Notes under the pieces: generated by a model
Told to the model about the DNA's origin: nothing
What the model saw: only the letters and a program-made list of their open reading frames with translations
Databases searched by the model: none
Made by a program: the position numbers and the translations under genes
Virus record (IMG/VR): IMGVR_UViG_3300046673_000114
Location: 1 to 64,000 of that record
From: a virus
Reading direction: 5' to 3' (one strand)
Length of the DNA: 64,000 bases
Shown: piece by piece, positions 1 to 64,000 of the stretch
Layout of the letters: every line of letters starts with the position of its first letter
Numbering within the stretch: the first letter of the stretch is position 1

Positions 1-10
1 CGTCGACACG

Positions 11-322
11 ATGACAATTCCCGGAAGACTTCAGCTTCTTATGGGTTTTTGGTGGGATTACTACGTTTTTGGCTATTATACGGTCGAATACGTAGCTGGA
101 TTCGGGGATGACCCAAGCGCAGTCCCGCCGGAGATTAAACAAGCGATATTAGCACAGACCTCTCAAATTTATCAATCTGCGGAAGATTTCGATTATGCAA
201 TGGCACCACAAGCCGAGGTTCTATTACAGGATTGGAAACTAGACGAATTCGACTACACCGACAGCTCAGCCGTGAAGTGGAGTCCGTTCGGCACGGCCTC
301 GCTTGGCTACGGGTATCGATGA
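11..322 (+). CDS. Head-tail connector (gp6/gp15-like), probably 5'-truncated by the window edge
   Basis: VEYVAGFG..VPPEIKQAIL motif; first gene of a neck/tail block. Confidence 0.75.
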   Translation: MTIPGRLQLLMGFWWDYYVFGYYTVEYVAGFGDDPSAVPPEIKQAILAQTSQIYQSAEDFDYAMAPQAEVLLQDWKLDEFDYTDSSAVKWSPFGTASLGYGYR

Positions 323-414
323 CGAAAATAAAAGGGGAGTCGCTTAGCTTAAAAGCGCGCTTAGCGAAGAAATTCCCGAACGGGTTTCGAAAGAAGAAGA
401 AGGCTAGAAAATGA
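319..414 (+). CDS. Small Lys/Arg-rich peptide (31 aa)
   Basis: ATGA overlaps with both neighbours; MTKIKGESLSLKARLAKKFPNGFRKKKKARK. Confidence 0.45.
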   Translation: MTKIKGESLSLKARLAKKFPNGFRKKKKARK

Positions 415-854
415 CGATAACCGACATCAGGTTTGACCCGTCACCAGCGCCAACTAAACGAAACCCGCGAAACACCCTTTATCAGTTACGTAGAAAAATC
501 GTCTTTCAGCGCTATAATGGTCTAAAAACCGGCGATGAACTCCACGGTCACCCGTATAACGACTATCAAGATTATCTAGTAGGTATAGATGGCACCGGCA
601 TAGACGCGGACATTCAGACGCCCAACCCAAGCGACGTAATAATAGCCGGTCAAATGCAAGAGATTCTTACTCATTCGATTCTTGTGCGTTACGACCCTCG
701 AATAGACCCGCGAATGATTATTAAATATACAAATCAGGACACCGGCGTATCGAGGTACTGGTATATCGTAACGCTTACGAATCCCGACTTTGAGTGGCAT
801 TATTGGAGAATCGGCGCGGTAGAAATCGTAGAATTCGACGACGAGGGAATATAA
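411..854 (+). CDS. Head closure / head-tail adaptor (SPP1 gp16-like)
   Basis: LRRKIVFQR...THSILVRY...MIIKY...YIV pattern; synteny. Confidence 0.7.
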   Translation: MTITDIRFDPSPAPTKRNPRNTLYQLRRKIVFQRYNGLKTGDELHGHPYNDYQDYLVGIDGTGIDADIQTPNPSDVIIAGQMQEILTHSILVRYDPRIDPRMIIKYTNQDTGVSRYWYIVTLTNPDFEWHYWRIGAVEIVEFDDEGI

Positions 855-1330
855 TGGTAGGCGCAGGTTGTGATGTCACAGGCATATCGGCAGTCGTCGC
901 ACGATTCGGCGACCTTCAAGCGACAGGCACATCAACCGCGTTAGTAGCCGCGATAAACGCAGGTTTAGCAATCGTAGAAACGTCGGCTAAGGTGAAGGTT
1001 CATTCAAAGAGCGGTCAGCTTAAAATTAGTATTCACACGATACCGGCAACACCCGGCAATTTAGAAGGGCGTGTCGTCACCGGAAAGACATACGGGTGGT
1101 ATGTAGAGAAAGGAACGAAACCACACATCATTGTTCCGGTAAACAAGTTAGCGTTACACTTTGAATGGGAAGCGTACGGCGCGGAAGTGTTCACAAAGCA
1201 GGTTAATCATCCGGGTTCTCAGGCGTATCCGTTTCTACAACCTGCGTTAGAAGAGAACGTAGAAGACATAAAAGCTTCCGTTATGCTCGCGCTTCAAATG
1301 GAATTTATGAAGAATGGTCTTTCACTATGA
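854..1330 (+). CDS. HK97 gp10-like tail completion/neck protein
   Basis: YGWYVEKGTKPH...HPGSQAYPFLQPA motif; ATG at 854 overlaps the previous stop. Confidence 0.8.
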   Translation: MVGAGCDVTGISAVVARFGDLQATGTSTALVAAINAGLAIVETSAKVKVHSKSGQLKISIHTIPATPGNLEGRVVTGKTYGWYVEKGTKPHIIVPVNKLALHFEWEAYGAEVFTKQVNHPGSQAYPFLQPALEENVEDIKASVMLALQMEFMKNGLSL

Positions 1331-1824
1331 GCAGCTCAGGAATTCTAGTTAAACGCCACGCAGGCTATGATTTGCGCTTATTACTCGTAAACGTACTCAT
1401 GAACGACCCGACGCTCACAACGGCAACATACGAAGACGAGCACGGTAATAACATTAAAGTTAGAATTTACGACACCGTACCACCGGGCGTAAAGAAACCA
1501 TATATTGCTATCGGTAAAGCGGCGATTAACATTGATGAGCGTCAGACGAAAGACCTCTTCATTGATAAATATCTCGTCGAGATTGACATATTCACGCACT
1601 ACGGCGGGAAAAAACAGGTTTCCGAGATAATGAATGATGTTATTTTTGCGCTATCGTCGGCGTGGGCGAGTGACCCTCAACAGCTACAATTCCCCGAAGA
1701 GAGCCCCTTCTTAATCGGAACATTTGAAATCGGTGTGCGCGGCGAGGACGTTAGCGTATGGGGCGCGAAAGAAGCAGAACACGACGTCCTAACGTGCAAC
1801 GTACAGGTCGCGCAGGTACTATAA
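1327..1824 (+). CDS. Tail terminator (DUF3168-like)
   Basis: IYDTVP..KPYIAIG...IDIFT..GKKQVSEI; synteny. Confidence 0.75.
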   Translation: MSSSGILVKRHAGYDLRLLLVNVLMNDPTLTTATYEDEHGNNIKVRIYDTVPPGVKKPYIAIGKAAINIDERQTKDLFIDKYLVEIDIFTHYGGKKQVSEIMNDVIFALSSAWASDPQQLQFPEESPFLIGTFEIGVRGEDVSVWGAKEAEHDVLTCNVQVAQVL

Positions 1825-1838
1825 AATTAATCGAGGTT

Positions 1839-2303
1839 ATGATGGAAGAAAAGAAGAACGAAATTAAAGAACAGGTCGTGCTTGCGGCCGCAGAAAAGGC
1901 AACGGTCGAGGCAATACCAGTAGAGTCTAAAAACGTGTCTTCCACAGTGCGCGACTTAGCGAAGACTCTACGTGATAGATTAACAGGTGTTAATATCATC
2001 GTTAACCCGTCGGAGAAAAAGTATCCCTACGTAGAAATCGGAGACGACTTCGGCGAGTGTGAGTTATCATTTGAAAAAGTAGCAAATACGCAGGTAAGGC
2101 TGCATTGCTACGTAGAAAAAGGATATGATAGCGAACGCCGCGCAAGAGCGTTCTCTCAGCGCGTGCTTAAAGTAGTGGCTGATGAGTATCGTCTCGGCGC
2201 TACGCGCGTTAAAACAACTTTTTCACAACATACTGAACATAGCGAAGGTGGCGCGCGATACGTGACGTTATGCCTCACCGTCATGCGAGCCCCGAACGCT
2301 TAG
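1839..2303 (+). CDS. Second DUF3168-like tail completion paralog
   Basis: YPYVEIGDD...VRLHCY...ARAFSQRV; GAGGT RBS before ATG 1839/1842. Confidence 0.5.
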   Translation: MMEEKKNEIKEQVVLAAAEKATVEAIPVESKNVSSTVRDLAKTLRDRLTGVNIIVNPSEKKYPYVEIGDDFGECELSFEKVANTQVRLHCYVEKGYDSERRARAFSQRVLKVVADEYRLGATRVKTTFSQHTEHSEGGARYVTLCLTVMRAPNA

Positions 2304-2333
2304 AATTTAAAATAAATTATAGGAGATTAGAAG

Positions 2334-2840
2334 ATGACTATTAGTAAAAGCACTGCGTCCGGTTTTCTAAATGGGCGTTTTACTCGATTCTTCGTCGATA
2401 CGAGCGGTTCAAATACCGGCGTGCCGTCGTGGACAATAGTCGGCGGTGAGTTGACCGGCAAGTGGACAATCGACCCACAGCTCGAGGATTATACAACCAA
2501 AGACGCAGACGCAATCGTTTACTACCCAACCCGATATAAGTGGAACGGCAGTTTTGATACAAATTATCTAGACGACGACACTGGTCAAGAGATGTGCCGA
2601 GACGTTATTCTCTCGGTAGGGCAGTCCGCACCAATCGGTAAAGCACCCGGCCCAGTTGTAAGAGTTGGTTGGAGAATTCAAGAGGATATACAGGGCGTTA
2701 CGCCTTCGACGCAAGCACATATGGTCGGACTCGTAGCGCTGAAAGTCGATTACCAGATGGACGACGCTAAGATGGGTAAAATGACGATTACCTTCACCGG
2801 CAGCGGCGCAATCGACCTCGCGACAGACCCGGGTACATAA
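2334..2840 (+). CDS. Major tail tube protein
   Basis: Size; WNGSFD and C-terminal TITFTGSG strand; position before the chaperone and tape measure. Confidence 0.75.
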   Translation: MTISKSTASGFLNGRFTRFFVDTSGSNTGVPSWTIVGGELTGKWTIDPQLEDYTTKDADAIVYYPTRYKWNGSFDTNYLDDDTGQEMCRDVILSVGQSAPIGKAPGPVVRVGWRIQEDIQGVTPSTQAHMVGLVALKVDYQMDDAKMGKMTITFTGSGAIDLATDPGT

Positions 2841-2857
2841 TCTGGTGGTGAAGAAGC

Positions 2858-3256
2858 GTGACTGTAACATATACAAACAACTCAGTTCAAGCGATTAACA
2901 CGACGTGGAACTCAGACGCGACGCTCGTGGGGCTTACACCAACACTAACAAACGCGTGCCACACCGGCGGCAGCGCGGGTGATAGCTTCACTAACACAGG
3001 TCGCGAGTTTATCTATATCACGAATGGCGCGTCTTCAGAAGCGCTTACCGTGACGGTAAACGACCAATCGGCCTGCGACCACGGATTCGACCACAATGTT
3101 ATCGCAAACATCGCACCGAACACGGGGCGGATGCTCGGCCCATTCCCGGTTAACTGGTTTACGGCTACAGCGTTAGTCACGTATACCGGCGATGTAACGG
3201 GAACCCCTGAAATAAGCGTAATACAACTACCGCAAACCTCACCATTCCCCGAGTGA
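2858..3256 (+). CDS. Putative virion decoration protein
   Basis: GDSFTNTGREFIYITNG beta-rich pattern; located in the tail operon. Confidence 0.5.
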   Translation: MTVTYTNNSVQAINTTWNSDATLVGLTPTLTNACHTGGSAGDSFTNTGREFIYITNGASSEALTVTVNDQSACDHGFDHNVIANIAPNTGRMLGPFPVNWFTATALVTYTGDVTGTPEISVIQLPQTSPFPE

Positions 3257-3346
3257 GCTAAAACGAAGCGCGCACGAGTGACAGAAAGTGTCTCGATGAG
3301 TGCGCGTGAGTCTTTCTTGTTACCCAATAGGAGGTACAAAAAGAAA

Positions 3347-3799
3347 ATGAAGTTAAAGAATCCGCAACGCGGCTTTATCGAATTAGACATAGATAAAGAT
3401 AGAGAGTTTCTAGACTTACCAGAAGACGAACCGATATATCTAAAATACACTTATAATGCAATCTCATTAGCTGACCGTCAGTTAAAGAAAGCAAGCGGCG
3501 CTAGTATGATGCTACTCTTAACTAATCCGAGGTCGATAACGACCGACGACTTACGAATCCTACTCGCTGAAGGGTTACGGCATCAATTTCCGGGTATCTC
3601 TATCGACGTATGTGGCGATATTCTCGAGCACGAGAAATTCTTTAAGATACTCCCGAAGATTATCGAGGCCGCTAGTATCATTATGGAAGAGTGGTTCGAT
3701 GGCGACGCAGCAGCGGATATTAAAAATATGCGCGTGCGTGCAGTTGCCGTAAGTGGTAAGGAAGACCCCGCTGAAGCGGTGGGGGAACCAAAAAACTAG
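3347..3799 (+). CDS. Tail assembly chaperone (G-like)
   Basis: GGAGGT RBS; LKYTYNAI motif; ends in slippery A AAA AAC just before TAG. Confidence 0.75.
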   Translation: MKLKNPQRGFIELDIDKDREFLDLPEDEPIYLKYTYNAISLADRQLKKASGASMMLLLTNPRSITTDDLRILLAEGLRHQFPGISIDVCGDILEHEKFFKILPKIIEAASIIMEEWFDGDAAADIKNMRVRAVAVSGKEDPAEAVGEPKN

Positions 3800-4326
3800 A
3801 ATACGACTTTAAAGCGCTACTAAAGATAGCTACGGGGCCGCTAAACCTAACTCCCGAGCAGTTTTGGGAGTTATGCCCGTTTGAGTTTCAGCTACTCTAT
3901 GATGGCTACGAGTTTCGAAGAAGAGAAACCGAATATCGTACCGCGTGGGCGTTAGCGAACGTACTCAATGCGTGGAAAGGTAAAGACGATAAGGCGATAA
4001 AAGTCTCTACGTTGCTACCGTGGGCGAAAGAAGACGAATTAGAGCGCGAAGAAAACTTAGACCGTGAGGAAATAAAGCGTCGTAAGAAATCGCTTAAATC
4101 ACGTAAATCTAGTAAACCTCGAGATTTACCTAAACAAAAAAGCATCGACGAATTAGTTGATACATATCTCATAACGGCCGGTAAGAAAAAGGAAGACCTA
4201 ACACCGGAAGAACTCGCAGAAATTCGCGTGAATGCGATAAATCAATCAGTCGCGAATGAAGTAGACGCGCCGGGTCTTAGACTCTTTAGAAAAGCGCCGA
4301 AGGAATGGTGTAACTTTCCCGATTAG
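3796..4326 (+). CDS. Tail assembly chaperone extension (GT-like) in the -1 frame
   Basis: -1 frame open from 3796: LEYDF...LNLTPEQFWELCPFEF; no good start codon of its own. Confidence 0.75.
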   Translation, partial: LEYDFKALLKIATGPLNLTPEQFWELCPFEFQLLYDGYEFRRRETEYRTAWALANVLNAWKGKDDKAIKVSTLLPWAKEDELEREENLDREEIKRRKKSLKSRKSSKPRDLPKQKSIDELVDTYLITAGKKKEDLTPEELAEIRVNAINQSVANEVDAPGLRLFRKAPKEWCNFPD

Positions 4327-4333
4327 GTGAAAC

Positions 4334-4654
4334 GTGGTAAAGAAAGCTAAAGCGGTAAAACACGCCAAAGCACACGCTAAAGCACACGCAACCGCGAGTA
4401 AAACCGCTAAAGCACATCATAAGACTACGGAAGCGGCACACCACAAAACCACAACGAAAACACACCATAAGACGACCGTAGAAGCACACCCACAAACAAA
4501 GACAAAAGCGAGCCATCTATCAAAAAAATCGGGAGACACATCGACGAAACCGACGCTTCACGTTAAAATAAAGGTACAGAAACAGAAGAAACGCGCACCG
4601 ACGAGCTTCGTCGCGAAAACAACGGCGCAAGCACGGCACATAGCTAAGTTTTAA
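4334..4654 (+). CDS. Very basic Lys/His/Ala/Thr-rich low-complexity protein (H1-like composition)
   Basis: AGGTGA RBS; KAHAKAHA and HHKTT repeats. Confidence 0.6.
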   Translation: MVKKAKAVKHAKAHAKAHATASKTAKAHHKTTEAAHHKTTTKTHHKTTVEAHPQTKTKASHLSKKSGDTSTKPTLHVKIKVQKQKKRAPTSFVAKTTAQARHIAKF

Positions 4655-4666
4655 AGAAAGGTAAAC

Positions 4667-7600
4667 ATGGCAAGTCTCGGCGAATTGATGGTCATTATCA
4701 CCGGCAACGCTGATGGTTTAAAGGCCGCGTTAGCCGAAGGTAGCGAGTCGACAGAAGCGTTCGGCGGCGAAATGGACGCGGCTGGCGCTAGTGCAACTGG
4801 TTTCGCTGCGGGTACTGGTGAAGCAGAAGCGTCGGCAACTGGTATGGCTGCCGGTATGGATGATGCGACCGCGAGTGCAGGAGAGCTAGAAGGTGGTTTA
4901 GGCGACGCTGCGGTAGCTGGTGGCGCTGCTGCTGGCGGATTAAAAGACACAGAAGCGGCAGCTACCGACGCGAAAGCGGGAATGAGCGACGCAGCTACCG
5001 AAGCTGGTGGCCTAGGTAGTGCGCTTACAAGCGCGGGTACGTTAGGTGCAGCAGGTATAGGTATCGCCACCGTTGCCGTTGCGGCGTTCGCTATTAAGTC
5101 CGGTGAAACCGTTGATAATGCTTATTCTCAGATGGGAAAAGCAACTGGCTTACAGGGTACTCAACTTCAATCACTTGAGACGCAGTGGGGTAACGTTTAT
5201 GCGAACGTTCCTGCAAGCGCGAGCACCGTAGCGACGGTTATTGATAAAGTAAATAACTCGCTTGGATTACAGGGTGACGCGTTAGGAAAAGCAACGCAAG
5301 ATATTATTGATTATAGTATTGCGACCGGAACCGACGCCACTAGCGATACCGACTCTTTTACGACCGGCTTAACAGAAGCGAATCGTGGGCTCCAAGCGAT
5401 GCACGAGCCCCTTATGACGACCGCGCAGTTATCTGATATGTCTACCGTAGCGTTTCAGAAGACCGGAAAGGGAATCCAAGATTGGGGGCCGGCGTTCGAT
5501 AAAGCTACCGCGTCGATGACTGCGATGGGAATGTCTATTCCTCAGCAAGTCGCGGCTCTTTCTGCGTTCTCACAAGCTGGAATACCCGCTAGACAGTTAA
5601 CTTCTTTATTACAGGGAATCGGCCCCGCCGCCGATAAAGCGGGAGAGAGTCAACAGGCGTTTTGGCAACACTTACTCGAAGATGGAAAGACGGGTGTTTA
5701 TACTCAAGATGAGCTTAAGCTTCTCGGCAAGAACCAAGATAACTTCACCGCAGCGGTTAAGTCGGGGACTATCACTAATCAGGCGTATATAAGCTCTCTT
5801 CAGAATAGCGGTGGTGCGACTGAAAAAGCCGCCGAATCAAACGAGACGTTTGGCGAAGCGTTAACCGAGCTTGAAAATAAGTTAACATTAGCGTTTGCCC
5901 CGCTTGGGACTACTATACTTACCATATTAAAGAACTTCATCGTCGCGTTAACGCCGGTAATTAGTTTTATTGGTCTTTTAGCGAAAGGCTTCGCGGCTCT
6001 ACCTATGCCAATACAAGCGGGTATGCTCGCTATAGGGCTTATAGCCGGTGGTGTCGCTGCTGCCGGACTCGCGCTTAAAATGTTTAATATTAATATTGGA
6101 GATATTATTACGAGCATCACGAAGCTAAAAGGTGCAGGTCTTAGCGATATAACTAATCAACTTAAAGAATTTGTTGGTTTAGGTGGTAGTGGTGCGGCTA
6201 AAGGCGTAGAGGCCGAAGCAGAGAGCGCCGTTGGCAGTGCAAGCTCGAAAAGACCGTGTCCGATAGACCCCGCGTGTTTTGATAAGTGTACTCAGAACGC
6301 GAAAGGCACGACGAGCGAACTAGAGAATATGCAGAATAAGGGGCAGGGCTTCGATAATCTTCTTCAAGACGCTACAGGAAAAACGTCGAATCTCGGTGAT
6401 GTTATAGGTGACGCGTCTGGAGAAACGGGAGAGCTTGCCGCCGGTGCAGGTGACGTTGGCGAAGGATTAGCCGCCGCCGGTGAAGGTGGGGGGATTCTAA
6501 GCGGTATAATGGGTGCTCTTCCGGGGCCGCTCGCGGGAATTCTCGGTAGCGTAGGCGGAATAGGTGAAGGACTACTTGGTGGTGCCGGTGCGGCAGGGGG
6601 ACTAACGGGTGGCTTAGGTGCTGCTGTAGCAGCGTCAGGGCCGTTAATACCAATAACCGGCGCTGTAGCTCTTGGTTTAGGTACAATGGCCGCTACGTCT
6701 GGAACGTTTAGAGGTATGCTCGGCGGTGCGGCTACTGCTGCTGGCGGCGTTATGACTCAAGTGCAGGGCATAGCTGGCGCGCTGATGAGCGGTAACTTCT
6801 CACAAGCAGGTCAATTACTTCAACAGGGATTTCAAGGCGCGATAGACTCACTTAAGAACTTCGATTTCGGTGAGTGGGCCGCGCAGATGATTCAGTCGAT
6901 TAAAGAATCCGTTGGTAATATCGGCGGAATGATTCTTAACGGGCTTTCTAGCTTATCTAACATAGCCGATACGATAATGAACTGGCTAAACGGCATTGAT
7001 TGGAACAGCGTCGTAGATGGTCTTGTAAAAGCAATCACCGGCTTATTCGGCGGTGGTGGCGGTGGCGGTGGCAAGTCTGCTACGACTTCAGTAAGTACCG
7101 GAATGAATAAATCACTCGTAGACGGCGCGACACAAGCAGCGCCTACGGTTTTAATGAAACTCGTGGGGGCGTTGGGGGGTCTCGCTGTTGCGTTATTATC
7201 GATATTCCCGAAGATAGCGATGGCACTTGGTCAGGCGATTCTTAATTATTTAGTAACGCTCGATTGGGGAAGCATCGCGAATCAGCTATGGAGTGCGATA
7301 CAGGGGGCTTTAGGAACGTTAGGCACGTGGGTGTGGGGTTTGCTCGTGCAGGTTCCGGGTCTTCTATGGCAGGGATTCACTTCAGCTCTAGGAACGTTAG
7401 GCACGTGGTTATGGGGACTGCTTACACCGATTCCGGGCGAATTATGGAACGCTTTCGTTAGCGCTATTGGAACGTTTGGAACATGGTTATGGGGTCTACT
7501 TTCACCGATTCCGGGTGAGTTATGGAATTCGGTAACGACACAGAACTGGGGACAGATAGGGCAAAACATTCTAACAGGCGTTGTAAGTATCGGTGGTAGC

Positions 7601-8143
7601 GTTTTAAGCGCCATTACGGGTCAAGATTGGGGGCAGATAGGGCAGAATATCCTAAACGGCATCACGAGTTTAGGTGGACAGATGGGAAGCGCAATATCTG
7701 GTGCCGTAACGAGCGCGCTTTCGGGCGCGAATATCACGTTTACTATCCCGATTATTAATAAAACAGTCTCGTTTAACTTAGCCGAGGGTGCGTATATCGC
7801 AGCCCGTTCGGGCGGCGTTTTAGCGGTTATCGGTGAAGGTGGCGAAGATGAATACGTTATTCCCGCTTCGAAGATGGGCGACCCGACGGCTATATCGGGT
7901 CTACCGAGATTAGCAGGCGGAGCGCTAGTCACTGGGAGCGTTGGTAACACGAACGTTTCAAACGTTATGAGATTAAGCGCGGCTACACCGAGCACGAGCG
8001 CACAACAGAGCGGTGGCGATATGCACATTCATTTCGATGGCCCAATTCATACGGTATCTGTGCAAGAAGCGCGACAGTATGCGAAAATTGTCGGCAATGA
8101 ATTCGATAGCTATCGACGTCGGAAAGGGCAGATGAGAGGTTAA
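4667..8143 (+). CDS. Tape measure protein
   Basis: 1158 aa, Ala/Gly-rich; periodic Trp repeats (GTLGTWLWGLL, QNWGQIGQNIL); C-terminal AVIGEGGEDEYVIP. Confidence 0.92.
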   Translation: MASLGELMVIITGNADGLKAALAEGSESTEAFGGEMDAAGASATGFAAGTGEAEASATGMAAGMDDATASAGELEGGLGDAAVAGGAAAGGLKDTEAAATDAKAGMSDAATEAGGLGSALTSAGTLGAAGIGIATVAVAAFAIKSGETVDNAYSQMGKATGLQGTQLQSLETQWGNVYANVPASASTVATVIDKVNNSLGLQGDALGKATQDIIDYSIATGTDATSDTDSFTTGLTEANRGLQAMHEPLMTTAQLSDMSTVAFQKTGKGIQDWGPAFDKATASMTAMGMSIPQQVAALSAFSQAGIPARQLTSLLQGIGPAADKAGESQQAFWQHLLEDGKTGVYTQDELKLLGKNQDNFTAAVKSGTITNQAYISSLQNSGGATEKAAESNETFGEALTELENKLTLAFAPLGTTILTILKNFIVALTPVISFIGLLAKGFAALPMPIQAGMLAIGLIAGGVAAAGLALKMFNINIGDIITSITKLKGAGLSDITNQLKEFVGLGGSGAAKGVEAEAESAVGSASSKRPCPIDPACFDKCTQNAKGTTSELENMQNKGQGFDNLLQDATGKTSNLGDVIGDASGETGELAAGAGDVGEGLAAAGEGGGILSGIMGALPGPLAGILGSVGGIGEGLLGGAGAAGGLTGGLGAAVAASGPLIPITGAVALGLGTMAATSGTFRGMLGGAATAAGGVMTQVQGIAGALMSGNFSQAGQLLQQGFQGAIDSLKNFDFGEWAAQMIQSIKESVGNIGGMILNGLSSLSNIADTIMNWLNGIDWNSVVDGLVKAITGLFGGGGGGGGKSATTSVSTGMNKSLVDGATQAAPTVLMKLVGALGGLAVALLSIFPKIAMALGQAILNYLVTLDWGSIANQLWSAIQGALGTLGTWVWGLLVQVPGLLWQGFTSALGTLGTWLWGLLTPIPGELWNAFVSAIGTFGTWLWGLLSPIPGELWNSVTTQNWGQIGQNILTGVVSIGGSVLSAITGQDWGQIGQNILNGITSLGGQMGSAISGAVTSALSGANITFTIPIINKTVSFNLAEGAYIAARSGGVLAVIGEGGEDEYVIPASKMGDPTAISGLPRLAGGALVTGSVGNTNVSNVMRLSAATPSTSAQQSGGDMHIHFDGPIHTVSVQEARQYAKIVGNEFDSYRRRKGQMRG

Positions 8144-8144
8144 G

Positions 8145-9581
8145 ATGGGAAGCTCGCAGAAACTAACTTTCGCCGGTCAAGACATCACGCAAGCACCGTA
8201 TAATGCAGTTATGACGATGCAAGCGAAGTATTGGTGGTTAGACGGCTTCACGTCGACACAGTATCCGACAAGCGCCACTTCTTTAGTGAATTCTAAGACC
8301 TATCTAAAGGATTGGGTTATCACGATTTATCTAAGAATCATCTCTCCTGATATGACTCGCGCGACGATGCAATCAAGTTATAATGCGCTTGCACAGCTTT
8401 TTAATCCGCTAAATGGTGACCAGCAGCTTATCTTCGATGAGTTTCCTCTATCGTATTTCATAGCGAAAGGTCAGAAGTTCGCTATAACGAAAGAGGATTC
8501 TGCGAAGCATATCATAGAACTCGAAGTCGATTTTGCCTGCACCGGCCCACCGCGTAGCTTAAGCGAAACGGTCGTGTCGAAAAACATAGCAACCTCACCA
8601 CAGAGTCTACCGATTTTTTCATTAGGCGACGTGCAAAGTTCTCCACGGTATCGCTTCACGGCCGCGCAGGCATACACCGGAAACGTTACAATTAGTAATT
8701 CCGTCACGAATGAGCAAGTCATATGGAATGGTGCGCTTGCAGCAAACGACGTCCTAGATTTTATTATGGACGTTGACTACGGAACGCCTTATACAGTTTT
8801 ACATAACGGCAATCTTTCTATTTCAACAATACAGGGGCCAGCGTGGCCTCATATACCACCTAACGATTCTAGAGTTTCATTAATGGGGCCACATAGCGGC
8901 ACGTTTGAAATTCGGTGGCGCGATAGGTGGCTAGTTGGACAACAGTCGTTAGGCTTACCGACGAATATCTTATTAAGCGCTAATTACGGCACGCCGTCTC
9001 TAGGACAAAACGTTACGTTTAACGTTCAGTTAAATAACACAATGGGGCCAATGTCGAAACCTATCATCGTTTATCATTATACCAATGGTCTTCGCGTTGA
9101 TGATTTCACTGCGACGACCGACGTAAACGGTCAGTATAGCCAGCCTCTTGAGATGGGCTTACCCGAAGACGCCGTTTATTATGCAGGATATAGCGGCGAC
9201 GATAAATATTCTCCAAGCATTAGTAGCGCGGTAACGGTAATTACTCGAGCGAATTCGAGACTTACGTTCACTGTATCGCAGACTAACGTTCACGTAAACA
9301 CAAATACGGTATTCTCCGGTCAGCTACAGTGGTGGAATCCGCTTAATAACGAATGGGAAACCGTACCTGTGCCGAACGAACCAATTCAATTATATTATTA
9401 TCCTAAAAGCGGTGGCGCAACCGTTGGCCCAACTACCTTCTTCACAGACGTTAGTGGTAATTTTACGTTTAACGGAAATTGGAGTAAGATTATAGATAAC
9501 GTCTATTACGTGTACTTCCCGGGCGACGGCGTATATGGCGCGGCACAAAGTCAGAACATAGAAGTTAGTACTTATGCGTAG
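8145..9581 (+). CDS. Distal tail (Dit-like) protein with C-terminal Ig-like domains
   Basis: Follows the tape measure; QLIFDEFP..YFIAK and VDFAC motifs; two C-terminal TTDxxG / YxGD Ig-like repeats. Confidence 0.75.
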   Translation: MGSSQKLTFAGQDITQAPYNAVMTMQAKYWWLDGFTSTQYPTSATSLVNSKTYLKDWVITIYLRIISPDMTRATMQSSYNALAQLFNPLNGDQQLIFDEFPLSYFIAKGQKFAITKEDSAKHIIELEVDFACTGPPRSLSETVVSKNIATSPQSLPIFSLGDVQSSPRYRFTAAQAYTGNVTISNSVTNEQVIWNGALAANDVLDFIMDVDYGTPYTVLHNGNLSISTIQGPAWPHIPPNDSRVSLMGPHSGTFEIRWRDRWLVGQQSLGLPTNILLSANYGTPSLGQNVTFNVQLNNTMGPMSKPIIVYHYTNGLRVDDFTATTDVNGQYSQPLEMGLPEDAVYYAGYSGDDKYSPSISSAVTVITRANSRLTFTVSQTNVHVNTNTVFSGQLQWWNPLNNEWETVPVPNEPIQLYYYPKSGGATVGPTTFFTDVSGNFTFNGNWSKIIDNVYYVYFPGDGVYGAAQSQNIEVSTYA

Positions 9582-9765
9582 TAACGAAAGCAAAGACGAG
9601 CCGGTTATTAAGCTCGTCGAAAAAAATAGAATGTTAGTAATTCCCGAAGCGTTTTACGCGGGGGGATTGTATCGAACACCCTTCGATTTAGGGGTGAAAG
9701 AGTGGGAGCGCGTGCATTATCTGTACGCCTCAGATATTGAAATACTTCAAGAAAAAGGAGAGTAA
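9574..9765 (+). CDS. Hypothetical protein
   Basis: Overlapping ORF within the operon. Confidence 0.45.
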   Translation: MRSNESKDEPVIKLVEKNRMLVIPEAFYAGGLYRTPFDLGVKEWERVHYLYASDIEILQEKGE

Positions 9766-9770
9766 GTTAA

Positions 9771-10148
9771 ATGAGTTTAACTCAAACAGGATGGGCGTGC
9801 ATCGCATCATCTCTTGTTAACGACGCCTCATATAACCCGTTTAATAATGCAAACGCGTTTCTAGGTGTTGGCGACTCGAGCAATGCGTTCGTAAACACGC
9901 AAACGGATTTGCAGGGTTCGAATAAAACGCGGCAGGGAATGAACGCGAACTATCCCTCGAGAGCGAGTAACGTAATAACGTTCCAAGCGACATTCGGAAC
10001 AAGTCAGGCAAACTATCAGTGGAACGAAGACGGTATTTTTAACGCTTCGTCTGGTGGACAGATGCTCACGAGAGCCGTGGAAACGCTCATCACGAAAACG
10101 AGCGCAGTCTCGGTGGTTTTCACTAAAACTTTAACGATACAATCTTAA
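9771..10148 (+). CDS. Conserved virion tail-fibre attachment-type protein
   Basis: FNNANAFLGVGDS...QTDLQG...ATFG..ANYQWNE.GIFN pattern. Confidence 0.6.
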   Translation: MSLTQTGWACIASSLVNDASYNPFNNANAFLGVGDSSNAFVNTQTDLQGSNKTRQGMNANYPSRASNVITFQATFGTSQANYQWNEDGIFNASSGGQMLTRAVETLITKTSAVSVVFTKTLTIQS

Positions 10149-10149
10149 A

Positions 10150-10596
10150 ATGAGTTATAGGCGCTTCTATAATCACAAGCGGCGTTATAAGAAAGAACGC
10201 AACGCGGAACTAGAACAACACCACGCACATAGCGACACGTATTACATACGAAACCCCGAGCACGCGGCTAACGTCGCGACGCCGGAGGGCGTTAAGGAGT
10301 TTAACATCGATAAGGAGAACTTCTCTGACGGGGTGAATATGCGTTTTAAAGTGATAGAACCAACCGTTACGGTAAAGAACTACACTAGCGACTTACCGCC
10401 GGATAAACGGACTATCTGCAAGACGTGTTTTCATAGTAAGAACCCGCGCGACATAAACGACGGGTTTTATAGGGTCTGGTGCAACGACGCGTTTAGGAAA
10501 GGCGGTAACGCAGAAAAACGCGAGCCCACTGATTCTAAATTTGTTAATAACGGCTGCCGTGATTGGCGACCTAAAAACGTAGATTGTATAGGTTAA
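10150..10596 (+). CDS. Hypothetical Cys-containing protein
   Basis: 148 aa; CKTC and further Cys residues. Confidence 0.5.
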   Translation: MSYRRFYNHKRRYKKERNAELEQHHAHSDTYYIRNPEHAANVATPEGVKEFNIDKENFSDGVNMRFKVIEPTVTVKNYTSDLPPDKRTICKTCFHSKNPRDINDGFYRVWCNDAFRKGGNAEKREPTDSKFVNNGCRDWRPKNVDCIG

Positions 10597-10608
10597 GGAG
10601 AAAAGAAA

Positions 10609-10965
10609 ATGTTGGATATTACATTAACGAAAGAACAAGAAGAGCAATGTCGCTGTCCGACGTGCTCGACGCTTACACTAAATAAGCTCACCGGCGCACC
10701 ATTTTGTGCAAAAGGCACGAGTAAAAAAGCAATGGGGCTTAAGCTTCATAACGGCTGCTCGTGTATTGGCTGTCAAATGAGAAAAAAGCACGATATAGTC
10801 TGTAGGGGGGTTTTATATTGTATGCTCGAAGACGGAAAACATACACCCGGCGCGTTCGAAGAAGGCAATAAAGTAGGCGAAGCGTCGAAAGATGCACCGA
10901 ATAAAGTGGAAGTTGAAGTTACACCCGCTGGTGCGGATGCTGGCGCCATTGAATTAGAGAGGTAA
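10609..10965 (+). CDS. DUF2769-like Cys-rich protein
   Basis: CxCxxC...FCxxG.S...GCxCxxC...YC spacing. Confidence 0.55.
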   Translation: MLDITLTKEQEEQCRCPTCSTLTLNKLTGAPFCAKGTSKKAMGLKLHNGCSCIGCQMRKKHDIVCRGVLYCMLEDGKHTPGAFEEGNKVGEASKDAPNKVEVEVTPAGADAGAIELER

Positions 10966-10970
10966 AAAAG

Positions 10971-11516
10971 ATGGCAAGTCATATGTGGTCTAACGGAATA
11001 AATTACCTAACGGCCGGTCTATCGACAGGGGCAACTATTACACCTGCCGATATGGTTTCGTGGACGCAACCATATACAGGGGTTTCTGCTACCGCGACGG
11101 CACCGTATAACGCGTGGTCTGGTTACCTTCGTTGTTCGCTTAACTCGGGCATGGGAACCTACACCTCGAGCACGTTCGAAAACACACAAACAGAAATCAC
11201 CGGAACAAGTTACATCTCACTTGGTGCAGATATTACCGGCGCGGGCCACAATCAGACAAGCGTCTCGGTTAATAGCTCGCATATCGACTACGTAGCGAGT
11301 CAATCAGATACGTCACCAGAATGGCTAACGATGACGACAAATTCTCCGTATCCACAGTACGGCTCGATATTCGCGTCTACAGGGACTCGAAGCTCAAGTC
11401 CGGTTCTTTGTGTGTTCGACTTCGGTACTACGTATCAATGCACGGCTGGTACTTTTAGTATCACATTCGGCACAGACTCGGTTGCTCACACCGTATTCGC
11501 AATAACTGTATCGTAG
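10971..11516 (+). CDS. Putative minor tail protein
   Basis: Ser/Thr-rich; C-terminal DFG...GTFSITF; GAGGT RBS. Confidence 0.55.
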   Translation: MASHMWSNGINYLTAGLSTGATITPADMVSWTQPYTGVSATATAPYNAWSGYLRCSLNSGMGTYTSSTFENTQTEITGTSYISLGADITGAGHNQTSVSVNSSHIDYVASQSDTSPEWLTMTTNSPYPQYGSIFASTGTRSSSPVLCVFDFGTTYQCTAGTFSITFGTDSVAHTVFAITVS

Positions 11517-11588
11517 ATGAGGCGGGTTAATGCTCGTCTCGACCCTTTATTCTAAGGGACGTTCTATTCTAGCGGAGCTTATCATTAA

Positions 11589-11897
11589 ATGACACTTTAC
11601 TCGAAAGTCGGCACATTTACGACGCCAACGAGTACCGGCAATCAGACGGTTAGCGGCATAGGCTTTACGCCAGTTGCGGTTATTATATGGGGAATTGCAG
11701 ACGACGGCAATGGGTGGGTTAGTGACTCACAATTCGGTATGGGGTTTTCTGCATATAACTCGGCAAAAAGCGCATTTCAACAGGGTGCGACCTCAACGGC
11801 GGGGGCCAGTGGTGTAACTACTCGACAAACCCTTTTTCTTTTAACTAGCGGAGGTTATTTAGGACAGAGGCCTCAATTAGCGGAGCGTATATGGTAG
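11589..11897 (+). pseudogene. Apparently truncated tail-fibre N-terminal module
   Basis: KVGTF...GNQTVSGIGFTPVAVIIW start, then abrupt loss of composition after GVTT. Confidence 0.45.
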
Positions 11898-14356
11898 TAG
11901 GGATTCCAACATACATTGCAGCGGTAGCAAGTGGAACGAGTGTCCTTACGGTATTTAACGTAGGCGCTGATGCAGTACCCTACGCAACGTACTCTATTGA
12001 TGGGGGGGCTACGTGGACCGCGTGGACTAATACTAACATAGGGGGTTATGGTGTCGTAGCCCCCCCAATAGCTGTTTCTTCCGCGAGCAACACCATCGAC
12101 CTTTTTGTTTATAACGGCACCTCTATTTATTGGAATCGTTGTACAAACGTTACAAGTCATACTTGGGCGGGTTTTACAGCACTCGCTTCACTTCCTTATG
12201 CCCCTTACACTGGCACTAATATGGCCGTCTCTTCACCAGGGAGCGGCGTTCTAGATATAGTATATACTGCTTCAACACAGGCCGTCTACTGGAACCATTA
12301 TAACGGTTCAACATGGAGCGGCTGGTCAACTCTCAGTGGTGGTACTACCTACACCGCCTCAGTTATGTCTCTCAGCACCACTAGCTTAATTGTAGGTGTA
12401 GCTGGTGGTGCTGGTGTTTTTTATTACAAACTGTATTCGGGCAATTGGGGGCCATGGACAAGTATTAGTGGGGCCACCCTCACAGGTGCTCCGTCTTCCA
12501 CTAAGTATTCCACCAACAACGTATTTTTTGCCATAGACGCCTCTAACAAGGTTTGGTGTTCAGTTAATTATGGCACCTTCGCCCAAATATCTTCCGGAGT
12601 AGGTTCACCCGTAGCCGTTGGGGCGGCCCGTACCTCGTCTGATACTGTTGTTGTTATACGGAATACTGCTGCAAGCAACTACCTTTATGCTGCTCATGAT
12701 ACAGGTTCGTGGGGTTCGTGGGCCGCAGTTGACTCAACGCACGCGCTTTCGACGTTTGGTCCGGTAATCATCGCAGGAGCAGCGGCAAACCAAGTAGACG
12801 TCTTTTATATCGATACAAATGGAGCTATATGGCACACCGCTTATGCGGGTACAAGCTGGACCACCCCCAACTCAGTACCAAATATTGCTCAAGATGCCAC
12901 AGTATCGCTTACACCAATCTCAAGCGCTGCGGCAACACAAGCACCGACGTTACGTGGTGACGCTAACGTACCCACACTTACTTCAATTTCAAGCGCGGCA
13001 GCGACACAAGCACCGACGATAGCGCGAGCGGACGCTAAATTAGCTACACTTACCCCGATTTCAAGCGCAGCAGCAGCTCAAGCACCGACGATAGCCGAAG
13101 CAGATTGTAACATACCAGCATTATCACCCATCACAAGCGCGGTCGCACCCGTCGCACCAGCATTGCGGGGTGACGCTAATATACCGACTTTAACGCCGGT
13201 TTCTAACTCAGCCGCGAGCGTGGCGGCTACTATCGCGCGAGCGGACTGTAACATACCCGCGCTCACACCGATTAGCTCAACTGCGGCGACAATTTCGTTA
13301 TCTTCTCTTATAATAAGCGTTGGTCTTACGTTATCCACAATTACTAACACCGTTGCACCTATTACGCCGACGGCCCGAGCTGATGCTATAGTACCCACGC
13401 TTACACCTATTAGCTCATCGGCTTCGATTATTTCGCCTACGACAGTAGTAAGCGTAGCTGTTTTATTAGCCGCGATTAACGCAACGGCCGCAGCTATAGA
13501 CGCTTCTATAGCTCAAGCAGATGCAATATTATCCCTCTTATCACCCCCGGGTGCGGTAGCGAGCGTCACATCACCAGCTCTCACAATTAGCGCCGCACTC
13601 ACACTTTCACCCATTAATGTTAATTCGTCTATAATAGCACTTTCTTCTCTACGTGCAGATGCTATTATCCCCTCACTTACACCGATAACAAGCACGGCAG
13701 CGACCGTAGGCGTAACCGTATCGACCGGCTCGTTTGTACATATTCTTCTCACACCTATTGGTTCAAACGCGGGGGTTATCGCTCCCGCGCTTCGTTCTGA
13801 CGCGGTTTTACCTACGTTAACACCCGTAACGAGCACCGCTGCGCCAGTTACCCCGCTAATATCGACGAGTGTGGCAATCATCTTAGCGACGATTGGTGCA
13901 ACTGCTATAGCAGTAGACGCAAGTGTTTCACAGGCAGACTCATTCATAAACGTTTCACCAATTCTCTCTTCAGCATCTACTTTCGATGTTTCGGTTTATG
14001 TTGGTGCGCTTCTTAGCATATTAGCCTCGGAAGCGCTCGTAATAAACATTCTCGACACGCAAAATGGTTTGTACTTACCAGAGAGCGGTCAATTATTCCA
14101 ATACGAACAAATAAGTCTTAATACAACTCTTGATAGAGTTATCTTAGTCGCTAGTGACATAATAAACGAAATTGCACTACTTACACCGATTGAATTTATA
14201 CTTCCCGAGACGCGAGTAGGTGAAAGCATAACACTTACCGATGAAGAAGGAAACGAAACCGATACGAGTGTATTAGAGAAAATATGGCGACCCGCTTCGA
14301 TACCGGAACCGGCTACGATTATTGTATTAGAGACGTCAAACGTGGAGGAAATCTAA
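11891..14356 (+). CDS. Tail fibre/adhesin: N-terminal lectin-like beta-propeller plus repetitive stalk
   Basis: WSGWSTLSGG-type blades; tandem (R/Q)ADA..LTPISS repeats from about 12890 to 14000. Confidence 0.7.
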   Translation: MVVGIPTYIAAVASGTSVLTVFNVGADAVPYATYSIDGGATWTAWTNTNIGGYGVVAPPIAVSSASNTIDLFVYNGTSIYWNRCTNVTSHTWAGFTALASLPYAPYTGTNMAVSSPGSGVLDIVYTASTQAVYWNHYNGSTWSGWSTLSGGTTYTASVMSLSTTSLIVGVAGGAGVFYYKLYSGNWGPWTSISGATLTGAPSSTKYSTNNVFFAIDASNKVWCSVNYGTFAQISSGVGSPVAVGAARTSSDTVVVIRNTAASNYLYAAHDTGSWGSWAAVDSTHALSTFGPVIIAGAAANQVDVFYIDTNGAIWHTAYAGTSWTTPNSVPNIAQDATVSLTPISSAAATQAPTLRGDANVPTLTSISSAAATQAPTIARADAKLATLTPISSAAAAQAPTIAEADCNIPALSPITSAVAPVAPALRGDANIPTLTPVSNSAASVAATIARADCNIPALTPISSTAATISLSSLIISVGLTLSTITNTVAPITPTARADAIVPTLTPISSSASIISPTTVVSVAVLLAAINATAAAIDASIAQADAILSLLSPPGAVASVTSPALTISAALTLSPINVNSSIIALSSLRADAIIPSLTPITSTAATVGVTVSTGSFVHILLTPIGSNAGVIAPALRSDAVLPTLTPVTSTAAPVTPLISTSVAIILATIGATAIAVDASVSQADSFINVSPILSSASTFDVSVYVGALLSILASEALVINILDTQNGLYLPESGQLFQYEQISLNTTLDRVILVASDIINEIALLTPIEFILPETRVGESITLTDEEGNETDTSVLEKIWRPASIPEPATIIVLETSNVEEI

Positions 14357-14357
14357 T

Positions 14358-17300
14358 ATGTTACCGCTTATTTATTACGTTCCTCAGAATAGCTCAACGT
14401 GGACGAATCTCGGCTCAGCAGGAACCGCGTATAACGGAAGCGTTAGTGTAAATAGATATAACGCACCAGACTCGACGCACGGCGCGCCGTTTTGGGGCCG
14501 AACTGATACGAACGATTATATTTGTTATAAAGGTACTGATATTGATAATCTAAATACAATCGGTTTCGAAATCGGTTTCGAATATGCTGCCTATAACGGA
14601 ACCGGCCTCGCAAAACTTTGGGATAAAGGCGTTGGCACGTTTTTCCTACAGATTAACGAAAACACACATAAACTACTTCTCTATCGAACAACTAATCTTT
14701 CCGGCGGCGGTCAGGGTGAGGTCTATTGGACCGCAACAACAACGTCACTCACATCAGGTAATGAGTATTATATCCAAGTTGGCTGGACGTGCGGCACGCC
14801 AGCGAGTCCGGGTACTCCGCACATATACATAAGCGCTAACGGCGGAACACCAGCATTACAGAGCCTAACATATTCGGGCGCGTCGAGTGGAACGTGGGCG
14901 AGCGACGCAGGCCTACCTGCAAATGTCTTTAACTATAGCTCAAGTTCTAATTGTCCGAGCAGTTCCGGCAGCTATGGTTTAACAGGATATCTATACGTAT
15001 TTCGACAGTACAACACCGACATATCGAGTTATATCACTAGCGCGAGTAATGGTTCATGGTACATAGATAAGCGTCGAATGTATTCGTGGATTACAAACTA
15101 TGGTAGTGGACTTAATACTTTCTTCGGCTATGAGACGATTAGCGGCAACTCGGCTTTCCCTAAAAGCGGCACGGCTATTGGAAACGTCGACCAACTTGCG
15201 GGATTTACCGGCCATTCTCATTACGATGGTTCATTATGTTATGCGCCACTAGGCACGAGTTACGCGCAGTGGGTATGGCAGAATAATAACGATTATATCT
15301 ACACAAACGGCGCGTATTCGCTTACGGCCCCGGCAATTAACGATGTAGCCGTTTTTTCGTCAGAGATTGCCTTTTATTATGACGGTAATTGGGGTTCCGC
15401 GACGTATCCGCGAATATTTTCGAAAATGGATTCTAGCTCAGGAGAGTTCACACTATATCTCGATGCGTCCGGCGGCGCTGACACTGGTAACCTTATTCTT
15501 CAGCGAGAGTGTACCGACGGTAGCATTGACACGTGGATGACTACCACGACAAAGTTAACGGCGGGTAACTGGTATGAAGTACAAGTCTTGTGGGTGTGTG
15601 GGTGTGGCCCTAGCTCGCCCCCGTACAGCGCACCAGTTATTCACATTAACACCGTCACTCAATACGTCGCTCATAATCAAATCGGCGGGGCGGATTGGGT
15701 TTTCGACGGAGCGGGTAATTTAGTAATTGGTAACCGCGACGGTTCGCTCGGGCTTGGCGAATGTATGCAGGGAAGCCTCGTTATCTTTAGATGGTATCCT
15801 TATAATGCGTCGAGTCTTTTCGCGTCGGATTACGCGAGCGATAGCCAGCAGTGGCCGCTAACCGCAAGTTCGATTTCGATTAGCGCACCGGCTTCGGCTA
15901 TACAGAGTCAGAACTTTACGATTAGCGGCACGCTTTCTTATGCGTCCGGCGGAATCTCCGGTGCGACTATCTCACTCTTAAACGCGGATACTATGGGTGT
16001 TATTACTACTACCACCACAGACGGTAGTGGCAACTATTCGTTTAGTATTAGTTCATCGACATTAGGCTCTAGCGACTTTAAAACCTCTTTTGCCGGTAAT
16101 TCTACGTATTCTAGTTCAATAAGTGCGGAAGTAACCGTTACTATATCATCCGGCATCATTTACGACGTCGACGGTGCGATTGTAACTAACTGTCAAGTAG
16201 AGTTTATAGGCTCGTCTTTTCCATCATCCGGCACAACGATAACAAACGTCGGACAAGCTTCGGGTGAGAACGGAACTGCATATCAAAATGATTATACGTT
16301 AGTAGCTGCCGGAGACGCGGGATGGGTGTTCCCGAATAATCCATCTGATATGATAACCGTACCTGCTAATGCGGTCTTAGATGATATGCAGGCGGTGACG
16401 TATGAATTTCTTGTTTATTATGCGGGTGGTAGTGGAAATTTATATTCTAAAGGGGACGCCTCAAATCTAAATTACCCCTTAATGTCTATACAGTTTAATT
16501 CCACAAGTAACTGCCTACAAGTTAATAAAGTCGCTTCTACTGGCACGCGTTGGAATACGTGGTTTACAACTACTACACCAGTAACGGCCGGTAACTGGTA
16601 TTTTATTCAGATAACGTGGAACGTCGGCACAACTGAAGGAACTGCAAATCCGATTTGTTATATTAATAATGTTAATCAAACGATTTCTCAGGCGCTAACG
16701 AACACTGGAAGTTGGACTACCGATGCAGGGGGTATCATATGTATCGGGAATGAGTACCCCGCTGCAAATCCGAGTCAGTTCTACGGGACTCTAGTAGTAG
16801 CTAGAATTCATAACGTTATCCTTACCTCCGGTGCAGGTAGTCAGCTAGAAGGTAATTATAACGCGAGTAAATGGCGCGCACCTACAATTAAAAACGCATA
16901 TGTAAACGTTGATGTGCCGGGTGCCGCTGCTGCACTAATCACACTAAGCAAAATACGAACCGACGCGAAGCTTAACGTTTCATCTATCGTTTCTAATGCG
17001 ACAGCAGTTAGTTCCGTTGTTTCTCGCGCAGACGCGAAAATTAACGTTGCCACTATTACGAGTACGGCCGCACCTGTAACGTGTATTCCGGGACTCGGGC
17101 ATTCTATTACCGTAGACGTACCGGGCGCGGTAGCTGCACCCATCACGCCATCCGCGTTTACTACCGGCATTACCTCGCCGGAAACCGACTCACTCGCCGC
17201 GTCTACAGAAGCGGGAAGTTTAAGTAACGTAACCGTAACCATAGCTGAAGCCGATTCCCTAGCGCCGTCTGAAAACGTTTTATCGAATACTTCAATAGCC

Positions 17301-20300
17301 GAAACGGATGCGCTCATAGCGTCAGAGACGCCGAACGTCGCGCTCGAGGCCGATGAGGTTAGTACCCTTACACCAATCGAGGCACCATCAACCGTAGCTA
17401 CATTAGCCTCTACCGAAATAGACACACTTATACCAATAGAAGCGTTAACGATTGAAGAAGATATAACGATAGGAGAAACCGACGCGCTAAGCGAAGTAGA
17501 ACAATCGGGAGTCGGTGGTAATTATGAGTACGTTAACGCATCAGAAGACATTATATTACTCAACCTCGAAACGCAAGCGTTAAGTGCGACCGCAGAAGCA
17601 GACGAGACGCAGGTTCTAACACCGGACGAAGAGGTTATAGATGAAGCTGATTTAACTGAAATCGATACGATTATACCCATAGAAGCGCCAGCAGGCGAGG
17701 TAGATGTCGGCGAGACTACTTTAATATCATCAACAACTGAGACTATCGATACCGAGGCGTACTATTCGCCGGTTATACACGAAACCGTTGTACTTACGCC
17801 GATAGAAGCAACCGGCACGGATAGCGGAATCGTAGCATCGGTAATCGTTAACGAGTTTATTACACTAAAACCTCTTGAATTAACCACCCCTCAGATTCCG
17901 GTGCTTGTCGCCGAACCGGAAATACTCGTCACTTTCGAAGAGATATTACCCGAGGTTGTTATCGATTATGCCGATAGCGATACGCTAGACATAACCGAAT
18001 CTATAAGCATCGAAGCGAAGTTCTCTCCGTTACAGGGACTCGTAGAAAGTGACGCGCTTAATCCTCTAGAAACGTCAACGTTCGCGTCGACGCTTAGTAT
18101 TAATGAATCTACGAAACTCGCGCCGTCTGAAACCGCGCATCTTACACTAGCAGAAGTCGAATATATAACGCATAACGAAGTGATATACCTCGACGCCGAG
18201 GACTCAACGCTTAACGACCCCGTTGTACTAATACAGACGCCACACGGTCCCGCGACGATAGACGCGCTTGAGGTACAAATTAACACTACTGAATCTAACA
18301 AGCTTAATTCTATAGAAGTCGCAGATATTAATCCGAATGTCTATCACGCACCACCTCCGCTAGTTGATTATGTCTTAGAAGTTCGAAAGAAGGACGGTAA
18401 AAATTGGGATTTAGTAGGCGTATTAGAAAACCGCGTCGCACCAGAGTTACAATGTGAAGTAGGTGCGGCCGACCAGCTTACCTTTAACCTCCCACTTTCC
18501 GACCCAAAATCGCTTTTATTTAACGCATCTAACACGCGTGGATTAGAGGTATGGTATTACGGTAGAGACTCGAAGCTTAAACAAGTTTTTACGATTACCG
18601 GCGGCGGTAAGACAGAAGGCTATCGAGACTACGGCGGAAACCCAGGTGGAAGCGGTAGCACGCTCGGAACCGGCTCGGGAGATTGGCTCTACGTTACCGC
18701 GATTGGGCCTGAGGCATATCTAACAATGTATTATGTCGCAGACTACACCGCAACGCAAAAGTATGTTTCTTCGATATTAAACGCTATTTGTGGAGAAATA
18801 ATAGATGATGGATATATAACCGCCATTCTCGTTGACCCTGCTCTTAATAAACTAATTGATATTGACTTATCGTGGGAAAACCTACAGAGTGCGTTAGGTA
18901 ACATCATTCAACAAACCGGCGGCTATATGCGCGTCTTAGTAAACTCGAATAACCCGTCGAGTCGAGTACTATATCTCTCAAGTGAAGTCGCTTCAGACAT
19001 ATTCCCGATTAATCTCGGCGGCGTGACGGCTGATTCGGTGGGCGTTTGCTCGTGGGGGCCAAATAGATTAGACTTATTCGCGCGAGGCGAAAACTCGAGT
19101 ATCTATCATAAATATTGGAACGGTACTTCGTGGTCTGGTTGGGCTACTCTTGGCGGAACCACTGATAGCGCGCCTACCGCGTGCTCGTGGGGGCCGAATA
19201 GAATAGACGTTTTCGTTCGCGGAACTGATAATATATTATATCAAAAATATTGGAACGGTGCGTGGTCTACATGGATACCACTCGGTGGCACGCTCACCTC
19301 TGCACCAGCCGCAGCTTCGTGGGGGCTAAATCGCATCGATGTAGTTGCTCGCGGAACGAACAATCAACTATACCACATATACTGGAACGGTATAAATTGG
19401 TCAACGTGGGGTACTCTAGGCGGCGACTGCACGAGCGACCCGGCTATAGTATCGTGGGGTGAAAACAGACTAGACGTCTTCGTGCGCGGCACCACTATGG
19501 AGTTGTATCATACGCGATGGGACGGTTCAACGTGGTCGACGTGGGAAAACCTCGGCGGTTATCTAACCACCGGCCCGGGCGCTGCGTCGTGGGGGGAGAA
19601 TAGAATAGACGTTTTCGCTGGCGGAGAGGATAACGAGCTAGAATGGCAATATTGGGGTGGCGACGTTGGTACTCCAATTCACCAGCAGGGAATCGCGTTC
19701 GACGGGACGTATTATTATTATACAACGGATTCTACGATTTATAAGCTCGACGCAAGTTATAACGTCATTGCGTCTAACGCAAACGCGGCCACGCAGTGTG
19801 GTGGTGACCACCTCGGCGGTTTAGGCATACATAGCGGAACTATATACCAATTCTGCACAACGGATGAGACGCCGCAAGTTATGATGGTTGGATTATTTAA
19901 TACGAGCGATTTAAGCTTTATAAGAAATGTCGATTTAACGAAAGTCGCCGGGAATCCGCCGACGTGGAGTACTTATAACATCGGCGGCGTGGGTGTAGAC
20001 GCTGCGAATAACGAACTTGTAGCGATTCACTTCGGTGACGCCGGTAGTCTGTCAGTCGTGGCCCCAAAGGTGTTTAAATTCAACTTGAGCACGTTTGCGT
20101 ACTTAGGTTACATTACTGGAACGGGCGACTTAGGAATCTATTATCAAGGCATCTGCCCGTATGATGGGGTTTATTATTACACCGTCGATAATTCGTCAAA
20201 CGCCAACTCACCTACGCATCTACTCGGCGGCGTGTATATGATGAACCCTGACGGAACGGGCCAGACGATGATAATACCTGCGTCTGTTTTCAATAATGCG

Positions 20301-21530
20301 GTATCCGATTTAGCGTGGAGTGGTGAGATAGAATCACTCAGCGTGACGGACGCGGGTATTGTTGTGCTTTGTGGTGGCTATATCTTTACCTTCTCTCTTG
20401 AACCGCCATATACATTACAAAGCGTCACACCGGGACTACAAGAATTAACGCCTGTGTGGTCTGGATGGGAGTCTTTAGGTGGTTACGTTCAATCATCACC
20501 GGCCGCTTGTAGTTGGGGATATGGAAGAATCGACGTGTTTCTCGAGGGGCCGGATGGTGCAGTCTATCAAATGATATACCAAGAAGACGTGTGGCAGCTA
20601 AAGAAAAAGAATAGCCTAACTAAACACGGACGCGTAGACTGTCCTAAATGCCCGAAGGCCGTGAGAAAAGAAGCAGCCGAGCGTAAAGAAGCAGCCGGAG
20701 ACGTAGAACCGCAAAACGTATGGTCTAATTGGAACGCGCTCGACGTAGACCAGATTCAGCCACCGGTCCCGATTATAAAATACGATGTATTCCCGAGTAT
20801 GGGTGACGTGATAAATAACGACTTAGGCGATAGCGCATACGACGGAGTTGCGTTTAATAACGGTTTCACACAACTTCAATGCGGCGTTGGTGCGTGGGTG
20901 TTTAACGCGCCGCAAGACGTCACGTGGACGAATAACATTCAAATTACGAGTGGGCCGGATATTACGGGATTAGCAGATATGACCCTTAGTATGTGCGTAT
21001 ATATCGACGCGAATCAAACGGCGGTAAATAACCCGAGGCTATTCTCGAAACAACAGGAGAACGGCGCGTTTGAGCTAATCTACGACACGTTTAACCAAGC
21101 ACTCATACTTAGACGATACACAACAAATAACGATTATGACGAGTGGAGAAGCGCACAGAACTCAGTTCCGATAGGCGATTGGTATTATATTCAGTTAATA
21201 TGGCAAAGTAGCGTTAGCCCGGAAACAGAGAGTCCGCCGGTTATTATCGTTGATAACGAGCAGTTAACACTTGTTAATACAGAAGCCGGAACGGGATGGT
21301 GGTCGCCCGACTACTCCAACAATCTCTATATCGGTAATAGCTACTTATTAGATGGCAGCGGTGATTTCGTTGGCATAATGAGCTTCTTTAGCCTATATGG
21401 CGCGGCTATAGTAGACCCAACAGACGACTTTAACACTAACGCGTGGCGGCGAGACCCCGCCGACGTAGACGCGCAGCTTGTTTATAATTTCTTCCCACAA
21501 ATAGTAACTTCCGAGGTGGCAAGTCAGTGA
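14358..21530 (+). CDS. Giant tail-tip protein: LamG-like x4, Ig-like, acidic repeats, N-half of a Tal/prophage-tail hub, PLL/DUF346-like propeller
   Basis: GxWYxIQxxW LamG-like units; ETD repeats; DQLTFNLP hub motif; SWGPNRIDVFVRG repeats. Confidence 0.8.
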   Translation: MLPLIYYVPQNSSTWTNLGSAGTAYNGSVSVNRYNAPDSTHGAPFWGRTDTNDYICYKGTDIDNLNTIGFEIGFEYAAYNGTGLAKLWDKGVGTFFLQINENTHKLLLYRTTNLSGGGQGEVYWTATTTSLTSGNEYYIQVGWTCGTPASPGTPHIYISANGGTPALQSLTYSGASSGTWASDAGLPANVFNYSSSSNCPSSSGSYGLTGYLYVFRQYNTDISSYITSASNGSWYIDKRRMYSWITNYGSGLNTFFGYETISGNSAFPKSGTAIGNVDQLAGFTGHSHYDGSLCYAPLGTSYAQWVWQNNNDYIYTNGAYSLTAPAINDVAVFSSEIAFYYDGNWGSATYPRIFSKMDSSSGEFTLYLDASGGADTGNLILQRECTDGSIDTWMTTTTKLTAGNWYEVQVLWVCGCGPSSPPYSAPVIHINTVTQYVAHNQIGGADWVFDGAGNLVIGNRDGSLGLGECMQGSLVIFRWYPYNASSLFASDYASDSQQWPLTASSISISAPASAIQSQNFTISGTLSYASGGISGATISLLNADTMGVITTTTTDGSGNYSFSISSSTLGSSDFKTSFAGNSTYSSSISAEVTVTISSGIIYDVDGAIVTNCQVEFIGSSFPSSGTTITNVGQASGENGTAYQNDYTLVAAGDAGWVFPNNPSDMITVPANAVLDDMQAVTYEFLVYYAGGSGNLYSKGDASNLNYPLMSIQFNSTSNCLQVNKVASTGTRWNTWFTTTTPVTAGNWYFIQITWNVGTTEGTANPICYINNVNQTISQALTNTGSWTTDAGGIICIGNEYPAANPSQFYGTLVVARIHNVILTSGAGSQLEGNYNASKWRAPTIKNAYVNVDVPGAAAALITLSKIRTDAKLNVSSIVSNATAVSSVVSRADAKINVATITSTAAPVTCIPGLGHSITVDVPGAVAAPITPSAFTTGITSPETDSLAASTEAGSLSNVTVTIAEADSLAPSENVLSNTSIAETDALIASETPNVALEADEVSTLTPIEAPSTVATLASTEIDTLIPIEALTIEEDITIGETDALSEVEQSGVGGNYEYVNASEDIILLNLETQALSATAEADETQVLTPDEEVIDEADLTEIDTIIPIEAPAGEVDVGETTLISSTTETIDTEAYYSPVIHETVVLTPIEATGTDSGIVASVIVNEFITLKPLELTTPQIPVLVAEPEILVTFEEILPEVVIDYADSDTLDITESISIEAKFSPLQGLVESDALNPLETSTFASTLSINESTKLAPSETAHLTLAEVEYITHNEVIYLDAEDSTLNDPVVLIQTPHGPATIDALEVQINTTESNKLNSIEVADINPNVYHAPPPLVDYVLEVRKKDGKNWDLVGVLENRVAPELQCEVGAADQLTFNLPLSDPKSLLFNASNTRGLEVWYYGRDSKLKQVFTITGGGKTEGYRDYGGNPGGSGSTLGTGSGDWLYVTAIGPEAYLTMYYVADYTATQKYVSSILNAICGEIIDDGYITAILVDPALNKLIDIDLSWENLQSALGNIIQQTGGYMRVLVNSNNPSSRVLYLSSEVASDIFPINLGGVTADSVGVCSWGPNRLDLFARGENSSIYHKYWNGTSWSGWATLGGTTDSAPTACSWGPNRIDVFVRGTDNILYQKYWNGAWSTWIPLGGTLTSAPAAASWGLNRIDVVARGTNNQLYHIYWNGINWSTWGTLGGDCTSDPAIVSWGENRLDVFVRGTTMELYHTRWDGSTWSTWENLGGYLTTGPGAASWGENRIDVFAGGEDNELEWQYWGGDVGTPIHQQGIAFDGTYYYYTTDSTIYKLDASYNVIASNANAATQCGGDHLGGLGIHSGTIYQFCTTDETPQVMMVGLFNTSDLSFIRNVDLTKVAGNPPTWSTYNIGGVGVDAANNELVAIHFGDAGSLSVVAPKVFKFNLSTFAYLGYITGTGDLGIYYQGICPYDGVYYYTVDNSSNANSPTHLLGGVYMMNPDGTGQTMIIPASVFNNAVSDLAWSGEIESLSVTDAGIVVLCGGYIFTFSLEPPYTLQSVTPGLQELTPVWSGWESLGGYVQSSPAACSWGYGRIDVFLEGPDGAVYQMIYQEDVWQLKKKNSLTKHGRVDCPKCPKAVRKEAAERKEAAGDVEPQNVWSNWNALDVDQIQPPVPIIKYDVFPSMGDVINNDLGDSAYDGVAFNNGFTQLQCGVGAWVFNAPQDVTWTNNIQITSGPDITGLADMTLSMCVYIDANQTAVNNPRLFSKQQENGAFELIYDTFNQALILRRYTTNNDYDEWRSAQNSVPIGDWYYIQLIWQSSVSPETESPPVIIVDNEQLTLVNTEAGTGWWSPDYSNNLYIGNSYLLDGSGDFVGIMSFFSLYGAAIVDPTDDFNTNAWRRDPADVDAQLVYNFFPQIVTSEVASQ

Positions 21531-24043
21531 GTATAGTAACCGTAGAATCCGATGAGATTGCAGTTTTATTACCGTATGAACAGATTCCTTTTTCGAGTAT
21601 AGAAGCGGACGAAGTGTCTACGCTACTACTCGATGAGGTAACGCTTCCCGAATCGTGGTATCTAGAAGAAGCAGGAGTAAGCGTCGTTAGCACGCTTGTT
21701 CCGAACTTCGGTGCCGCTGGAACGGACTATCACGCTTATGGCGCGCAAAATGACTTTATAACGCTTCCGAGCGGCGCGACAGCGTGGCAGCTTAGCGGCA
21801 ATATGGATTATATAGCGATTCCTCGCGGCGTTAGTATTGATAACGTAACGCAAACGACCTTCGAATGGTTGTTCATCCTTAATGATTATAGTGGTAACCA
21901 CGCCGGTAGATTATGGTCAAAACGTCAGACTCACGACGGAAGTTTTGATGTTTACGTAGACGATATAAACGGCTGTATCGTAATTCAACGAGGCACGATT
22001 CTAAACGAGCTAGACGTGTGGCAGACGCCAAATAACGTAATAGACGTAGGTCAGTGGTGCAACCTTCAGATAACGTGGAACTGTGATATTTCGGCCGGTG
22101 GCGACGCGCCGATAATTATAATAAACGATACACCTCAAGAACTTCTTCACACGAACGTTGCGAATCCTGCTCTATGGGCGGATGATAGTAACGACGACGC
22201 GTTTATTGGAAATGTTATAGGTGGCGGCTATAATCTAAATGCGACAATAGCGGTATTTAGACATTTTACGACCATAAAAACCCCGTCGAAGCTTACTACG
22301 GACTATCTCGCCGACGTGTGGCGCACGAGTAATAAACAATTAGGCCCGATTACCGTCTCATCGGGACCAAGTAACGACACCGACCCGATACTCACTATTG
22401 AAAAGAATCTTAGTAACATCTACGCACAGACTGATTTCTCGACGGTCGTCACGCAATGCGAGCCGCGAGGCATAGGACAAAAGCCAGCAGAGCTTCGATT
22501 TAATAATCCTAATTATTATCCTAATGCACAAGCGTTACAGCTCTATACAACCGACACGAGTTGGGCGTATTTTAGACTTCAAAGTCCTTATGTTTATGCT
22601 AACGCTACATATTCTGGACAGCCGTTGCCTAGCACTATGCTCGTAGGAACCGGATTAACTGATTTCTGCAATATTTCGCCTACATTACAAGCCGATAGTA
22701 CATACCCCGACCCTAACATGGGAGAGTCACCGCCAGCACCTTATGACGGTCAGCCGATTGGACGTGATGACTTTGCTGGACACGGACTCGTTTTTAAACT
22801 AAACGCTAATACGCGTTTCACCGACGCTAGTTTTTTCTTATATAAAAAACCGGCAGCGACGGCCGGTCAAAAAGCGCATCAGTTTCTAGTAGGAATTTAT
22901 TATATACAAAACACCCCCGACGCGGCCCTAAATGAATACGTTCCATCTCAGGGGCCGTTAGTTTGGTATATCGGTGACCTCGACCAGATTCAGCCGGATA
23001 CGTGGGCGTGGTACACATTCCCCTTACAACAAGCAGCGATAAGTCATACACCGTGGGATTGGTACGCTCTAGTGATTTCAGTGTATCCGACGACCGGCGC
23101 GAATTGGGAAGGCGACATTCTTTGGGTCGGTTTTAAGATGACGAATGTAGAACCGACACAAAATACCCCGTATCAGTTTATGTGGACGTTCGCAGGTAAT
23201 CCCGCGTACTCTGCCGGAAGTAATGTTAAGAATTGGGCAAGCGCAGCAATGGCCGCGAAAGCACCGGGTGCTATGTCGCGCCCTGCTTGCGTTCTTCATT
23301 CAATAACAACAGATTTAACGAGCGAGTTTCAACAGAGTCTAAACGCGTGTCCGGGCTGGCAGCTTAAAATGCCGATAGCAAAATACTCGCCGACTTCGCA
23401 ATATTGGGCGCATTACCAACAAGCGCCGTGGCTTATCGATTGGGAGGCGTATTCGACAATGGGTAAAGTAGAAGGAACCTATAAATCAGACACGCTTTCC
23501 TCACACGACGCGCTCTTTAATGCCGGTGCAAATTATCTATCAACGGTGTCTAACCCGACTTATACAATTTCGCTAAGTGCATTAGACTTATACGATTTAG
23601 ACCCACAGAAGAATTGGGCGGAAGAGCTTCGTCTCGGAACGACGGTTATGGTACTCGACGCCGAGCTTAATATTCAAGAACAATGTCTCGTAACGAAAAT
23701 TACTAAAGATAACCTCGAGCAGCCTCACGACATACAGATAGAATTAAACAGTTTATACGCGACTGCGGCGAGGTCGATGGCGAACATAAATCAATCGAGT
23801 ATTACCTATCCAAAGTATCTAAGCGGCCAAACGGTCTCTGCACCGTATATAATGAGTGGTGCTTGCACTGATACGACCCCGGCATCACTCTACTTTGAGA
23901 TAAAAGAAGGGAGTACGCTTGTTCCGTCGGTTACGATAAGCATAAACCCGACACCATATCAGGTGGCGACGAGCACCGGCGTTACCTCTGATACAAGTAC
24001 CTCTACCGCGTTTAAAATGAAAATAGACGGTGTAGTGGTGTAG
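21527..24043 (+). CDS. Tail protein: LamG-like domain plus the C-half of the Tal/prophage-tail hub
   Basis: EKNLSNI..TDFSTVVT, LRLGTTVMVLD and IELNS hub motifs; ends at KIDGVVV. Confidence 0.75.
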   Translation: MSIVTVESDEIAVLLPYEQIPFSSIEADEVSTLLLDEVTLPESWYLEEAGVSVVSTLVPNFGAAGTDYHAYGAQNDFITLPSGATAWQLSGNMDYIAIPRGVSIDNVTQTTFEWLFILNDYSGNHAGRLWSKRQTHDGSFDVYVDDINGCIVIQRGTILNELDVWQTPNNVIDVGQWCNLQITWNCDISAGGDAPIIIINDTPQELLHTNVANPALWADDSNDDAFIGNVIGGGYNLNATIAVFRHFTTIKTPSKLTTDYLADVWRTSNKQLGPITVSSGPSNDTDPILTIEKNLSNIYAQTDFSTVVTQCEPRGIGQKPAELRFNNPNYYPNAQALQLYTTDTSWAYFRLQSPYVYANATYSGQPLPSTMLVGTGLTDFCNISPTLQADSTYPDPNMGESPPAPYDGQPIGRDDFAGHGLVFKLNANTRFTDASFFLYKKPAATAGQKAHQFLVGIYYIQNTPDAALNEYVPSQGPLVWYIGDLDQIQPDTWAWYTFPLQQAAISHTPWDWYALVISVYPTTGANWEGDILWVGFKMTNVEPTQNTPYQFMWTFAGNPAYSAGSNVKNWASAAMAAKAPGAMSRPACVLHSITTDLTSEFQQSLNACPGWQLKMPIAKYSPTSQYWAHYQQAPWLIDWEAYSTMGKVEGTYKSDTLSSHDALFNAGANYLSTVSNPTYTISLSALDLYDLDPQKNWAEELRLGTTVMVLDAELNIQEQCLVTKITKDNLEQPHDIQIELNSLYATAARSMANINQSSITYPKYLSGQTVSAPYIMSGACTDTTPASLYFEIKEGSTLVPSVTISINPTPYQVATSTGVTSDTSTSTAFKMKIDGVVV

Positions 24044-24047
24044 AACG

Positions 24048-25055
24048 ATGACAACATACGCAGCGTATCAATTATGTGCAGAATCATTCTCAAACTATGC
24101 TCAACTTAAAAGTCAGGGATTTATTGACCTCGTTCTAATTGAAAATATAAATAGTAGTTGTAACGCGTGTCCGGTTCCGCAGGGCTTTATAAACGGATGT
24201 ACTGCGCAGGGAATGGGTTCGCTCTTAAATAACGGTAATGACGCTGGCGGAGGTGGGGGTGGCGCGAATCAGTCATACTATGCCGGACTAAAAAAGCAGG
24301 GATTAAGTGGGGCCGGTGGTGAGTCTGAAAGTCTAGATGAAGTTAACGCCATTTTAGCAAACACAGATAGTACGTTTGTCTTTATGAACTATGGTGGACA
24401 GGGAACCGGCGGCCCAACAGGTAATAATAACATATGGGCTTCGCAGGGTGGTCACTGCTCGTATAGTGGTGGTGCAACGATAGGCTCAGGACAAAAAGTC
24501 TCTTCGTTTATAGAACCTTACGCACCGGGACTAATGTCGACTGAAGAGGTAGAAACCGAAGCCGGGTACAATAAAGACGCTGGTTGTTTTGAGGTTGGGA
24601 TTTTAATAGTAGATTGGTTCCCCGGTGCTAATTATGCGGGATATGCAGACGCGGTAATATCCTCAGGAGCTACCTTCGGGGGTTTTCAGTTCTGGTATGT
24701 AGAAGGAGACAGCGCGAGCGGAAGTAATAATTGGGGACCCGGAAGTAGCGATATAAATAATATGATGAAACAGTTTCCGCCGAATACTAAAAACATAGTG
24801 CAGCGCGCCGGTGGGTCGTCACCCGGTGGCGGCGGAGGTGGGGGGTCGGGGCCCGGTAGTAATATTCCGGCAATCACAGGCGGTAATACGTTCGGCGGTA
24901 ATAGTGAGGTTGATATTTTACCATATCTAACGCAAAATCATCAGGGTCAGCCAACGCCGGGTGTACACTACGTAGAGCTTAGTTCGGCAGATGGAATACG
25001 CGCACAAGTAACCGCTTCAGTACGCGTACGAACTTGGCAGCCAAAGGAGATGTAG
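24048..25055 (+). CDS. Putative virion glycoside hydrolase with C-terminal tail-attachment module
   Basis: Paralogous to the 49838 N-domain (NNGND, AGGESE, YGGxGTGG); poly-Gly linker plus a shared 67-aa module. Confidence 0.6.
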   Translation: MTTYAAYQLCAESFSNYAQLKSQGFIDLVLIENINSSCNACPVPQGFINGCTAQGMGSLLNNGNDAGGGGGGANQSYYAGLKKQGLSGAGGESESLDEVNAILANTDSTFVFMNYGGQGTGGPTGNNNIWASQGGHCSYSGGATIGSGQKVSSFIEPYAPGLMSTEEVETEAGYNKDAGCFEVGILIVDWFPGANYAGYADAVISSGATFGGFQFWYVEGDSASGSNNWGPGSSDINNMMKQFPPNTKNIVQRAGGSSPGGGGGGGSGPGSNIPAITGGNTFGGNSEVDILPYLTQNHQGQPTPGVHYVELSSADGIRAQVTASVRVRTWQPKEM

Positions 25056-26059
25056 ATTAGATAATGTCGCAATATATCTACTACAAGTTTGATAAAAGTT
25101 CGACTACAATCACAAATTATGGTAGTGGTGGTGCTGGTTGGAACGGAGCCGCTGCACGAAATCAGTATGCTACCGACTCAGCAGGGCATCCGAGGTGGGG
25201 GCCGCTAACCGGTAATCAAGATGTGATACACGTTCCCGGCGGTCTTAGCAATCCATATCAGCACACGTGGCAGATTGGATTAAATATTCAGCAGTGGTGG
25301 CCGGTTAAAGGTATAGACTCTAGTGGCATCCTTTGTGGTAACGACGGAAAGCTCTTTTCTTACGCTAATGACCAGTACTACGCCTACCTTCACGAAGAAG
25401 GGTCAACCGCAAGCGGGTCGCTAGTTGAAACAGGCATACATCATTTTACTGTTGAAATTGCGGACGTCGGTAGTGGTAGTGTTGAGTTTTGGCTTGGTGT
25501 GGGTAGTAGTAAACCCGTTCAAATATCTACTGATGGAGGCGAAGGTGACGAGGGTGGGCGACACTGGTGGGATTTCGACTACAACTTACAGTTAAACACT
25601 AATTACTATTTTCAGATTGTGATAAACCTTAGTAGCGGCGTGACGGGAAGCGATTATTATATTGGCAATTGTGCGCCGGGGTGTGCTGATACGATGGTAG
25701 TCGGCTTTCCGTGCGGATGTTACATTTACTCGTGGCGTGAAGATAACACAGTTCTTGACCTATCGGGCGGTGGCAACTGGAAAGACGACGTTGGCTGTTG
25801 GGCTGGTGGAACGTGCGGGGGCGCAGCCGGTGGCGGCGGCGGCGGTGGTGGTGGTCCCGGTAGCGTAATTCCAGCAATTACAGGTGGTAACACGTTCGGG
25901 GGTAATAGCGAGATTAACATTCTACCTTATCTAACGCAAAATCATCAGGGTCAGCCAACGCCGGGTATGCACTCTGTCGAGCTTAGTTCAGCAGATGGAA
26001 TACGCTCGCAAGTAACCGCTTCGGTGCGCGTACGTGATTGGCAACCTAAGAATATGTGA
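24852..26059 (+). repeat. 204-bp direct repeat (24852-25055 and 25856-26059) encoding the shared module
   Basis: 8 of 67 aa differ; many nucleotide changes are synonymous. Confidence 0.95.
25064..26059 (+). CDS. LamG-like adhesin with the same C-terminal attachment module
   Basis: TNYGSGG..WNG unit resembling the 14358 repeats; poly-Gly linker plus the shared module. Confidence 0.6.
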   Translation: MSQYIYYKFDKSSTTITNYGSGGAGWNGAAARNQYATDSAGHPRWGPLTGNQDVIHVPGGLSNPYQHTWQIGLNIQQWWPVKGIDSSGILCGNDGKLFSYANDQYYAYLHEEGSTASGSLVETGIHHFTVEIADVGSGSVEFWLGVGSSKPVQISTDGGEGDEGGRHWWDFDYNLQLNTNYYFQIVINLSSGVTGSDYYIGNCAPGCADTMVVGFPCGCYIYSWREDNTVLDLSGGGNWKDDVGCWAGGTCGGAAGGGGGGGGGPGSVIPAITGGNTFGGNSEINILPYLTQNHQGQPTPGMHSVELSSADGIRSQVTASVRVRDWQPKNM

Positions 26060-26175
26060 AGGTTATAAAATTGGCTTCAGACAAGAAAAGAAACGGTAAA
26101 TCGGCGGGACTTCGTAAAAAGAAACGAAAACGCTCGCGGAATAGTAAACAAGATGACTTCTAAAGGAGAAAAGAA

Positions 26176-26304
26176 ATGGACGCTCTTACTATCACGTTTA
26201 TAATAATCTGCGTCGCTGCTGGCGCGGATATTGCTATAGTTGGCACGAGTCTTTTAAGGATAATTCGACTCTTAAAACAGTATTTAGCCGCGCAGGAGAT
26301 ATAA
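26176..26304 (+). CDS. Small membrane protein (42 aa)
   Basis: AAGGAG RBS; hydrophobic N-terminus. Confidence 0.55.
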   Translation: MDALTITFIIICVAAGADIAIVGTSLLRIIRLLKQYLAAQEI

Positions 26305-26673
26305 ATGGAAGACGTTGTAAAGTGCATAGACGCAAGACTCGACGAACATCAGGAAAATATCTCTCGTATTAGTACTAGCGTCGAAGACTGCGAAGTTACC
26401 ATAGGGAAACAAGACGTTCGTATCGACCATCTCGAAGAGGGACTTAACGACGTGAAAGCGCACCTCGACCTACAAGATGAGACGACGGACAACCGCTTTA
26501 ACGAATTAAGCGATAAGATAGATTCAATCCAAGTTAATAACGTACAAGCAGAGTCAAACACGCGAAACGCATTACTCACTAAGCAAAACGCGTTTTATGT
26601 CTCACTAATCCTAGCGCTTATCTCACTCATCGGCTACTTACTCTATAACTCGATAAACATAGCGCATATCTAA
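26305..26673 (+). CDS. Coiled-coil protein with C-terminal TM helix (XhlA-like lysis protein)
   Basis: Heptad-like acidic region followed by a hydrophobic tail; end of the tail operon. Confidence 0.6.
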   Translation: MEDVVKCIDARLDEHQENISRISTSVEDCEVTIGKQDVRIDHLEEGLNDVKAHLDLQDETTDNRFNELSDKIDSIQVNNVQAESNTRNALLTKQNAFYVSLILALISLIGYLLYNSINIAHI

Positions 26674-26706
26674 ATTGGTATTCGGTGTTAAATTATAAAA
26701 TAAAAG

Positions 26707-26916
26707 GTGGTGATAAAAAAAATGGGTATAAAGTTAAGTTTAGGTGGTTCGCTTCCGAGCACGGCCGAGTGGCTTCTAATTATCGGTTTTATAGTCGGCG
26801 CACTTGGAATTGCCTCGCAGACGTTTTCATTTAGCGGACAAGACAGCGCAATAATCCTATTTGTGGTCGGCGTTCTGACGTTGCTCGCGAAGACCATTAC
26901 CTCTACATCTGCTTAA
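26707..26916 (+). CDS. Two-TM holin-like protein
   Basis: Two hydrophobic segments; last gene before the terminator. Confidence 0.5.
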   Translation: MVIKKMGIKLSLGGSLPSTAEWLLIIGFIVGALGIASQTFSFSGQDSAIILFVVGVLTLLAKTITSTSA

Positions 26917-26955
26917 GCGTTAGACTTCATTCTAACGCCCTTCTCTCTTTTTTTT
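26917..26955 (+). terminator. Hairpin plus T-tract ending the late operon
   Basis: GCGTTAGA-cttcat-TCTAACGC followed by a pyrimidine/T8 tract. Confidence 0.75.
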
Positions 26956-27297
26956 AATACCTACATACTTTAACACATACGTTATAGTTACTATGTTTAC
27001 ATATTTTGACATAACTAAACATAATGGGTAGCTACCACGGCCTAATTAACAACTGTTAATCTACAAACCGCTCGGTTTCGCGCTAAAGTATGTTGCGGAG
27101 TATGGTTTCAACGCACTAAATAGGGGGGGGTTAGACGCTTGAAACATAGCTGCAAGCACTTTTCCATTTAGAGCGTGTTATGTTGTTTATTAAGCTTCTA
27201 AACCAATATTAACGCGCCGTTTCGAAATGTGGATAATTGCGTGGTAACGGCCGATTATTTTTCATCATTTTATGCTCTTTTCTTTATGGTTACATAG

Positions 27298-27315
27298 TTA
27301 TATATAGTTAGACAT
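27298..27315 (+). promoter_or_regulatory. Conserved TATA-containing promoter motif TTATATAGTTARACAT (also 28638-28654 and 34229-34244)
   Basis: Three near-identical intergenic copies. Confidence 0.65.
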
Positions 27316-27330
27316 AGTAGTATATACTAG

Positions 27331-28538
27331 GTCAATTACCCACGCTAAAGCGATGGGCTTGTATCTCCTTCAACTTTTAGGGATACAATAGGCTGATTGA
27401 CGGCAGCCCTCGAAGCGATGTTCTTTGCCGCATTTATATCGGCGTTTTCAGTGTATCCACACGCAACGCAAACAAACTCGCTCTGTGTCTTGCGGTTCTT
27501 CTTGTCAATGTGTCCACACTCTGAACACTGCTTCGACGTGTTTCGCGGGTCGATTAGATGGACGGGAACGCCGTTGAGTTTCGCTTTGTAGTCTACGAAC
27601 CATCTCAACTGGCCGAACGCCCACTTACCGAGTCTACCACGCTGTGCCTTTCTAACCGTTGTCCGAGAGCGTATGTGCGTCAAGTCCTCTAATACAATCG
27701 CTCTCTTTGTGTCTTTGGCTATTCCAACAATAACTTTTGAAATACAATGATTGAGATTCGTCTTAAACTTCCGTTCTTTGCCGCTCGTCCGCTTCAGATG
27801 CCGCTTCGCGCTCTTGGTTCCTTTCGACTGAAGTGCTGACTTTAGCTTCGTGTAGCGCGTTCTAACAGCATCGGCCTTATCGCCACTGAAGTGCTGACCG
27901 TCGCTTGTGGTTGCGATATTGACAATTCCCAAGTCTACACCTAAGTAGCCTTCCGCGTTGTATTCTGTCACCCCTTCAACTTCCACGACCACGCAGAGAT
28001 AGAACGTTCCCTTTTGAAGTATCAAGTCGGCTTGTCCTCTGACTCGTCGCTGTTCAAGTTGGGCGTAGTCCCCGATTGAGAACGGTATGAGCTTTCGACC
28101 GTCGAGAGTCAAGATTGAAACCGAATCGAGAGACTTGAACGATAATATTCTTTGGTCATAGACAACAGCGCTGTGTGGTTTGAACGTGTGTAGCTCTTGC
28201 CGGTGTCCTTTGCCACGGTATGACTCTGAGACTTTGGCTATCGCTCTGACTGCTAACTGTGCCGATAAACCGTAGGTATCTCGAATATAACGATAATGCT
28301 GCTTTTGAAGCGTCCGTTTACCGAATACTCCTTCTTGATAGGAGACTGACGAAACGTAGTTGCACGCTTCGTTGAACCGTTCCATTGTGGTTAAGAGGGC
28401 AGCATATTGCTCGTCGGTCGGATTGAGCTTTGCTTTAACGGTTAGCAGCATCATAGAATATATGGCTCTATTCTTAGTTAAGTTTTGTGTTAGACGCGAT
28501 TCCTCTCAACGCTAAAGCAGTTGAGCTTCCTCGCTCGA
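27331..28538 (-). mobile_element. IS200/IS605-family tnpB-only element 1
   Basis: Subterminal hairpins at both ends; RE ends GGGTAATTGAC; LE preceded by TTTAT on the minus strand. Confidence 0.88.
27345..28454 (-). CDS. tnpB: RNA-guided nuclease TnpB
   Basis: GVDLG, LEDL, CSECG/CVACG zinc ribbon, NADINAA. Confidence 0.95.
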   Translation of the reverse strand: MMLLTVKAKLNPTDEQYAALLTTMERFNEACNYVSSVSYQEGVFGKRTLQKQHYRYIRDTYGLSAQLAVRAIAKVSESYRGKGHRQELHTFKPHSAVVYDQRILSFKSLDSVSILTLDGRKLIPFSIGDYAQLEQRRVRGQADLILQKGTFYLCVVVEVEGVTEYNAEGYLGVDLGIVNIATTSDGQHFSGDKADAVRTRYTKLKSALQSKGTKSAKRHLKRTSGKERKFKTNLNHCISKVIVGIAKDTKRAIVLEDLTHIRSRTTVRKAQRGRLGKWAFGQLRWFVDYKAKLNGVPVHLIDPRNTSKQCSECGHIDKKNRKTQSEFVCVACGYTENADINAAKNIASRAAVNQPIVSLKVEGDTSPSL

Positions 28539-28692
28539 ATAAATGTGACGAGCCCGACGGCGACGAAAAGTTAAAACGTCGCCTTATCTTTCTTTTTCGA
28601 TTTAAAGCTTAATACGTAACGCATAGTAGCATATAGCTTTATATAGTTAAACATCTATCTATAATATGTCGAAAGACGAGGTGACTACAAAA

Positions 28693-28821
28693 ATGCAAGA
28701 ACGTGAATCCGTTTATCAACGCGCGATGCGCGAGGGCTACAAGCCGTGGAAGGGTTCGAACGCTACGAAGCCTGCAAACTACTGGTTCGCGCCGAGAGAA
28801 GCGAAGAATACAAGGCGTTAA
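28693..28821 (+). CDS. Small early protein (42 aa)
   Basis: GAGGTGA RBS downstream of the promoter motif. Confidence 0.55.
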   Translation: MQERESVYQRAMREGYKPWKGSNATKPANYWFAPREAKNTRR

Positions 28822-28823
28822 AA

Positions 28824-29354
28824 ATGACCGTATCAGATGAAGAACTACACGTCCGCACGCACGGACGGCTTTTTTACTGTAAAGCGTGCGGATATAAAGT
28901 TATCGCGCTCGAGGACGAAGCGCGCGGTAGTCTCTGTCCGAAGTGTAATAAGAGAAAACTTGTAGTAGAAGACGAAGAGCAGGCCGAGAAGCAGAAGAAA
29001 ACGACCGATACGCGGATGAATAAAGCAAAGAAGATGTACAACTCGGGAATGAGGGCATACCCCGCAGCAGAGAATATGTGGTATGTTAAGGGAAGTAAAG
29101 GAGACGTCTACAGCGTAGCGCGAAAAGGAGACGAAGACTTTTCTTGCACGTGTACCGACTTCACCATTCGCGGCGGTAACTGCAAACACATTTACTTAGT
29201 TAAACTATGTTTACCTATACAAGAATTAGACGGGCTTATTATCCTCCCTAAAAATGAAACAAAAGAGGCTAGAGCCGAATTTGGCGCAAACGAAGCGATG
29301 AGTTTCTATGAGAATAAGAAACTTAAAAAACTACATCACGGAATCGATTGGTGA
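28824..29354 (+). CDS. Zinc-ribbon plus SWIM zinc-finger protein
   Basis: CKAC/CPKC; CTCTDF...CKHI. Confidence 0.75.
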   Translation: MTVSDEELHVRTHGRLFYCKACGYKVIALEDEARGSLCPKCNKRKLVVEDEEQAEKQKKTTDTRMNKAKKMYNSGMRAYPAAENMWYVKGSKGDVYSVARKGDEDFSCTCTDFTIRGGNCKHIYLVKLCLPIQELDGLIILPKNETKEARAEFGANEAMSFYENKKLKKLHHGIDW

Positions 29355-29360
29355 GTTAAG

Positions 29361-29903
29361 ATGGATATACGGGCAGAACGAATAAAAAATGGATTATGTA
29401 TGTATTGCGGGGTCGAACCTGCGCGTAAAGGAGTAAAGACTTGCGTAGTATGTTACAATAAATTTAAAGCTACACGCGAATCTTTAAAATCTAGAGGAAT
29501 ATGTCCTAGATGTCAAAAAAACCCTATAAAAAAGGGGCGCGGCACCTGCGAAGTATGTCTTAAACGGCAATTAGATATACGAAACCGTGATGCGAAAAAA
29601 GAGAGATACGATTCTCTTTACGGTCTTACTAACGGTCAATTACGCTGTACAAATTGTGGTTTACCATTTTATGAGGTATTACAAGTACATCATTTAGGAA
29701 ATAATGGTAAGAAACATAGAGAGAAGATTCATAAAGGTACATCGATACATCGTTTTATTATAAAACAAAACTTCCCAACCGACTATCTCGTTCTCTGCTC
29801 TAACTGTCACGATTTTTGGCATAAAGAAGGGCAACTTCCAACAAAGGAAGAATTAACTAAACTATATCGTGTAGCTCTAAAATTTTGTGAGGCTTCACAA
29901 TGA
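29361..29903 (+). CDS. HNH-like endonuclease with N-terminal CxxC repeats
   Basis: CTNCG..LQVHH...LVLCSNCH. Confidence 0.7.
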   Translation: MDIRAERIKNGLCMYCGVEPARKGVKTCVVCYNKFKATRESLKSRGICPRCQKNPIKKGRGTCEVCLKRQLDIRNRDAKKERYDSLYGLTNGQLRCTNCGLPFYEVLQVHHLGNNGKKHREKIHKGTSIHRFIIKQNFPTDYLVLCSNCHDFWHKEGQLPTKEELTKLYRVALKFCEASQ

Positions 29904-30214
29904 CGCGCCTCGATAACTACGAAAAATACCTCACGCTCACGCTTGAAGAGCTAGATAACGCGATACGCGGAACCGATTTCGAGATAATATAAGACGACGA
30001 GGAAGAAATGGTCTTTCTCTACGATAAGCTAAGATTTCATATAGAGGATATGACGTCTCCTTTAAATTATGATTTAGTCGATAGCGCTAGACTATGTGTC
30101 ACGAATCGAGATGATATAGTCCTCGAGAAAGATATTTTAAACCACGCGAGCGCGGACTATTCGCTTGCTCACGTGAAAGGGTTATACGAGTTTCTAGAAG
30201 TATCGAGGTGGTAA
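29900..30214 (+). pseudogene. ORF interrupted by a single in-frame TAA at 29990-29992
   Basis: ATG 29900 overlaps the upstream stop and is in frame with the 30008 ORF. Confidence 0.45.
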
Positions 30215-30216
30215 AA

Positions 30217-31884
30217 ATGCCAAAAACTAAAGAATGTAGGTGCAATCCGTATCAACAAGTTCCGAAAGACGCGTATTATTTAACGTTATATCACCTCTTT
30301 CGTTGCTCTAGATGTGGTGGAAAAAGGGGGTAAACATGCCAGCGTGCGAAGGTTGTAAAACTAAAAAGATTTCTTTAATAGTCACACACACAAACGAAGA
30401 CGGCATAACCACCGGATTCGAGATTAATCCGTGTAACGAACTCGGCTGGAATAAGAAGGATATGGTAAAAGCCGAACGATTAGCATATTGTATAAAGAGA
30501 TACCATAAAGGGGTGCGATGAAAAATGACAGAAGATAAAACACAACATATAACGTGGGACTCGTGCGAAACTGTAACTGACGCGCTTCTATTTAACATAT
30601 GGAACGCGCTCGAGCGGCTTATCGACGTCGAGAAAGAACGAAATAAGATAATGCAAAATACGACATTCAACGGCGCGATACTCGTGCAGAAGCGAGGTAA
30701 CTAGAATGGATAGAACAAGTATAATAATTTCGAAAGACACACGCGAACGGTTAAAACATTTCGCGCGAAAGGATGAAACGTACGACGCCGCAATACAACG
30801 AATGATTAGTCAATGCGAGGGTGAAAGATGAGAGTATTTAAGCACTTTAATTCTATAACCGACGCGTCGTGTCCGATATGTAACACGAAAGACGATAAGA
30901 AAGTCGTTTTAGTGGCGAAATGCGGCACAAAAGAAGGATGTAACGCAGAAGCGGTTCAGGTGCATCTAGATTGTTTAGAGCTATGGTACGCGGTTACAGA
31001 CGAAAATATAAATGTTATATACCAATCGTGGTGATGAAAAATGACTGAAAAGATTAGACCATTTGGGAGACAGCTTTCTACGTTTTGCGTTCATACTCAA
31101 GAAACGACGTTTCGGTATTGCGTAAAAGGTTACGCGAGTACGCCGTTAAAGAGAGAGTGCGAGGAATGTCTTGAGGGTTTAGATTTAGTCGATAAAGTGA
31201 GGTTACATCAATGAACGTCACTCAGGACGAAGAAGGAAAGAATAAACTAACGTATGAGAGCGACCCCGAAGTCGTAAAAAGATGGGTTGATGATATTCTC
31301 CTAGAGGATAAAATGTACTACGAAAAAGGTCGGGGCTGCCCCGGTTTAACCGTCGATGAGTTAGCGATTCTTTCTACCGGCAAAAAGCCGATGTGGTTCT
31401 ATCAGGAGCTATATAGGCTTATCGATACCGGAAAGTATAGAATCGTGCGAAACGAAGACCACGACGCGGAGTATGATGTGAAATGAACTGCGGGGATTGT
31501 AAAGGTAATACGAGCTGCGAGGGTCTAAGACCGGCCGGTACGCTAGAACTCTGTAAAGAGTGTAAATGGTTTGTTTCATTCGTCGGACAACTTGAAGCGA
31601 AGCATTGTCAAATCGGCCGCGAGAAAGTAGAGATATATTGTAAAGACTACGTTCCTAAACGATGGGAAAACGAACCATGGGAGAATGAATAAATGTTAGC
31701 GTTTCAGTGTAAATACGATTTAGATGCGCGGTGTAACTTTTCGTTTATTGGTGATAAGAACACACCAACGATTGAAGAGTGTAAACTATGCGTCGAGATT
31801 AGACAGATGAAACTCGAGAAAGAAATACTAGAGTGGTCGAAACAAAAAACAACGGAAGTAGGAGAGTCAATTACCACGCCCTGA
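30217..31884 (+). other. Run of small hypothetical, often Cys-rich ORFs
   Basis: Tightly packed ORFs (e.g. 30828, 31211, 31483, 31693) with stop/start overlaps. Confidence 0.6.
30706..30831 (+). CDS. Ribbon-helix-helix-like DNA-binding protein (41 aa)
   Basis: TSIIISKDTRERLK..KDETYDAAIQRM. Confidence 0.6.
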   Translation: MDRTSIIISKDTRERLKHFARKDETYDAAIQRMISQCEGER

Positions 31885-33101
31885 CGGACGTGGCTTGTAA
31901 CTGTGTCAAGAACACGCTACATTCGGCTGATTGACAGGCAGCCTACTCACATTGGATATACCATCATGAGCGATATTGCGAGAAGCGTTAAGGTCGGCAT
32001 TGAGCGAGAACCCGCACTTACGGCAGCGGTAGCTAGAGCCATCCCTATTCCTTTTATAGACGTGGCCGCAGTTAGAACACTTCTGCGATGTGTAACGAGC
32101 ATCGACAAGCAAAACGTGCTTACCGACGGCTTCTGCTTTATACCGCAGGAACTGTTCAAGCTGGTAGAACGCCCACGAGTTAAGAAGACCGTTGAACTTT
32201 CTACCACGCCGCTTTTGTACCCTAACCTTACTCAAGTCTTCGAGCGCATAGACACCGAAGGGCAACGAGACAAGCTCCTTACTAATGCAGTGGTTAACGT
32301 CAGTCACAAACCGAGTTTCCCGTTTACTCATACGCTTAAGCTTGCGTTTAGCGGAACGGGTGCCTTTGGACTGAAGCTCTGCACGAAGGTGTGCATACTT
32401 TCCTCGCACGTTCTTGACCTGCTTTCCGTTGAAAAAAGAGTTGTTAGATGTAACAGCGATGTTTTTGATTCCGCGGTCGATACCGAGGACTGCACCGTTA
32501 TTAGCCGCTGGCACATTAGCAGACTCCATCGAGACGTGCATAAAAAAGCCGTTGCGATACGAGATTGTAACGCTTTTCAACATCCATCCCAAATACTGCG
32601 AATAGCACGACGGAACCGAGAAACACGCTTTAACGCGCCCCGCAACGGTGGCGATGGTAGCAAATCCTTCGTGGACTTTGATACGAGCAACTCTGTGGTT
32701 ATACCGCAGAGCCGAACGCGGTTTCTTTTGGGGCAACGTTTTGCACTTATCCCGTTTCAGCGATTCGCAAGCGCAGTCTCTCGCACATTGCACGAGCGAA
32801 GACGGAAGCGGAGAAGTAGCACGAAATTGGTGATACGTGCCTTTGTGGTTCTCGACTTTATTCCACGAGTGGTTCTCAAAGCCCCACTGTGCCGAAGCGT
32901 TGAACGCTTTGGTGTATTCGTCCATCGTGGTAAGGAGTTTTTGAGTATCCTCATCGGCACAATGCAGCTTAAGCGTAATAGTCCGTATCACGTTCATATA
33001 TTAGACACGATAGAAGATAAAGGTTTTGAGTGTATGGAAAAAGTAAAAGGAGGACAGGTACGGTCTTCTCTCCCTGCGATAGCGGGGAGTCTCCGACCTG
33101 A
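31866..33101 (-). mobile_element. IS200/IS605-family tnpB-only element 2
   Basis: RE ends GTGGTAATTGAC; LE hairpin at 33061-33101; removal restores an ATGA gene overlap. Confidence 0.88.
31906..32997 (-). CDS. tnpB: RNA-guided nuclease TnpB
   Basis: GIDRG, LEDL, zinc ribbon, NADLNAS. Confidence 0.95.
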   Translation of the reverse strand: MNVIRTITLKLHCADEDTQKLLTTMDEYTKAFNASAQWGFENHSWNKVENHKGTYHQFRATSPLPSSLVQCARDCACESLKRDKCKTLPQKKPRSALRYNHRVARIKVHEGFATIATVAGRVKACFSVPSCYSQYLGWMLKSVTISYRNGFFMHVSMESANVPAANNGAVLGIDRGIKNIAVTSNNSFFNGKQVKNVRGKYAHLRAELQSKGTRSAKRKLKRMSKRETRFVTDVNHCISKELVSLPFGVYALEDLSKVRVQKRRGRKFNGLLNSWAFYQLEQFLRYKAEAVGKHVLLVDARYTSQKCSNCGHVYKRNRDGSSYRCRKCGFSLNADLNASRNIAHDGISNVSRLPVNQPNVACS

Positions 33102-33302
33102 ATGGCAATGATAGACATATGTATCCGTTGCCGTGGAAACCGAGGAATACACTTTGTGCGCTCACAATACGGTAAAAAATACCTATGTGACTCGCAGCAT
33201 AATAGTTGGTTAGCGTATGAGCGACGACTAGAAGACCTAAACGCCACGTGGCCGAAAGAGCGACTTTCGAGGATTTGCTTATGTCTCGGCGGTCGGTTTT
33301 AA

Positions 33303-33894
33303 GAGGTGAAAAATGACTAAAAAAGAGTTAGACAAACCAAAAAGTGTGGAACCCTATGACCCCACCGAGCAAACAATTCATGCGGGGGATTGGTGGTACT
33401 CAGTCAGTTATATTGCTGAGAATGGAATGGCTGGAGATGGCTGCGAGGATTGTAAGCACCTAAAGGTTCTTGACCCGAACGACACGTGTCATGAAAACTA
33501 TAATAACCGACCTTCGTTGCCGTGTTACTCATATGAGACAGAAGAATGAGGTGAAAAATGAACTGTGACGAGACATTAGAGACTATCAAAGGTTATCTCG
33601 ATAGTGATTTAGATAGCGAAACTAAAATCGTAGCCATCAAAACCATTTTGCGAGTTTATACGGGAAAAAGAGGTGAAAAATGACTAAAGACTATATGGAG
33701 TTATATTGGTTTAGTGAGAAAGAAGGAGATTACGGTTGGTGGAGAAAAAAAGAAGCTGGAGAATTTGATGTTAAAAATGAGGTGAAAAATGACTAATGAA
33801 CCAATAGCAGTAATAGACGGCAGGGTTGAGATAATCCCGCAGTTCTTTGACGGGGTATGGATATTCGTTATGGCGGAAGAGGTGAAAAATGACT
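33303..33894 (+). repeat. Five copies of GAGGTGAAAAATGA, each starting a small ORF
   Basis: Copies at 33303, 33548, 33670, 33779 and 33879. Confidence 0.85.
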
Positions 33895-34209
33895 GATTTA
33901 GAACGATTTGAATTATTAAATGAACTCATAGAACGGTTCTCTCGATTCGAGATTCCGGAATCAATAATTTGTAGTGATTTATTAAATGAACTCATAGAAC
34001 GGTTCTCTCGATTCGAGATTCCGGAATCAATAATTTGTACTGAGTTACAGGAATTTCCAACAGAAGATTTACTTGCAGAACTAAAAAGACGAGAGCGAAA
34101 TAATAAAAGTATGGATGATACGAAAAAAGTGGTTAGGCATATTCCACTATTAGATGAAGTTGAACAAGATGGGGTAACCCTAAAAAAGAAGAAGAAAAAT
34201 GAGGTTTAA
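33889..34209 (+). CDS. Hypothetical protein with an in-frame tandem duplication (66-bp period)
   Basis: LLNELIERFSRFEIPESIIC occurs twice (33913, 33979). Confidence 0.6.
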   Translation: MTDLERFELLNELIERFSRFEIPESIICSDLLNELIERFSRFEIPESIICTELQEFPTEDLLAELKRRERNNKSMDDTKKVVRHIPLLDEVEQDGVTLKKKKKNEV

Positions 34210-34278
34210 TGCTAAACGCACCCTATTATTATATAGTTAAACATAGTATCATATATCAATTACGAGGTGACTTTAAAA

Positions 34279-35148
34279 ATGATACAAAAAAAGTTTTGTT
34301 TAATAGGAATTGTACTAGCGGCATTAATGCTCGTGAGTGTGTGCGGCTGTTTAACGCCTCAACCTCAGAGTGTGCCTTTAGCACCAGAAAACGTTTCGAT
34401 TAAGCCAACGACCGTAACTACGCACGTAACGGCGAAAGCGTCGGTTATACCTTCGGTTACGCCATCAGTTGCACCATCGGCGACACCATCACCAACGGCT
34501 ACGCCTACACAGACTACACTTAGCATAAGCGGCCCCACGACGATGATAGAAGGCGGCGGCGGTGTATGGATTGTTTACATTAACGGCCAGCTACCAACCG
34601 CGTCACAATCAAACCAGATAGTGTGGAATAGCGGCGGTCTGCCCGGCGGCGAAGTTACTGCGACGGGACACCCACTCGGCCCGAGCGGACCCTACGGTTC
34701 GTGGGTTATAGACGCTAACGGCGCTGCAACTACAGCTCAGGGAACGCATACGTTAGTAGCGACGTATCAAGGTGTAAGCGCGTCTTATACTATTACGCGG
34801 CTTCCTAATTCGAATACAGCGACGCCAACGGTAGGCACGGTTCAAACCGGACTAGAGGTTATAATGAGCGCTTCGGGACCGGGGGGCAATATAATCTACA
34901 TAAACCAAACAGCTACCGGAACCATAACTATCAATCCCGCAAGTGCTTCAAGTGAGGGTACCCCGACAGCTACAATTGACGGGAGTGCTTACCCCGCGGT
35001 CACCATAACACCATCTAGCATAGGTTCGTGGTCTATTAGTTTTAATCCTAGTGACCTTTCAGTTGGTCAACACGAACTCGTAGTAGTGTATCCTAGTAAT
35101 TCACATTACTTATCTTCGGATATGGCCGTAGTGCTTAACGTTGTATAG
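34279..35148 (+). CDS. Secreted/lipid-anchored surface protein with Pro/Thr linker and Ig-like domains
   Basis: KK-hydrophobic-VCGC lipobox-like N-terminus; its own promoter and RBS. Confidence 0.7.
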   Translation: MIQKKFCLIGIVLAALMLVSVCGCLTPQPQSVPLAPENVSIKPTTVTTHVTAKASVIPSVTPSVAPSATPSPTATPTQTTLSISGPTTMIEGGGGVWIVYINGQLPTASQSNQIVWNSGGLPGGEVTATGHPLGPSGPYGSWVIDANGAATTAQGTHTLVATYQGVSASYTITRLPNSNTATPTVGTVQTGLEVIMSASGPGGNIIYINQTATGTITINPASASSEGTPTATIDGSAYPAVTITPSSIGSWSISFNPSDLSVGQHELVVVYPSNSHYLSSDMAVVLNVV

Positions 35149-35746
35149 TATGTGAAATAGCGACACCCTAGCAGCGACCTAAACCTCTTTTTTTTGGCTT
35201 TCTTTTGTAATACAGCGTCCGCTATAGAAGTGGGACTAATACTCTAGGGTTTTCGTGTCGAAAAGAGTGTTGTAGAAGCGTAGAAGAATGAAAGACGAGA
35301 CCCTAGAAAATAACGTGGCGGAAATGGAGGTTGTGGGATGCTACAAATTTATCTCGTCTTTGTTTCTTCTAGGGATTAGCTAAGCGGCCAAACCCTATAG
35401 GTATAGACACAGTGAAACGTTATATAGATTTAGTAATGGGTTAACAAGTGTTAAGACGTGAAGGGGGGGAGGGTTACTTTAGGTTGTAACACTAAAAACG
35501 ACACCACCCGCTAAATCTCGAAATTGTGTGAAAGAAGAGCATACTATTATTATCTTATTATTATTATTATTATTATTAAATAAAAATCTTTATTAATATA
35601 TATACTACAAGCTAAACTAGACCCTAGTCGTCTACCCGTAAGCTGTTAGAACTAAAACTAACCCCCACCCCCTCGCGCAGCGAATCTTTAAATACTTGTT
35701 TCATTCAAAACAAAATTATATAAGCTAAAGTATCTAACTATTCTCT
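35149..35746. other. Putative replication origin
   Basis: Directly upstream of cdc6; AT-rich (TTA)n core flanked by inverted G-string repeats; ACCCTAG repeats. Confidence 0.65.
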
Positions 35747-36889
35747 ATGAGTTATATCCTAGACCTAGCAAAAAGTTCGTCACCAATCATTAAAGACGAG
35801 CATATTCTAGAATCGAATTATATTCCAGATACAATCGTCGGTCGACATAAGCAGCAAGAAGAGATGTGGCCGCCACTTTCTCATCTTATGAAAGGTCAAC
35901 CAGCGCATCATTTACTCTTAATGGGGCATAACGGTTCCGGTAAAACGGTTGTCATTCGTAGCGTTCTTCGGGACCTCGAGACGGTAACCGACTTTCAGAC
36001 GATATATCTCCCAAGCGTGCGCGACCCTAAGCCTAACTCGGTAATGCGTCGACTTCTAGAAGCATCAGGCGTGGCGCTCCCACCGAAAGACGAGTCGGTA
36101 GCGAGTCTAATAAATCTTCTTGATAAGCATTTATCCACCATAGATAAGCCCATTATATTCATATTCGACGAAATAGACTTCTTTATCTCAAAGGATATGT
36201 GGACGGTTCTTAATTATATCGTGCGCGAAAGAGATATGGCGACCGTCGTAGGCACGACGAACGACCCGAGGCTTCTAAGTAAGATACCGGATAAAAAGTT
36301 AATCTCGGCATATAGACCCTCAACCGTAACATTTCCGCCGTATAACACAGACGAACTACGAGAAATACTCGAGTCGAGAGCTGAGAAAGCGCTTTATGCG
36401 AACGTATTAGAAGCTGAGGTTATACCTCGATGTGCTGCGTTGGCGGTTAGGTTAAATAACGGTGATGCTCGTTACGCTATCTCATTGCTTTCGAAGGCCG
36501 CCGAGATATGTCATACAAACCTTCAAAAGAAAGTTACTAGCGAAGATGTTATACAAGCGGTGCAAGAGCTAGAGAACGAAGAATATGATAAAATAGCCTC
36601 GTTATTATCGGAGCGGCATAAGAACATTCTACGCATATTAATTATTAAAGATAACATACGACGAGCAGAACTACAGGAAGTCTACGAAACTAATAATTCC
36701 TATGATGTTATTTCCGATGTGTGGTTCGCGAGAGAGCTAAGAACGTTAGAAGAATTTGGTCTTATAATCCGATGGTCTAAAGGTAAGGGTCGCGGACTAG
36801 GCGTTACGTGGTTTGTTTCGTTACACGAGGACATTGATAAAGAGAAACTTAAAGAAGTTTTATACCGTGATTTAGGTGGCGGGGCGTGA
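35747..36889 (+). CDS. cdc6: Orc1/Cdc6 replication initiator
   Basis: GHNGSGKT Walker A, IFDEID Walker B, FPPYNTDEL, GDAR, C-terminal winged helix. Confidence 0.93.
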   Translation: MSYILDLAKSSSPIIKDEHILESNYIPDTIVGRHKQQEEMWPPLSHLMKGQPAHHLLLMGHNGSGKTVVIRSVLRDLETVTDFQTIYLPSVRDPKPNSVMRRLLEASGVALPPKDESVASLINLLDKHLSTIDKPIIFIFDEIDFFISKDMWTVLNYIVRERDMATVVGTTNDPRLLSKIPDKKLISAYRPSTVTFPPYNTDELREILESRAEKALYANVLEAEVIPRCAALAVRLNNGDARYAISLLSKAAEICHTNLQKKVTSEDVIQAVQELENEEYDKIASLLSERHKNILRILIIKDNIRRAELQEVYETNNSYDVISDVWFARELRTLEEFGLIIRWSKGKGRGLGVTWFVSLHEDIDKEKLKEVLYRDLGGGA

Positions 36890-38115
36890 CTTCTCCCCCA
36901 GCTAAAGCAGGGGGCTTCTATCGATTGAACGAACAGAGGCAAGCCCACCTCTGAGTATGTTGATTGCAGCGTTCTCATCGCGGTCAGCGACATAGCCGCA
37001 GTCACACGAATGTATGCGGTCTTTCAGTTCCTTCTTGACTATTTGACCACACCTGCTACATTCCTGAGTAGTATTCTTAGGATTCACCAGCACCACTATT
37101 GAACCAGCTTCCTCCGCTTTGTTCTGTGTTGCGTTAATGAATTGAGTCCACGCAGCGTCGCCTATCGATTTGGCGAGGTAGTGATTCTGCTGCATACCTT
37201 TGACGTTCAAATCTTCAAAGGCGATTATGCCGAATCTGTTAACGATTGCACGGCTCAGTTGATGCGCGAAGTCGTTTCGTCTGTTAGCTATCCGTTCGTG
37301 GATTCTTGACACCACCTTTCGGGCTTTCTTCCTTTGTGGTGCGCCTTTCGCTTGAGCTGAGAGTTTACGCTGCGCTTTCGCTAACGCTTTTTCATCGTGC
37401 CTAAAGAATCGTGGGTTCTCGACTTTCTCACCATTAGACAGCGTGGCAAACGACGTTAGTCCTACGTCTACCCCAACAACAGCCCCGTCTTTGAATGTTT
37501 GGGTCTTAGGTTCGTATTCTGTGGTGAAACAAGCAAACCACTTCCCCATAGAACGCTTGTTTATGTTCAGCCGTTTTATCACACCTTCAATCGGGCGATG
37601 CAACACTATCTTGACGTTTCCTATCTTTGACAGCATTAAATCATCTGCTTTAAGAGCGAATCCCATTTGTGGGTAGGTGAATGAATCATAGCGCCCTTTG
37701 CCTTTGAACCTCGGATAACCTGCTTCTTTCTCTCCTGCTTTGACACGTCTAAAGAACGCTTTGAAGGCTAAGTCCACACGTTGAGAGACTTCTTGTAGCA
37801 CTTGCGAATGAACGCTTGTCAGCTCCGGTCTATCACGCTTCCATATTGGTATCAACTTGTTCGTGTCATATCTGCCAAGTGTCACACCCTTTGACTCATA
37901 TGCGGTCTTTCGCGTGGCTAATACCTCATTATATACCCATCGGCACAACTCTAAGGTTTGATTCATCTTAGTTTCCTGTGCCTTTGTCGGATAGAGCCGA
38001 TAGCGATAGACCTTATGCATTGTTTATCTATTGGCATTATTAGCATAAGAATGTTAGGGTTAGGAACGCTCTGTATCCCCACCTTAAAAGGTTGGGGTTT
38101 TATCGCTGCTCACTC
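36886..38115 (-). mobile_element. IS200/IS605-family tnpB-only element 3
   Basis: RE ends GGGAGAAGTCAC; LE preceded by TTTAT; terminal hairpins. Confidence 0.88.
36902..38020 (-). CDS. tnpB: RNA-guided nuclease TnpB
   Basis: YRYRLYPT N-terminus, GVDVG, FEDL, DRDENAA. Confidence 0.95.
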   Translation of the reverse strand: MHKVYRYRLYPTKAQETKMNQTLELCRWVYNEVLATRKTAYESKGVTLGRYDTNKLIPIWKRDRPELTSVHSQVLQEVSQRVDLAFKAFFRRVKAGEKEAGYPRFKGKGRYDSFTYPQMGFALKADDLMLSKIGNVKIVLHRPIEGVIKRLNINKRSMGKWFACFTTEYEPKTQTFKDGAVVGVDVGLTSFATLSNGEKVENPRFFRHDEKALAKAQRKLSAQAKGAPQRKKARKVVSRIHERIANRRNDFAHQLSRAIVNRFGIIAFEDLNVKGMQQNHYLAKSIGDAAWTQFINATQNKAEEAGSIVVLVNPKNTTQECSRCGQIVKKELKDRIHSCDCGYVADRDENAAINILRGGLASVRSIDRSPLL

Positions 38116-38220
38116 ATAAAGAAAGCATCATAGCAAAATACGGCCAAATAGGCGACGACGAGCAGGTACACATAGTTCAGTTTAGAAGAGAGTAAAAACT
38201 ATTAACAAGTGTTAACCTAT

Positions 38221-38285
38221 CTAAAGTGAGGGATTTCGTTCCTAGGCTCAACGAGACGGGAATGGATTCCCGTTTTTCACTTTAG
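38221..38285 (+). ncRNA. Predicted three-way-junction RNA or structured leader
   Basis: CTAAAGTGA/TCACTTTAG closing stem with two internal hairpins. Confidence 0.45.
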
Positions 38286-38297
38286 GAGGAAGACACC

Positions 38298-38555
38298 ATT
38301 CGAAAAAGAACTAAAGTTTTAATAATCGGCGTTCTCGTGCTACTTCTCATACTTGGCGTTTATCTGGTGATTAGTCCGCCGTCGGTTACCCCTACACCAA
38401 CACCGTCACCAACGCCATTAGTCACACCAACGCCGACACCCACCCCGACACCATCACCAAGCCCGACACCGACACCGAACCCGCCAGCGCCAGCACCAAA
38501 ACCTACACCCACTCCAACGCCAACGTGTCGACCGTGTTACGTGACTTATGGATAA
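38298..38555 (+). CDS. Membrane-anchored Pro/Thr-repeat peptide (start uncertain: ATT 38298 or GTG 38337)
   Basis: GGAGGA RBS; basic-hydrophobic N-terminus; (PT)n; CRPC. Confidence 0.55.
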
Positions 38556-38803
38556 GTGCGATAGCTGCGCGAACTATCTTCATTGCGACATAAAACCTAG
38601 AGAGAACTGCGACGCGTATCGATACAGCGAGCTTCGTGATACGGCGCGGTGGGTCTGCTAAACTTCTAAGCTAGAAAAAGCACCTACCGCTTTTATTCTT
38701 CTTTTTCTCTTAACTATCATAATATCAAAATAGCATTAGCTATTTATACAGGGGCGGCCTTTAGTAATTTGTGTGAAGTGTAAGCTTCACGAGGTGACTA
38801 ACA

Positions 38804-39091
38804 ATGCCTACAACCGAAGAAAACTGGGAATTCCTCGAGAACCTCGTTCTTAAGGAAATCGACCGTGAAAACGAAAAACTCGCGTACTGGGTAGAAGTGC
38901 TCGCAGAATATGGCGCAGACCTTCATAAGATTAGCGAGGAAGAACTAACTTCCGTTCCCGCGCACGTCGAGGTCAACGAAAAGCTCATCGGTACTCTTAC
39001 GGGTATAAAGACCGCAGTAGCCGCCGCTGAGAAGTCGAACAACGCGCTTCTTATCGCGAAGCACCAGCTTCTCGAGCTTTACAACGCGTAA
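38804..39091 (+). CDS. Helical hypothetical early protein
   Basis: TATA-like element at about 38743; GAGGTGA RBS. Confidence 0.65.
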   Translation: MPTTEENWEFLENLVLKEIDRENEKLAYWVEVLAEYGADLHKISEEELTSVPAHVEVNEKLIGTLTGIKTAVAAAEKSNNALLIAKHQLLELYNA

Positions 39092-39136
39092 CAGCAGACG
39101 AGATGGTTAAGAGGCTTATACGAACGTGGAGGTCGG

Positions 39137-39577
39137 TCACCTCATAACTTCGCGAATTAAATCCTCTTTCGTATCGTTCTCTTTTTCTTTTTCTATAACC
39201 CTAACTACATTAAGTAGGTCATAGAAAATAATACGTCGAAGGTGAATCTCTTCGTATAAAAAAGTTTTAAGGTCTTCATCGCGCACGTTGCTCGCGAGAT
39301 GTTCAGCGTCTTGGATAAGTCCTAGGATATGTTCTACTTGCGCTAAGTGCGACTCGTGAGGCACATACTCCTGCGGGTCGTACCTCGCAGGGAAGTACAC
39401 CTGCCAAACGCCACCAAACTCTGAATCGATTCGTCGAAACTTAGTTATACAACGCGCGTGGCAGGTTCTATCTCTAGAATCTAGAATTATACTCTCGTCA
39501 AAGCCAGCTCTATCGGTTATTCTATGCGCCGTGCTTTCACGAATCTTAGGTTTTTCTTTCTGTGTCATAACCTGCAC
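39137..39577 (-). CDS. Hypothetical protein
   Basis: 146-aa ORF co-oriented with the upstream HNH gene. Confidence 0.55.
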   Translation of the reverse strand: MQVMTQKEKPKIRESTAHRITDRAGFDESIILDSRDRTCHARCITKFRRIDSEFGGVWQVYFPARYDPQEYVPHESHLAQVEHILGLIQDAEHLASNVRDEDLKTFLYEEIHLRRIIFYDLLNVVRVIEKEKENDTKEDLIREVMR

Positions 39578-39612
39578 TCGATTTCATAAATGTGCGCGAT
39601 TCATTATAAAGT

Positions 39613-40197
39613 CTACGGTTCACTTGTAGCCGCATCATCTTTATCGTGGGGACAAAAACCGTAGTGGCCTATTGAGGTGTTACAGTTATGACATAAAACA
39701 CGATAGCCACTCGGAAAGTTATTCTTCTTTAGCCACCTAAAGATTCCGTTTCCGCGGTAGCCTAGCTCATTTAGTTTAGCTCTATGTTTCGCACCACCGC
39801 CGTCTTTATGGTCTATCGCTAAAAATTGAATATGAGATTCGCCACAACACGCGCATCTTAGCGTACCGTTAGAATAATGAGAAAGAACCTCTTTTCTAAG
39901 TTTTTCTCTATGTTGTTGCTTTAATTCTTTATTATTTAATACGCGGCAGCTATTACAATAGTCCGTTGTATTACTTCTTATGCTTCTTGGTCTAAACTCT
40001 ACTCCACATCGCTTACATAGCTTTTGCGGTGGTTGGATTAAGTATGTATAACACTCGTCGCAATAATAAAGCGTGAAATGTGGCACAGCATTACCGTGTC
40101 TGGTAGTGGTAAAGATTGTACCACAACGTTTACATGGCTTAGGTTCTGTCCCTATGCGTCGCGATTGATTGTACTCAGCTACCTTACCTCGTTGCAT
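39613..40197 (-). CDS. HNH-like endonuclease with CxxC repeats
   Basis: CACCGE..FLAIDH...YRVLCHNCN. Confidence 0.75.
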   Translation of the reverse strand: MQRGKVAEYNQSRRIGTEPKPCKRCGTIFTTTRHGNAVPHFTLYYCDECYTYLIQPPQKLCKRCGVEFRPRSIRSNTTDYCNSCRVLNNKELKQQHREKLRKEVLSHYSNGTLRCACCGESHIQFLAIDHKDGGGAKHRAKLNELGYRGNGIFRWLKKNNFPSGYRVLCHNCNTSIGHYGFCPHDKDDAATSEP

Positions 40198-40316
40198 TAT
40201 AGAGATGTATGATATACTAGCTTATAGATATTACGCGCTATCGAAATTAACCATATGTTAATTATACACGATAAATCTCACTCTCATAAAAACACTTAAA
40301 TACGATATAGGCGCTC

Positions 40317-40550
40317 TATGTATTGAAAACTCTAAAGGAGGTAGTATATCAGGAAACGTGCAAAAGTTCGGTGCAATAGAGAAATTCGGAGACGTGCGTC
40401 TTTAAACATTCATCTCCAAAAGATAGAGCTTTCGACACACGTCTTTTAAATTTATCGACTTTGTCACCTCAGCGCCTAGGGTGCGACTCTGTAACCTCAC
40501 CTCCCGCAGTGTCGCGCCCTCGTATCTCAAAGAGTTTTTATCGAAACATA
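40317..40550 (+). ncRNA. Predicted multi-hairpin RNA with anti-Shine-Dalgarno loops
   Basis: Closing stem 40325-40333/40531-40539; hairpins 40390-40444 and 40478-40520; TCACCTCC in a loop. Confidence 0.55.
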
Positions 40551-40569
40551 AAAAAAGGAAAACAATATA

Positions 40570-41076
40570 ATGCCTAAATTCTATACCGCAGAGGAAGTTA
40601 GCGAAATGAACAGCGCAGAAACTTCCGAAGACCAATCAGACAACGACGCCCCGTCGAACGGAAGCTATGAATCTTCCTTCGAGCATCAGTCTTTTAAGCT
40701 GCAACGCCCGAAGAGAGTAGCTAAGATTCCCGTAGGCGAATACGAAGCAACGATTTCTAAGATAAAACAAACTCGAGAGCCGAGTTATGAAGACCGCGAG
40801 ATTCTTGTTGATAGAGTTGCGGTTCTACTCGAGTTAGACTATAAGTCGCTCGTAACGGGAAAAGAAGAACATGGCTTCGTTCAAAAGAGAATGAATCTAA
40901 GCTTCCACGAGAAAGCTAAACTTTCCGAGTTTCTACGAGCCGCCACTGGCGACCTGCCGGATGAGGTCGATAGCGACGCACTCATAGGAAAGAAGGTTAA
41001 AATAACTATTCTACATAACGAGTCAAAAGCAGGAGATACGTACGATAACGTAGCTAAGTTTTCGAAGGTGAAGTAA
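40570..41076 (+). CDS. Putative single-stranded DNA-binding (OB-fold, DUF669-like) protein
   Basis: IPVGEYEATISKI...LIGKKVKITI...YDNV. Confidence 0.6.
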   Translation: MPKFYTAEEVSEMNSAETSEDQSDNDAPSNGSYESSFEHQSFKLQRPKRVAKIPVGEYEATISKIKQTREPSYEDREILVDRVAVLLELDYKSLVTGKEEHGFVQKRMNLSFHEKAKLSEFLRAATGDLPDEVDSDALIGKKVKITILHNESKAGDTYDNVAKFSKVK

Positions 41077-41345
41077 TGTCTCAGCTCAAATACGACGATG
41101 TAATGGGTAAAGAGGCACAAGATAAGCTAACCGGGCTTAAAGGGATTATTGTAGCCGTAGGGGAATACTATAACGGCTGCGTTCAGTACCTCGTTAAACC
41201 GGCAGAGATAAAGGACGGTAAACGCATCGAGGGCGAATGGATTGATAGAGAATTCTTAGAAATTCTCGGTCAGAAGCTCACACGCGAGAACGTTAAACCG
41301 GCCGGTGGTCCTAGTTCTAGTGACCCGCCGTTGGGTGTTATTTAA
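41076..41345 (+). CDS. Conserved phage hypothetical protein
   Basis: DKLTGLKG...YYNGCVQYLVKP...WID. Confidence 0.55.
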   Translation: MSQLKYDDVMGKEAQDKLTGLKGIIVAVGEYYNGCVQYLVKPAEIKDGKRIEGEWIDREFLEILGQKLTRENVKPAGGPSSSDPPLGVI

Positions 41346-41530
41346 CGTTTCAGGCGGGAAGTCTCCTTCCGAAAGGTGGGAGATGAGAGCCGCTCTTATC
41401 CAACACAAACCTTTATAGTTATAGAAAACAATGAGGAACTATGAAATATCAACTAAGCAAAGGCGCTCATTCCGTCTACGCACTCCAATACCACTTCGTT
41501 CAGTGTGTCAAATATAGGCGCGATGCTTTG
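41346..41530 (+). pseudogene. tnpA: IS200/IS605 left end plus truncated Y1 transposase
   Basis: IS-type hairpin at about 41352-41392; HSVYALQYHFVQCVKYRR, then unrelated sequence. Confidence 0.75.
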
Positions 41531-41625
41531 GTTGAGCCATGGCTCAGTGAGAACGATTATCCTGTCTTGAAAAAAGTAGACGGCGTTCTTAACTGGGAAT
41601 GGGTTATGTGGCAACTTAGGCAATT

Positions 41626-42315
41626 ATGATAGACACAATAATCTGCGGCGACTGCCTTGAGGTTTTAGAAGAGATGCCTGATAACTATGTGGATGCAATT
41701 ATAACTGACCCCCCTTACTCAAGCGGTGCGCGACGTGACGCAAACGCGAATCTGCGACAGGCGCGTCGTCGAGGGGAAGATAAGCGCGCGTTCAGCAATG
41801 ATACACTCACAAGCAAAACGTTCGCGTGGTTTATGCGGGCGTGCGGCTTACAATGGGCGCGCGTCTTAAAACCAGACGGCCATTTATTAATATTTATTGA
41901 CTGGTATCACGGATATAATATAGCAAACGCATTAGAAACGGCTGGGCTGAAACAGGTTAATTTAGTTGTATGGGACAAGCAGTACTTTGGTATGGGGCAT
42001 TACTTCCGCAATCAGCATGAACTAATATTACATTTTTTAAACTACGAACGTCCAAAACCGTTTGCGCAGAACGTAGGAAACGTTATCTCAATAAAACCAA
42101 TCCGTAACGGAATACACCCAACGGAAAAACCAGTTGAGTTGATAGAACGTATGTTACCCGTGGTAACTAATGAATACGACACCGTTCTCGACCCCTTTGC
42201 GGGCAGCGGCACAATCGCAGTCGCATGCCGTCGCAGCAACCGCCACTATATCTGCATCGAAAAAGAACCAGAATACTGCGCGATTGCTGAGAAACGAATC
42301 GCGGAGATGTTGTGA
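41626..42315 (+). CDS. DNA N6-adenine/N4-cytosine methyltransferase (beta class)
   Basis: TDPPY; HPTEKP; LDPFAGSGT. Confidence 0.92.
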   Translation: MIDTIICGDCLEVLEEMPDNYVDAIITDPPYSSGARRDANANLRQARRRGEDKRAFSNDTLTSKTFAWFMRACGLQWARVLKPDGHLLIFIDWYHGYNIANALETAGLKQVNLVVWDKQYFGMGHYFRNQHELILHFLNYERPKPFAQNVGNVISIKPIRNGIHPTEKPVELIERMLPVVTNEYDTVLDPFAGSGTIAVACRRSNRHYICIEKEPEYCAIAEKRIAEML

Positions 42316-42407
42316 ACGCGCGATAAAATCGGAATGGAGCGTATTCCAGAATATAAAGAACTAATGATAGAAACAAATAAAAGAACGAACGTGTTAAAGC
42401 ATTAGCT

Positions 42408-42505
42408 GTTATCGGTGGGTTCTCCGTCGCTGGTCAGCTCACCAATAACGTCGACCGCCGACTTACATTCGGTTAGTCACCTCGTAAGCGGCGGTTAACT
42501 TTTAT
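42408..42505 (+). ncRNA. Two-hairpin small RNA candidate, antisense to early-gene translation starts
   Basis: Stems 42408-42449 and 42450-42499 plus a T-run; 42472-42485 is the exact reverse complement of 38789-38802. Confidence 0.6.
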
Positions 42506-42509
42506 TCAT

Positions 42510-42878
42510 ATGAAAAAACAATGCGCGTGCGGGACGGTTTTGCTCTATGCTAAAGAGCGGGGTATTGTTATTCTTCAGTGTCCTAACTGTGGTCGACACT
42601 ATTCTCTTGGATATATCTATAACGAGATAGAAACCTCATTACCGCTCGACGTCACCGATAGAAAAATACTATCGTATCTATGCGCGAAACCGTGTTGCAC
42701 ACCCCTAGAGATATGCGCGCTCTTCGACGACGAAGCACCGTCATATGATACGATTCTACGTAAAGTGCAAAGACTAGCTAGACACGGCTACGTTGAAGCG
42801 CAGAAAAGAAAGAACGGCCGGTGGATTTACTACGCCACCGAAAAGCTAGAGAGTTTAAATCGAGGTGAAAGGCGCTGA
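42510..42878 (+). CDS. Zinc-ribbon plus winged-HTH regulator
   Basis: CACG/CPNCG; DRKILSYL...VQRLARHGYVE. Confidence 0.7.
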   Translation: MKKQCACGTVLLYAKERGIVILQCPNCGRHYSLGYIYNEIETSLPLDVTDRKILSYLCAKPCCTPLEICALFDDEAPSYDTILRKVQRLARHGYVEAQKRKNGRWIYYATEKLESLNRGERR

Positions 42879-42959
42879 GTTGCCACTAAGAAACAGCTTA
42901 GAAAACCCTTTATACGTAACCTTTAAAGAATTAAGCAGCTCATCGCCCACCAAATATAT

Positions 42960-43496
42960 ATGCAAAAACCAAACTTCTCGGAAGACCTCGCATTTTCATT
43001 AGACCCATTACACGCTGAGATGATGGATACATTTTATATCGATTTCTTCGGCGCGATGGGTCTAGAAGTAGTAGAGGTTAAACACATCACCGACCGAGCA
43101 GAACAGAAAAAAGGCTACGATAAGCTCATTAAGCTCGATAACGGGCAGTTTATCCGCGTGGAAGAAAAACGAGATAGATACGTTACAGGAAATTTAGTAC
43201 TAGAGTTATGGTCGGACTCGGATAGAAAAAGAGGGTGGTTGTACACCAGTACTGCCGATTTTCTTTGTTATCATTTCATTAATACGGGAATCACTCATAT
43301 GCTTCCAATGCCGCTATTACGGCGCGCGTGGATGCTTAACGAAAAGTTATGGCTAGACGTCTACGACGAGAAACATATTAAAAATCGCGCATGGACGACG
43401 ATAATACTTCCCGTACCTGTGACCGTTCTTCGTGCTGCGCTTATGGAAGCGATGGAGCACGACCACGTTTTAATAGCTGAGAAGTGTTTAGTTTAA
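42960..43496 (+). CDS. PD-(D/E)XK-type nuclease-like protein
   Basis: QKKGYD...VEEKRD..TGNLVLE...GWLY. Confidence 0.6.
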   Translation: MQKPNFSEDLAFSLDPLHAEMMDTFYIDFFGAMGLEVVEVKHITDRAEQKKGYDKLIKLDNGQFIRVEEKRDRYVTGNLVLELWSDSDRKRGWLYTSTADFLCYHFINTGITHMLPMPLLRRAWMLNEKLWLDVYDEKHIKNRAWTTIILPVPVTVLRAALMEAMEHDHVLIAEKCLV

Positions 43497-43808
43497 ATGA
43501 TTCACCCACGACCTAAACCACTATCGTCATATCCTGCTCACGAGAAAAACAGCCTAGAGCAGATACCGATATTAACCTATGAAGTAGGCGATTTGGCTAA
43601 GATGTTTGCTTATGCTCATCGCTATAGGTTGGTCGATAAAGAGAGAAGTAAAGGCTATAGAATCGAAGCGCGAATAGCCGCTTCTGATGTTATAGCTCAA
43701 ATGGTCGTGATGTGTGAGCGCGAAGGCTGGAATTTTTATGAAGTGAAGAAGCTCGGCGAGGAACGCTTTAGGGAGAAAATAGAGCGGCATAGGCTCTATA
43801 AAGAATAA
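43497..43808 (+). CDS. MazG-like NTP pyrophosphohydrolase-like protein
   Basis: EVGDLAK...SDVI helical pattern. Confidence 0.45.
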   Translation: MIHPRPKPLSSYPAHEKNSLEQIPILTYEVGDLAKMFAYAHRYRLVDKERSKGYRIEARIAASDVIAQMVVMCEREGWNFYEVKKLGEERFREKIERHRLYKE

Positions 43809-44374
43809 TGGCATACAAAGACCCCGAGAAGAAAAAGGAACGCGATAAAGCGTATCACATAGCGAATAGAGAAAAACGAAACGCGTATGCTCGGCAATGG
43901 CGTGAGAAAAATCGAGAGAAACTTTATATAACTCAAAAAGCGTGGCGAGATTCTCATAGAGAGCACATCTTACAAAATAAAAAGGAGTATTATCAGAAGA
44001 ACCGCGAGAAAATTCTAGAACGTGAAAAAGAGCGCTATAACGAGAAGCGGGGTAATCCGAAATATATCGCGAAGCATAGAGAGTACGGTCGTAAGCATCG
44101 TCAAAAAATACGCGATATAGTTATTGCGCACTACGGTGGCGATTCACCCCACTGTATGTGTTGCGGCGAAACAACTCTACAGTTCTTAACAGTGCATCAT
44201 ATTAATGGAGATGGTGCGGCCCATAGGCGCTCGATTGGTAATTCTGGTTTATATGAGTGGATTATAAAGCATAACTATCCTACGGGGTTAGAATTACAAT
44301 GTTGGAACTGTAATCTAGCAAGTTATCAGTATGGGATATGTCCTCATAAAATAAAAGAAGGCGATAAATTTTGA
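43808..44374 (+). CDS. HNH-like endonuclease with helical basic repeats
   Basis: CMCCGE..FLTVHH...QCWNCN. Confidence 0.75.
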   Translation: MAYKDPEKKKERDKAYHIANREKRNAYARQWREKNREKLYITQKAWRDSHREHILQNKKEYYQKNREKILEREKERYNEKRGNPKYIAKHREYGRKHRQKIRDIVIAHYGGDSPHCMCCGETTLQFLTVHHINGDGAAHRRSIGNSGLYEWIIKHNYPTGLELQCWNCNLASYQYGICPHKIKEGDKF

Positions 44375-45363
44375 AAATATTATTTGTATGCAGAAAGCGC
44401 GGCCCCTACGGATACTTATCATCGGGGCTTTTTAATTCGGTGAAGTTTCTCGTCGATATGCTCGACGATATGGGGATAGACTCGAGAATGGTCGACGTGG
44501 TTAATAACAACCAAATCGATAAAGAAGTTAAGTCGTACCAGCCGACTCATGTTATAATAGAAGCGCTATGGGTCGTTCCTAAGAAGTTTAAAGTTCTCAT
44601 GGAACTTTACCCTAATGTGGAGTGGGTCGTGAGACTTCATTCGGACATACCATTCCTAGCAAACGAGGGTATAGCTTTTGAATGGTTATTCGAGTATATA
44701 ACAAACGGGGTAACAATCGCTTCGAATAAAGAAAGCGTGGCTAAGTTGCTTACGAAGGTTCTTCGAACGGAAGTAAAGTACCTACCGAATTATTATCCCG
44801 TCACGAATGAACCCTTCGAGCACGGTGCTAAGCACGGCGACACGCTAAACGTGGGTTGTTTCGGCGCGATTCGCCCCCTAAAGAATCAGCTCGCACAGGC
44901 GTTCGCGGCCATTCGATTCGCCGATGAACAAAATAGAAGACTAAGATTCCATATGAACGTCGGGAGGGTCGAGGCGTGCGGCGAGACAATCGAGAGAAAC
45001 ATACGTGCCGTTTTTAAGAACCTTCCGGGGCATCACGAGCTTATAACTCATAAATGGTACGACCACGACGAATTCACGAAATTATGTAAAAAGATGAATG
45101 TAGGTATGCAGGTTTCTTTTTCTGAGACCTATAATCTAGTTACTGCTGATTTCGTAAACGTAAATGTGCCAGTGGTGGTTTCTAGTGAAGTGCGGTGGGT
45201 TTCTAAAGAGTGCGTAACGAGTCCGAATAACATAGAGAGCATAGTTAAAACGATGAGTCGAGTATTCAACGATGGTAAACTCGTTCGCGCGAATCGTGAG
45301 TTGCTCATTTGGGAAGACGTAAAAACTAAAACCGCGTGGGCGGCATTTTCACTCGAGGGATAA
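44371..45363 (+). CDS. Glycosyltransferase (GT-B, GT4-like)
   Basis: MKILFV; FGAIRPLKN; SFSETYNLV; VPVVVS. Confidence 0.75.
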   Translation: MKILFVCRKRGPYGYLSSGLFNSVKFLVDMLDDMGIDSRMVDVVNNNQIDKEVKSYQPTHVIIEALWVVPKKFKVLMELYPNVEWVVRLHSDIPFLANEGIAFEWLFEYITNGVTIASNKESVAKLLTKVLRTEVKYLPNYYPVTNEPFEHGAKHGDTLNVGCFGAIRPLKNQLAQAFAAIRFADEQNRRLRFHMNVGRVEACGETIERNIRAVFKNLPGHHELITHKWYDHDEFTKLCKKMNVGMQVSFSETYNLVTADFVNVNVPVVVSSEVRWVSKECVTSPNNIESIVKTMSRVFNDGKLVRANRELLIWEDVKTKTAWAAFSLEG

Positions 45364-46682
45364 TGGACGCGTTTAAAGGGCTTATTTCTGAAAAATCCGC
45401 GAGAATAGCGGTAATTGGATTAGGCTACGTCGGCTTATCTACTGCTGTTGCGTTCGCAGACGCTGGCTTTCAAACGGTCGGCGTCACGCGCACACAGAGC
45501 AAAGTAGACACATTAAACGCCGGGAATAGTTACCTACCCGACGTGCAGCGGGACACTATAATTAGCTCACTCGTCGGTAGCGGATTATTAAAGGCAACAA
45601 CTAATGTAGAAGAAGCAGTTGAATGTAGCGATGTTATTATTATTACGGTTCCTACGCCGCTCACGAAGTCAATGGAACCCGACCTAACGGCGATTAAAGA
45701 TGTAGGTAAACAAATAGGTAAAACATTAGATACGGGGCAGCTTATCATCCTAGAATCGACCGTCTATCCCGGCGTTACCGAAGACGTGTTAGCACCACTT
45801 CTCGAAGAATCGGGGCTTAAAGCAGGTAAAGATTTCGGATTAGCCTATTGTCCCGAGAGATATAACGTAGGAGATATAGCTCATTCTATATCGAATACGC
45901 CTCGAATCGTGGGCGGCATAACCGATGAATGGGGTAGCTTAGCGGTAGAGCTGTATCTTCATATTACAAAATACGTGTCTCTCGTTAAGAACATTAAGAC
46001 CGCAGAAGCCACGAAGTTAACAGAGAACATTCAACGAGACGTAAACATTGCCTTAATGAACGAACTAGCGGTAGCATATCCAGAGATGGGGGTTGACATA
46101 GAAGACGTCATAGACGCAGCGAGCACGAAATGGAACTTTAACGTTTATAATCCGGGCGCAGGGGTTGGTGGAGAATGTTTACCAGTTAACGCGTATTATC
46201 TCACCTACCGCGCGCAGCAGCTCGGGCATTATCTCCCACTCATACGAACCGCGCGATTAGCGAATGATGCTATGCCTTATCATGTCGTTAAACTCACACT
46301 CGACGCACTACGACAACATCAGTGTAAGATAGACGATTCGCGCGTAACGGTTCTAGGGGTGTCATACAAACCAAACATTGCAGACCGGCGCGGAAGCCCG
46401 AGCTATGAAGTTATAGATACGTTAAAGAACCACGGTGTTGAGGTGCGCGTTAGCGACCCGTACCTTCCATATAATGAGATAGAAGTTGACGTTCTCGACG
46501 ACACCGATGTAATAATTCTTATGACCGCGCATATGGAATACCTAACGCTCGATTTTAAAGAAATAAAAGAATGGGTAAGAACGCCGATTATCATCGACGG
46601 GCGTCGAAGGCTTAATGGTGAATATCTAAAAAGTTTAGGATTTACGTATAAAGGGGTAGGCGTGGTAAATGGAAGTTATTGA
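45363..46682 (+). CDS. Nucleotide-sugar (UDP-HexNAc) 6-dehydrogenase, WecC/WbpA family
   Basis: GLGYVG; VPTP; ESTVYPG; CPER; GVGGECLP; GVSYKPN. Confidence 0.93.
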   Translation: MDAFKGLISEKSARIAVIGLGYVGLSTAVAFADAGFQTVGVTRTQSKVDTLNAGNSYLPDVQRDTIISSLVGSGLLKATTNVEEAVECSDVIIITVPTPLTKSMEPDLTAIKDVGKQIGKTLDTGQLIILESTVYPGVTEDVLAPLLEESGLKAGKDFGLAYCPERYNVGDIAHSISNTPRIVGGITDEWGSLAVELYLHITKYVSLVKNIKTAEATKLTENIQRDVNIALMNELAVAYPEMGVDIEDVIDAASTKWNFNVYNPGAGVGGECLPVNAYYLTYRAQQLGHYLPLIRTARLANDAMPYHVVKLTLDALRQHQCKIDDSRVTVLGVSYKPNIADRRGSPSYEVIDTLKNHGVEVRVSDPYLPYNEIEVDVLDDTDVIILMTAHMEYLTLDFKEIKEWVRTPIIIDGRRRLNGEYLKSLGFTYKGVGVVNGSY

Positions 46683-47061
46683 ACCGAATCTAGTTACTAT
46701 CCCCGCTGAAGACCAAATCTATGAGCTAATTAAGCTCATTAAAGATAGTCGCGGTAATAAAGTTGATTTTCTAATGGGGCCTCTATGGCGCGAAGATACG
46801 ATAACATATGATGGAAAGCTCGTATCGCGTATCTATCATTTAATAAACCACCATATTTACATTGTGCAGACTCTCGGCGTAGCGGGTAAGAATGTTTACC
46901 TACGTGTCTCAGGCCGTGGAAACGTGAATGAGATTACAAAAGAAGAAGCAATAGAAATAATAGGTCTACGTAAAGGCTACATTGAAGACAGCGACTTAAG
47001 GGATATTGGGCCGAATGATGACCCCGAAATACCATATCTAACATCGACATGCGACTGGTGA
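46669..47061 (+). CDS. Hypothetical protein
   Basis: Overlapping ORF of 130 aa. Confidence 0.5.
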   Translation: MEVIEPNLVTIPAEDQIYELIKLIKDSRGNKVDFLMGPLWREDTITYDGKLVSRIYHLINHHIYIVQTLGVAGKNVYLRVSGRGNVNEITKEEAIEIIGLRKGYIEDSDLRDIGPNDDPEIPYLTSTCDW

Positions 47062-47063
47062 AA

Positions 47064-47645
47064 ATGACGGAAAGGGTTTGTTCTAATTGTCATAAGCCGT
47101 TCGACGAACCTCACGAGTTTAAGCAGTGTGATAGGTGCCGCAAAATAGGGCGCGAAACTAAGCTCAAATGGTGGCACGAAAAAAGAAGAACGGCGGCAGG
47201 TCCCGTGTGCTCAATATGTCTTAAACCACACGACGGAAAATACAAAACTTGTGAGCGATGCCTTAGCTATAAGCGAAAATTTCGTAAAGAGCATCCAGAA
47301 GCCGACAATGAATGGTATCTAGCGCACCGGGACGAACTGCTTAAGAAATCTAAAGAATACCGTGAACAGACCCGCTTGATGGTTTTGACACATTATTCTA
47401 ACGGGGAAACTCCGCGCTGCGCTTGTTGTAACGAACAAAATATTGAGTTTCTTTGTATAGACCATATAAACGGAGGGGGGCGTCAGCATAGAAAACAGCT
47501 AATAAAGAGCGGGATAACCCCGTATCTTTGGCTTGTTAGGAATGATTTTCCAGAAGGTTATCGGGTTCTTTGTTGGAACTGTAACTCATCACTCGGACTT
47601 TACGGATATTGTCCCCACGATAAGGTGCCAAACTGTGATTTTTAA
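47064..47645 (+). CDS. HNH-like endonuclease with CxxC repeats
   Basis: CACCNE..FLCIDH...YRVLCWNCN. Confidence 0.75.
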   Translation: MTERVCSNCHKPFDEPHEFKQCDRCRKIGRETKLKWWHEKRRTAAGPVCSICLKPHDGKYKTCERCLSYKRKFRKEHPEADNEWYLAHRDELLKKSKEYREQTRLMVLTHYSNGETPRCACCNEQNIEFLCIDHINGGGRQHRKQLIKSGITPYLWLVRNDFPEGYRVLCWNCNSSLGLYGYCPHDKVPNCDF

Positions 47646-47980
47646 AATGCAAGAGCTAAGATTAATCGGTGAAGAACTACACGAGGTCCCGATACAGTGG
47701 GAGGGACACATCGGTAGGCTACGTTGTCGAAAAAGTTGTTGGCAGCCTATTCGTGGTATTACGCTTCGACGCTGCTACGATTGTAAAAACTATGCCGGTC
47801 GGACTAAAAAGGTGGTATTTTGCGTGCTAAAAGTAAAAGAGTGAATAGAATAAAGTGTGAGTGTGAGGCGAGCCACAATTTTAATTATATTTACGTTAGT
47901 GGTTTTACGGTAGATGATAAAAAGTCGGGCATCCGGCAGCATTGTGAAAAATGCGTACGCGCACAAAAAGATGAGGATTA

Positions 47981-48502
47981 ATGAATATCTGTTCTCAGTG
48001 TCATAAGTCACACGACGGTAAGTTTAAAACGTGCGAGCCGTGTTTAGACCACACTCGTAAATGGCGAAAGGAGAATCTTAGAAGAAATCGAGAGATAGGT
48101 CTTACGTATTATTATGCACATCAAAAAGAAATATTAGAGAAAGGCCACATATACCGTCAAGTAAATCGAGAGAAAGAAAACGCACGTCAGCAACGGTGGC
48201 GCAAAGAGAATCCAGAACGATTAAAAGAACAGAGACAAGATAAACGATTTATGGTGCTACAGTACTATTCGCGTAGTGATATACCCTTCTGCGACTGCTG
48301 CGGCGAAAAAACATTAGAGTTTCTATGTATCGACCATATAAGTGGAAATGGTAATGAGCATAGGCGCGAAACTAAAAAAGCGCCGATTTATGCTTGGTTA
48401 ATTCAGCATAACTTTCCAGACGGATTTCGAGTTTTATGTCATAATTGTAATCTATCATTAGGTTTTTATGGCTATTGTCCGCATAAGAGTAAAGAGGTAT
48501 AA
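47981..48502 (+). CDS. HNH-like endonuclease
   Basis: CDCCGE..FLCIDH...FRVLCHNCN. Confidence 0.75.
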   Translation: MNICSQCHKSHDGKFKTCEPCLDHTRKWRKENLRRNREIGLTYYYAHQKEILEKGHIYRQVNREKENARQQRWRKENPERLKEQRQDKRFMVLQYYSRSDIPFCDCCGEKTLEFLCIDHISGNGNEHRRETKKAPIYAWLIQHNFPDGFRVLCHNCNLSLGFYGYCPHKSKEV

Positions 48503-48503
48503 A

Positions 48504-49298
48504 ATGGTGCTTAGAAGAGAATATAAGGGAGGGATAGGTCGCGTTTATGTGGATGAGAATGACCGAGAGTACCCCTCAGTAACTACCGTCTTACAGACGC
48601 TCTCAAAGGGGCCGTGGTTAGAACGGTGGCAAGACACGATGCGCGTTAACCACTTTACAGAGACATTCGATAAACACATTGAAAGCCTCGACGGAGATAC
48701 GCGTAATAAAGTAAATAAAGAAAAGGTTCATCGTATCTTTAAAAGCGCACTAGCCGCGCCTAATAATTATAGAGATATGAAGGGCGCACAGGGTGACTTT
48801 TATCATAAGATGCTCGAGTCGTATTTAAAAGACGATAAAGGCGAACATCCGGTAGAGTGGTATCTCGCGCAGGACGAGAGAGCGGAAAAGGTATTAAATA
48901 ACTTTAAAAAATGGGTGTGGAAGACGCAGTTAAAACCGATAAAGGTCGAACATTATCTACACTCAACGAAATACGGTTTCGCTGGAACCGTTGATTTAGT
49001 TGGTACGCAGACAACAAAAGACGGCGATAAGGAGTTAGTTCTAGTAGATTTTAAGACGGGAAGCGTGCAGAAAGACCAGTTGCTTCAATTAGCCGCGTAT
49101 GCTAAAGCATACGAAGAACGATTCTTCTTACGACCTAAACGAGCTTTCTTTTTAAAGGTCGACGTCGATGCGGGGTCGGTAGGTGAACAATTACGGGTAG
49201 AAAATGGCACCCTAGAACAATTATTTGAGCTATATATGTGCTCATTTAGATTATGGTGCTGGCGGAATGATGTTAAGTTTCAAGTGTTAGATGAGTGA
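48504..49298 (+). CDS. PD-(D/E)XK exonuclease (phage Cas4-like)
   Basis: YPSVTTVL; AGTVD; VDFKT; QLAAY. Confidence 0.85.
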   Translation: MVLRREYKGGIGRVYVDENDREYPSVTTVLQTLSKGPWLERWQDTMRVNHFTETFDKHIESLDGDTRNKVNKEKVHRIFKSALAAPNNYRDMKGAQGDFYHKMLESYLKDDKGEHPVEWYLAQDERAEKVLNNFKKWVWKTQLKPIKVEHYLHSTKYGFAGTVDLVGTQTTKDGDKELVLVDFKTGSVQKDQLLQLAAYAKAYEERFFLRPKRAFFLKVDVDAGSVGEQLRVENGTLEQLFELYMCSFRLWCWRNDVKFQVLDE

Positions 49299-49837
49299 AT
49301 TCGATAATTTGGATAGGCTTTCTATCGAGGAATTCAATAAACTATTAAACGATTTAGCGCGTAGTAACATAACGAGTAAAACAAAAGTAAGAGTATATGA
49401 CGCACGATTTACGGTCGACCACACAATTAACACGTGTAAATATGACACTAAGGCTATGCAGAGGCTCGAGCGAAGAGTAGTTCGTGAGAGCTGGAACTTT
49501 AAAGGGGTGTAAGATGGCTAAAGAGTATGTGGTTCAGGATTTAGAAGACGAGAACCGTACCTTAAAAGAAGATGTGGAGTTTTTAGGGGCGATTCACGAA
49601 ACCGATAGAAAACGAATCGAAAAACTCGAAGAAACAATTTCTATACTACGTAGTCAGCTCGAGGACGAGGCCGATAAGAAATGGGAGCTTCAACAAGAAT
49701 TAAATCGACTTAAACCTGATACGGGGATGAAGATATGAGCTGGTTTAGTAATAAGGGAAAAGAATTAAAGATAGTGGAATGTAAAAAAATGCCGGAATTA
49801 ACCGAAGAAGAATAATAAAAGTTGGAGAACATAAAAC

Positions 49838-51007
49838 ATGAATCATACGTGTGTTTACTTCATCGCGGGGGATTCGTATTCGAACCTTCCCGAGATTAGA
49901 AGTGCAGGAATTATAGACGCCCACCTAGTTATTCATGGTGGGGGCGTAACACCGCCAAGCCAATTCGTAAAAGACTGCATTGCAGCCGGTCTAAGCCCGA
50001 TATGCAATAACGGGAACGATGGTGGTGCAGGTTGGGATGGCTCAGCTAGTTACTACCCTAATCTATTTAATATGGGCTATCACGCGGCCGGTGGCGAATC
50101 CGAGCAAGCAAACGAGATTGATGCGATAATGAATTCTGGTATATTCCTCGACTACGGTGGAGAAGGAACCGGCGGGGGAACCAACGACGATGTTTGGAAG
50201 GAAACACATACCGCGCCCGTTCACGGCGGGGGCTGTGCCGGTTACTACGAAACCTACGATGGTTCCGATAACTTTTGGGGTTGGGACGTCGTAGGTAGTG
50301 GAATGAAAGACGCGAAAGCGCACGGCGTGAAAGAAATAGGCATAATGATTGGCTCGTGGATGCTAGACCACTCGACTGTGCAAGACTACATAACACTCGC
50401 GCAGACGATGGAATCTAACGGAATCACTTGTGCGGGTTTCGGGGTGTGGTCGGGCTATAATAATAACATGAATAACGTCTATAACGAGTTTGCGAGCTGG
50501 TATCAACAGCTAATGGCGATTTGGCCGCCAACAAGCATCACAATGAAGAATCGGTTTAGTGGTCCGACACCAACGCCAACACCCACACCGGCACCAGTAG
50601 CCGCCGACGGCTCTAATCCCGCAGTAACGTATCTAAACGGCGTGAAGTATTCATTCGCTCGTGGCCTAAGTAACGCGCTATATTACCTCACCGATGGCGC
50701 GACGAAGTGGCTCTCTCTCGGTGGTACGTTAACCTCGGGAGTAGCGGCCGAAACAGTCGGTAACGAGATTTACATATTCGGTAGAGGGGCCGATAAGAAA
50801 ACAACATACTATCGAACACTCACGAAAGAATGGACTTCAATCGGTGGAATCGCTACGAGTTCGCCCGGCTTAACACTCGACAGCAACGGTAAGACACTTC
50901 TCGTAGAAGTTCGCGGTGGTGATAAAGCAGTCTGGTATAGGACTCTCGATACCACAACAGGCGCAGTATCGCCGGAGTGGCTTTCTCTCGGTGGGGTGCT
51001 TAATTGA
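49838..51007 (+). CDS. Putative glycoside hydrolase with PT linker and lectin-like propeller repeats (endolysin candidate)
   Basis: Paralog of the 24048 domain; WLSLGG/FARG repeats. Confidence 0.6.
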   Translation: MNHTCVYFIAGDSYSNLPEIRSAGIIDAHLVIHGGGVTPPSQFVKDCIAAGLSPICNNGNDGGAGWDGSASYYPNLFNMGYHAAGGESEQANEIDAIMNSGIFLDYGGEGTGGGTNDDVWKETHTAPVHGGGCAGYYETYDGSDNFWGWDVVGSGMKDAKAHGVKEIGIMIGSWMLDHSTVQDYITLAQTMESNGITCAGFGVWSGYNNNMNNVYNEFASWYQQLMAIWPPTSITMKNRFSGPTPTPTPTPAPVAADGSNPAVTYLNGVKYSFARGLSNALYYLTDGATKWLSLGGTLTSGVAAETVGNEIYIFGRGADKKTTYYRTLTKEWTSIGGIATSSPGLTLDSNGKTLLVEVRGGDKAVWYRTLDTTTGAVSPEWLSLGGVLN

Positions 51008-51380
51008 GTTCAGTAGAAGAGATGCTAAAGCGCGAGCCGAGTTGGCGACCAACAAAATGGTATGAGGAAGCCGTGATGAAAGACGAGATTCGCAAACGAA
51101 TCGTTAATAGAAAGAAAAATGACGGCTGAGATATACTATACTCGAGATGGGGTGCGCTATCGGCGCGTCCCGCCTTTTTTTAAAGAAGAGGAAGATGAGC
51201 AACAAAAAGAAGATACCGACGAGAACGCCGTGTAGGTGTGAATCCTGCGGGAGAGTTAACGGAGATATGGGAATTATAATATTCGAAGATTGGGGCGAAT
51301 CGGTGTATTGTCAACTAAAAGACGCGTGGTTTCCGATGGGCTACACGTGTTATAGCTTTTTATCGTCTGCGTGGTGAACT

Positions 51381-51518
51381 ATGGGAAGTGTGTACTATAG
51401 AGTACCCGTATGCGACGACATACTTAAGTCGATTAAGATAAAAGCCAACGAAGAAATGGCCACGGTTTCGGCGGTAGCAGAAAAGCTCATTGACCAATTT
51501 ATCGCGGAGCTTGAATGA
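51381..51518 (+). CDS. RHH-like small regulator (45 aa)
   Basis: Strand-helix-helix pattern; ATGA overlap. Confidence 0.5.
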   Translation: MGSVYYRVPVCDDILKSIKIKANEEMATVSAVAEKLIDQFIAELE

Positions 51519-51907
51519 GAAAATGTACTAAATGTAGTAATATGATTAATGCCGACGATAGGCATAAGCTATGTCCTCGTTGTCGTGAAAAGAATAAAGA
51601 AATAAAGCTTAGAGTAAGAAAAGGCCGCGAAGAAAGAGGCGTCTGTACGCAATGCGGTAAAAAAAGAGATAGTGAGTTGTACCTCTTATGCGCTAAATGT
51701 CGTGATAAAAAAAGTCATAGTCCCTCTCGCGTAAAGCGTGGCGTTAATAAAACAAATCCAGTTCGCGTGTATCCTACACACATTAACCTAAGTAAAGCGT
51801 ATATCATCAAAGTAGACGAGGTGGCCGCGAGAGCGCACCTAACTAGAACGGATATAATGGAAACGCTCATCTCGAAATATATAAATCGCGTTGAGGTCTG
51901 GAAGTGA
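51515..51907 (+). CDS. Zinc-finger plus C-terminal RHH-like protein
   Basis: Four CxxC; THINLS...TRTDIMETLI. Confidence 0.55.
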   Translation: MRKCTKCSNMINADDRHKLCPRCREKNKEIKLRVRKGREERGVCTQCGKKRDSELYLLCAKCRDKKSHSPSRVKRGVNKTNPVRVYPTHINLSKAYIIKVDEVAARAHLTRTDIMETLISKYINRVEVWK

Positions 51908-52566
51908 GTTCTAATTCGCAAGAATATAATCAACGGTGGCGGGAAGCAAATAAAGAGGCCATACGCGACTCAAACCAAAAATATCGTTTAGCTCACGCAG
52001 AAAAGATTTCTAAGCAAATTAAGATACGGTATCAACGGCTTCGCGATAGTGGGTTATGTGTCAGGTGCACTAATCCGCGCGAAAAACATAAGCAGTATTG
52101 TGATAGCTGTCTTAAAAAGCATAACGCCGAAGTTAAAAAATGTCGAGAAAAACATATTAAAAGTGGATTATGTCGCGCTTGCGGCCTCCCGCGCGAACAA
52201 GAAAATAAAGTACATTGTAATAAATGTCTTATGAAGTATCGCGACGATACAAGAAAGAATCAGGAACGATTTAGACACACCGCGCTTTCTTTTTTAACGG
52301 ACGGAAAAATGTGCTGTAGTAACTGCGGGTTGCCTATCTATCAAACTCTTGAGTTCGACCATATAAATAACGACGGGGCTGAGCATAGACGACGAGAAGC
52401 TGGTAGGTGGTTCAGTTTTCCTAAATGGCTTATCGATAATAACTTTCCTAATGGCTTTCAGGTTCTTTGTGCGAATTGTCATAGTTTTAAAACAAAAGGG
52501 GGTAAGTTACCAACTAAAAATGAACTTATCGCGGCGTATGAAACCGCGATTAAGTTTTTGGAGTAA
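51904..52566 (+). CDS. HNH-like endonuclease with CxxC repeats
   Basis: CSNCG..LEFDH...FQVLCANCH. Confidence 0.75.
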   Translation: MSSNSQEYNQRWREANKEAIRDSNQKYRLAHAEKISKQIKIRYQRLRDSGLCVRCTNPREKHKQYCDSCLKKHNAEVKKCREKHIKSGLCRACGLPREQENKVHCNKCLMKYRDDTRKNQERFRHTALSFLTDGKMCCSNCGLPIYQTLEFDHINNDGAEHRRREAGRWFSFPKWLIDNNFPNGFQVLCANCHSFKTKGGKLPTKNELIAAYETAIKFLE

Positions 52567-53695
52567 GAAAATGAAATTAAGCGACATTCTAGAGTTTATA
52601 ACGTTATTCGAATTAGAGCGACTTAGTGAGGGGATTGTGGAAGTTAAAACAGAGAATGACATTTTAGCGGTTTATCACGTGTATGTAATGATATACAGCG
52701 CTTGGGAACATTATTTTAAAAACGGTAATGTATAGTTATTTCATAGGTAACGATAAGCGAGAAGCTACCGGCTTCTGCACGAAGTGTCAGGTTCCGCTTA
52801 GTATGCGAGCTTCAACGATAGAGGGGCAGTTCTATTGTCCTTTCTGCGCGGACTTACTTATTAGACAATATCTAGAAACGTATGGGTTCGGCTTAGCTCT
52901 CGAGAAAGACTTTAGCACAGAAAAAACGGAAAACGTGAGTCACTATGGATAAGAAGAGCGAATATTGTAGAACCGGCTGCATGTGGCTTCTTTGGACTAA
53001 ACTGGGGAATCATAATAAATGTCTCTTAGATACAGAGCCGACACGGGCCGATAACGGTTACATTTACTGCGACGATTATAAAACTTAGAAGGAGATGAGT
53101 AAGATACCCGCACACTATCATCCTTGTGCCAACTGTGCTAAGGCCCGAGAGTCGGGCTATCCGACTATGTTCTATTGTGAAGCAAAAAGCATACAAATTC
53201 CGAATGAAGAAACGATGCACGGTTGCATAACCTACGCGCCGAGAACGGACGGGCAGGTATACATATGAAACGCGACATTCTTGGCGAAACTAAGTTTTGT
53301 GTTGTATGTAAAAACGAGTTTCGAGATACGCTCGCACACTGGAATGGAAGACTTCTCGTGTGGAAGCGCGGCCGGTCACGAACAAACTGTTGCTCAGACG
53401 TGTGTGCAAAGAAACGTAAAGCCGCACGAGACTTAGCCTATAAACGCGCGCGAACCGTAAAAAATCGCGCGAGAGAATATGAGTGAAGAAAAGCGGCATA
53501 TGTGTAGAGACTGCCTAAAGGCGCTTCGCACAAGAGAAGACACAAAGAGTAGACGGTCTGAAATAAAATGTACGGTTACTAATACGTGGCTTAGTCCTTT
53601 CGCGGACACGTGTAAGCATTTTAAGCTGCGCGGCGAAGACCGAGGCATAGGTAGGGCGCTTAAGACCCTAATAGACGGAAGAGTTCAATTAAAAG

Positions 53696-54280
53696 ATGAG
53701 CGAAATAAATACTAAGGATAATCCTTATTTCATTCGTGAAGAGGAAGTTTCGTTAGACAAGCTTAAGCCTAACGAGAAAAACCCGCGAAAGCATCCCGAA
53801 GACCTTATAAAACGATTAGTCGCGAGTATAAAAGAATTCGGTAAGACCATGCCGATGATTGTCGACGAGGATTATAATATCATTGCGGGTCACGCGCGGC
53901 TTAAAGCAGCGCAGAGAATGGGCTTAACAACCTTTCCGGTTAGAGTATTCAAGTTTCCGGCCGGAAAGGATAGGGCGTATCTAATTGCCGATAATAAACT
54001 AGCCGAGATGAGTGAGTGGGATACCCCTCTTTTAGCAGATATGTTCGAAGAGCTATTAGAAGCAGGTATTCATCTCGATATAACCGCGTTTACCATAGAG
54101 GAACGCGATGAGATTATGGCCGAGCCTATGATGGCTCCCGATAGCGAATTCGGCGCGGGAGAAAAGGACTTCGTTATAGTCTCCTTTAGAATGACGAAGG
54201 ACGAATTCGAGTTATATAAAGCTGATGTTGATGAGTTCATAGGAAAAACCAATTTAACGCCCCACATACAGGAGATATAA
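53696..54280 (+). CDS. ParB/Srx-like N-terminal domain protein
   Basis: LKPNEKNPRKH; SIKEFG; IIAGHARLKAA; IADNK. Confidence 0.88.
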   Translation: MSEINTKDNPYFIREEEVSLDKLKPNEKNPRKHPEDLIKRLVASIKEFGKTMPMIVDEDYNIIAGHARLKAAQRMGLTTFPVRVFKFPAGKDRAYLIADNKLAEMSEWDTPLLADMFEELLEAGIHLDITAFTIEERDEIMAEPMMAPDSEFGAGEKDFVIVSFRMTKDEFELYKADVDEFIGKTNLTPHIQEI

Positions 54281-54657
54281 ATGAGACTTACGGCGAGCCG
54301 AGTAGAAGAGTTAAACGTCTTCGTGTTTGTATTTTGTATGACCGTTGGAACGCTCGAATTAGTTCTAAATGTCCCTATTCTTTCGCCGGTGTTCGCGTCG
54401 CTCGTGTATTCTCTAGGAATTCTAAATCTTGTGTGCTTTATACAAGGATACTAAAAAATGCCGATTAAAGGCTGGCCGCTACCGTGGGAATAAATTATGA
54501 AGCGAAACATTCATCAAAATACGGTTAAACGAATCATAAAAGGAAGCTCGACTATCGAGGATTGTCCTCTCTGCAAAGAGAAAGATTATATGTACCTAAC
54601 ATTCTGCTTAACGTGCCTCGATAACGAAGGCGTTAACCGCGAGAAAGGCTATGTCGA

Positions 54658-55272
54658 GTGCGGCCGGAAGAAATAATGAAATCAATAAAAAAAGAAAAGA
54701 GACTAACTAAAAAAGAGCAGCTTCAAAAAAGAAGATATGATTTTTGGAGACTTATGTCTCACGGCGCAACTCTAGCCGACGCCGTTAAGATGATTTCAGA
54801 GAAATACGGTGTCGGTAAAGCCGTTTTATATAGCGATTGGGCTAAACGAGAGGAATGGGGTGTCGTCGAGGAACCAGAGAAAAATAGAATAGTAAAAGAT
54901 GGTCTGTTTTCATTACAAGAAACAAGACGTTATCTTTGGAATCTTATTAACGCTTCACCAGAACAGCTTAACGAAGACGGGGTATTAGTCGACTCTCGAG
55001 GCGTGCCGATGTGGCCGTTTGAATTACCAGATGTTAAGTTAAGAGCTACTACGATAGCGAAGATTATAGAAACAGATTTCGCGGTTATCCGAATGACGCA
55101 AAGCATAGGCATCGTTCCGCAAAAGGGAATGACTATTTCTATGTTATCCGAAAACTCTGCTGAAATAGAAAAGAACCTAGACGCGTATTGCGGTGACGAT
55201 GTAGAGCTAAAAAGAGCGGTATTAGTCGCACTCGATACGATGGCGAGGGGTGTAAGTGGCGAAGACTCCTAA
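54658..55272 (+). CDS. Putative terminase small subunit (N-terminal HTH)
   Basis: HTH-like segment; directly upstream of the TerL ATPase gene. Confidence 0.5.
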   Translation: MRPEEIMKSIKKEKRLTKKEQLQKRRYDFWRLMSHGATLADAVKMISEKYGVGKAVLYSDWAKREEWGVVEEPEKNRIVKDGLFSLQETRRYLWNLINASPEQLNEDGVLVDSRGVPMWPFELPDVKLRATTIAKIIETDFAVIRMTQSIGIVPQKGMTISMLSENSAEIEKNLDAYCGDDVELKRAVLVALDTMARGVSGEDS

Positions 55273-56134
55273 ATACACACTAAAGAAAAGACCGCGCGGT
55301 AGGCCGCGTAAAGAGAAACCGGCAGCGAAAGAGAAGAAAGAATACTCTACCGATGCAGTTCGTTATCTAAAGTATAAGATGGCCCCGGACGTGTGGGTAG
55401 AAGAAAACTATGATATAACGCTCGATTCGTGGCAGAAAGAAGCATTAAACACCCAATCGAATCGCCTACTACTTAATTGTTCAAGACAGGCGGGAAAATC
55501 GACCGTTGTTTCTCTATTAGCGCTACACCATGCGTTATTTACACCTAAAGCATTAGTCCTCGTCGTCTCACATACGGATATTCAAGCGAAAGAAACGTTT
55601 AAGAAAATAGCCGATAGCTTCCACGACCTAAAGACCGAATGGTATAAAAGCGAAGTAGACACCGTTTATGAGATTAGGTTTAACAATAAAAGTCGTATCA
55701 TAGCACGAACGGGACAACAACCAGATAGCTTACGAGGGTATAGTGGTGTTACGCTTTTAATCATCGACGAAGCTGCATCAGTTTTAGAAGAAAGTTATAT
55801 GGTTCTTAAACCAATGCTTGCCGTCTCGAAAGGAAAGGTAGTTTTGCTTTCTACGCCTAAAGGTAAACGAGGTTTCTTCTATGATGCGTATAAAGACGCG
55901 CACGAGAATAACCGAGAGAGCTGGCATTACTTAGAAATAAAAGCCGACGATTGTCCTAGAATCACGCAAGAATACTTACTAAGTGAAAAAGAGCGCAATC
56001 CCGATTGGGTATTCGAGCAAGAATACTATTGTGTCTTCATTTCGAATGTGAGCAACATTTTTCCAAACGTTGCCGACTTATTTATAGAAATGCCCCTAGA
56101 CGACCACTGGTCATTCGATTTAGACTTGGATTAA
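55256..56134 (+). CDS. terL: Terminase large subunit, ATPase domain only
   Basis: WQ motif; SRQAGKS; LRG; IIDEAA; LSTPKG; EQEY; ends at 292 aa. Confidence 0.88.
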   Translation: MAKTPKYTLKKRPRGRPRKEKPAAKEKKEYSTDAVRYLKYKMAPDVWVEENYDITLDSWQKEALNTQSNRLLLNCSRQAGKSTVVSLLALHHALFTPKALVLVVSHTDIQAKETFKKIADSFHDLKTEWYKSEVDTVYEIRFNNKSRIIARTGQQPDSLRGYSGVTLLIIDEAASVLEESYMVLKPMLAVSKGKVVLLSTPKGKRGFFYDAYKDAHENNRESWHYLEIKADDCPRITQEYLLSEKERNPDWVFEQEYYCVFISNVSNIFPNVADLFIEMPLDDHWSFDLDLD

Positions 56135-56170
56135 GAATAAATATATAAGGTTATACGTCCTTTTGATATT

Positions 56171-56791
56171 ATGGATAAAAAAGAGTACCAAAAGCAGTAT
56201 CGAGCTAGGCATAGAGATAAGCTAGCCGAGTACAGCAAGCGGTACTACGCCGAGAACAAGGATAAATTTGCTAAATTAAATAAGCAATACCGCGAAGAGC
56301 ATAAGGAAGAGTTAGCTGCTAAGGCAAAAGAGTACAATAAGCATTACTACGTTGAGAATAGAGAGCAGGTACTAGAGCGTTCGAATAAATGGAAAGCCGA
56401 GCATAAAGAAGAGTTAAAAGTAAAGTCTAGAGAATATTATCTTAAGCATTACGAAGATACGTTAAAATGGAACGTCGAGCATCGAAAGAAAAAAGCAGAA
56501 ATCGCTAAACGTTATCGTGAGACTCTTAATAAACGAGTAGAAGAGATTAGTCCTAATATCTGTTTTTTTAATGACGAACACGCTTGTAGAAGTCGTAAAG
56601 GCTGGAAGCTAGACCTACACGAAAAAAGTGGAAACGGTCATAATAAATGGGCCGTTAGGATTATTCTCGACGATACATCGAAAGCTAATGATTTTGTACG
56701 CTTATGCTCAAAACATCACGATATGGTACACGCTTTAATGGAGCTAGGCCGAACGTGGGATGAGATAGAGACGTTTATTAACATATGTTAA
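56171..56791 (+). CDS. Divergent HNH-like protein with helical repeats
   Basis: YY.EN.E repeats; LDLHE...LCSKHH. Confidence 0.5.
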   Translation: MDKKEYQKQYRARHRDKLAEYSKRYYAENKDKFAKLNKQYREEHKEELAAKAKEYNKHYYVENREQVLERSNKWKAEHKEELKVKSREYYLKHYEDTLKWNVEHRKKKAEIAKRYRETLNKRVEEISPNICFFNDEHACRSRKGWKLDLHEKSGNGHNKWAVRIILDDTSKANDFVRLCSKHHDMVHALMELGRTWDEIETFINIC

Positions 56792-57283
56792 CATAGGTGA
56801 AGAAATGACCTGCTACGAAGACTACGACTTTGGGCGCAGTGCTTCTCTCACCGCGTCAAGGGTGGGCTTTCGCTTGTCGCTAAACCGTCCCAAGACGAGC
56901 ACGACTTTCGAGGTCAGGGCATCAATGATATTGTGAGGCCTCTCATATGTTGTTAATAAGAAAATAAACTGAGCCATCTCAAACCCACACGTGGATAGCG
57001 GTAATTGAGAAAGAGCATAAGAAAATAGGCTATATTCTTATCACGAAGGAGATTATGAGAAAATTTAGTGGGTGATAATATTGGACGATAAAGAGATATT
57101 AGATAACGTACTAGAGCTAGCAAAAGTTTACGCTATGCCGGGTATGCCCGGCGCACATCGCTTTACGCAAGTGTGTGAGTTTATCGTTGGGAGTAGAGCG
57201 GAGAACATACCTAAAATTGATAAGCGGTTAACTGCGCTAGAAGCTGAAATAGGTGCACTTCGCTGTTTAATTGCTAAGAAAGA

Positions 57284-57766
57284 ATGAAACAAGAAGACGC
57301 CTATAAAATCGCCGAGAAACACTGCACAGGGATTCGGTGGGACGGAAGCCCGTCAATCAGTCACATAAGACGAACCGCGCAGCTCACCGAGGACATAGTT
57401 AGGGACGTTTTTAACGAAGACTATCTTAACGTAGTTAAATGCGCGGCGATACTTCACGACGTGATTGAGGATTGTTTAGATAAAGATGAGTTTGATAACT
57501 CCGCGCTTGACGATGTTATAATTTTTGACGACGTACATAGCGGGTTATTAGAGATAGTTTCTACACTTACACATCGTAAAGATGAACCTTATGAGAACTA
57601 TATTAGTAGAGTTATTAATTCGCCCAATCTAGCCCCAACGTGTATTAAAATAGCCGATATGATAGATAACTTAACCTCTAAAGGTGTAACCCTAAAGCAG
57701 CAGGCTAAGTATCGGAGAGCGCTACCGCGGTTAATTAAACGAATGTCTGGATTAGAAAAGAGGTAG
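57284..57766 (+). CDS. HD-domain hydrolase (SpoT/MESH1-like)
   Basis: AILHDVIED; IKIADMIDN. Confidence 0.85.
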   Translation: MKQEDAYKIAEKHCTGIRWDGSPSISHIRRTAQLTEDIVRDVFNEDYLNVVKCAAILHDVIEDCLDKDEFDNSALDDVIIFDDVHSGLLEIVSTLTHRKDEPYENYISRVINSPNLAPTCIKIADMIDNLTSKGVTLKQQAKYRRALPRLIKRMSGLEKR

Positions 57767-57767
57767 A

Positions 57768-58490
57768 ATGAAAGCTCTTTGTCACGTTTCGTATGAGCTA
57801 AAACCTAAAAAACCGTCACTAGCCGCCGGAAAAGTATTCGGTAGCTTTGGGTTAGACTCGGAACAGGGTAAGCGCGAGTATGTGAAACCATTCACTCTCG
57901 AGTTTAAAGAGAGAGACATTATTGCGTTTGTTGGCACCTCTGGAACTGGTAAAACAACCTGCTTACAGCAGCTAAAAGCGCAAACGCTCGGGCTCGACCT
58001 AAACGAGTTAGTTTTCGATAATGATAAAACCGTTATAGAACATTTTAATGATTATGACGTTGGGCTAAAGAACCTAAGCATTTGTGGTCTAGCCGAAGCG
58101 CAACTTTTTATGCGGTATCCATTCGAGCTAAGCGACGGGCAAAGGTATAGGTTTAGAATGGCTCTCGGGCTTAGCGATAAACGAAACGTGTTAGTGTGCG
58201 ATGAGTTTCTAGCCACGTTAGACCGGATAAGCGCGAAAACTATTGCGTTTAGCATTAGAAAACTAATTTCGAATAGCGATAAAATCTTAGCGATAGCCAC
58301 CACACACGAAGATATTCTCGAAGACCTGCAACCGAACATAATCGTTAATTTCGGCCCCGAAGGCGTAGAAATCGCGAATAAAGAGATAATTAAAAAAAAA
58401 TCTCATTTTATAATAATCTCGTCATTGCACGGGGCTCTAGAGCAGATTGGAACCGGTTTAGTAAGTGGCACTACCGAGGAAAAGAAATAG
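57768..58490 (+). CDS. ABC-type ATPase (soluble)
   Basis: GTSGTGKT; LSDGQRYR; CDEF; TTHED. Confidence 0.88.
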   Translation: MKALCHVSYELKPKKPSLAAGKVFGSFGLDSEQGKREYVKPFTLEFKERDIIAFVGTSGTGKTTCLQQLKAQTLGLDLNELVFDNDKTVIEHFNDYDVGLKNLSICGLAEAQLFMRYPFELSDGQRYRFRMALGLSDKRNVLVCDEFLATLDRISAKTIAFSIRKLISNSDKILAIATTHEDILEDLQPNIIVNFGPEGVEIANKEIIKKKSHFIIISSLHGALEQIGTGLVSGTTEEKK

Positions 58491-59029
58491 GTTTTTTGAA
58501 GTATGCGTATATCCTCATTCACGATGACGAACCGATTGCCTTCTGTGGCTTCTCACCACCGGGGCTCGCAAACTCAGTTAGAATTCGTATTTTTCGCGGT
58601 AGCTATAAGAAAATGACGACACGAACGGCAGAAATCATTAATTCTAGGTTTATAAACCTAAGTCGTATCGTTATCGACCCTAGATATAGGGGTGCCGGAA
58701 TTGCTAGTGATTTCGTTAAAGCGTGCTGCTTATATGATGATTTAGTAAAAGAGCGATTCATCGAACTTATTACCTCGATGGGACAGATAAATCAATTCTG
58801 GAAGAAAGCCGGATTTAAAGACTACGGGCAAACGATGAGCGACACCATCGGCGGAACAGTTTCAATCGGCGGTGCTTCGCGAAAGAAGAAAGCAAAGACC
58901 GGGCAACATAATTGGCCCCACGAGAATCAGGGTGGACACGTTCGCTCAGAAACGAAAGCTCAAAGTAAGTTGGCGGTCATGAGATACTATCTACTCGATA
59001 TAAAGAAGGCTAAAGGAGAGAATAAATGA
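58394..59029 (+). CDS. GNAT/Mom-like acetyltransferase in the -1 frame
   Basis: DWNRFSKWHYR upstream of the TTG start; SRIVIDPRYRGAGIA. Confidence 0.8.
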   Translation, partial: KKISFYNNLVIARGSRADWNRFSKWHYRGKEIGFLKYAYILIHDDEPIAFCGFSPPGLANSVRIRIFRGSYKKMTTRTAEIINSRFINLSRIVIDPRYRGAGIASDFVKACCLYDDLVKERFIELITSMGQINQFWKKAGFKDYGQTMSDTIGGTVSIGGASRKKKAKTGQHNWPHENQGGHVRSETKAQSKLAVMRYYLLDIKKAKGENK

Positions 59030-59274
59030 TAAAAATATATTCACTGCCGGTATGTCCGAATTGTAAAGTATTAAAAACCACCTTAAAAGAACGTAACATT
59101 ACGTTCGAAGAGGAAGAACTCGGAACACCCAAAGTAAAAACAGAAATGCTTATGCACCACGTTTTTACAGACATGGCACCAGTACTTCGTGTTGATGATA
59201 AATATTATACCTCTATAGAAATCTTTAATGAAAAAGGAGATGTAAAGGTAGACATACTAAATACGCTATCGTAA
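59026..59274 (+). CDS. Glutaredoxin-like (NrdH-type) protein
   Basis: IYSLPVCPNC; APVL. Confidence 0.85.
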   Translation: MIKIYSLPVCPNCKVLKTTLKERNITFEEEELGTPKVKTEMLMHHVFTDMAPVLRVDDKYYTSIEIFNEKGDVKVDILNTLS

Positions 59275-59659
59275 AATGGCAGACCCTAATACATTAGTAA
59301 TAAACGACGGAGTAAGCGACTACTCGACTGAACCAATACTAGAACAGTGTCTAACCTGCGAGCACGTAAAACTAGACGACGTGCAGGGCGGGGGTCTAGT
59401 CTATAATGTTACGTGCGGCGCGTTTCATACGCCGTATCTTAAATTCACGGCAGAAGGAGAAGGAGATACACTTGTTGTTACCGAAGAGCATTGTAAATAT
59501 CGCGTACGAATAAGAGATGAAAAATGACAACATGGACATTTCCGCCGGAACTCCAAGTGGAAAAGCGATAAACTGTGGAACGATTGGCATTGTCTAGTAG
59601 AATATTATGGTACGATGTGTTTTCAAAAGAAAAGAAGGACTATATGGCTTCCTTAGACG

Positions 59660-61787
59660 AAAAATCCGCGAGAGAATAGTATGTGGATACTACACGACAC
59701 GACATTTACCTTTTTTGATGATGTATTTATTTTTAGTAAAGCGTTCGAAGTAATAGGCCGCCCTAGTTACGTGATTCTTCATTGGCAGAACGAAAATATT
59801 GCACATTCGATTGTTGATGAAGAGTCATATCGACAAACAAAGGATAAATTACATAATTTAGCTAAGAGATTGCTATCGAGAGATTTATGGCAAATGGCTG
59901 ATTATCATAAAGCGCTTGCTAGGCCGATTATAACGCCCGAAGTCGTTGAAAGACTAGAATCGCTTGTAGGCACGCGCATATATCGAGACTTAGTCACAGG
60001 CATAGAAACGCGCGAAGCCTACTACGGTGAAAAATCGCGAGGGAAAAGATATGACTAAACTAATAATTAGCATAAGTGATGAAAACATAGCGTGCTGGGA
60101 AGAATATAAACTAGATTTAGCTTATGAAGCGCGAAGATGGGCCGAAAAAAGAGAAGTTAAGCTCGGTAAAATAATAATAACCGACGATGAAGCTATCTCG
60201 GGACTTTTCGACTGCGTAGAAGAGGAAGGAATTTTCTGTTGGGACCTTCTATGGAAAATCGTAGAACGAAATGCTTTAGAAGGCGAATTAGAGCCACAAT
60301 AACGAAAAATCCGCGCGGGAATAACATGCCGAATTGTAAAGATTGTGAAAATAACGTATTACCTAACTATTGGCCTCCGTGTGCGTTTAGCGCGCCTAAG
60401 AACATAAAGATGCACGATAAAGAGTGTTCAAAATTTACTCCTATGAAGTTTCCGCATACCTTTTGGCGCGGAATGTCTCATGGCGGCTGTTACATCATAA
60501 ACGAAAAAAGAGAGGTCATAAACGACATTAAATTCGGCCCGTATGACTAAAAATCCGCGTGTGAGAAGAAATGACTAACGAATCGTTTGATATAATAACA
60601 GAAATTAAATACGCCGACCGTATAACAGGGGATATCGTCGAATATGCTAAAGGCATGGACTCTACAGGAAAAATACATTATTTCTTATTAGAACCGATGG
60701 GTACTAAAACTCGCTGGACTGAATTAAACGAATATGCCTATGAGAAAAATAAATTCGATATGAAAGATTTATTTATGATTGTTCCGAACGAAATAAACCA
60801 CGTAAAGACTCTCTAGACTAAAAAATCCGCGTGTGAGATGAAATGACTAACGACACACAATTTATTATAAAAACATTCCATAACGATAGTGTGTATATTA
60901 ACGACGCTATAGACTTAGAAATATCCGACGTAGGCGAATACGACCTTTTAGCCTTAATGAGATTAATCATAATAGAACTAGAGACTCGGCATCTAATCCC
61001 GCAAGATATGGCGTATGAATACTAAAAAATCCGCGAGTGAGCTAAACGATGATTAAAAAGTCTAAACGAACCGAAACTAAAGAAGTCGAGGACGTTACCT
61101 ACATCTGCGACCGCTGTGGTAAGGCGGCAAAACGAGGCAATTATACTCCCGCACTTCGAGAATGTTGCATATGTGGTCGGTGGATTTGTCGTTCCTGCGC
61201 TATCGGTTTTGACTCACTTGAATACGAGGGGTATGCTTATGACCGCCCGTATTATCGTGCCTGTCGTGAATGTTTAGATGCTGGCGATTATAGGCAACGA
61301 ATAAAAGAAGCACAAGAAAACGCAGATATGATAAAGGCCGCTGTTTTAAAAGAATGGAGAATGGCGTCTAAAGTGAAAAATTTCGCGAGAGAGTAGAATA
61401 ATGAGCCTAAGAGAAGTACCATGTATCACCTGTAACTATAACATGGAATATTACACTCGTAGTAACGGAAGACTAGAACACTGTGGAGCGAAATGTCTTC
61501 GATTAAGAAAAAGGAGAGCCGTGTATCTAAAAAACAATGGTTGGGTTTGTTGGCATCGTAAATGTGGCCCGAATCAACTAGAAATCGATAAAAGAAGGCT
61601 ATAGCGCCTCTAGACCCTAAAAAATTCGCGCGTGAGTAGAATAATGAGTAAATGGAGAAACAGATTAAAGAACGAATACGGTAAGAGTATATTATTATGT
61701 TGCTATGATAGGATTCTCTCTAATGAAGAATTAGCTAAACACTACATTAAAGTTAGAAATGCTGTTAACGTATATTGGCTATCATAA
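59660..61787 (+). repeat. Array of eight small ORFs, each preceded by an AAAAAT(Y)nCGCG motif
   Basis: Motifs at 59660, 60030, 60305, 60549, 60821, 61025, 61376 and 61620; ATGs at 59681, 60051, 60326, 60571, 60843, 61049, 61401 and 61644. Confidence 0.85.
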
Positions 61788-63437
61788 GCATATATAAAGA
61801 AAATCTATATTTTTATTACTAATCATACTACTATTTTTGTATATACGAAAATTATCTCTCTTTTTATTCACATTTGTTATTTAAAACGATAAAATAACTA
61901 TATTTTCTTGATGAATGAGAAAAGCTTGCTAAGGCTATCATTTTAACGAAAGAAAGCTTCTGCTGTCTGCGTTATATAGAGAGCAACGCGAAGTAACAGA
62001 AGAAAAACATAGCTCAGGCGCCTCCAGCGACCTACTAAACTGAAAAAACATAGCTCGACCCTCTCGGCATACATCTTCACACACGAAAGGTATTAGGGTG
62101 GCGTATCATCCCTATAACGGCCTTCTTTGCACTTCGAAAAAAGAAAGGATAAGGTAGTTGCTAGGTGACGCTACATATCGATAGGTAGGGGTCGAAAAAA
62201 GAAAAGAAAGAATAACATCCGGCGAAGTTTAGGTTTAGGGGCTGTGAAGCGCTTCGATACCTCTTTTTCTAGATGAGCACCTAAGGTTAATAATGAATAA
62301 CGCCTACACTTCTTTCTTTTTTCTAACGAAGCAATATGTCTCGGGTAAGTTCTTTAACGAAGCCCGTAGCGGCCATTTCTGAAAATGTTGATAAAGAGAA
62401 ATAACGGTGACTGCCACACCTTCCGTTAGCGCTTTATTCCCGCGATGTAGGAACAATGCTCATCGGTGCGTGTGGTCGAGGCCGTTAAGATACAAAAGAA
62501 GGGTAAGGTATCTTCATCACCACGACTCGCGCGATGAACGTGCGGGTAGGTAACGGACAACAGAACGGACAACCAACGGACAACTAATCGGCCACTCTCA
62601 ACCCGACCACCCGGCTACAACCGATGACTCATTGGGTGGTGTGGCATTGGTGGAGTGTGGGCCTAGAGGCAAGAAGGCCACTAGGGGTAGTATGTCACCC
62701 ACTACACCATTAGACATAGCCACACTCTCCTTCTCTTCATCACGAGACGAGGGTGAGTCGGGTGGGTGAGGGCGAGTCGCGGGTAGAAGGCCACTCAGCG
62801 ACTTGGCCACTATGCCATCCGAGAAGGTAGGTGTAGTCTATAGATAGGCGGGTGGTGTAGAGTAGACTGATGGGTGTGATAAGGTGGTGGGCTAAAGGCC
62901 ACACGGCCACGTGGGCCACATAGCAACAGAGATGAGGCTAGTCTTTGTTAGTTCGTGCATCGAAGAGACGACGAGCGATGGGCTAGGGAAAGAAATACTA
63001 GCAAGGCAACTATAGTATCATCCCTTTATTAATTCTTTAACCCAACCGAGCCACCGGCCTAGGTAGGGGGGTAGGTATACACGGAGAGTAGTTACGGGTG
63101 ACATATCTTGGGCTATAGGCCGACCGACGGATAAAAGGCCGGCGTTATGGCGACCAATTAAAAGAAATCTGCTGGAAAAAATGAGTCTCGCCACCAATCA
63201 GGGCGTGCAAACAGGCAATACGCCCTTCGGGAACGGCGTCAATTTTTCGGAATTCTCTAGAATCTTCGTAGTAAATTCGAAAGTAGCAAAACGGCGATTC
63301 GGTTTCCTAGGCGGTGATAATTTTTCCGAAAATCGAGTCGAGTAAGGAATCGTGCCTTTATATACCCCTACTCGTGTTAACATATGTTAATTTCCTTTAC
63401 GAAATATATATAACATATTCCGCACTATAGAAATTAT
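61788..63437. other. Long non-coding region with short repeats
   Basis: No credible ORFs; AACGGACAAC x3 (62552-62584); about seven GGCCAC. Confidence 0.7.
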
Positions 63438-63653
63438 ATGTGGACGTGCAGTTGCGGTAGAAACTTTATCGCTCGACCTGACGCTACGGGTGAACTACGA
63501 ACAAAGTGCAGTACGTGTCTAAGTGAAGAGCACCGTAAACTTCCCGAAGTTATGGAACAAACGCGCGCGCGAGAAAGAAGATGGTATGCTAAACATATAG
63601 ACTACCGGCGAGAGTATCAGCGAAATTATCGCGCGCGTCGTAGGGGTGCGTAA
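63438..63653 (+). CDS. Small zinc-finger basic protein
   Basis: CSCG/CSTC; TATA-like element upstream, apparently leaderless. Confidence 0.55.
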   Translation: MWTCSCGRNFIARPDATGELRTKCSTCLSEEHRKLPEVMEQTRARERRWYAKHIDYRREYQRNYRARRRGA

Positions 63654-64000
63654 CGGTGGCCCACTGTGCGGGTTGCGGTAAGACGTTTATCGCGAAGAAA
63701 AAGAAATTGGCTCGAGCTAATAAACGAATATTCGAAGCGCATACGCTATGTTCGCTATGTAAGCATAAAGAATATAATAAGGCGTGGAGAGATAAAGTTG
63801 TTATCTAAGGTAGTGATGGAAATTGGAATATATTTCATAAGCGGTATTCTAGCGATAGGACTTATAATTACTGAAACTCTTTTATTTATAGAACTAAAGC
63901 TTAAGAACCAAAAGAATGCCACGTAGAGCGCCAATTTGGGGTCTTGAACATCTTTCAGATGATGAATACAAGACATCTTTAGAGGGTCGATATAAGGATA

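Follow-up and report, generated by a model that had tools for sequence, protein, structure and literature searches.

In chaperone-usher pili, a strand from another protein fills in an incomplete sandwich in trans, and the resulting noncovalent links are very stable. The pilins involved have an Ig-like fold, donate N-terminal extensions, depend on a dedicated chaperone and usher, and polymerize. In the adaptor-based branched tailspike sets of phages such as CBA120 and G7C and in the cohesin-dockerin pairs of cellulosomes, several different enzymes are held on one scaffold by a shared, exchangeable module.

The closest known analog of the locus described here is the VgrG-Tle1 pair of the enteroaggregative E. 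coli T6SS. One β-strand of Tle1 is reported to complete the TTR sandwich of VgrG, an arrangement called “fold complementation,” and each trimer of this spike, which is related to phage hubs, to carry three cargos (summarized in PMC10715212). The archaeal siphovirus HFTV1 has a trimeric hub and three appendages, with C-terminal domains projecting downward, and its fibers bind the hub N-terminus by hydrogen bonds and Mg2+ (PMC12494034). For tailed viruses of nonhalophilic archaea, the present locus and its relatives give a testable answer to how envelope-degrading enzymes and adhesins are attached to tails, namely that the cargo would complete a domain of the hub.

The locus lies in a 64,000-nt stretch of viral DNA (hereafter, the window) from a metagenome-derived record of 80.5 kb, estimated to be 48% complete, whose source is probably a tailed virus of archaea. 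Comparison with related viruses makes it likely, in our judgment, that the small terminal domain of the tail hub is split over several genes, and that payload proteins dock by completing the sandwich of the hub.

The tail-tip gene block

The block begins with the gene for the tape measure protein (Table 1), whose match to the Pfam family PhageMin_Tail is under its cut-off. The Dit-like assignment of the next gene is weak, with both supporting matches below Pfam cut-offs, and its place right after the tape measure fits. The hub gene sits downstream from these two genes in the tail block. Its PF06605 match (E 1.9e-14) aligns residues 255-754 with profile positions 62-250; the chain begins at profile position 62 and lacks positions 1-61 as well as the PF18994 D1 domain.

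A segment of the preceding 2390-aa protein, similar to a 352-aa gene that in relatives stands separately and immediately upstream of the hub, is probably the N-terminal part of the hub by sequence comparison. Neither this segment nor the 2390-aa protein has a Pfam match. Because the PF06605 match starts at position 62 and the likely N-terminal part resides in the 2390-aa protein, the hub body also appears to be divided between genes.

The hub gene and two payload genes (genes 2 and 3) have the same layout as in the preliminary description of this DNA and are closely spaced within the tail-tip block, with gaps of 4 and 8 nt. Downstream of the payload genes, both in the window and in five relatives (L004, L006, L007, L017, and L018), is a gene for a coiled-coil protein with a membrane helix.

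Table 1. Features of the tail-tip gene block (positions in the window)
Feature	Position	Strand	Basis
Tape measure protein	4667-8143	+	PHROG tape-measure families, best E 1.2e-19
Distal tail protein, Dit-like, probable	8145-9581	+	SPP1_Dit E 6.9e-4; Sipho_tail E 0.009
Segment of 2390-aa protein, residues ~1318-1536	18309-18965	+	47% identity, E 2e-52, to L017:3797-4852
Tail hub, Tal-like (“Prophage endopeptidase tail”), 838 aa	21527-24043	+	PF06605 54.4 bits (cut-off 31.3); phrog_4311 E 2.8e-13
“Socket,” predicted hub strands 1-3	23882-24040	+	Hub C-termini HMM positions 1-102/140; colinear alignment
Gene 2, 335 aa	24048-25055	+	
Gene 2 payload domain, TIM-barrel-like	24048-24818	+	AF2 model, Foldseek
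Gene 2 Gly/Ser/Pro linker	24819-24863	+	Sequence; pLDDT 28-33
“Plug” 1, predicted strands 4-6	24864-25052	+	HMM positions 102-139, E 1.7e-11
Gene 3, 331 aa	25064-26059	+	
Gene 3 payload domain, LamG/concanavalin-A-like	25064-25828	+	ESM Atlas model
Gene 3 poly-Gly linker	25829-25867	+	Sequence
“Plug” 2, predicted strands 4-6	25868-26056	+	HMM positions 102-139, E 3.7e-10
Coiled-coil protein with C-terminal membrane helix	26305-26673	+	ORF translation

Two payload genes with a common C-terminal module

Translation of the hub ORF agrees with the earlier observation that the protein ends at ...FKMKIDGVVV, and the P0003 hub (55% identity) stops at the same point (...FSMKIDGRQV), which marks this end as a conserved feature and not a product of misassembly. 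The socket comprises the strands LYFEIKEG..., VTISINP, and FKMKIDGVVV and ends at what we call break site A.

Genes 2 and 3 each end in a Gly-rich linker followed by a common 64-aa module, the plug, with strands that read DILPYL, GVHYVEL, and QVTASVRVR in gene 2. In a BLASTP comparison of the two proteins the module alone matches (57/65 identical, or 88%; E 2e-36), and the N-terminal domains are unrelated. Its 64 codons differ by 19 synonymous and 12 nonsynonymous changes (dS 0.60, dN 0.087, dN/dS 0.146), which indicates that both copies are old and under purifying selection; selection on both had been suspected when the pair was first noticed. Beyond these two genes, no other module or plug-like C-terminus was found in the 80.5-kb record. 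The plug of P0008, an ortholog of gene 2, is only 41% identical, compared with 61% for the N-terminal domains and 88% between the plugs of genes 2 and 3. Judged by these identities, plugs go with the genome and not with the payload family.

Readthrough of the hub stop codon (TAG, 24041-24043) cannot join the hub to a module, as already argued in the preliminary description, because the stop codon and the start of gene 2 (24048) are in different frames and the module lies ~800 nt further downstream. Other routes to a covalent product, namely recoding, protein trans-splicing, or isopeptide-type ligation, face the same difference in frame and the 270 payload codons that separate the hub end from the module. 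Moreover, a single hub chain cannot be fused to each of two or three payloads. Ligation does occur in engineered split sandwiches such as SpyTag/SpyCatcher, and the intein in one payload of a relative means that protein-splicing elements circulate in these viruses. However, that intein is located inside a peptidase domain, away from the junction, and the break sites have no flanking split-intein motifs. Covalent rejoining is therefore most improbable.

The payload domains

The AF2 model of the gene 2 N-terminal domain alternates strands and helices, with a core pLDDT of ~75-90, and its best Foldseek matches are concanavalin B (GH18-like), GH5, and aldolases (E ~4e-4, TM 0.44), which correspond to a generic TIM-barrel. 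The domain is TIM-barrel-like and a candidate glycoside hydrolase. Its earlier designation as a glycosidase corresponds to this weak fold match, and the domain has no family match in either Pfam or PHROG. A paralog of this domain (31% identical) is present at 49850-50572.

For gene 3, the ESM Atlas model of the N-terminal domain gives a TM of 0.60 to Laminin_G_3 clusters, and the N-terminus resembles repeated domains in the 2390-aa protein. The domain has no Pfam match, PF13385 included, and the model makes it a candidate LamG-like lectin or adhesin.

Four relatives described below (L010, L011, L017, and L018) carry orthologous payloads: their TIM-like proteins are 43-45% identical to gene 2, and their LamG-like proteins 52% identical to gene 3. 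A third type, papain C1, is missing from the window and occurs in the relatives alone (PF00112, 38.1 bits in L005 and 28.6 bits in L017; cut-off 20.7). The module is found on TIM-like, papain C1, and LamG-like proteins, the kind of variation in N-terminal domains that the preliminary description had proposed to look for.

Two break sites in related viruses

Among relatives of the window virus, the chain is broken at one of two sites. With a break at site A, as in the window, the hub holds strands 1-3 and the payloads hold strands 4-6. With a break at site B, strands 1-5 belong to the hub, and what remains for its two or three payloads is a PT linker and a last strand of ~16 aa. Hubs ending after strand 5 are found in more than 20 clusters, and payloads at four loci (L010, L011, L017, and L018) have only the PT linker and the last strand, N.N..V.VR.YQP..E. 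Hub type equals payload type at all six loci where both could be read (the window and L008 for type A, and these four for type B).

In the tree of hubs, the break site must have changed at least three times, with a type-A hub nested within a type-B clade (support 100/100). The middle segment is covalently part of the hub in one form, and in the other it is attached to the last strand; by domain-fusion (“Rosetta stone”) reasoning, this argues for contact between the pieces. There may also be a three-piece version (P0031 and P0014), composed of a site-A hub, a small Zn-ribbon protein with the middle strands alone, and last-strand payloads.

Recurrence of the break sites also bears on whether the hub gene is simply frameshifted, misassembled, or degenerating, as might be feared for an incomplete, metagenome-derived record. 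The same hub end in the 55%-identical relative is shared by other type-A hubs, type-B ends are common to the numerous clusters noted above and to three independent contigs of one cluster, and both plugs are under purifying selection. With hub ends conserved in independent assemblies, artifact or decay is effectively refuted.

A single-chain homolog

Enterococcus phage Efs 1-1-1 (OR846658.1) has a tail protein (PF06605 E 3e-63, phrog_4311 E 2.7e-227) that contains all six strands in one uninterrupted chain, although this single-chain reference is taken from an unverified 10.8-kb record. An HMM built from virtual concatenations of hub and payload matches it (E 1.4e-11) continuously across break site A, and in a MAFFT alignment it is colinear with hub plus module across both break sites and through the last strand. 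In the HMM of hub C-termini, the match to the window hub stops where the protein ends, and the matches to genes 2 and 3 start at that same position (Table 1). Along the 651 positions of phrog_4311, the hub matches 231-426 and the modules match 598-640; the window module does so weakly (E 0.3) and the L008 module with E 0.0032.

A lack of homology to a continuous domain had been named beforehand as a refutation of the split-domain reading, and the colinear homolog shows that such homology exists. At the level of sequence, the reading is strengthened by this single-chain form and by the second break site in relatives. As expected for fold complementation, the terminal sandwich of the hub lacks strands that its single-chain homologs have, and the payloads carry exactly the missing strands, with A/B pairings in agreement at each of the six loci.

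These pairings would be left without explanation if the shared C-terminus were only a signal, such as a processing, sorting, or assembly-chaperone tag, whose likeness to the hub is a relic of recombination and which forms no stable complex. C-terminal tags of such size exist in other systems, and the most conserved part of all payloads is indeed their C-terminal end, VRVR..QP..E/M. Nevertheless, a signal would also not account for the fact that, in the single-chain protein, the domain naturally ends with this strand, and the C-terminal tail lacks a hydrophobic helix or known sorting motif. We consider the signal explanation very unlikely.

Structure models

In AF2 models, strands 1-5 of the type-B hub domain reach a pLDDT of 73-86, compared with 28-51 for the corresponding middle segment when gene 2 is modeled by itself; the difference in alignment depth (23 versus 6 rows) confounds this contrast. 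The partial hub domain is modeled as a jelly-roll-like sandwich with weak fold matches to GH2 N-terminal domains, CBM35, protease P-domains, and lambda gpJ, whose Z values (5-6.7) are in the range common for generic sandwiches.

This hinted fold class, of galactose-binding-like or CBM-like sandwiches, often binds sugars, which raises the question of whether the module could be a C-terminal domain in its own right (small, and used for carbohydrate binding or anchoring, for instance) that folds alone, binds another tail protein or the host surface instead of the hub C-terminus, and is shuffled between hub and payload genes by recombination. Its attachment through a flexible linker to widely differing N-terminal domains is likewise reminiscent of mobile binding domains. 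However, all that type-B payloads keep beyond the linker is ~16 conserved residues, a stretch too short for independent folding, and AF2 gives no confident fold for the module by itself. Furthermore, one continuous profile covers both proteins, with the module starting exactly where the hub ends, and the single-chain homolog puts all pieces in one domain. An independent domain is therefore unlikely.

Proposed docking mechanism

In the split-domain reading, the last domain of the hub would be a small β-sandwich of about six strands, for which the hub supplies strands 1-3 and then stops. The products of genes 2 and 3 would each bring strands 4-6, placed C-terminally after a flexible Gly linker. 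As the tail assembles, a payload would complete the sandwich in trans by fold or strand complementation and so become tethered to the distal tip. Because this family generally forms trimeric hubs, judging from solved siphovirus structures, each tip would have three sockets, to be shared by the two payloads, presumably by mass action. We infer binding between hub and module, a trimeric state of the hub, payloads that are borne on virions and act on the host envelope, enzymatic activity of the enzyme-like payloads, and mixed occupancy of tips by the two payloads. The suggestion that tips are switchable is unsupported, as no invertase or other switch was seen.

We give an even chance to a broader proposal of mobile split-sandwich docking, in which any protein with a linker and a plug of ~16-60 aa could be hung on an open hub socket, and up to three unrelated cargos (a TIM-barrel enzyme, a papain-like peptidase, and a LamG lectin) would be carried on one trimeric hub with mixed tips. 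Such an arrangement suggests that viruses could exchange tail-tip activities easily, by recombining anything ahead of a short plug. The locus also appears to contain a naturally occurring domain that can withstand being split at alternative loops. Unusually clear comparative data, namely the single-chain form, the two split forms, and the repeated switches between them, support the proposed completion of the hub domain by cargo. If the proposal is true, the plug is a portable natural peptide tag with which to decorate virus tails, and plug/socket pairs could serve as docking tags.

Comparison with known systems

The Tal-like protein of Efs 1-1-1 is homologous in both the hub body and the C-terminal domain, strand for strand, but it holds the domain in one chain and has no plug-ended payload genes downstream. 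Chaperone-usher pili differ in that no chaperone or polymer is involved here (no chaperone or usher genes were seen among the ORFs examined), the donor strands are C-terminal, and enzyme cargos would dock on a hub. The attachment units of CBA120/G7C and cohesin-dockerin systems are whole, autonomously folded domains, usually N-terminal in phages, whereas the unit here would be a fragment of the scaffold's own domain. For HFTV1, a split domain or strand complementation is not described (PMC12494034).

VgrG-Tle1 resembles the proposed arrangement in that a C-terminal β-sandwich of the hub is completed by an enzyme cargo. Its cargo, however, gives an N-terminal strand and makes extra contacts with the spike, whereas the strand or strands here are C-terminal and follow a long flexible linker. 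A different sandwich is involved (the jelly-roll-like Tal C-terminus), and the sequences are unrelated. Unlike in VgrG-Tle1, several unrelated cargos share one plug, the break falls in either of two loops, and the whole is part of a probably archaeal virus tail rather than a secretion system. Most likely, loading by fold complementation, known so far from the bacterial T6SS spike, occurs here on a virus hub, with another domain and the opposite chain polarity.

A tail hub and two payload proteins that appear to share one C-terminal domain

The tail hub protein of the window (838 aa) stops at ...FKMKIDGVVV and is followed after 4 nt by gene 2 and, after a further gap of 8 nt, by gene 3. The N-terminal domains of the two downstream proteins are unrelated, and their ends, which lie behind a Gly-rich linker, are identical at 57 of 65 positions. 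This is the split anatomy that had been noted in the preliminary description, as was the impression that both copies of this C-terminal module look selected. Over 64 codons the pair has a dS of 0.60 and a dN/dS of 0.146, which means that the duplication is old and that both copies are constrained. No further modules or plug-like ends are present in the record, and a 55%-identical hub from a different metagenome ends at the same position.

In the mechanism that we propose, the distal domain of the hub would form an open socket, and a payload would dock by supplying the missing strand or strands, after which its linker would hold it at the tail tip. A lectin and envelope-degrading enzymes at this location would be useful for entry. 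Three sockets would be available on a trimeric hub, and mixed tips are plausible on such a putative trimer, with two payloads encoded in the window and three in some relatives. Nothing was found that would make payload choice switchable, as had originally been suggested. A DNA switch between the payloads was rejected because the two modules are direct repeats, between which recombination would cause a deletion and not an inversion, and no recombinase was seen beside the locus. Covalent rejoining of the pieces is unlikely as well, given that several payloads accompany each hub and that the frames and distances exclude recoding, in agreement with the earlier argument against readthrough.

The break occurs at different sites in relatives

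Architectures were read from metagenome and IMG/VR loci retrieved by module and hub alignments, plus 25 hub relatives. In type A (the window, locus L008, and proteins P0003, P0031, P0039 and P0040), the hub ends three to six residues past an ...IDG/VDG motif, and the downstream payloads carry a linker and strands 4-6. In type B, which is represented by more than 20 clusters (including loci L010, L011, L017 and L018, and protein P0041), the hub runs on through ...EIDV..YLT..HNGQPTPG.H.V.V before it stops, and the payloads end in a Pro/Thr linker and only ~16 conserved residues (N.N..V.VR.YQP..E). The conservation of these ends across many independent assemblies excludes an artefact.

Payloads of the two types are orthologous. 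Gene 2 is 43-45% identical to type-B TIM-like payloads, gene 3 is 52% identical to a type-B LamG-like payload, and in an alignment the gene 2 orthologues differ exactly in whether they have the middle segment. Hub type matches payload type in all six loci where both are readable. In one form the middle segment belongs to the chain of the hub, and in the other it shares a chain with the last strand. According to the domain-fusion argument, the three pieces should therefore touch. On a local profile of the hub C-terminus, the match of the window hub spans positions 1-102 and those of genes 2 and 3 span positions 102-139, which makes them complementary with no overlap. A maximum-likelihood tree of the shared hub region implies at least three changes between types, with one type-A hub inside a type-B clade (100/100) and the type-B hub of P0041 beside the window clade. 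We consider this moving break point, as read from the alignments, to be the strongest evidence for a split domain.

The same observations bear on two other explanations. If the module were an autonomous binding domain, the 16-residue plugs of type B would be left unexplained, and we regard this possibility as unlikely. Even more improbable is that the shared C-terminus serves as a sorting or processing tag, which would not explain why each hub lacks precisely the strands carried by its own payloads.

A search for the module on varied N-terminal domains, as had been proposed at the outset, yielded TIM-like, papain C1 (PF00112) and LamG-like payloads in relatives, and all three reside behind a single hub in L017 and L018. 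In the papain-like payload at L017:7454-9445 (664 aa), the peptidase domain is interrupted by an intein that bears an HNH endonuclease (PF14890, E 7e-17; HNH_3).

Plugs go with the genome rather than with the cargo. Those of genes 2 and 3 are 88% identical, and in locus L007 a LamG-like and a C1 payload have plugs with 72% identity. The related payload P0008 and gene 2 have N-terminal domains that are 61% identical and plugs that are only 41% identical. Such a pattern is expected if every payload of one virus has to fit a common hub socket, and it could arise by co-adaptation, by occasional gene conversion or by the two together.

Three additional proteins (P0010, P0014 and P0015) carry only the middle strands, end past strand 5 (...PG.H.V.V...), and have no hub in front. 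Their N-terminal parts are a Zn ribbon (P0014), a CxxC thioredoxin-like domain and a TIM-domain tail. These proteins may reflect a three-piece split or may be gene-call fragments. P0014 and the type-A hub P0031 are each found on a contig of 10,859 bp, and this matching length hints at a three-piece arrangement in which the two would be neighbours.

A single-chain form of the domain

The continuous domain pattern that the preliminary description gave for Firmicutes prophage tail proteins proved to be real. When phage records were searched by tblastn with the C-terminal 205 aa of the window hub, a record of Enterococcus phage Efs 1-1-1 (L020) was matched (E 2e-5). Its protein L020:2168-3622 is a full-length hub with both PF06605 and PF18994 (E 3e-63) and belongs to phrog_4311 (E 2.7e-227). 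An HMM of virtual hub-payload concatenations matches this protein (E 1.4e-11) unbroken across the stop point of the window hub. A MAFFT alignment is colinear through the protein end, including the last strand, where ...DASVICRVYIQ... aligns with ...QVTASVRVRTWQ... of the module. The existence of this single-chain protein argues that the pieces form one domain.

With the module as query, an exhaustive HMMER search returned only 11 proteins at E values up to 1e-3, among them a hub fragment (P0012) in which ...IIIDG... continues without a break into the initial part of the module. In a PHROG scan, the hub aligned with positions 231-426 and isolated modules with positions 598-640 of phrog_4311 (651 positions), with module E values of 0.0032 for L008 and 0.3 for the window. 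We also considered whether a hub that had a payload domain nested at the type-A break underwent fission to give type A. This was rejected because the gap of ~190 positions in phrog_4311 corresponds to the strand 2-3 loop and not to that site.

No match to a type-B hub C-terminus was obtained by tblastn among phage records, no longer proteins bearing the module were found, and scans of viral contigs with the window hub, the module alignment, P0040 and P0031 gave no useful match. Prokaryote genomes gave no match to the hub alignment, and those scanned with the module yielded only 18-aa matches in Bacteroidota. These matches (L012-L014, Chitinophagales MAG contigs; 72% identity to the module core ...DI..YLT..H.GQ) are probably due to chance.

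Structural models of the hub end and the payloads

AF2 modeled the C-terminal 80 residues of one type-B hub, which include strands 1-5, with pLDDT values of 73-86. An all-versus-representatives structural search recovered GH2 N-terminal sugar-binding domains, CBM35, protease P-domains and lambda gpJ, with Z scores of 5-6.7, a range in which a match may stem from a common arrangement alone. These matches suggest a jelly-roll or galactose-binding-like sandwich, and by our own reading the succession of strand-IDG, ..DI..YL, G.H.V.V and final strand resembles these same domains. A BFVD fold search with the hub C-terminus model gave no meaningful match, owing to its poor N-terminal half, and neither the hub profile nor the hub protein matched a PDB sequence.

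For gene 2, the predicted domain is TIM-barrel-like, with a core pLDDT of ~75-90. The linker and the module of this protein reach a pLDDT of only 28-51, and thus the module alone is not confidently folded, with an alignment of only 6 rows that weakens comparison with the hub model. Foldseek matched the gene 2 domain to concanavalin B (GH18-like), GH5 and aldolases at E ~4e-4 and a TM of 0.44, which makes glycosidase only a guess for its function. The N-terminal domain of gene 3 has a TM of 0.60 to Laminin_G_3 clusters (ESM Atlas). Elsewhere in the window, a 31%-identical paralogue of the gene 2 domain is carried by an ORF without a plug-type C-terminus, and seems to be a second copy of the gene 2 activity that is not tethered.

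The virus and its tail-tip genes

The window covers the first 64 kb of an IMG/VR record of 80.5 kb, whose completeness is estimated by CheckV at ~48%. Relatives of the tail hub were found in metagenomes only, and scans of ~185,000 prokaryote genomes with the hub alignment and with the module revealed no provirus copy. Together with an Orc1/Cdc6-type initiator and two TnpB genes, the chief hints of an archaeal host, these results make an archaeal tailed virus probable.

The hub body also seems to be split, as the hub begins only at position 62 of the PF06605 profile. Within the 2390-aa protein, residues ~1318-1536 share 47% identity with the product of a separate 352-aa gene (L017:3797-4852), of a type that sits directly before the hub in relatives, and in another relative, P0041 (2675 aa), a single chain comprises both the giant protein and the hub. 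The putative N-terminal part of the hub had no Pfam match. Downstream of the payload genes are two small genes, and a coiled-coil and membrane-helix gene comparable to the first follows the payloads in L004, L006, L007, L017 and L018. Such genes may be lysis or entry accessories.

Features of the window discussed in the text
Feature	Position	Strand	Remarks
Tape measure protein	4667-8143		PHROG E 1.2e-19
Dit-like protein	8145-9581		weak
821-aa protein			tail-tip block, between Dit-like and 2390-aa proteins
2390-aa protein	14358-21530		lectin-like repeats, DUF346 blades
Segment similar to 352-aa gene	~18309-18965		within 2390-aa protein
Hub	21527-24043		PF06605 54.4 bits (cut-off 31.3); closes tail-tip block with payload genes
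Gene 2	24048-25055		payload
Gene 3	25064-26059		payload
Coiled-coil protein	26305-26673		C-terminal membrane helix
69-aa protein	26707-26916		resembles two-helix membrane protein
TnpB/Cas12f-like gene	27345-28454	-	antisense to viral genes
Orc1/Cdc6-type initiator	35747-36889	+	
TnpB/Cas12f-like gene	36902-38020	-	antisense to viral genes
Paralogue of gene 2 domain	49850-50572		in 389-aa ORF 49838-51007

Comparison with known systems

The closest described mechanism to the proposed docking is cargo loading in the E. coli T6SS-1. In that system, the Tle1 phospholipase uses its N-terminal strand to complete the TTR domain at the C-terminus of the VgrG spike, and each VgrG trimer carries three Tle1 cargos (PMC10715212). 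There, the strand is N-terminal to the cargo and the setting is a secretion system, whereas the window would use C-terminal plugs on linkers, in a virus and with a different domain. The window and its relatives also differ in having several cargo families and movable break sites. Donor-strand complementation in pili bears a likeness to the proposed docking, but is a more distant analogue than VgrG-Tle1. In HFTV1, whose tail is the sole archaeal siphovirus tail to be solved, fibres are fixed to the hub N-terminus by other means (PMC12494034).

Beyond the T6SS analogue, we found no literature case of strand or fold complementation in phage tails. On both grounds we class the proposed docking as a fresh version of a known mechanism. 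Loading by complementation would be the known part, and the domain, the C-terminal linker-borne plugs, the multiple cargo families, the movable breaks and the viral setting would be new.

Follow-up and report, generated by a model that had tools for sequence, protein, structure and literature searches.

An intergenic element of two hairpins at positions 42408-42505 of an archaeal virus genome exposes a large loop that is complementary to the translation starts of distant viral genes, and its retention in a related virus supports the view that it is a real feature under selection. The element is likely a functional plus-strand RNA; that it serves as a virus-encoded antisense RNA is credible, and that it controls an antisense regulon is plausible. 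An earlier note on this DNA had described a trans-acting antisense sRNA directed at the starts of three early genes, a wording that our analysis finds too specific.

Origin of the sequence and organization of the element

The window, i.e., the whole 64-kb stretch of DNA analyzed, comprises the first 64 kb of the 80,483-bp record IMGVR_UViG_3300046673_000114. Its coding content includes tail genes, a terminase, and an Orc1/Cdc6 replication initiator that scores above the subfamily cut-off of NCBIfam (195 bits vs 181 for TIGR02928) and for which a Haloferax virus was the sole match among phage isolates. Some start codons, e.g., that of the Orc1/Cdc6 gene, are preceded at ~30 nt by promoter-like TATA boxes; DNA of the virus was found across many peat metagenomes and peat metatranscriptome libraries; and the nearest relatives of one TnpB encoded in the window belong mostly to Methanotrichaceae and Methanosarcinales genomes. 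On the strength of the initiator, the TATA boxes, the peat occurrence, and the TnpB relatives, there is good support for an origin from a tailed virus of archaea, with a methanogen-type host in peat. Since the virus is archaeal, scans for sigma-70 promoters and bacterial terminators were uninformative. Across the whole 64-kb window, there was no match to the Rfam 15 families, and no tRNA or tmRNA was found.

The element lies in a gap of 194 nt between a DNA methyltransferase gene (41626-42315) and a regulator gene (42510-42878), where we distinguish the following features:

42350..42361 (+), second, upstream copy of a TATA-like box, AATATAAAGAAC, seemingly a local duplication; the relative has a single box
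42375..42386 (+), TATA-like box AAATAAAAGAAC, candidate promoter of the element from sequence alone, with a predicted start at ~42405-42408
42408..42449 (+), hairpin 1 of the RNA fold, with basal stem GTTAT/ATAAC and upper stem GGTGGGTT/AGCTCACC
42453..42496 (+), hairpin 2, with an outer stem around CCGCCG/CGGCGG, inner stem CTTAC/GTAAG, and a 17-nt loop
42467..42488 (+), candidate pairing region (loop and 3′ arm), ATTCGGTTAGTCACCTC then GTAAG, with the anti-Shine-Dalgarno core TCACCTC
42500..42506 (+), T-run TTTTATT, possible archaeal termination signal; the next ATG is at 42510
42510..42878 (+), gene for a Zn-ribbon and winged-helix (wHTH) regulator without a Shine-Dalgarno sequence; the element is its 5′ neighbor in both viruses
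42861..42868 (+), 8-nt stretch CGAGGTGA complementary to the loop, located at the 3′ end of the regulator gene and perhaps part of the same transcript

The plus strand of the element folds at -41.2 kcal/mol (z = -5.1), a value that none of 200 dinucleotide shuffles equaled, and the minus-strand fold is almost as stable (-40.4, z = -4.9). Within hairpin 2, the outer stem pairs 42453-42460 with 42489-42496 and the inner stem pairs 42462-42466 with 42484-42488, enclosing the loop at 42467-42483. The two-hairpin intergenic element with a terminal T-run reported in the earlier note is thus borne out by the fold (z = -5.1) and by TTTTATT at 42500-42506. A hairpin followed directly by a T-run between co-oriented genes has the arrangement that would be expected of a terminator or attenuator. 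Archaeal termination depends mainly on the U-tract, which is short in this element, and termination may be partial because the T-run holds just four consecutive T residues.

The regulator protein gave weak matches, slightly under the cut-offs, to Pfam HTH_24 and Penicillinase_R. One of its database homologues carries the source name "ArsR-family regulator," and one wHTH homologue at 93% identity is present in the databases. The gap from the regulator to the gene at 42960 (42862-42955) contains a conserved element in which GAGGTGAAAGGCGCTGAG, close to the start, can base-pair with CTCATCGCCCACC, just 5′ of the following ATG; the corresponding pairing is better in the relative (GGCGCTGAG/CTCAGCGCC), and this may be a second structured RNA.

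The hairpin 2 loop is complementary to a set of leader cassettes

In a blastn-short search of the whole genome with the element as query, the three top-ranking non-self matches all fell antisense to translation starts. Specifically, perfect matches of 14 nt (42472-42485 vs 38789-38802, E = 0.027), 13 nt (34260-34272, E = 0.11), and 12 nt (28676-28687, E = 0.42) point to the leaders of genes 38804, 34279, and 28693, respectively, the same three as in the earlier note. The sites are as follows:

38789..38806 (+), leader cassette of gene 38804, ACGAGGTGACTAACAATG, the best complementary site
34260..34281 (+), leader of gene 34279, TTACGAGGTGACT then ATG, with the promoter TATAGTTAAACAT upstream
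28676..28695 (+), leader of the 42-codon ORF 28693, 12 nt perfect and 19/24 positions including the ATG

The additional pairing claimed for the 38804 leader, through AATG and the upstream GCTT, also holds: the gapped match to 38789 runs through GCTT, a one-base gap, ACGAGGTGACTAAC, a two-base gap, and AATG, and it beats all 300 of 300 shuffles. In line with the genome-wide count that had been proposed, the shared motif ACGAGGTGACT occurs exactly four times in both the window and the 80,483-bp record, i.e., in the three leaders (28676+, 34262+, and 38789+) and as the inverted copy in the loop (42475-). With at most one mismatch, the expected number of matches to this motif is 0.66, and four were reached in 1 of 100 shuffles. 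Copies of the core GAGGTGA are rare as well, 11 on the plus strand and 6 on the minus strand in 80 kb. The element is not known to mimic the 3′ end of 16S rRNA past the 7-nt core, and this idea was rejected.

Sites 28676 and 34262 both carry the promoter TATAGTTAAACAT, of which the genome has four copies. Sites 28676, 34262, and 38789 are related leader cassettes and, therefore, not three independent matches. The products behind them differ: gene 34279 encodes a lipoprotein-like product with Ig-like domains, while the 42-codon ORF 28693 precedes a SWIM-finger ORF in another frame. This ORF overlaps the start of the 202-codon SWIM-finger ORF (GTG at 28746; 28693-29354), and the two may form a frameshifted or two-part gene.

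Duplex energies were calculated with ViennaRNA duplexfold in a sliding window over both genome strands. Site 38789 proved the best non-self partner, at -24.3 kcal/mol for the loop and -30.9 kcal/mol for the extended region, while site 28676 ranked approximately eighth and site 34262 fell outside the top fourteen. Many coding windows score as well as these latter two sites, which lie within the background of the scan. The ranking therefore leaves just one of the three proposed targets, 38789, thermodynamically outstanding; the complementarity of the three-target set is real, but duplex energy does not single out the other two members.

Leaders elsewhere in the record show further patterns. A promoter family, ATAGTTATATATAGTTAAACAT, occurs at 27303, 28642, and 34232 and at position 78263 of the record, joined either to ..CAATTAC.. 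or to ..GTCGAAAGAC.., and this joining to differing leader pieces suggests recombining promoter-leader modules; the copy at 27303 is directed into the 3′ end of a tnpB gene. Five successive small genes (33298-33899) begin with an identical GAGGTGAAAAATGA(C/A) cassette, a second leader class without extended complementarity to the element.

The element is conserved in a related virus

A search with TnpB among species-representative genomes led to a 95-kb contig filed in a Korobacteraceae (Acidobacteriota) metagenome-assembled genome (MAG) from SPRUCE peat. Most of this contig is collinear with the window, the shared genes being 67-78% identical in nucleotides, and it thus represents a related virus that was mis-binned in the MAG; an IMG/VR contig (L098) has the same sequence. 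The regulator orthologue of the relative is 56-58% identical to that of the window. No match was found by DNA in the phage isolate collection; IMG/VR searches with the wHTH protein, a neighboring protein, the terminase, and DNA patterns returned nothing or chance matches; and further IMG/VR scans yielded the one relative only. Likewise, no relative was found among JGI metagenome contigs and no third lineage in samples of ~400 genomes each from the candidate-host phylum, the candidate-host class, and the family of the MAG, and no such element stands beside four distant homologues of the neighboring protein.

The two-hairpin element of the relative is located at L098 481-564, directly 5′ of the regulator orthologue; its folding energy is -41.7 kcal/mol, with z-scores of -5.3 (plus strand) and -4.2 (minus strand). 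When the window copy alone was used to build a covariance model, the model recovered this element as the sole other full match in 181 kb (28 bits, E ~2e-4), with one aligned pair non-canonical. An equal-scoring second match, at 42352-42452 on the minus strand of the window, overlaps the element, and we read it as hairpin 1 itself on the opposite strand. The stems compared below were taken from the covariance-model alignment, MAFFT alignments of the two elements not being structure-aware:

TATA-like box: AAATAAAAGAAC in the window; AATATATAGAAC in the relative (L098 450-461)
Hairpin 1, basal stem: GTTAT/ATAAC in the window; GTTAT/ATGAC in the relative (U-A to U.G)
Hairpin 1, upper stem: GGTGGGTT/AGCTCACC in the window; CGCGGG/CCCGCG in the relative (two double-sided changes)
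Hairpin 2, outer stem core: CCGCCG/CGGCGG in both viruses
Hairpin 2, inner stem: CTTAC/GTAAG in the window; TTATG/CATAA in the relative (one C-G to U-A compensatory change)
Hairpin 2, loop: ATTCGGTTAGTCACCTC in the window; TTCGTTAGTCACCT in the relative
Sequence after hairpin 2: TTTTATT in the window; CTTTTA, in the same place, in the relative

The double changes in the upper stem of hairpin 1 convert G-C to C-G and U-A to C-G, and the U.G of the basal stem in the relative can pair on the plus strand only. The compensatory changes that the earlier note had suggested looking for in related viruses were found as three stem changes with pairing kept, in one relative lineage; because there are only two lineages, this co-variation rests on single events. 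The loop of the relative reads TTCG-TTAGTCACCT(C), with 16 of 17 positions kept and one base missing, so that TTCG(G)TTAGTCACCTC is common to both viruses, while the surrounding non-coding DNA is otherwise unalignable. In both viruses, the complementary bases sit in the apical loop of 14-17 nt and the 3′ arm next to it. The plain conservation of the loop and of the outer stem of hairpin 2 is uninformative on pairing of the loop with the proposed sites. From the start of the TATA-like box to the first paired base of hairpin 1, the distance is 33 nt in the window and 31 nt in the relative, where the box falls inside the end of the upstream coding sequence.

This conservation of position, structure, loop, and T-run makes a functional plus-strand RNA likely and bears directly on whether the element could be a non-functional relic, i.e., an inverted promoter-leader cassette left by rearrangement and perhaps a former minus-strand gene start. 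An origin of that kind would suit the minus strand, which reads GAGGTGA, 8 nt, and ATG-TAA, the ATGTAAG resembling ATGCAAG of ORF 28693, and insertion sequences and rearranged modules are present in the genome. Moreover, an inverted copy of the leader cassette would yield the same element-leader identity, and both the element and site 38789 are preceded by another short stretch of similarity, AGCATTAGCT, a hint that they descend from a common ancestor. A relic would not be expected, however, to keep its place, fold, loop, and T-run in the relative with compensatory stem changes, and the element has no similarity to the ends of IS200/IS605 copies. Because the element is conserved in the relative, we regard the relic reading as largely excluded and highly improbable.

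Several IS200/IS605 elements are found in the record, including a complete tnpA and tnpB pair at its end (78970-80471), two further tnpB genes (27345-28454 and 36902-38020, both on the minus strand), and a left-end relic, immediately 5′ of the methyltransferase gene, in which tnpA is truncated to 62 codons; the 100-nt stretches preceding 41441 and 78970 are homologous. In contigs from two peat DNA runs, positions 35194-38116 (the Orc1/Cdc6 gene and a tnpB) are swapped for 1493 other letters, and the replication-initiator/IS region therefore differs among strains. Compared with this inventory (three tnpB genes, one full tnpA, and the left-end relic at ~41345-41629), the element shares no sequence with the flanks of the IS copies of the genome, and an IS200/IS605 end or a TnpB guide RNA was rejected as its identity. 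The copy in the relative is separated by ~1.8 kb from the closest transposase-like gene and is far from any tnpB-like sequence. A minus-strand gene start or mini-ORF was also rejected, as the ATG-TAA of the window reads ATA-AAT in the relative.

Complementary sites in the relative precede unrelated genes

The exact motif ACGAGGTGACT is absent from the sequence of the relative. Its element matches the start region of a 406-residue transposase-like gene (a label from reading the sequence) over 13 nt, GTTATGAGGTGAC, and, over 11 nt, AGGTGACTAAC, a cassette, CACAGGTGACTAACAATGC, that stands behind a TATATATA box and before a 74-residue Zn-ribbon gene. The latter cassette is the same as that at 38789 of the window (CACGAGGTGACTAACAATGC), the shared part being AGGTGACTAACAATGC, and the proteins behind the two are unrelated. 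Immediately 5′ of the Shine-Dalgarno core, the window sites have C (pairing with G) and the relative has U (pairing with A), and the 5′ arm of the hairpin shifts in step with this C:G to U:A flank change. At the 3′ end of the regulator gene, the motif YGAGGTGAAAGGCGCTGAG is kept in the relative, there past the stop codon, and its first base co-varies likewise.

In the relative, different leaders precede the orthologues of 34279 and of the SWIM gene. A regulon of three early genes, as the earlier note had it, is therefore not upheld: the gene set is not conserved, and the sites of the relative precede unrelated genes. As to co-variation with the targets, one flank position changes together and matches of 13 and 11 nt are kept in the one relative lineage, but the targets are not orthologous. 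The conserved unit is the pair of loop and leader cassette, not a set of genes.

The spread of the shared 11-14 bp raises the question of a feature at the DNA level, i.e., an operator or cruciform for the neighboring regulator or a recombination boundary, in which the shared stretch is a protein-binding site. The motif does lie at or near the predicted transcription starts of three promoters and beside the gene of a DNA-binding regulator, mosaic leaders recombine among genes and viruses, and sequence cannot separate DNA hairpins from RNA hairpins. On the other hand, the motif is non-palindromic and, at the regulator gene, is inverted and differently placed relative to promoters; the G.U pairs in both viruses favor a plus-strand RNA helix; and the palindrome TTAACANNTGTTAA is a much better operator candidate. 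We consider a DNA-level role improbable.

This 14-bp palindrome has 8 copies in the 80-kb record (at 1980, 21264, 27046, 35441, 38202, 56778, and 63377 and at position 66602 of the record) and 7 in the relative, where ~0.005 would be expected. One copy lies between the element and the regulator start of the relative, and TTAACANNTGTTAA is a candidate operator or protein-binding site.

Linkage to the regulator gene and possible action in cis

The genes 5′ of the element are unrelated, that of the window encoding a DNA methyltransferase and that of the relative a coiled-coil protein. The element therefore belongs with the regulator gene; it marks where a variable gene island gives way to a conserved module. 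In place of positions 41-42.3 kb of the window, the island of the relative has an ATPase followed by a small protein, possibly a defense pair, together with a transposase-like gene and an AbrB-like small protein, all labels coming from reading the sequences.

Both the linkage to the wHTH gene rather than to the differing upstream genes and the position at the module border would be expected of a cis-acting 5′ leader, attenuator, or insulator whose hairpins and U-tract stop or limit transcription that enters the wHTH module or starts there. Under such an explanation, the loop is kept for pairing with YGAGGUGAAAGG at the end of the cistron or for protein binding, and the distant complementarity is a by-product. 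The regulator starts 4 nt (window) or 19 nt (relative) past the U-tract and lacks a Shine-Dalgarno sequence or promoter of its own, and the 8-10-nt complement at the 3′ end of the cistron is conserved with the same C:G to U:A co-variation. However, the 8-nt site leaves the conservation of GUUAG in the loop unexplained, since GUUAG matches only the CUAAC of the distant cassettes in both viruses, and all of the longer matches (11-14 nt) are to distant sites. A role purely in cis is the strongest rival explanation, if a somewhat unlikely one, and is compatible with action in trans because leader-derived sRNAs exist.

Evidence for transcription of the virus in peat

The evidence from sequencing runs consists of assembled contigs, from which the strand and the RNA ends of the element are not readable. 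Contigs from RNA libraries cover the target genes, e.g., at 34260-34531, beginning 2 nt upstream of the motif, and at 38475-39564. RNA runs show very uneven depth along the virus, whereas depth in DNA runs is flat, which argues that the virus is really transcribed in these samples. In one RNA run (X15), a contig stops at 42192 and depth is lower past 42424; the binned depth suggests another RNA contig beginning near 42415, which we give no weight, uncovered stretches and contig ends not being evidence. Two DNA runs (X13 and X14) are identical to the window across 41574-46000, the element included, and therefore give no co-variation.

A separate observation concerns positions 40310-40349, 5′ of an SSB-like gene, where both viruses have TCTATGTATYGAAAAC..TAAA.GGAGGT behind a TATA-like box. 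One RNA-library contig stops exactly at 40349 with the adapter attached, which hints at a real RNA end, and the region 40400-40550 has many indels between strains.

A model for translational control by the element

The explanation that we tentatively prefer is that a leader-derived or independently terminated RNA uses its hairpin 2 loop to pair with the Shine-Dalgarno-to-start region of cassette mRNAs and so blocks initiation. The element would be a conserved, structured plus-strand RNA of ~85-100 nt, transcribed from the TATA-like box ~30 nt upstream. Its transcript would form the two hairpins and then end, or be read through, at the short U-tract facing the Zn-ribbon/wHTH gene. Hairpin 2 would display the large loop with the anti-Shine-Dalgarno core UCACCUC, the flanks of which may extend pairing to the leader cassette (U)UAYGAGGUGACUAAC..AUG, with which a few promoter-proximal viral mRNAs begin. 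Such pairing would cover both the Shine-Dalgarno sequence and the start codon and thereby block translation initiation in trans, while pairing in cis could occur with the weaker site at the 3′ end of that regulator cistron. For the element RNA, we infer transcription, strand, termination, pairing in vivo, and repression, and its main role may be that of a leader or attenuator for the regulator.

A bolder version, possible but rather doubtful in our view, is that, in tailed viruses of peat methanogen-type archaea, a leader-derived RNA of ~100 nt that is encoded together with a transcription regulator uses its anti-Shine-Dalgarno loop to silence specifically a mobile promoter-leader cassette whatever gene stands behind it, which would make it an archaeal counterpart of the c4/ant immunity RNA of phage P1 and the first trans-acting sRNA regulon of an archaeal virus.

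If true in trans, this mechanism would bring a new level of regulation to the biology of archaeal viruses and extend the logic of masking ribosome-binding sites, used by phage RNAs and Methanosarcina sRNAs, to archaeal viruses; the 17-nt loop and the 20-nt leader cassette would also make a compact pair for translational switches in methanogens. Even if it acts in cis only, the element would represent a conserved structured leader of a viral regulator gene, and leader cassettes that move among unrelated genes would be useful for annotating such genomes.

Comparison with known systems

To our knowledge, post-transcriptional control in archaeal viruses is nearly unknown, and in the literature searched, the regulatory RNAs of archaeal viruses were cis-encoded antisense RNAs only, as in SSV1. 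The SSV1 RNAs (T3E and others), which lie opposite their target gene (bioRxiv 10.64898/2026.06.17.732947), and the element are alike as candidate non-coding regulatory RNAs of an archaeal virus, whereas the element is encoded apart from its candidate targets, with 11-14 nt in common. With terminators or attenuators made of a hairpin and oligo-U, the element shares GC-rich hairpins followed by a T-run, same-strand genes, and a module border, but a plain terminator needs no conserved 16-nt loop, second conserved hairpin, or promoter-like box at a fixed distance.

Among archaeal RNAs, sRNA154 and sRNA41 of Methanosarcina mazei mask ribosome-binding sites and repress translation (review PMC5867862). 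The element would resemble them in being archaeal and in placing anti-ribosome-binding-site sequences over Shine-Dalgarno regions, and a similar host group is likely, given that Methanotrichaceae and Methanosarcinales hold the closest TnpB relatives. They are, however, chromosomal and nitrogen-responsive with host-operon targets, whereas the element is viral with candidate viral leaders, and no homology of the element to either sRNA was detected.

The c4 RNA lies upstream of the genes that it acts on, in an operon arrangement. In phages P1 and P7, its loop sequences face the ant ribosome-binding region, and c4 and P22 sar are among the functionally closest systems (PMC12197685). The c4 RNA is bacterial, depends on sigma-70 promoters, and is processed from a longer transcript, whereas the element is archaeal-viral, has no sequence or Rfam relationship to c4, and has its best sites 3.6-14 kb away, in other transcription units and before unrelated genes, with a function that is predicted here. 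By analogy with c4 of the ImmI region (P1/P7), the element would be a small structured viral RNA whose loop pairs with the ribosome-binding region and would block translation, and it, too, has a weak complementary site downstream, possibly on the same transcript.
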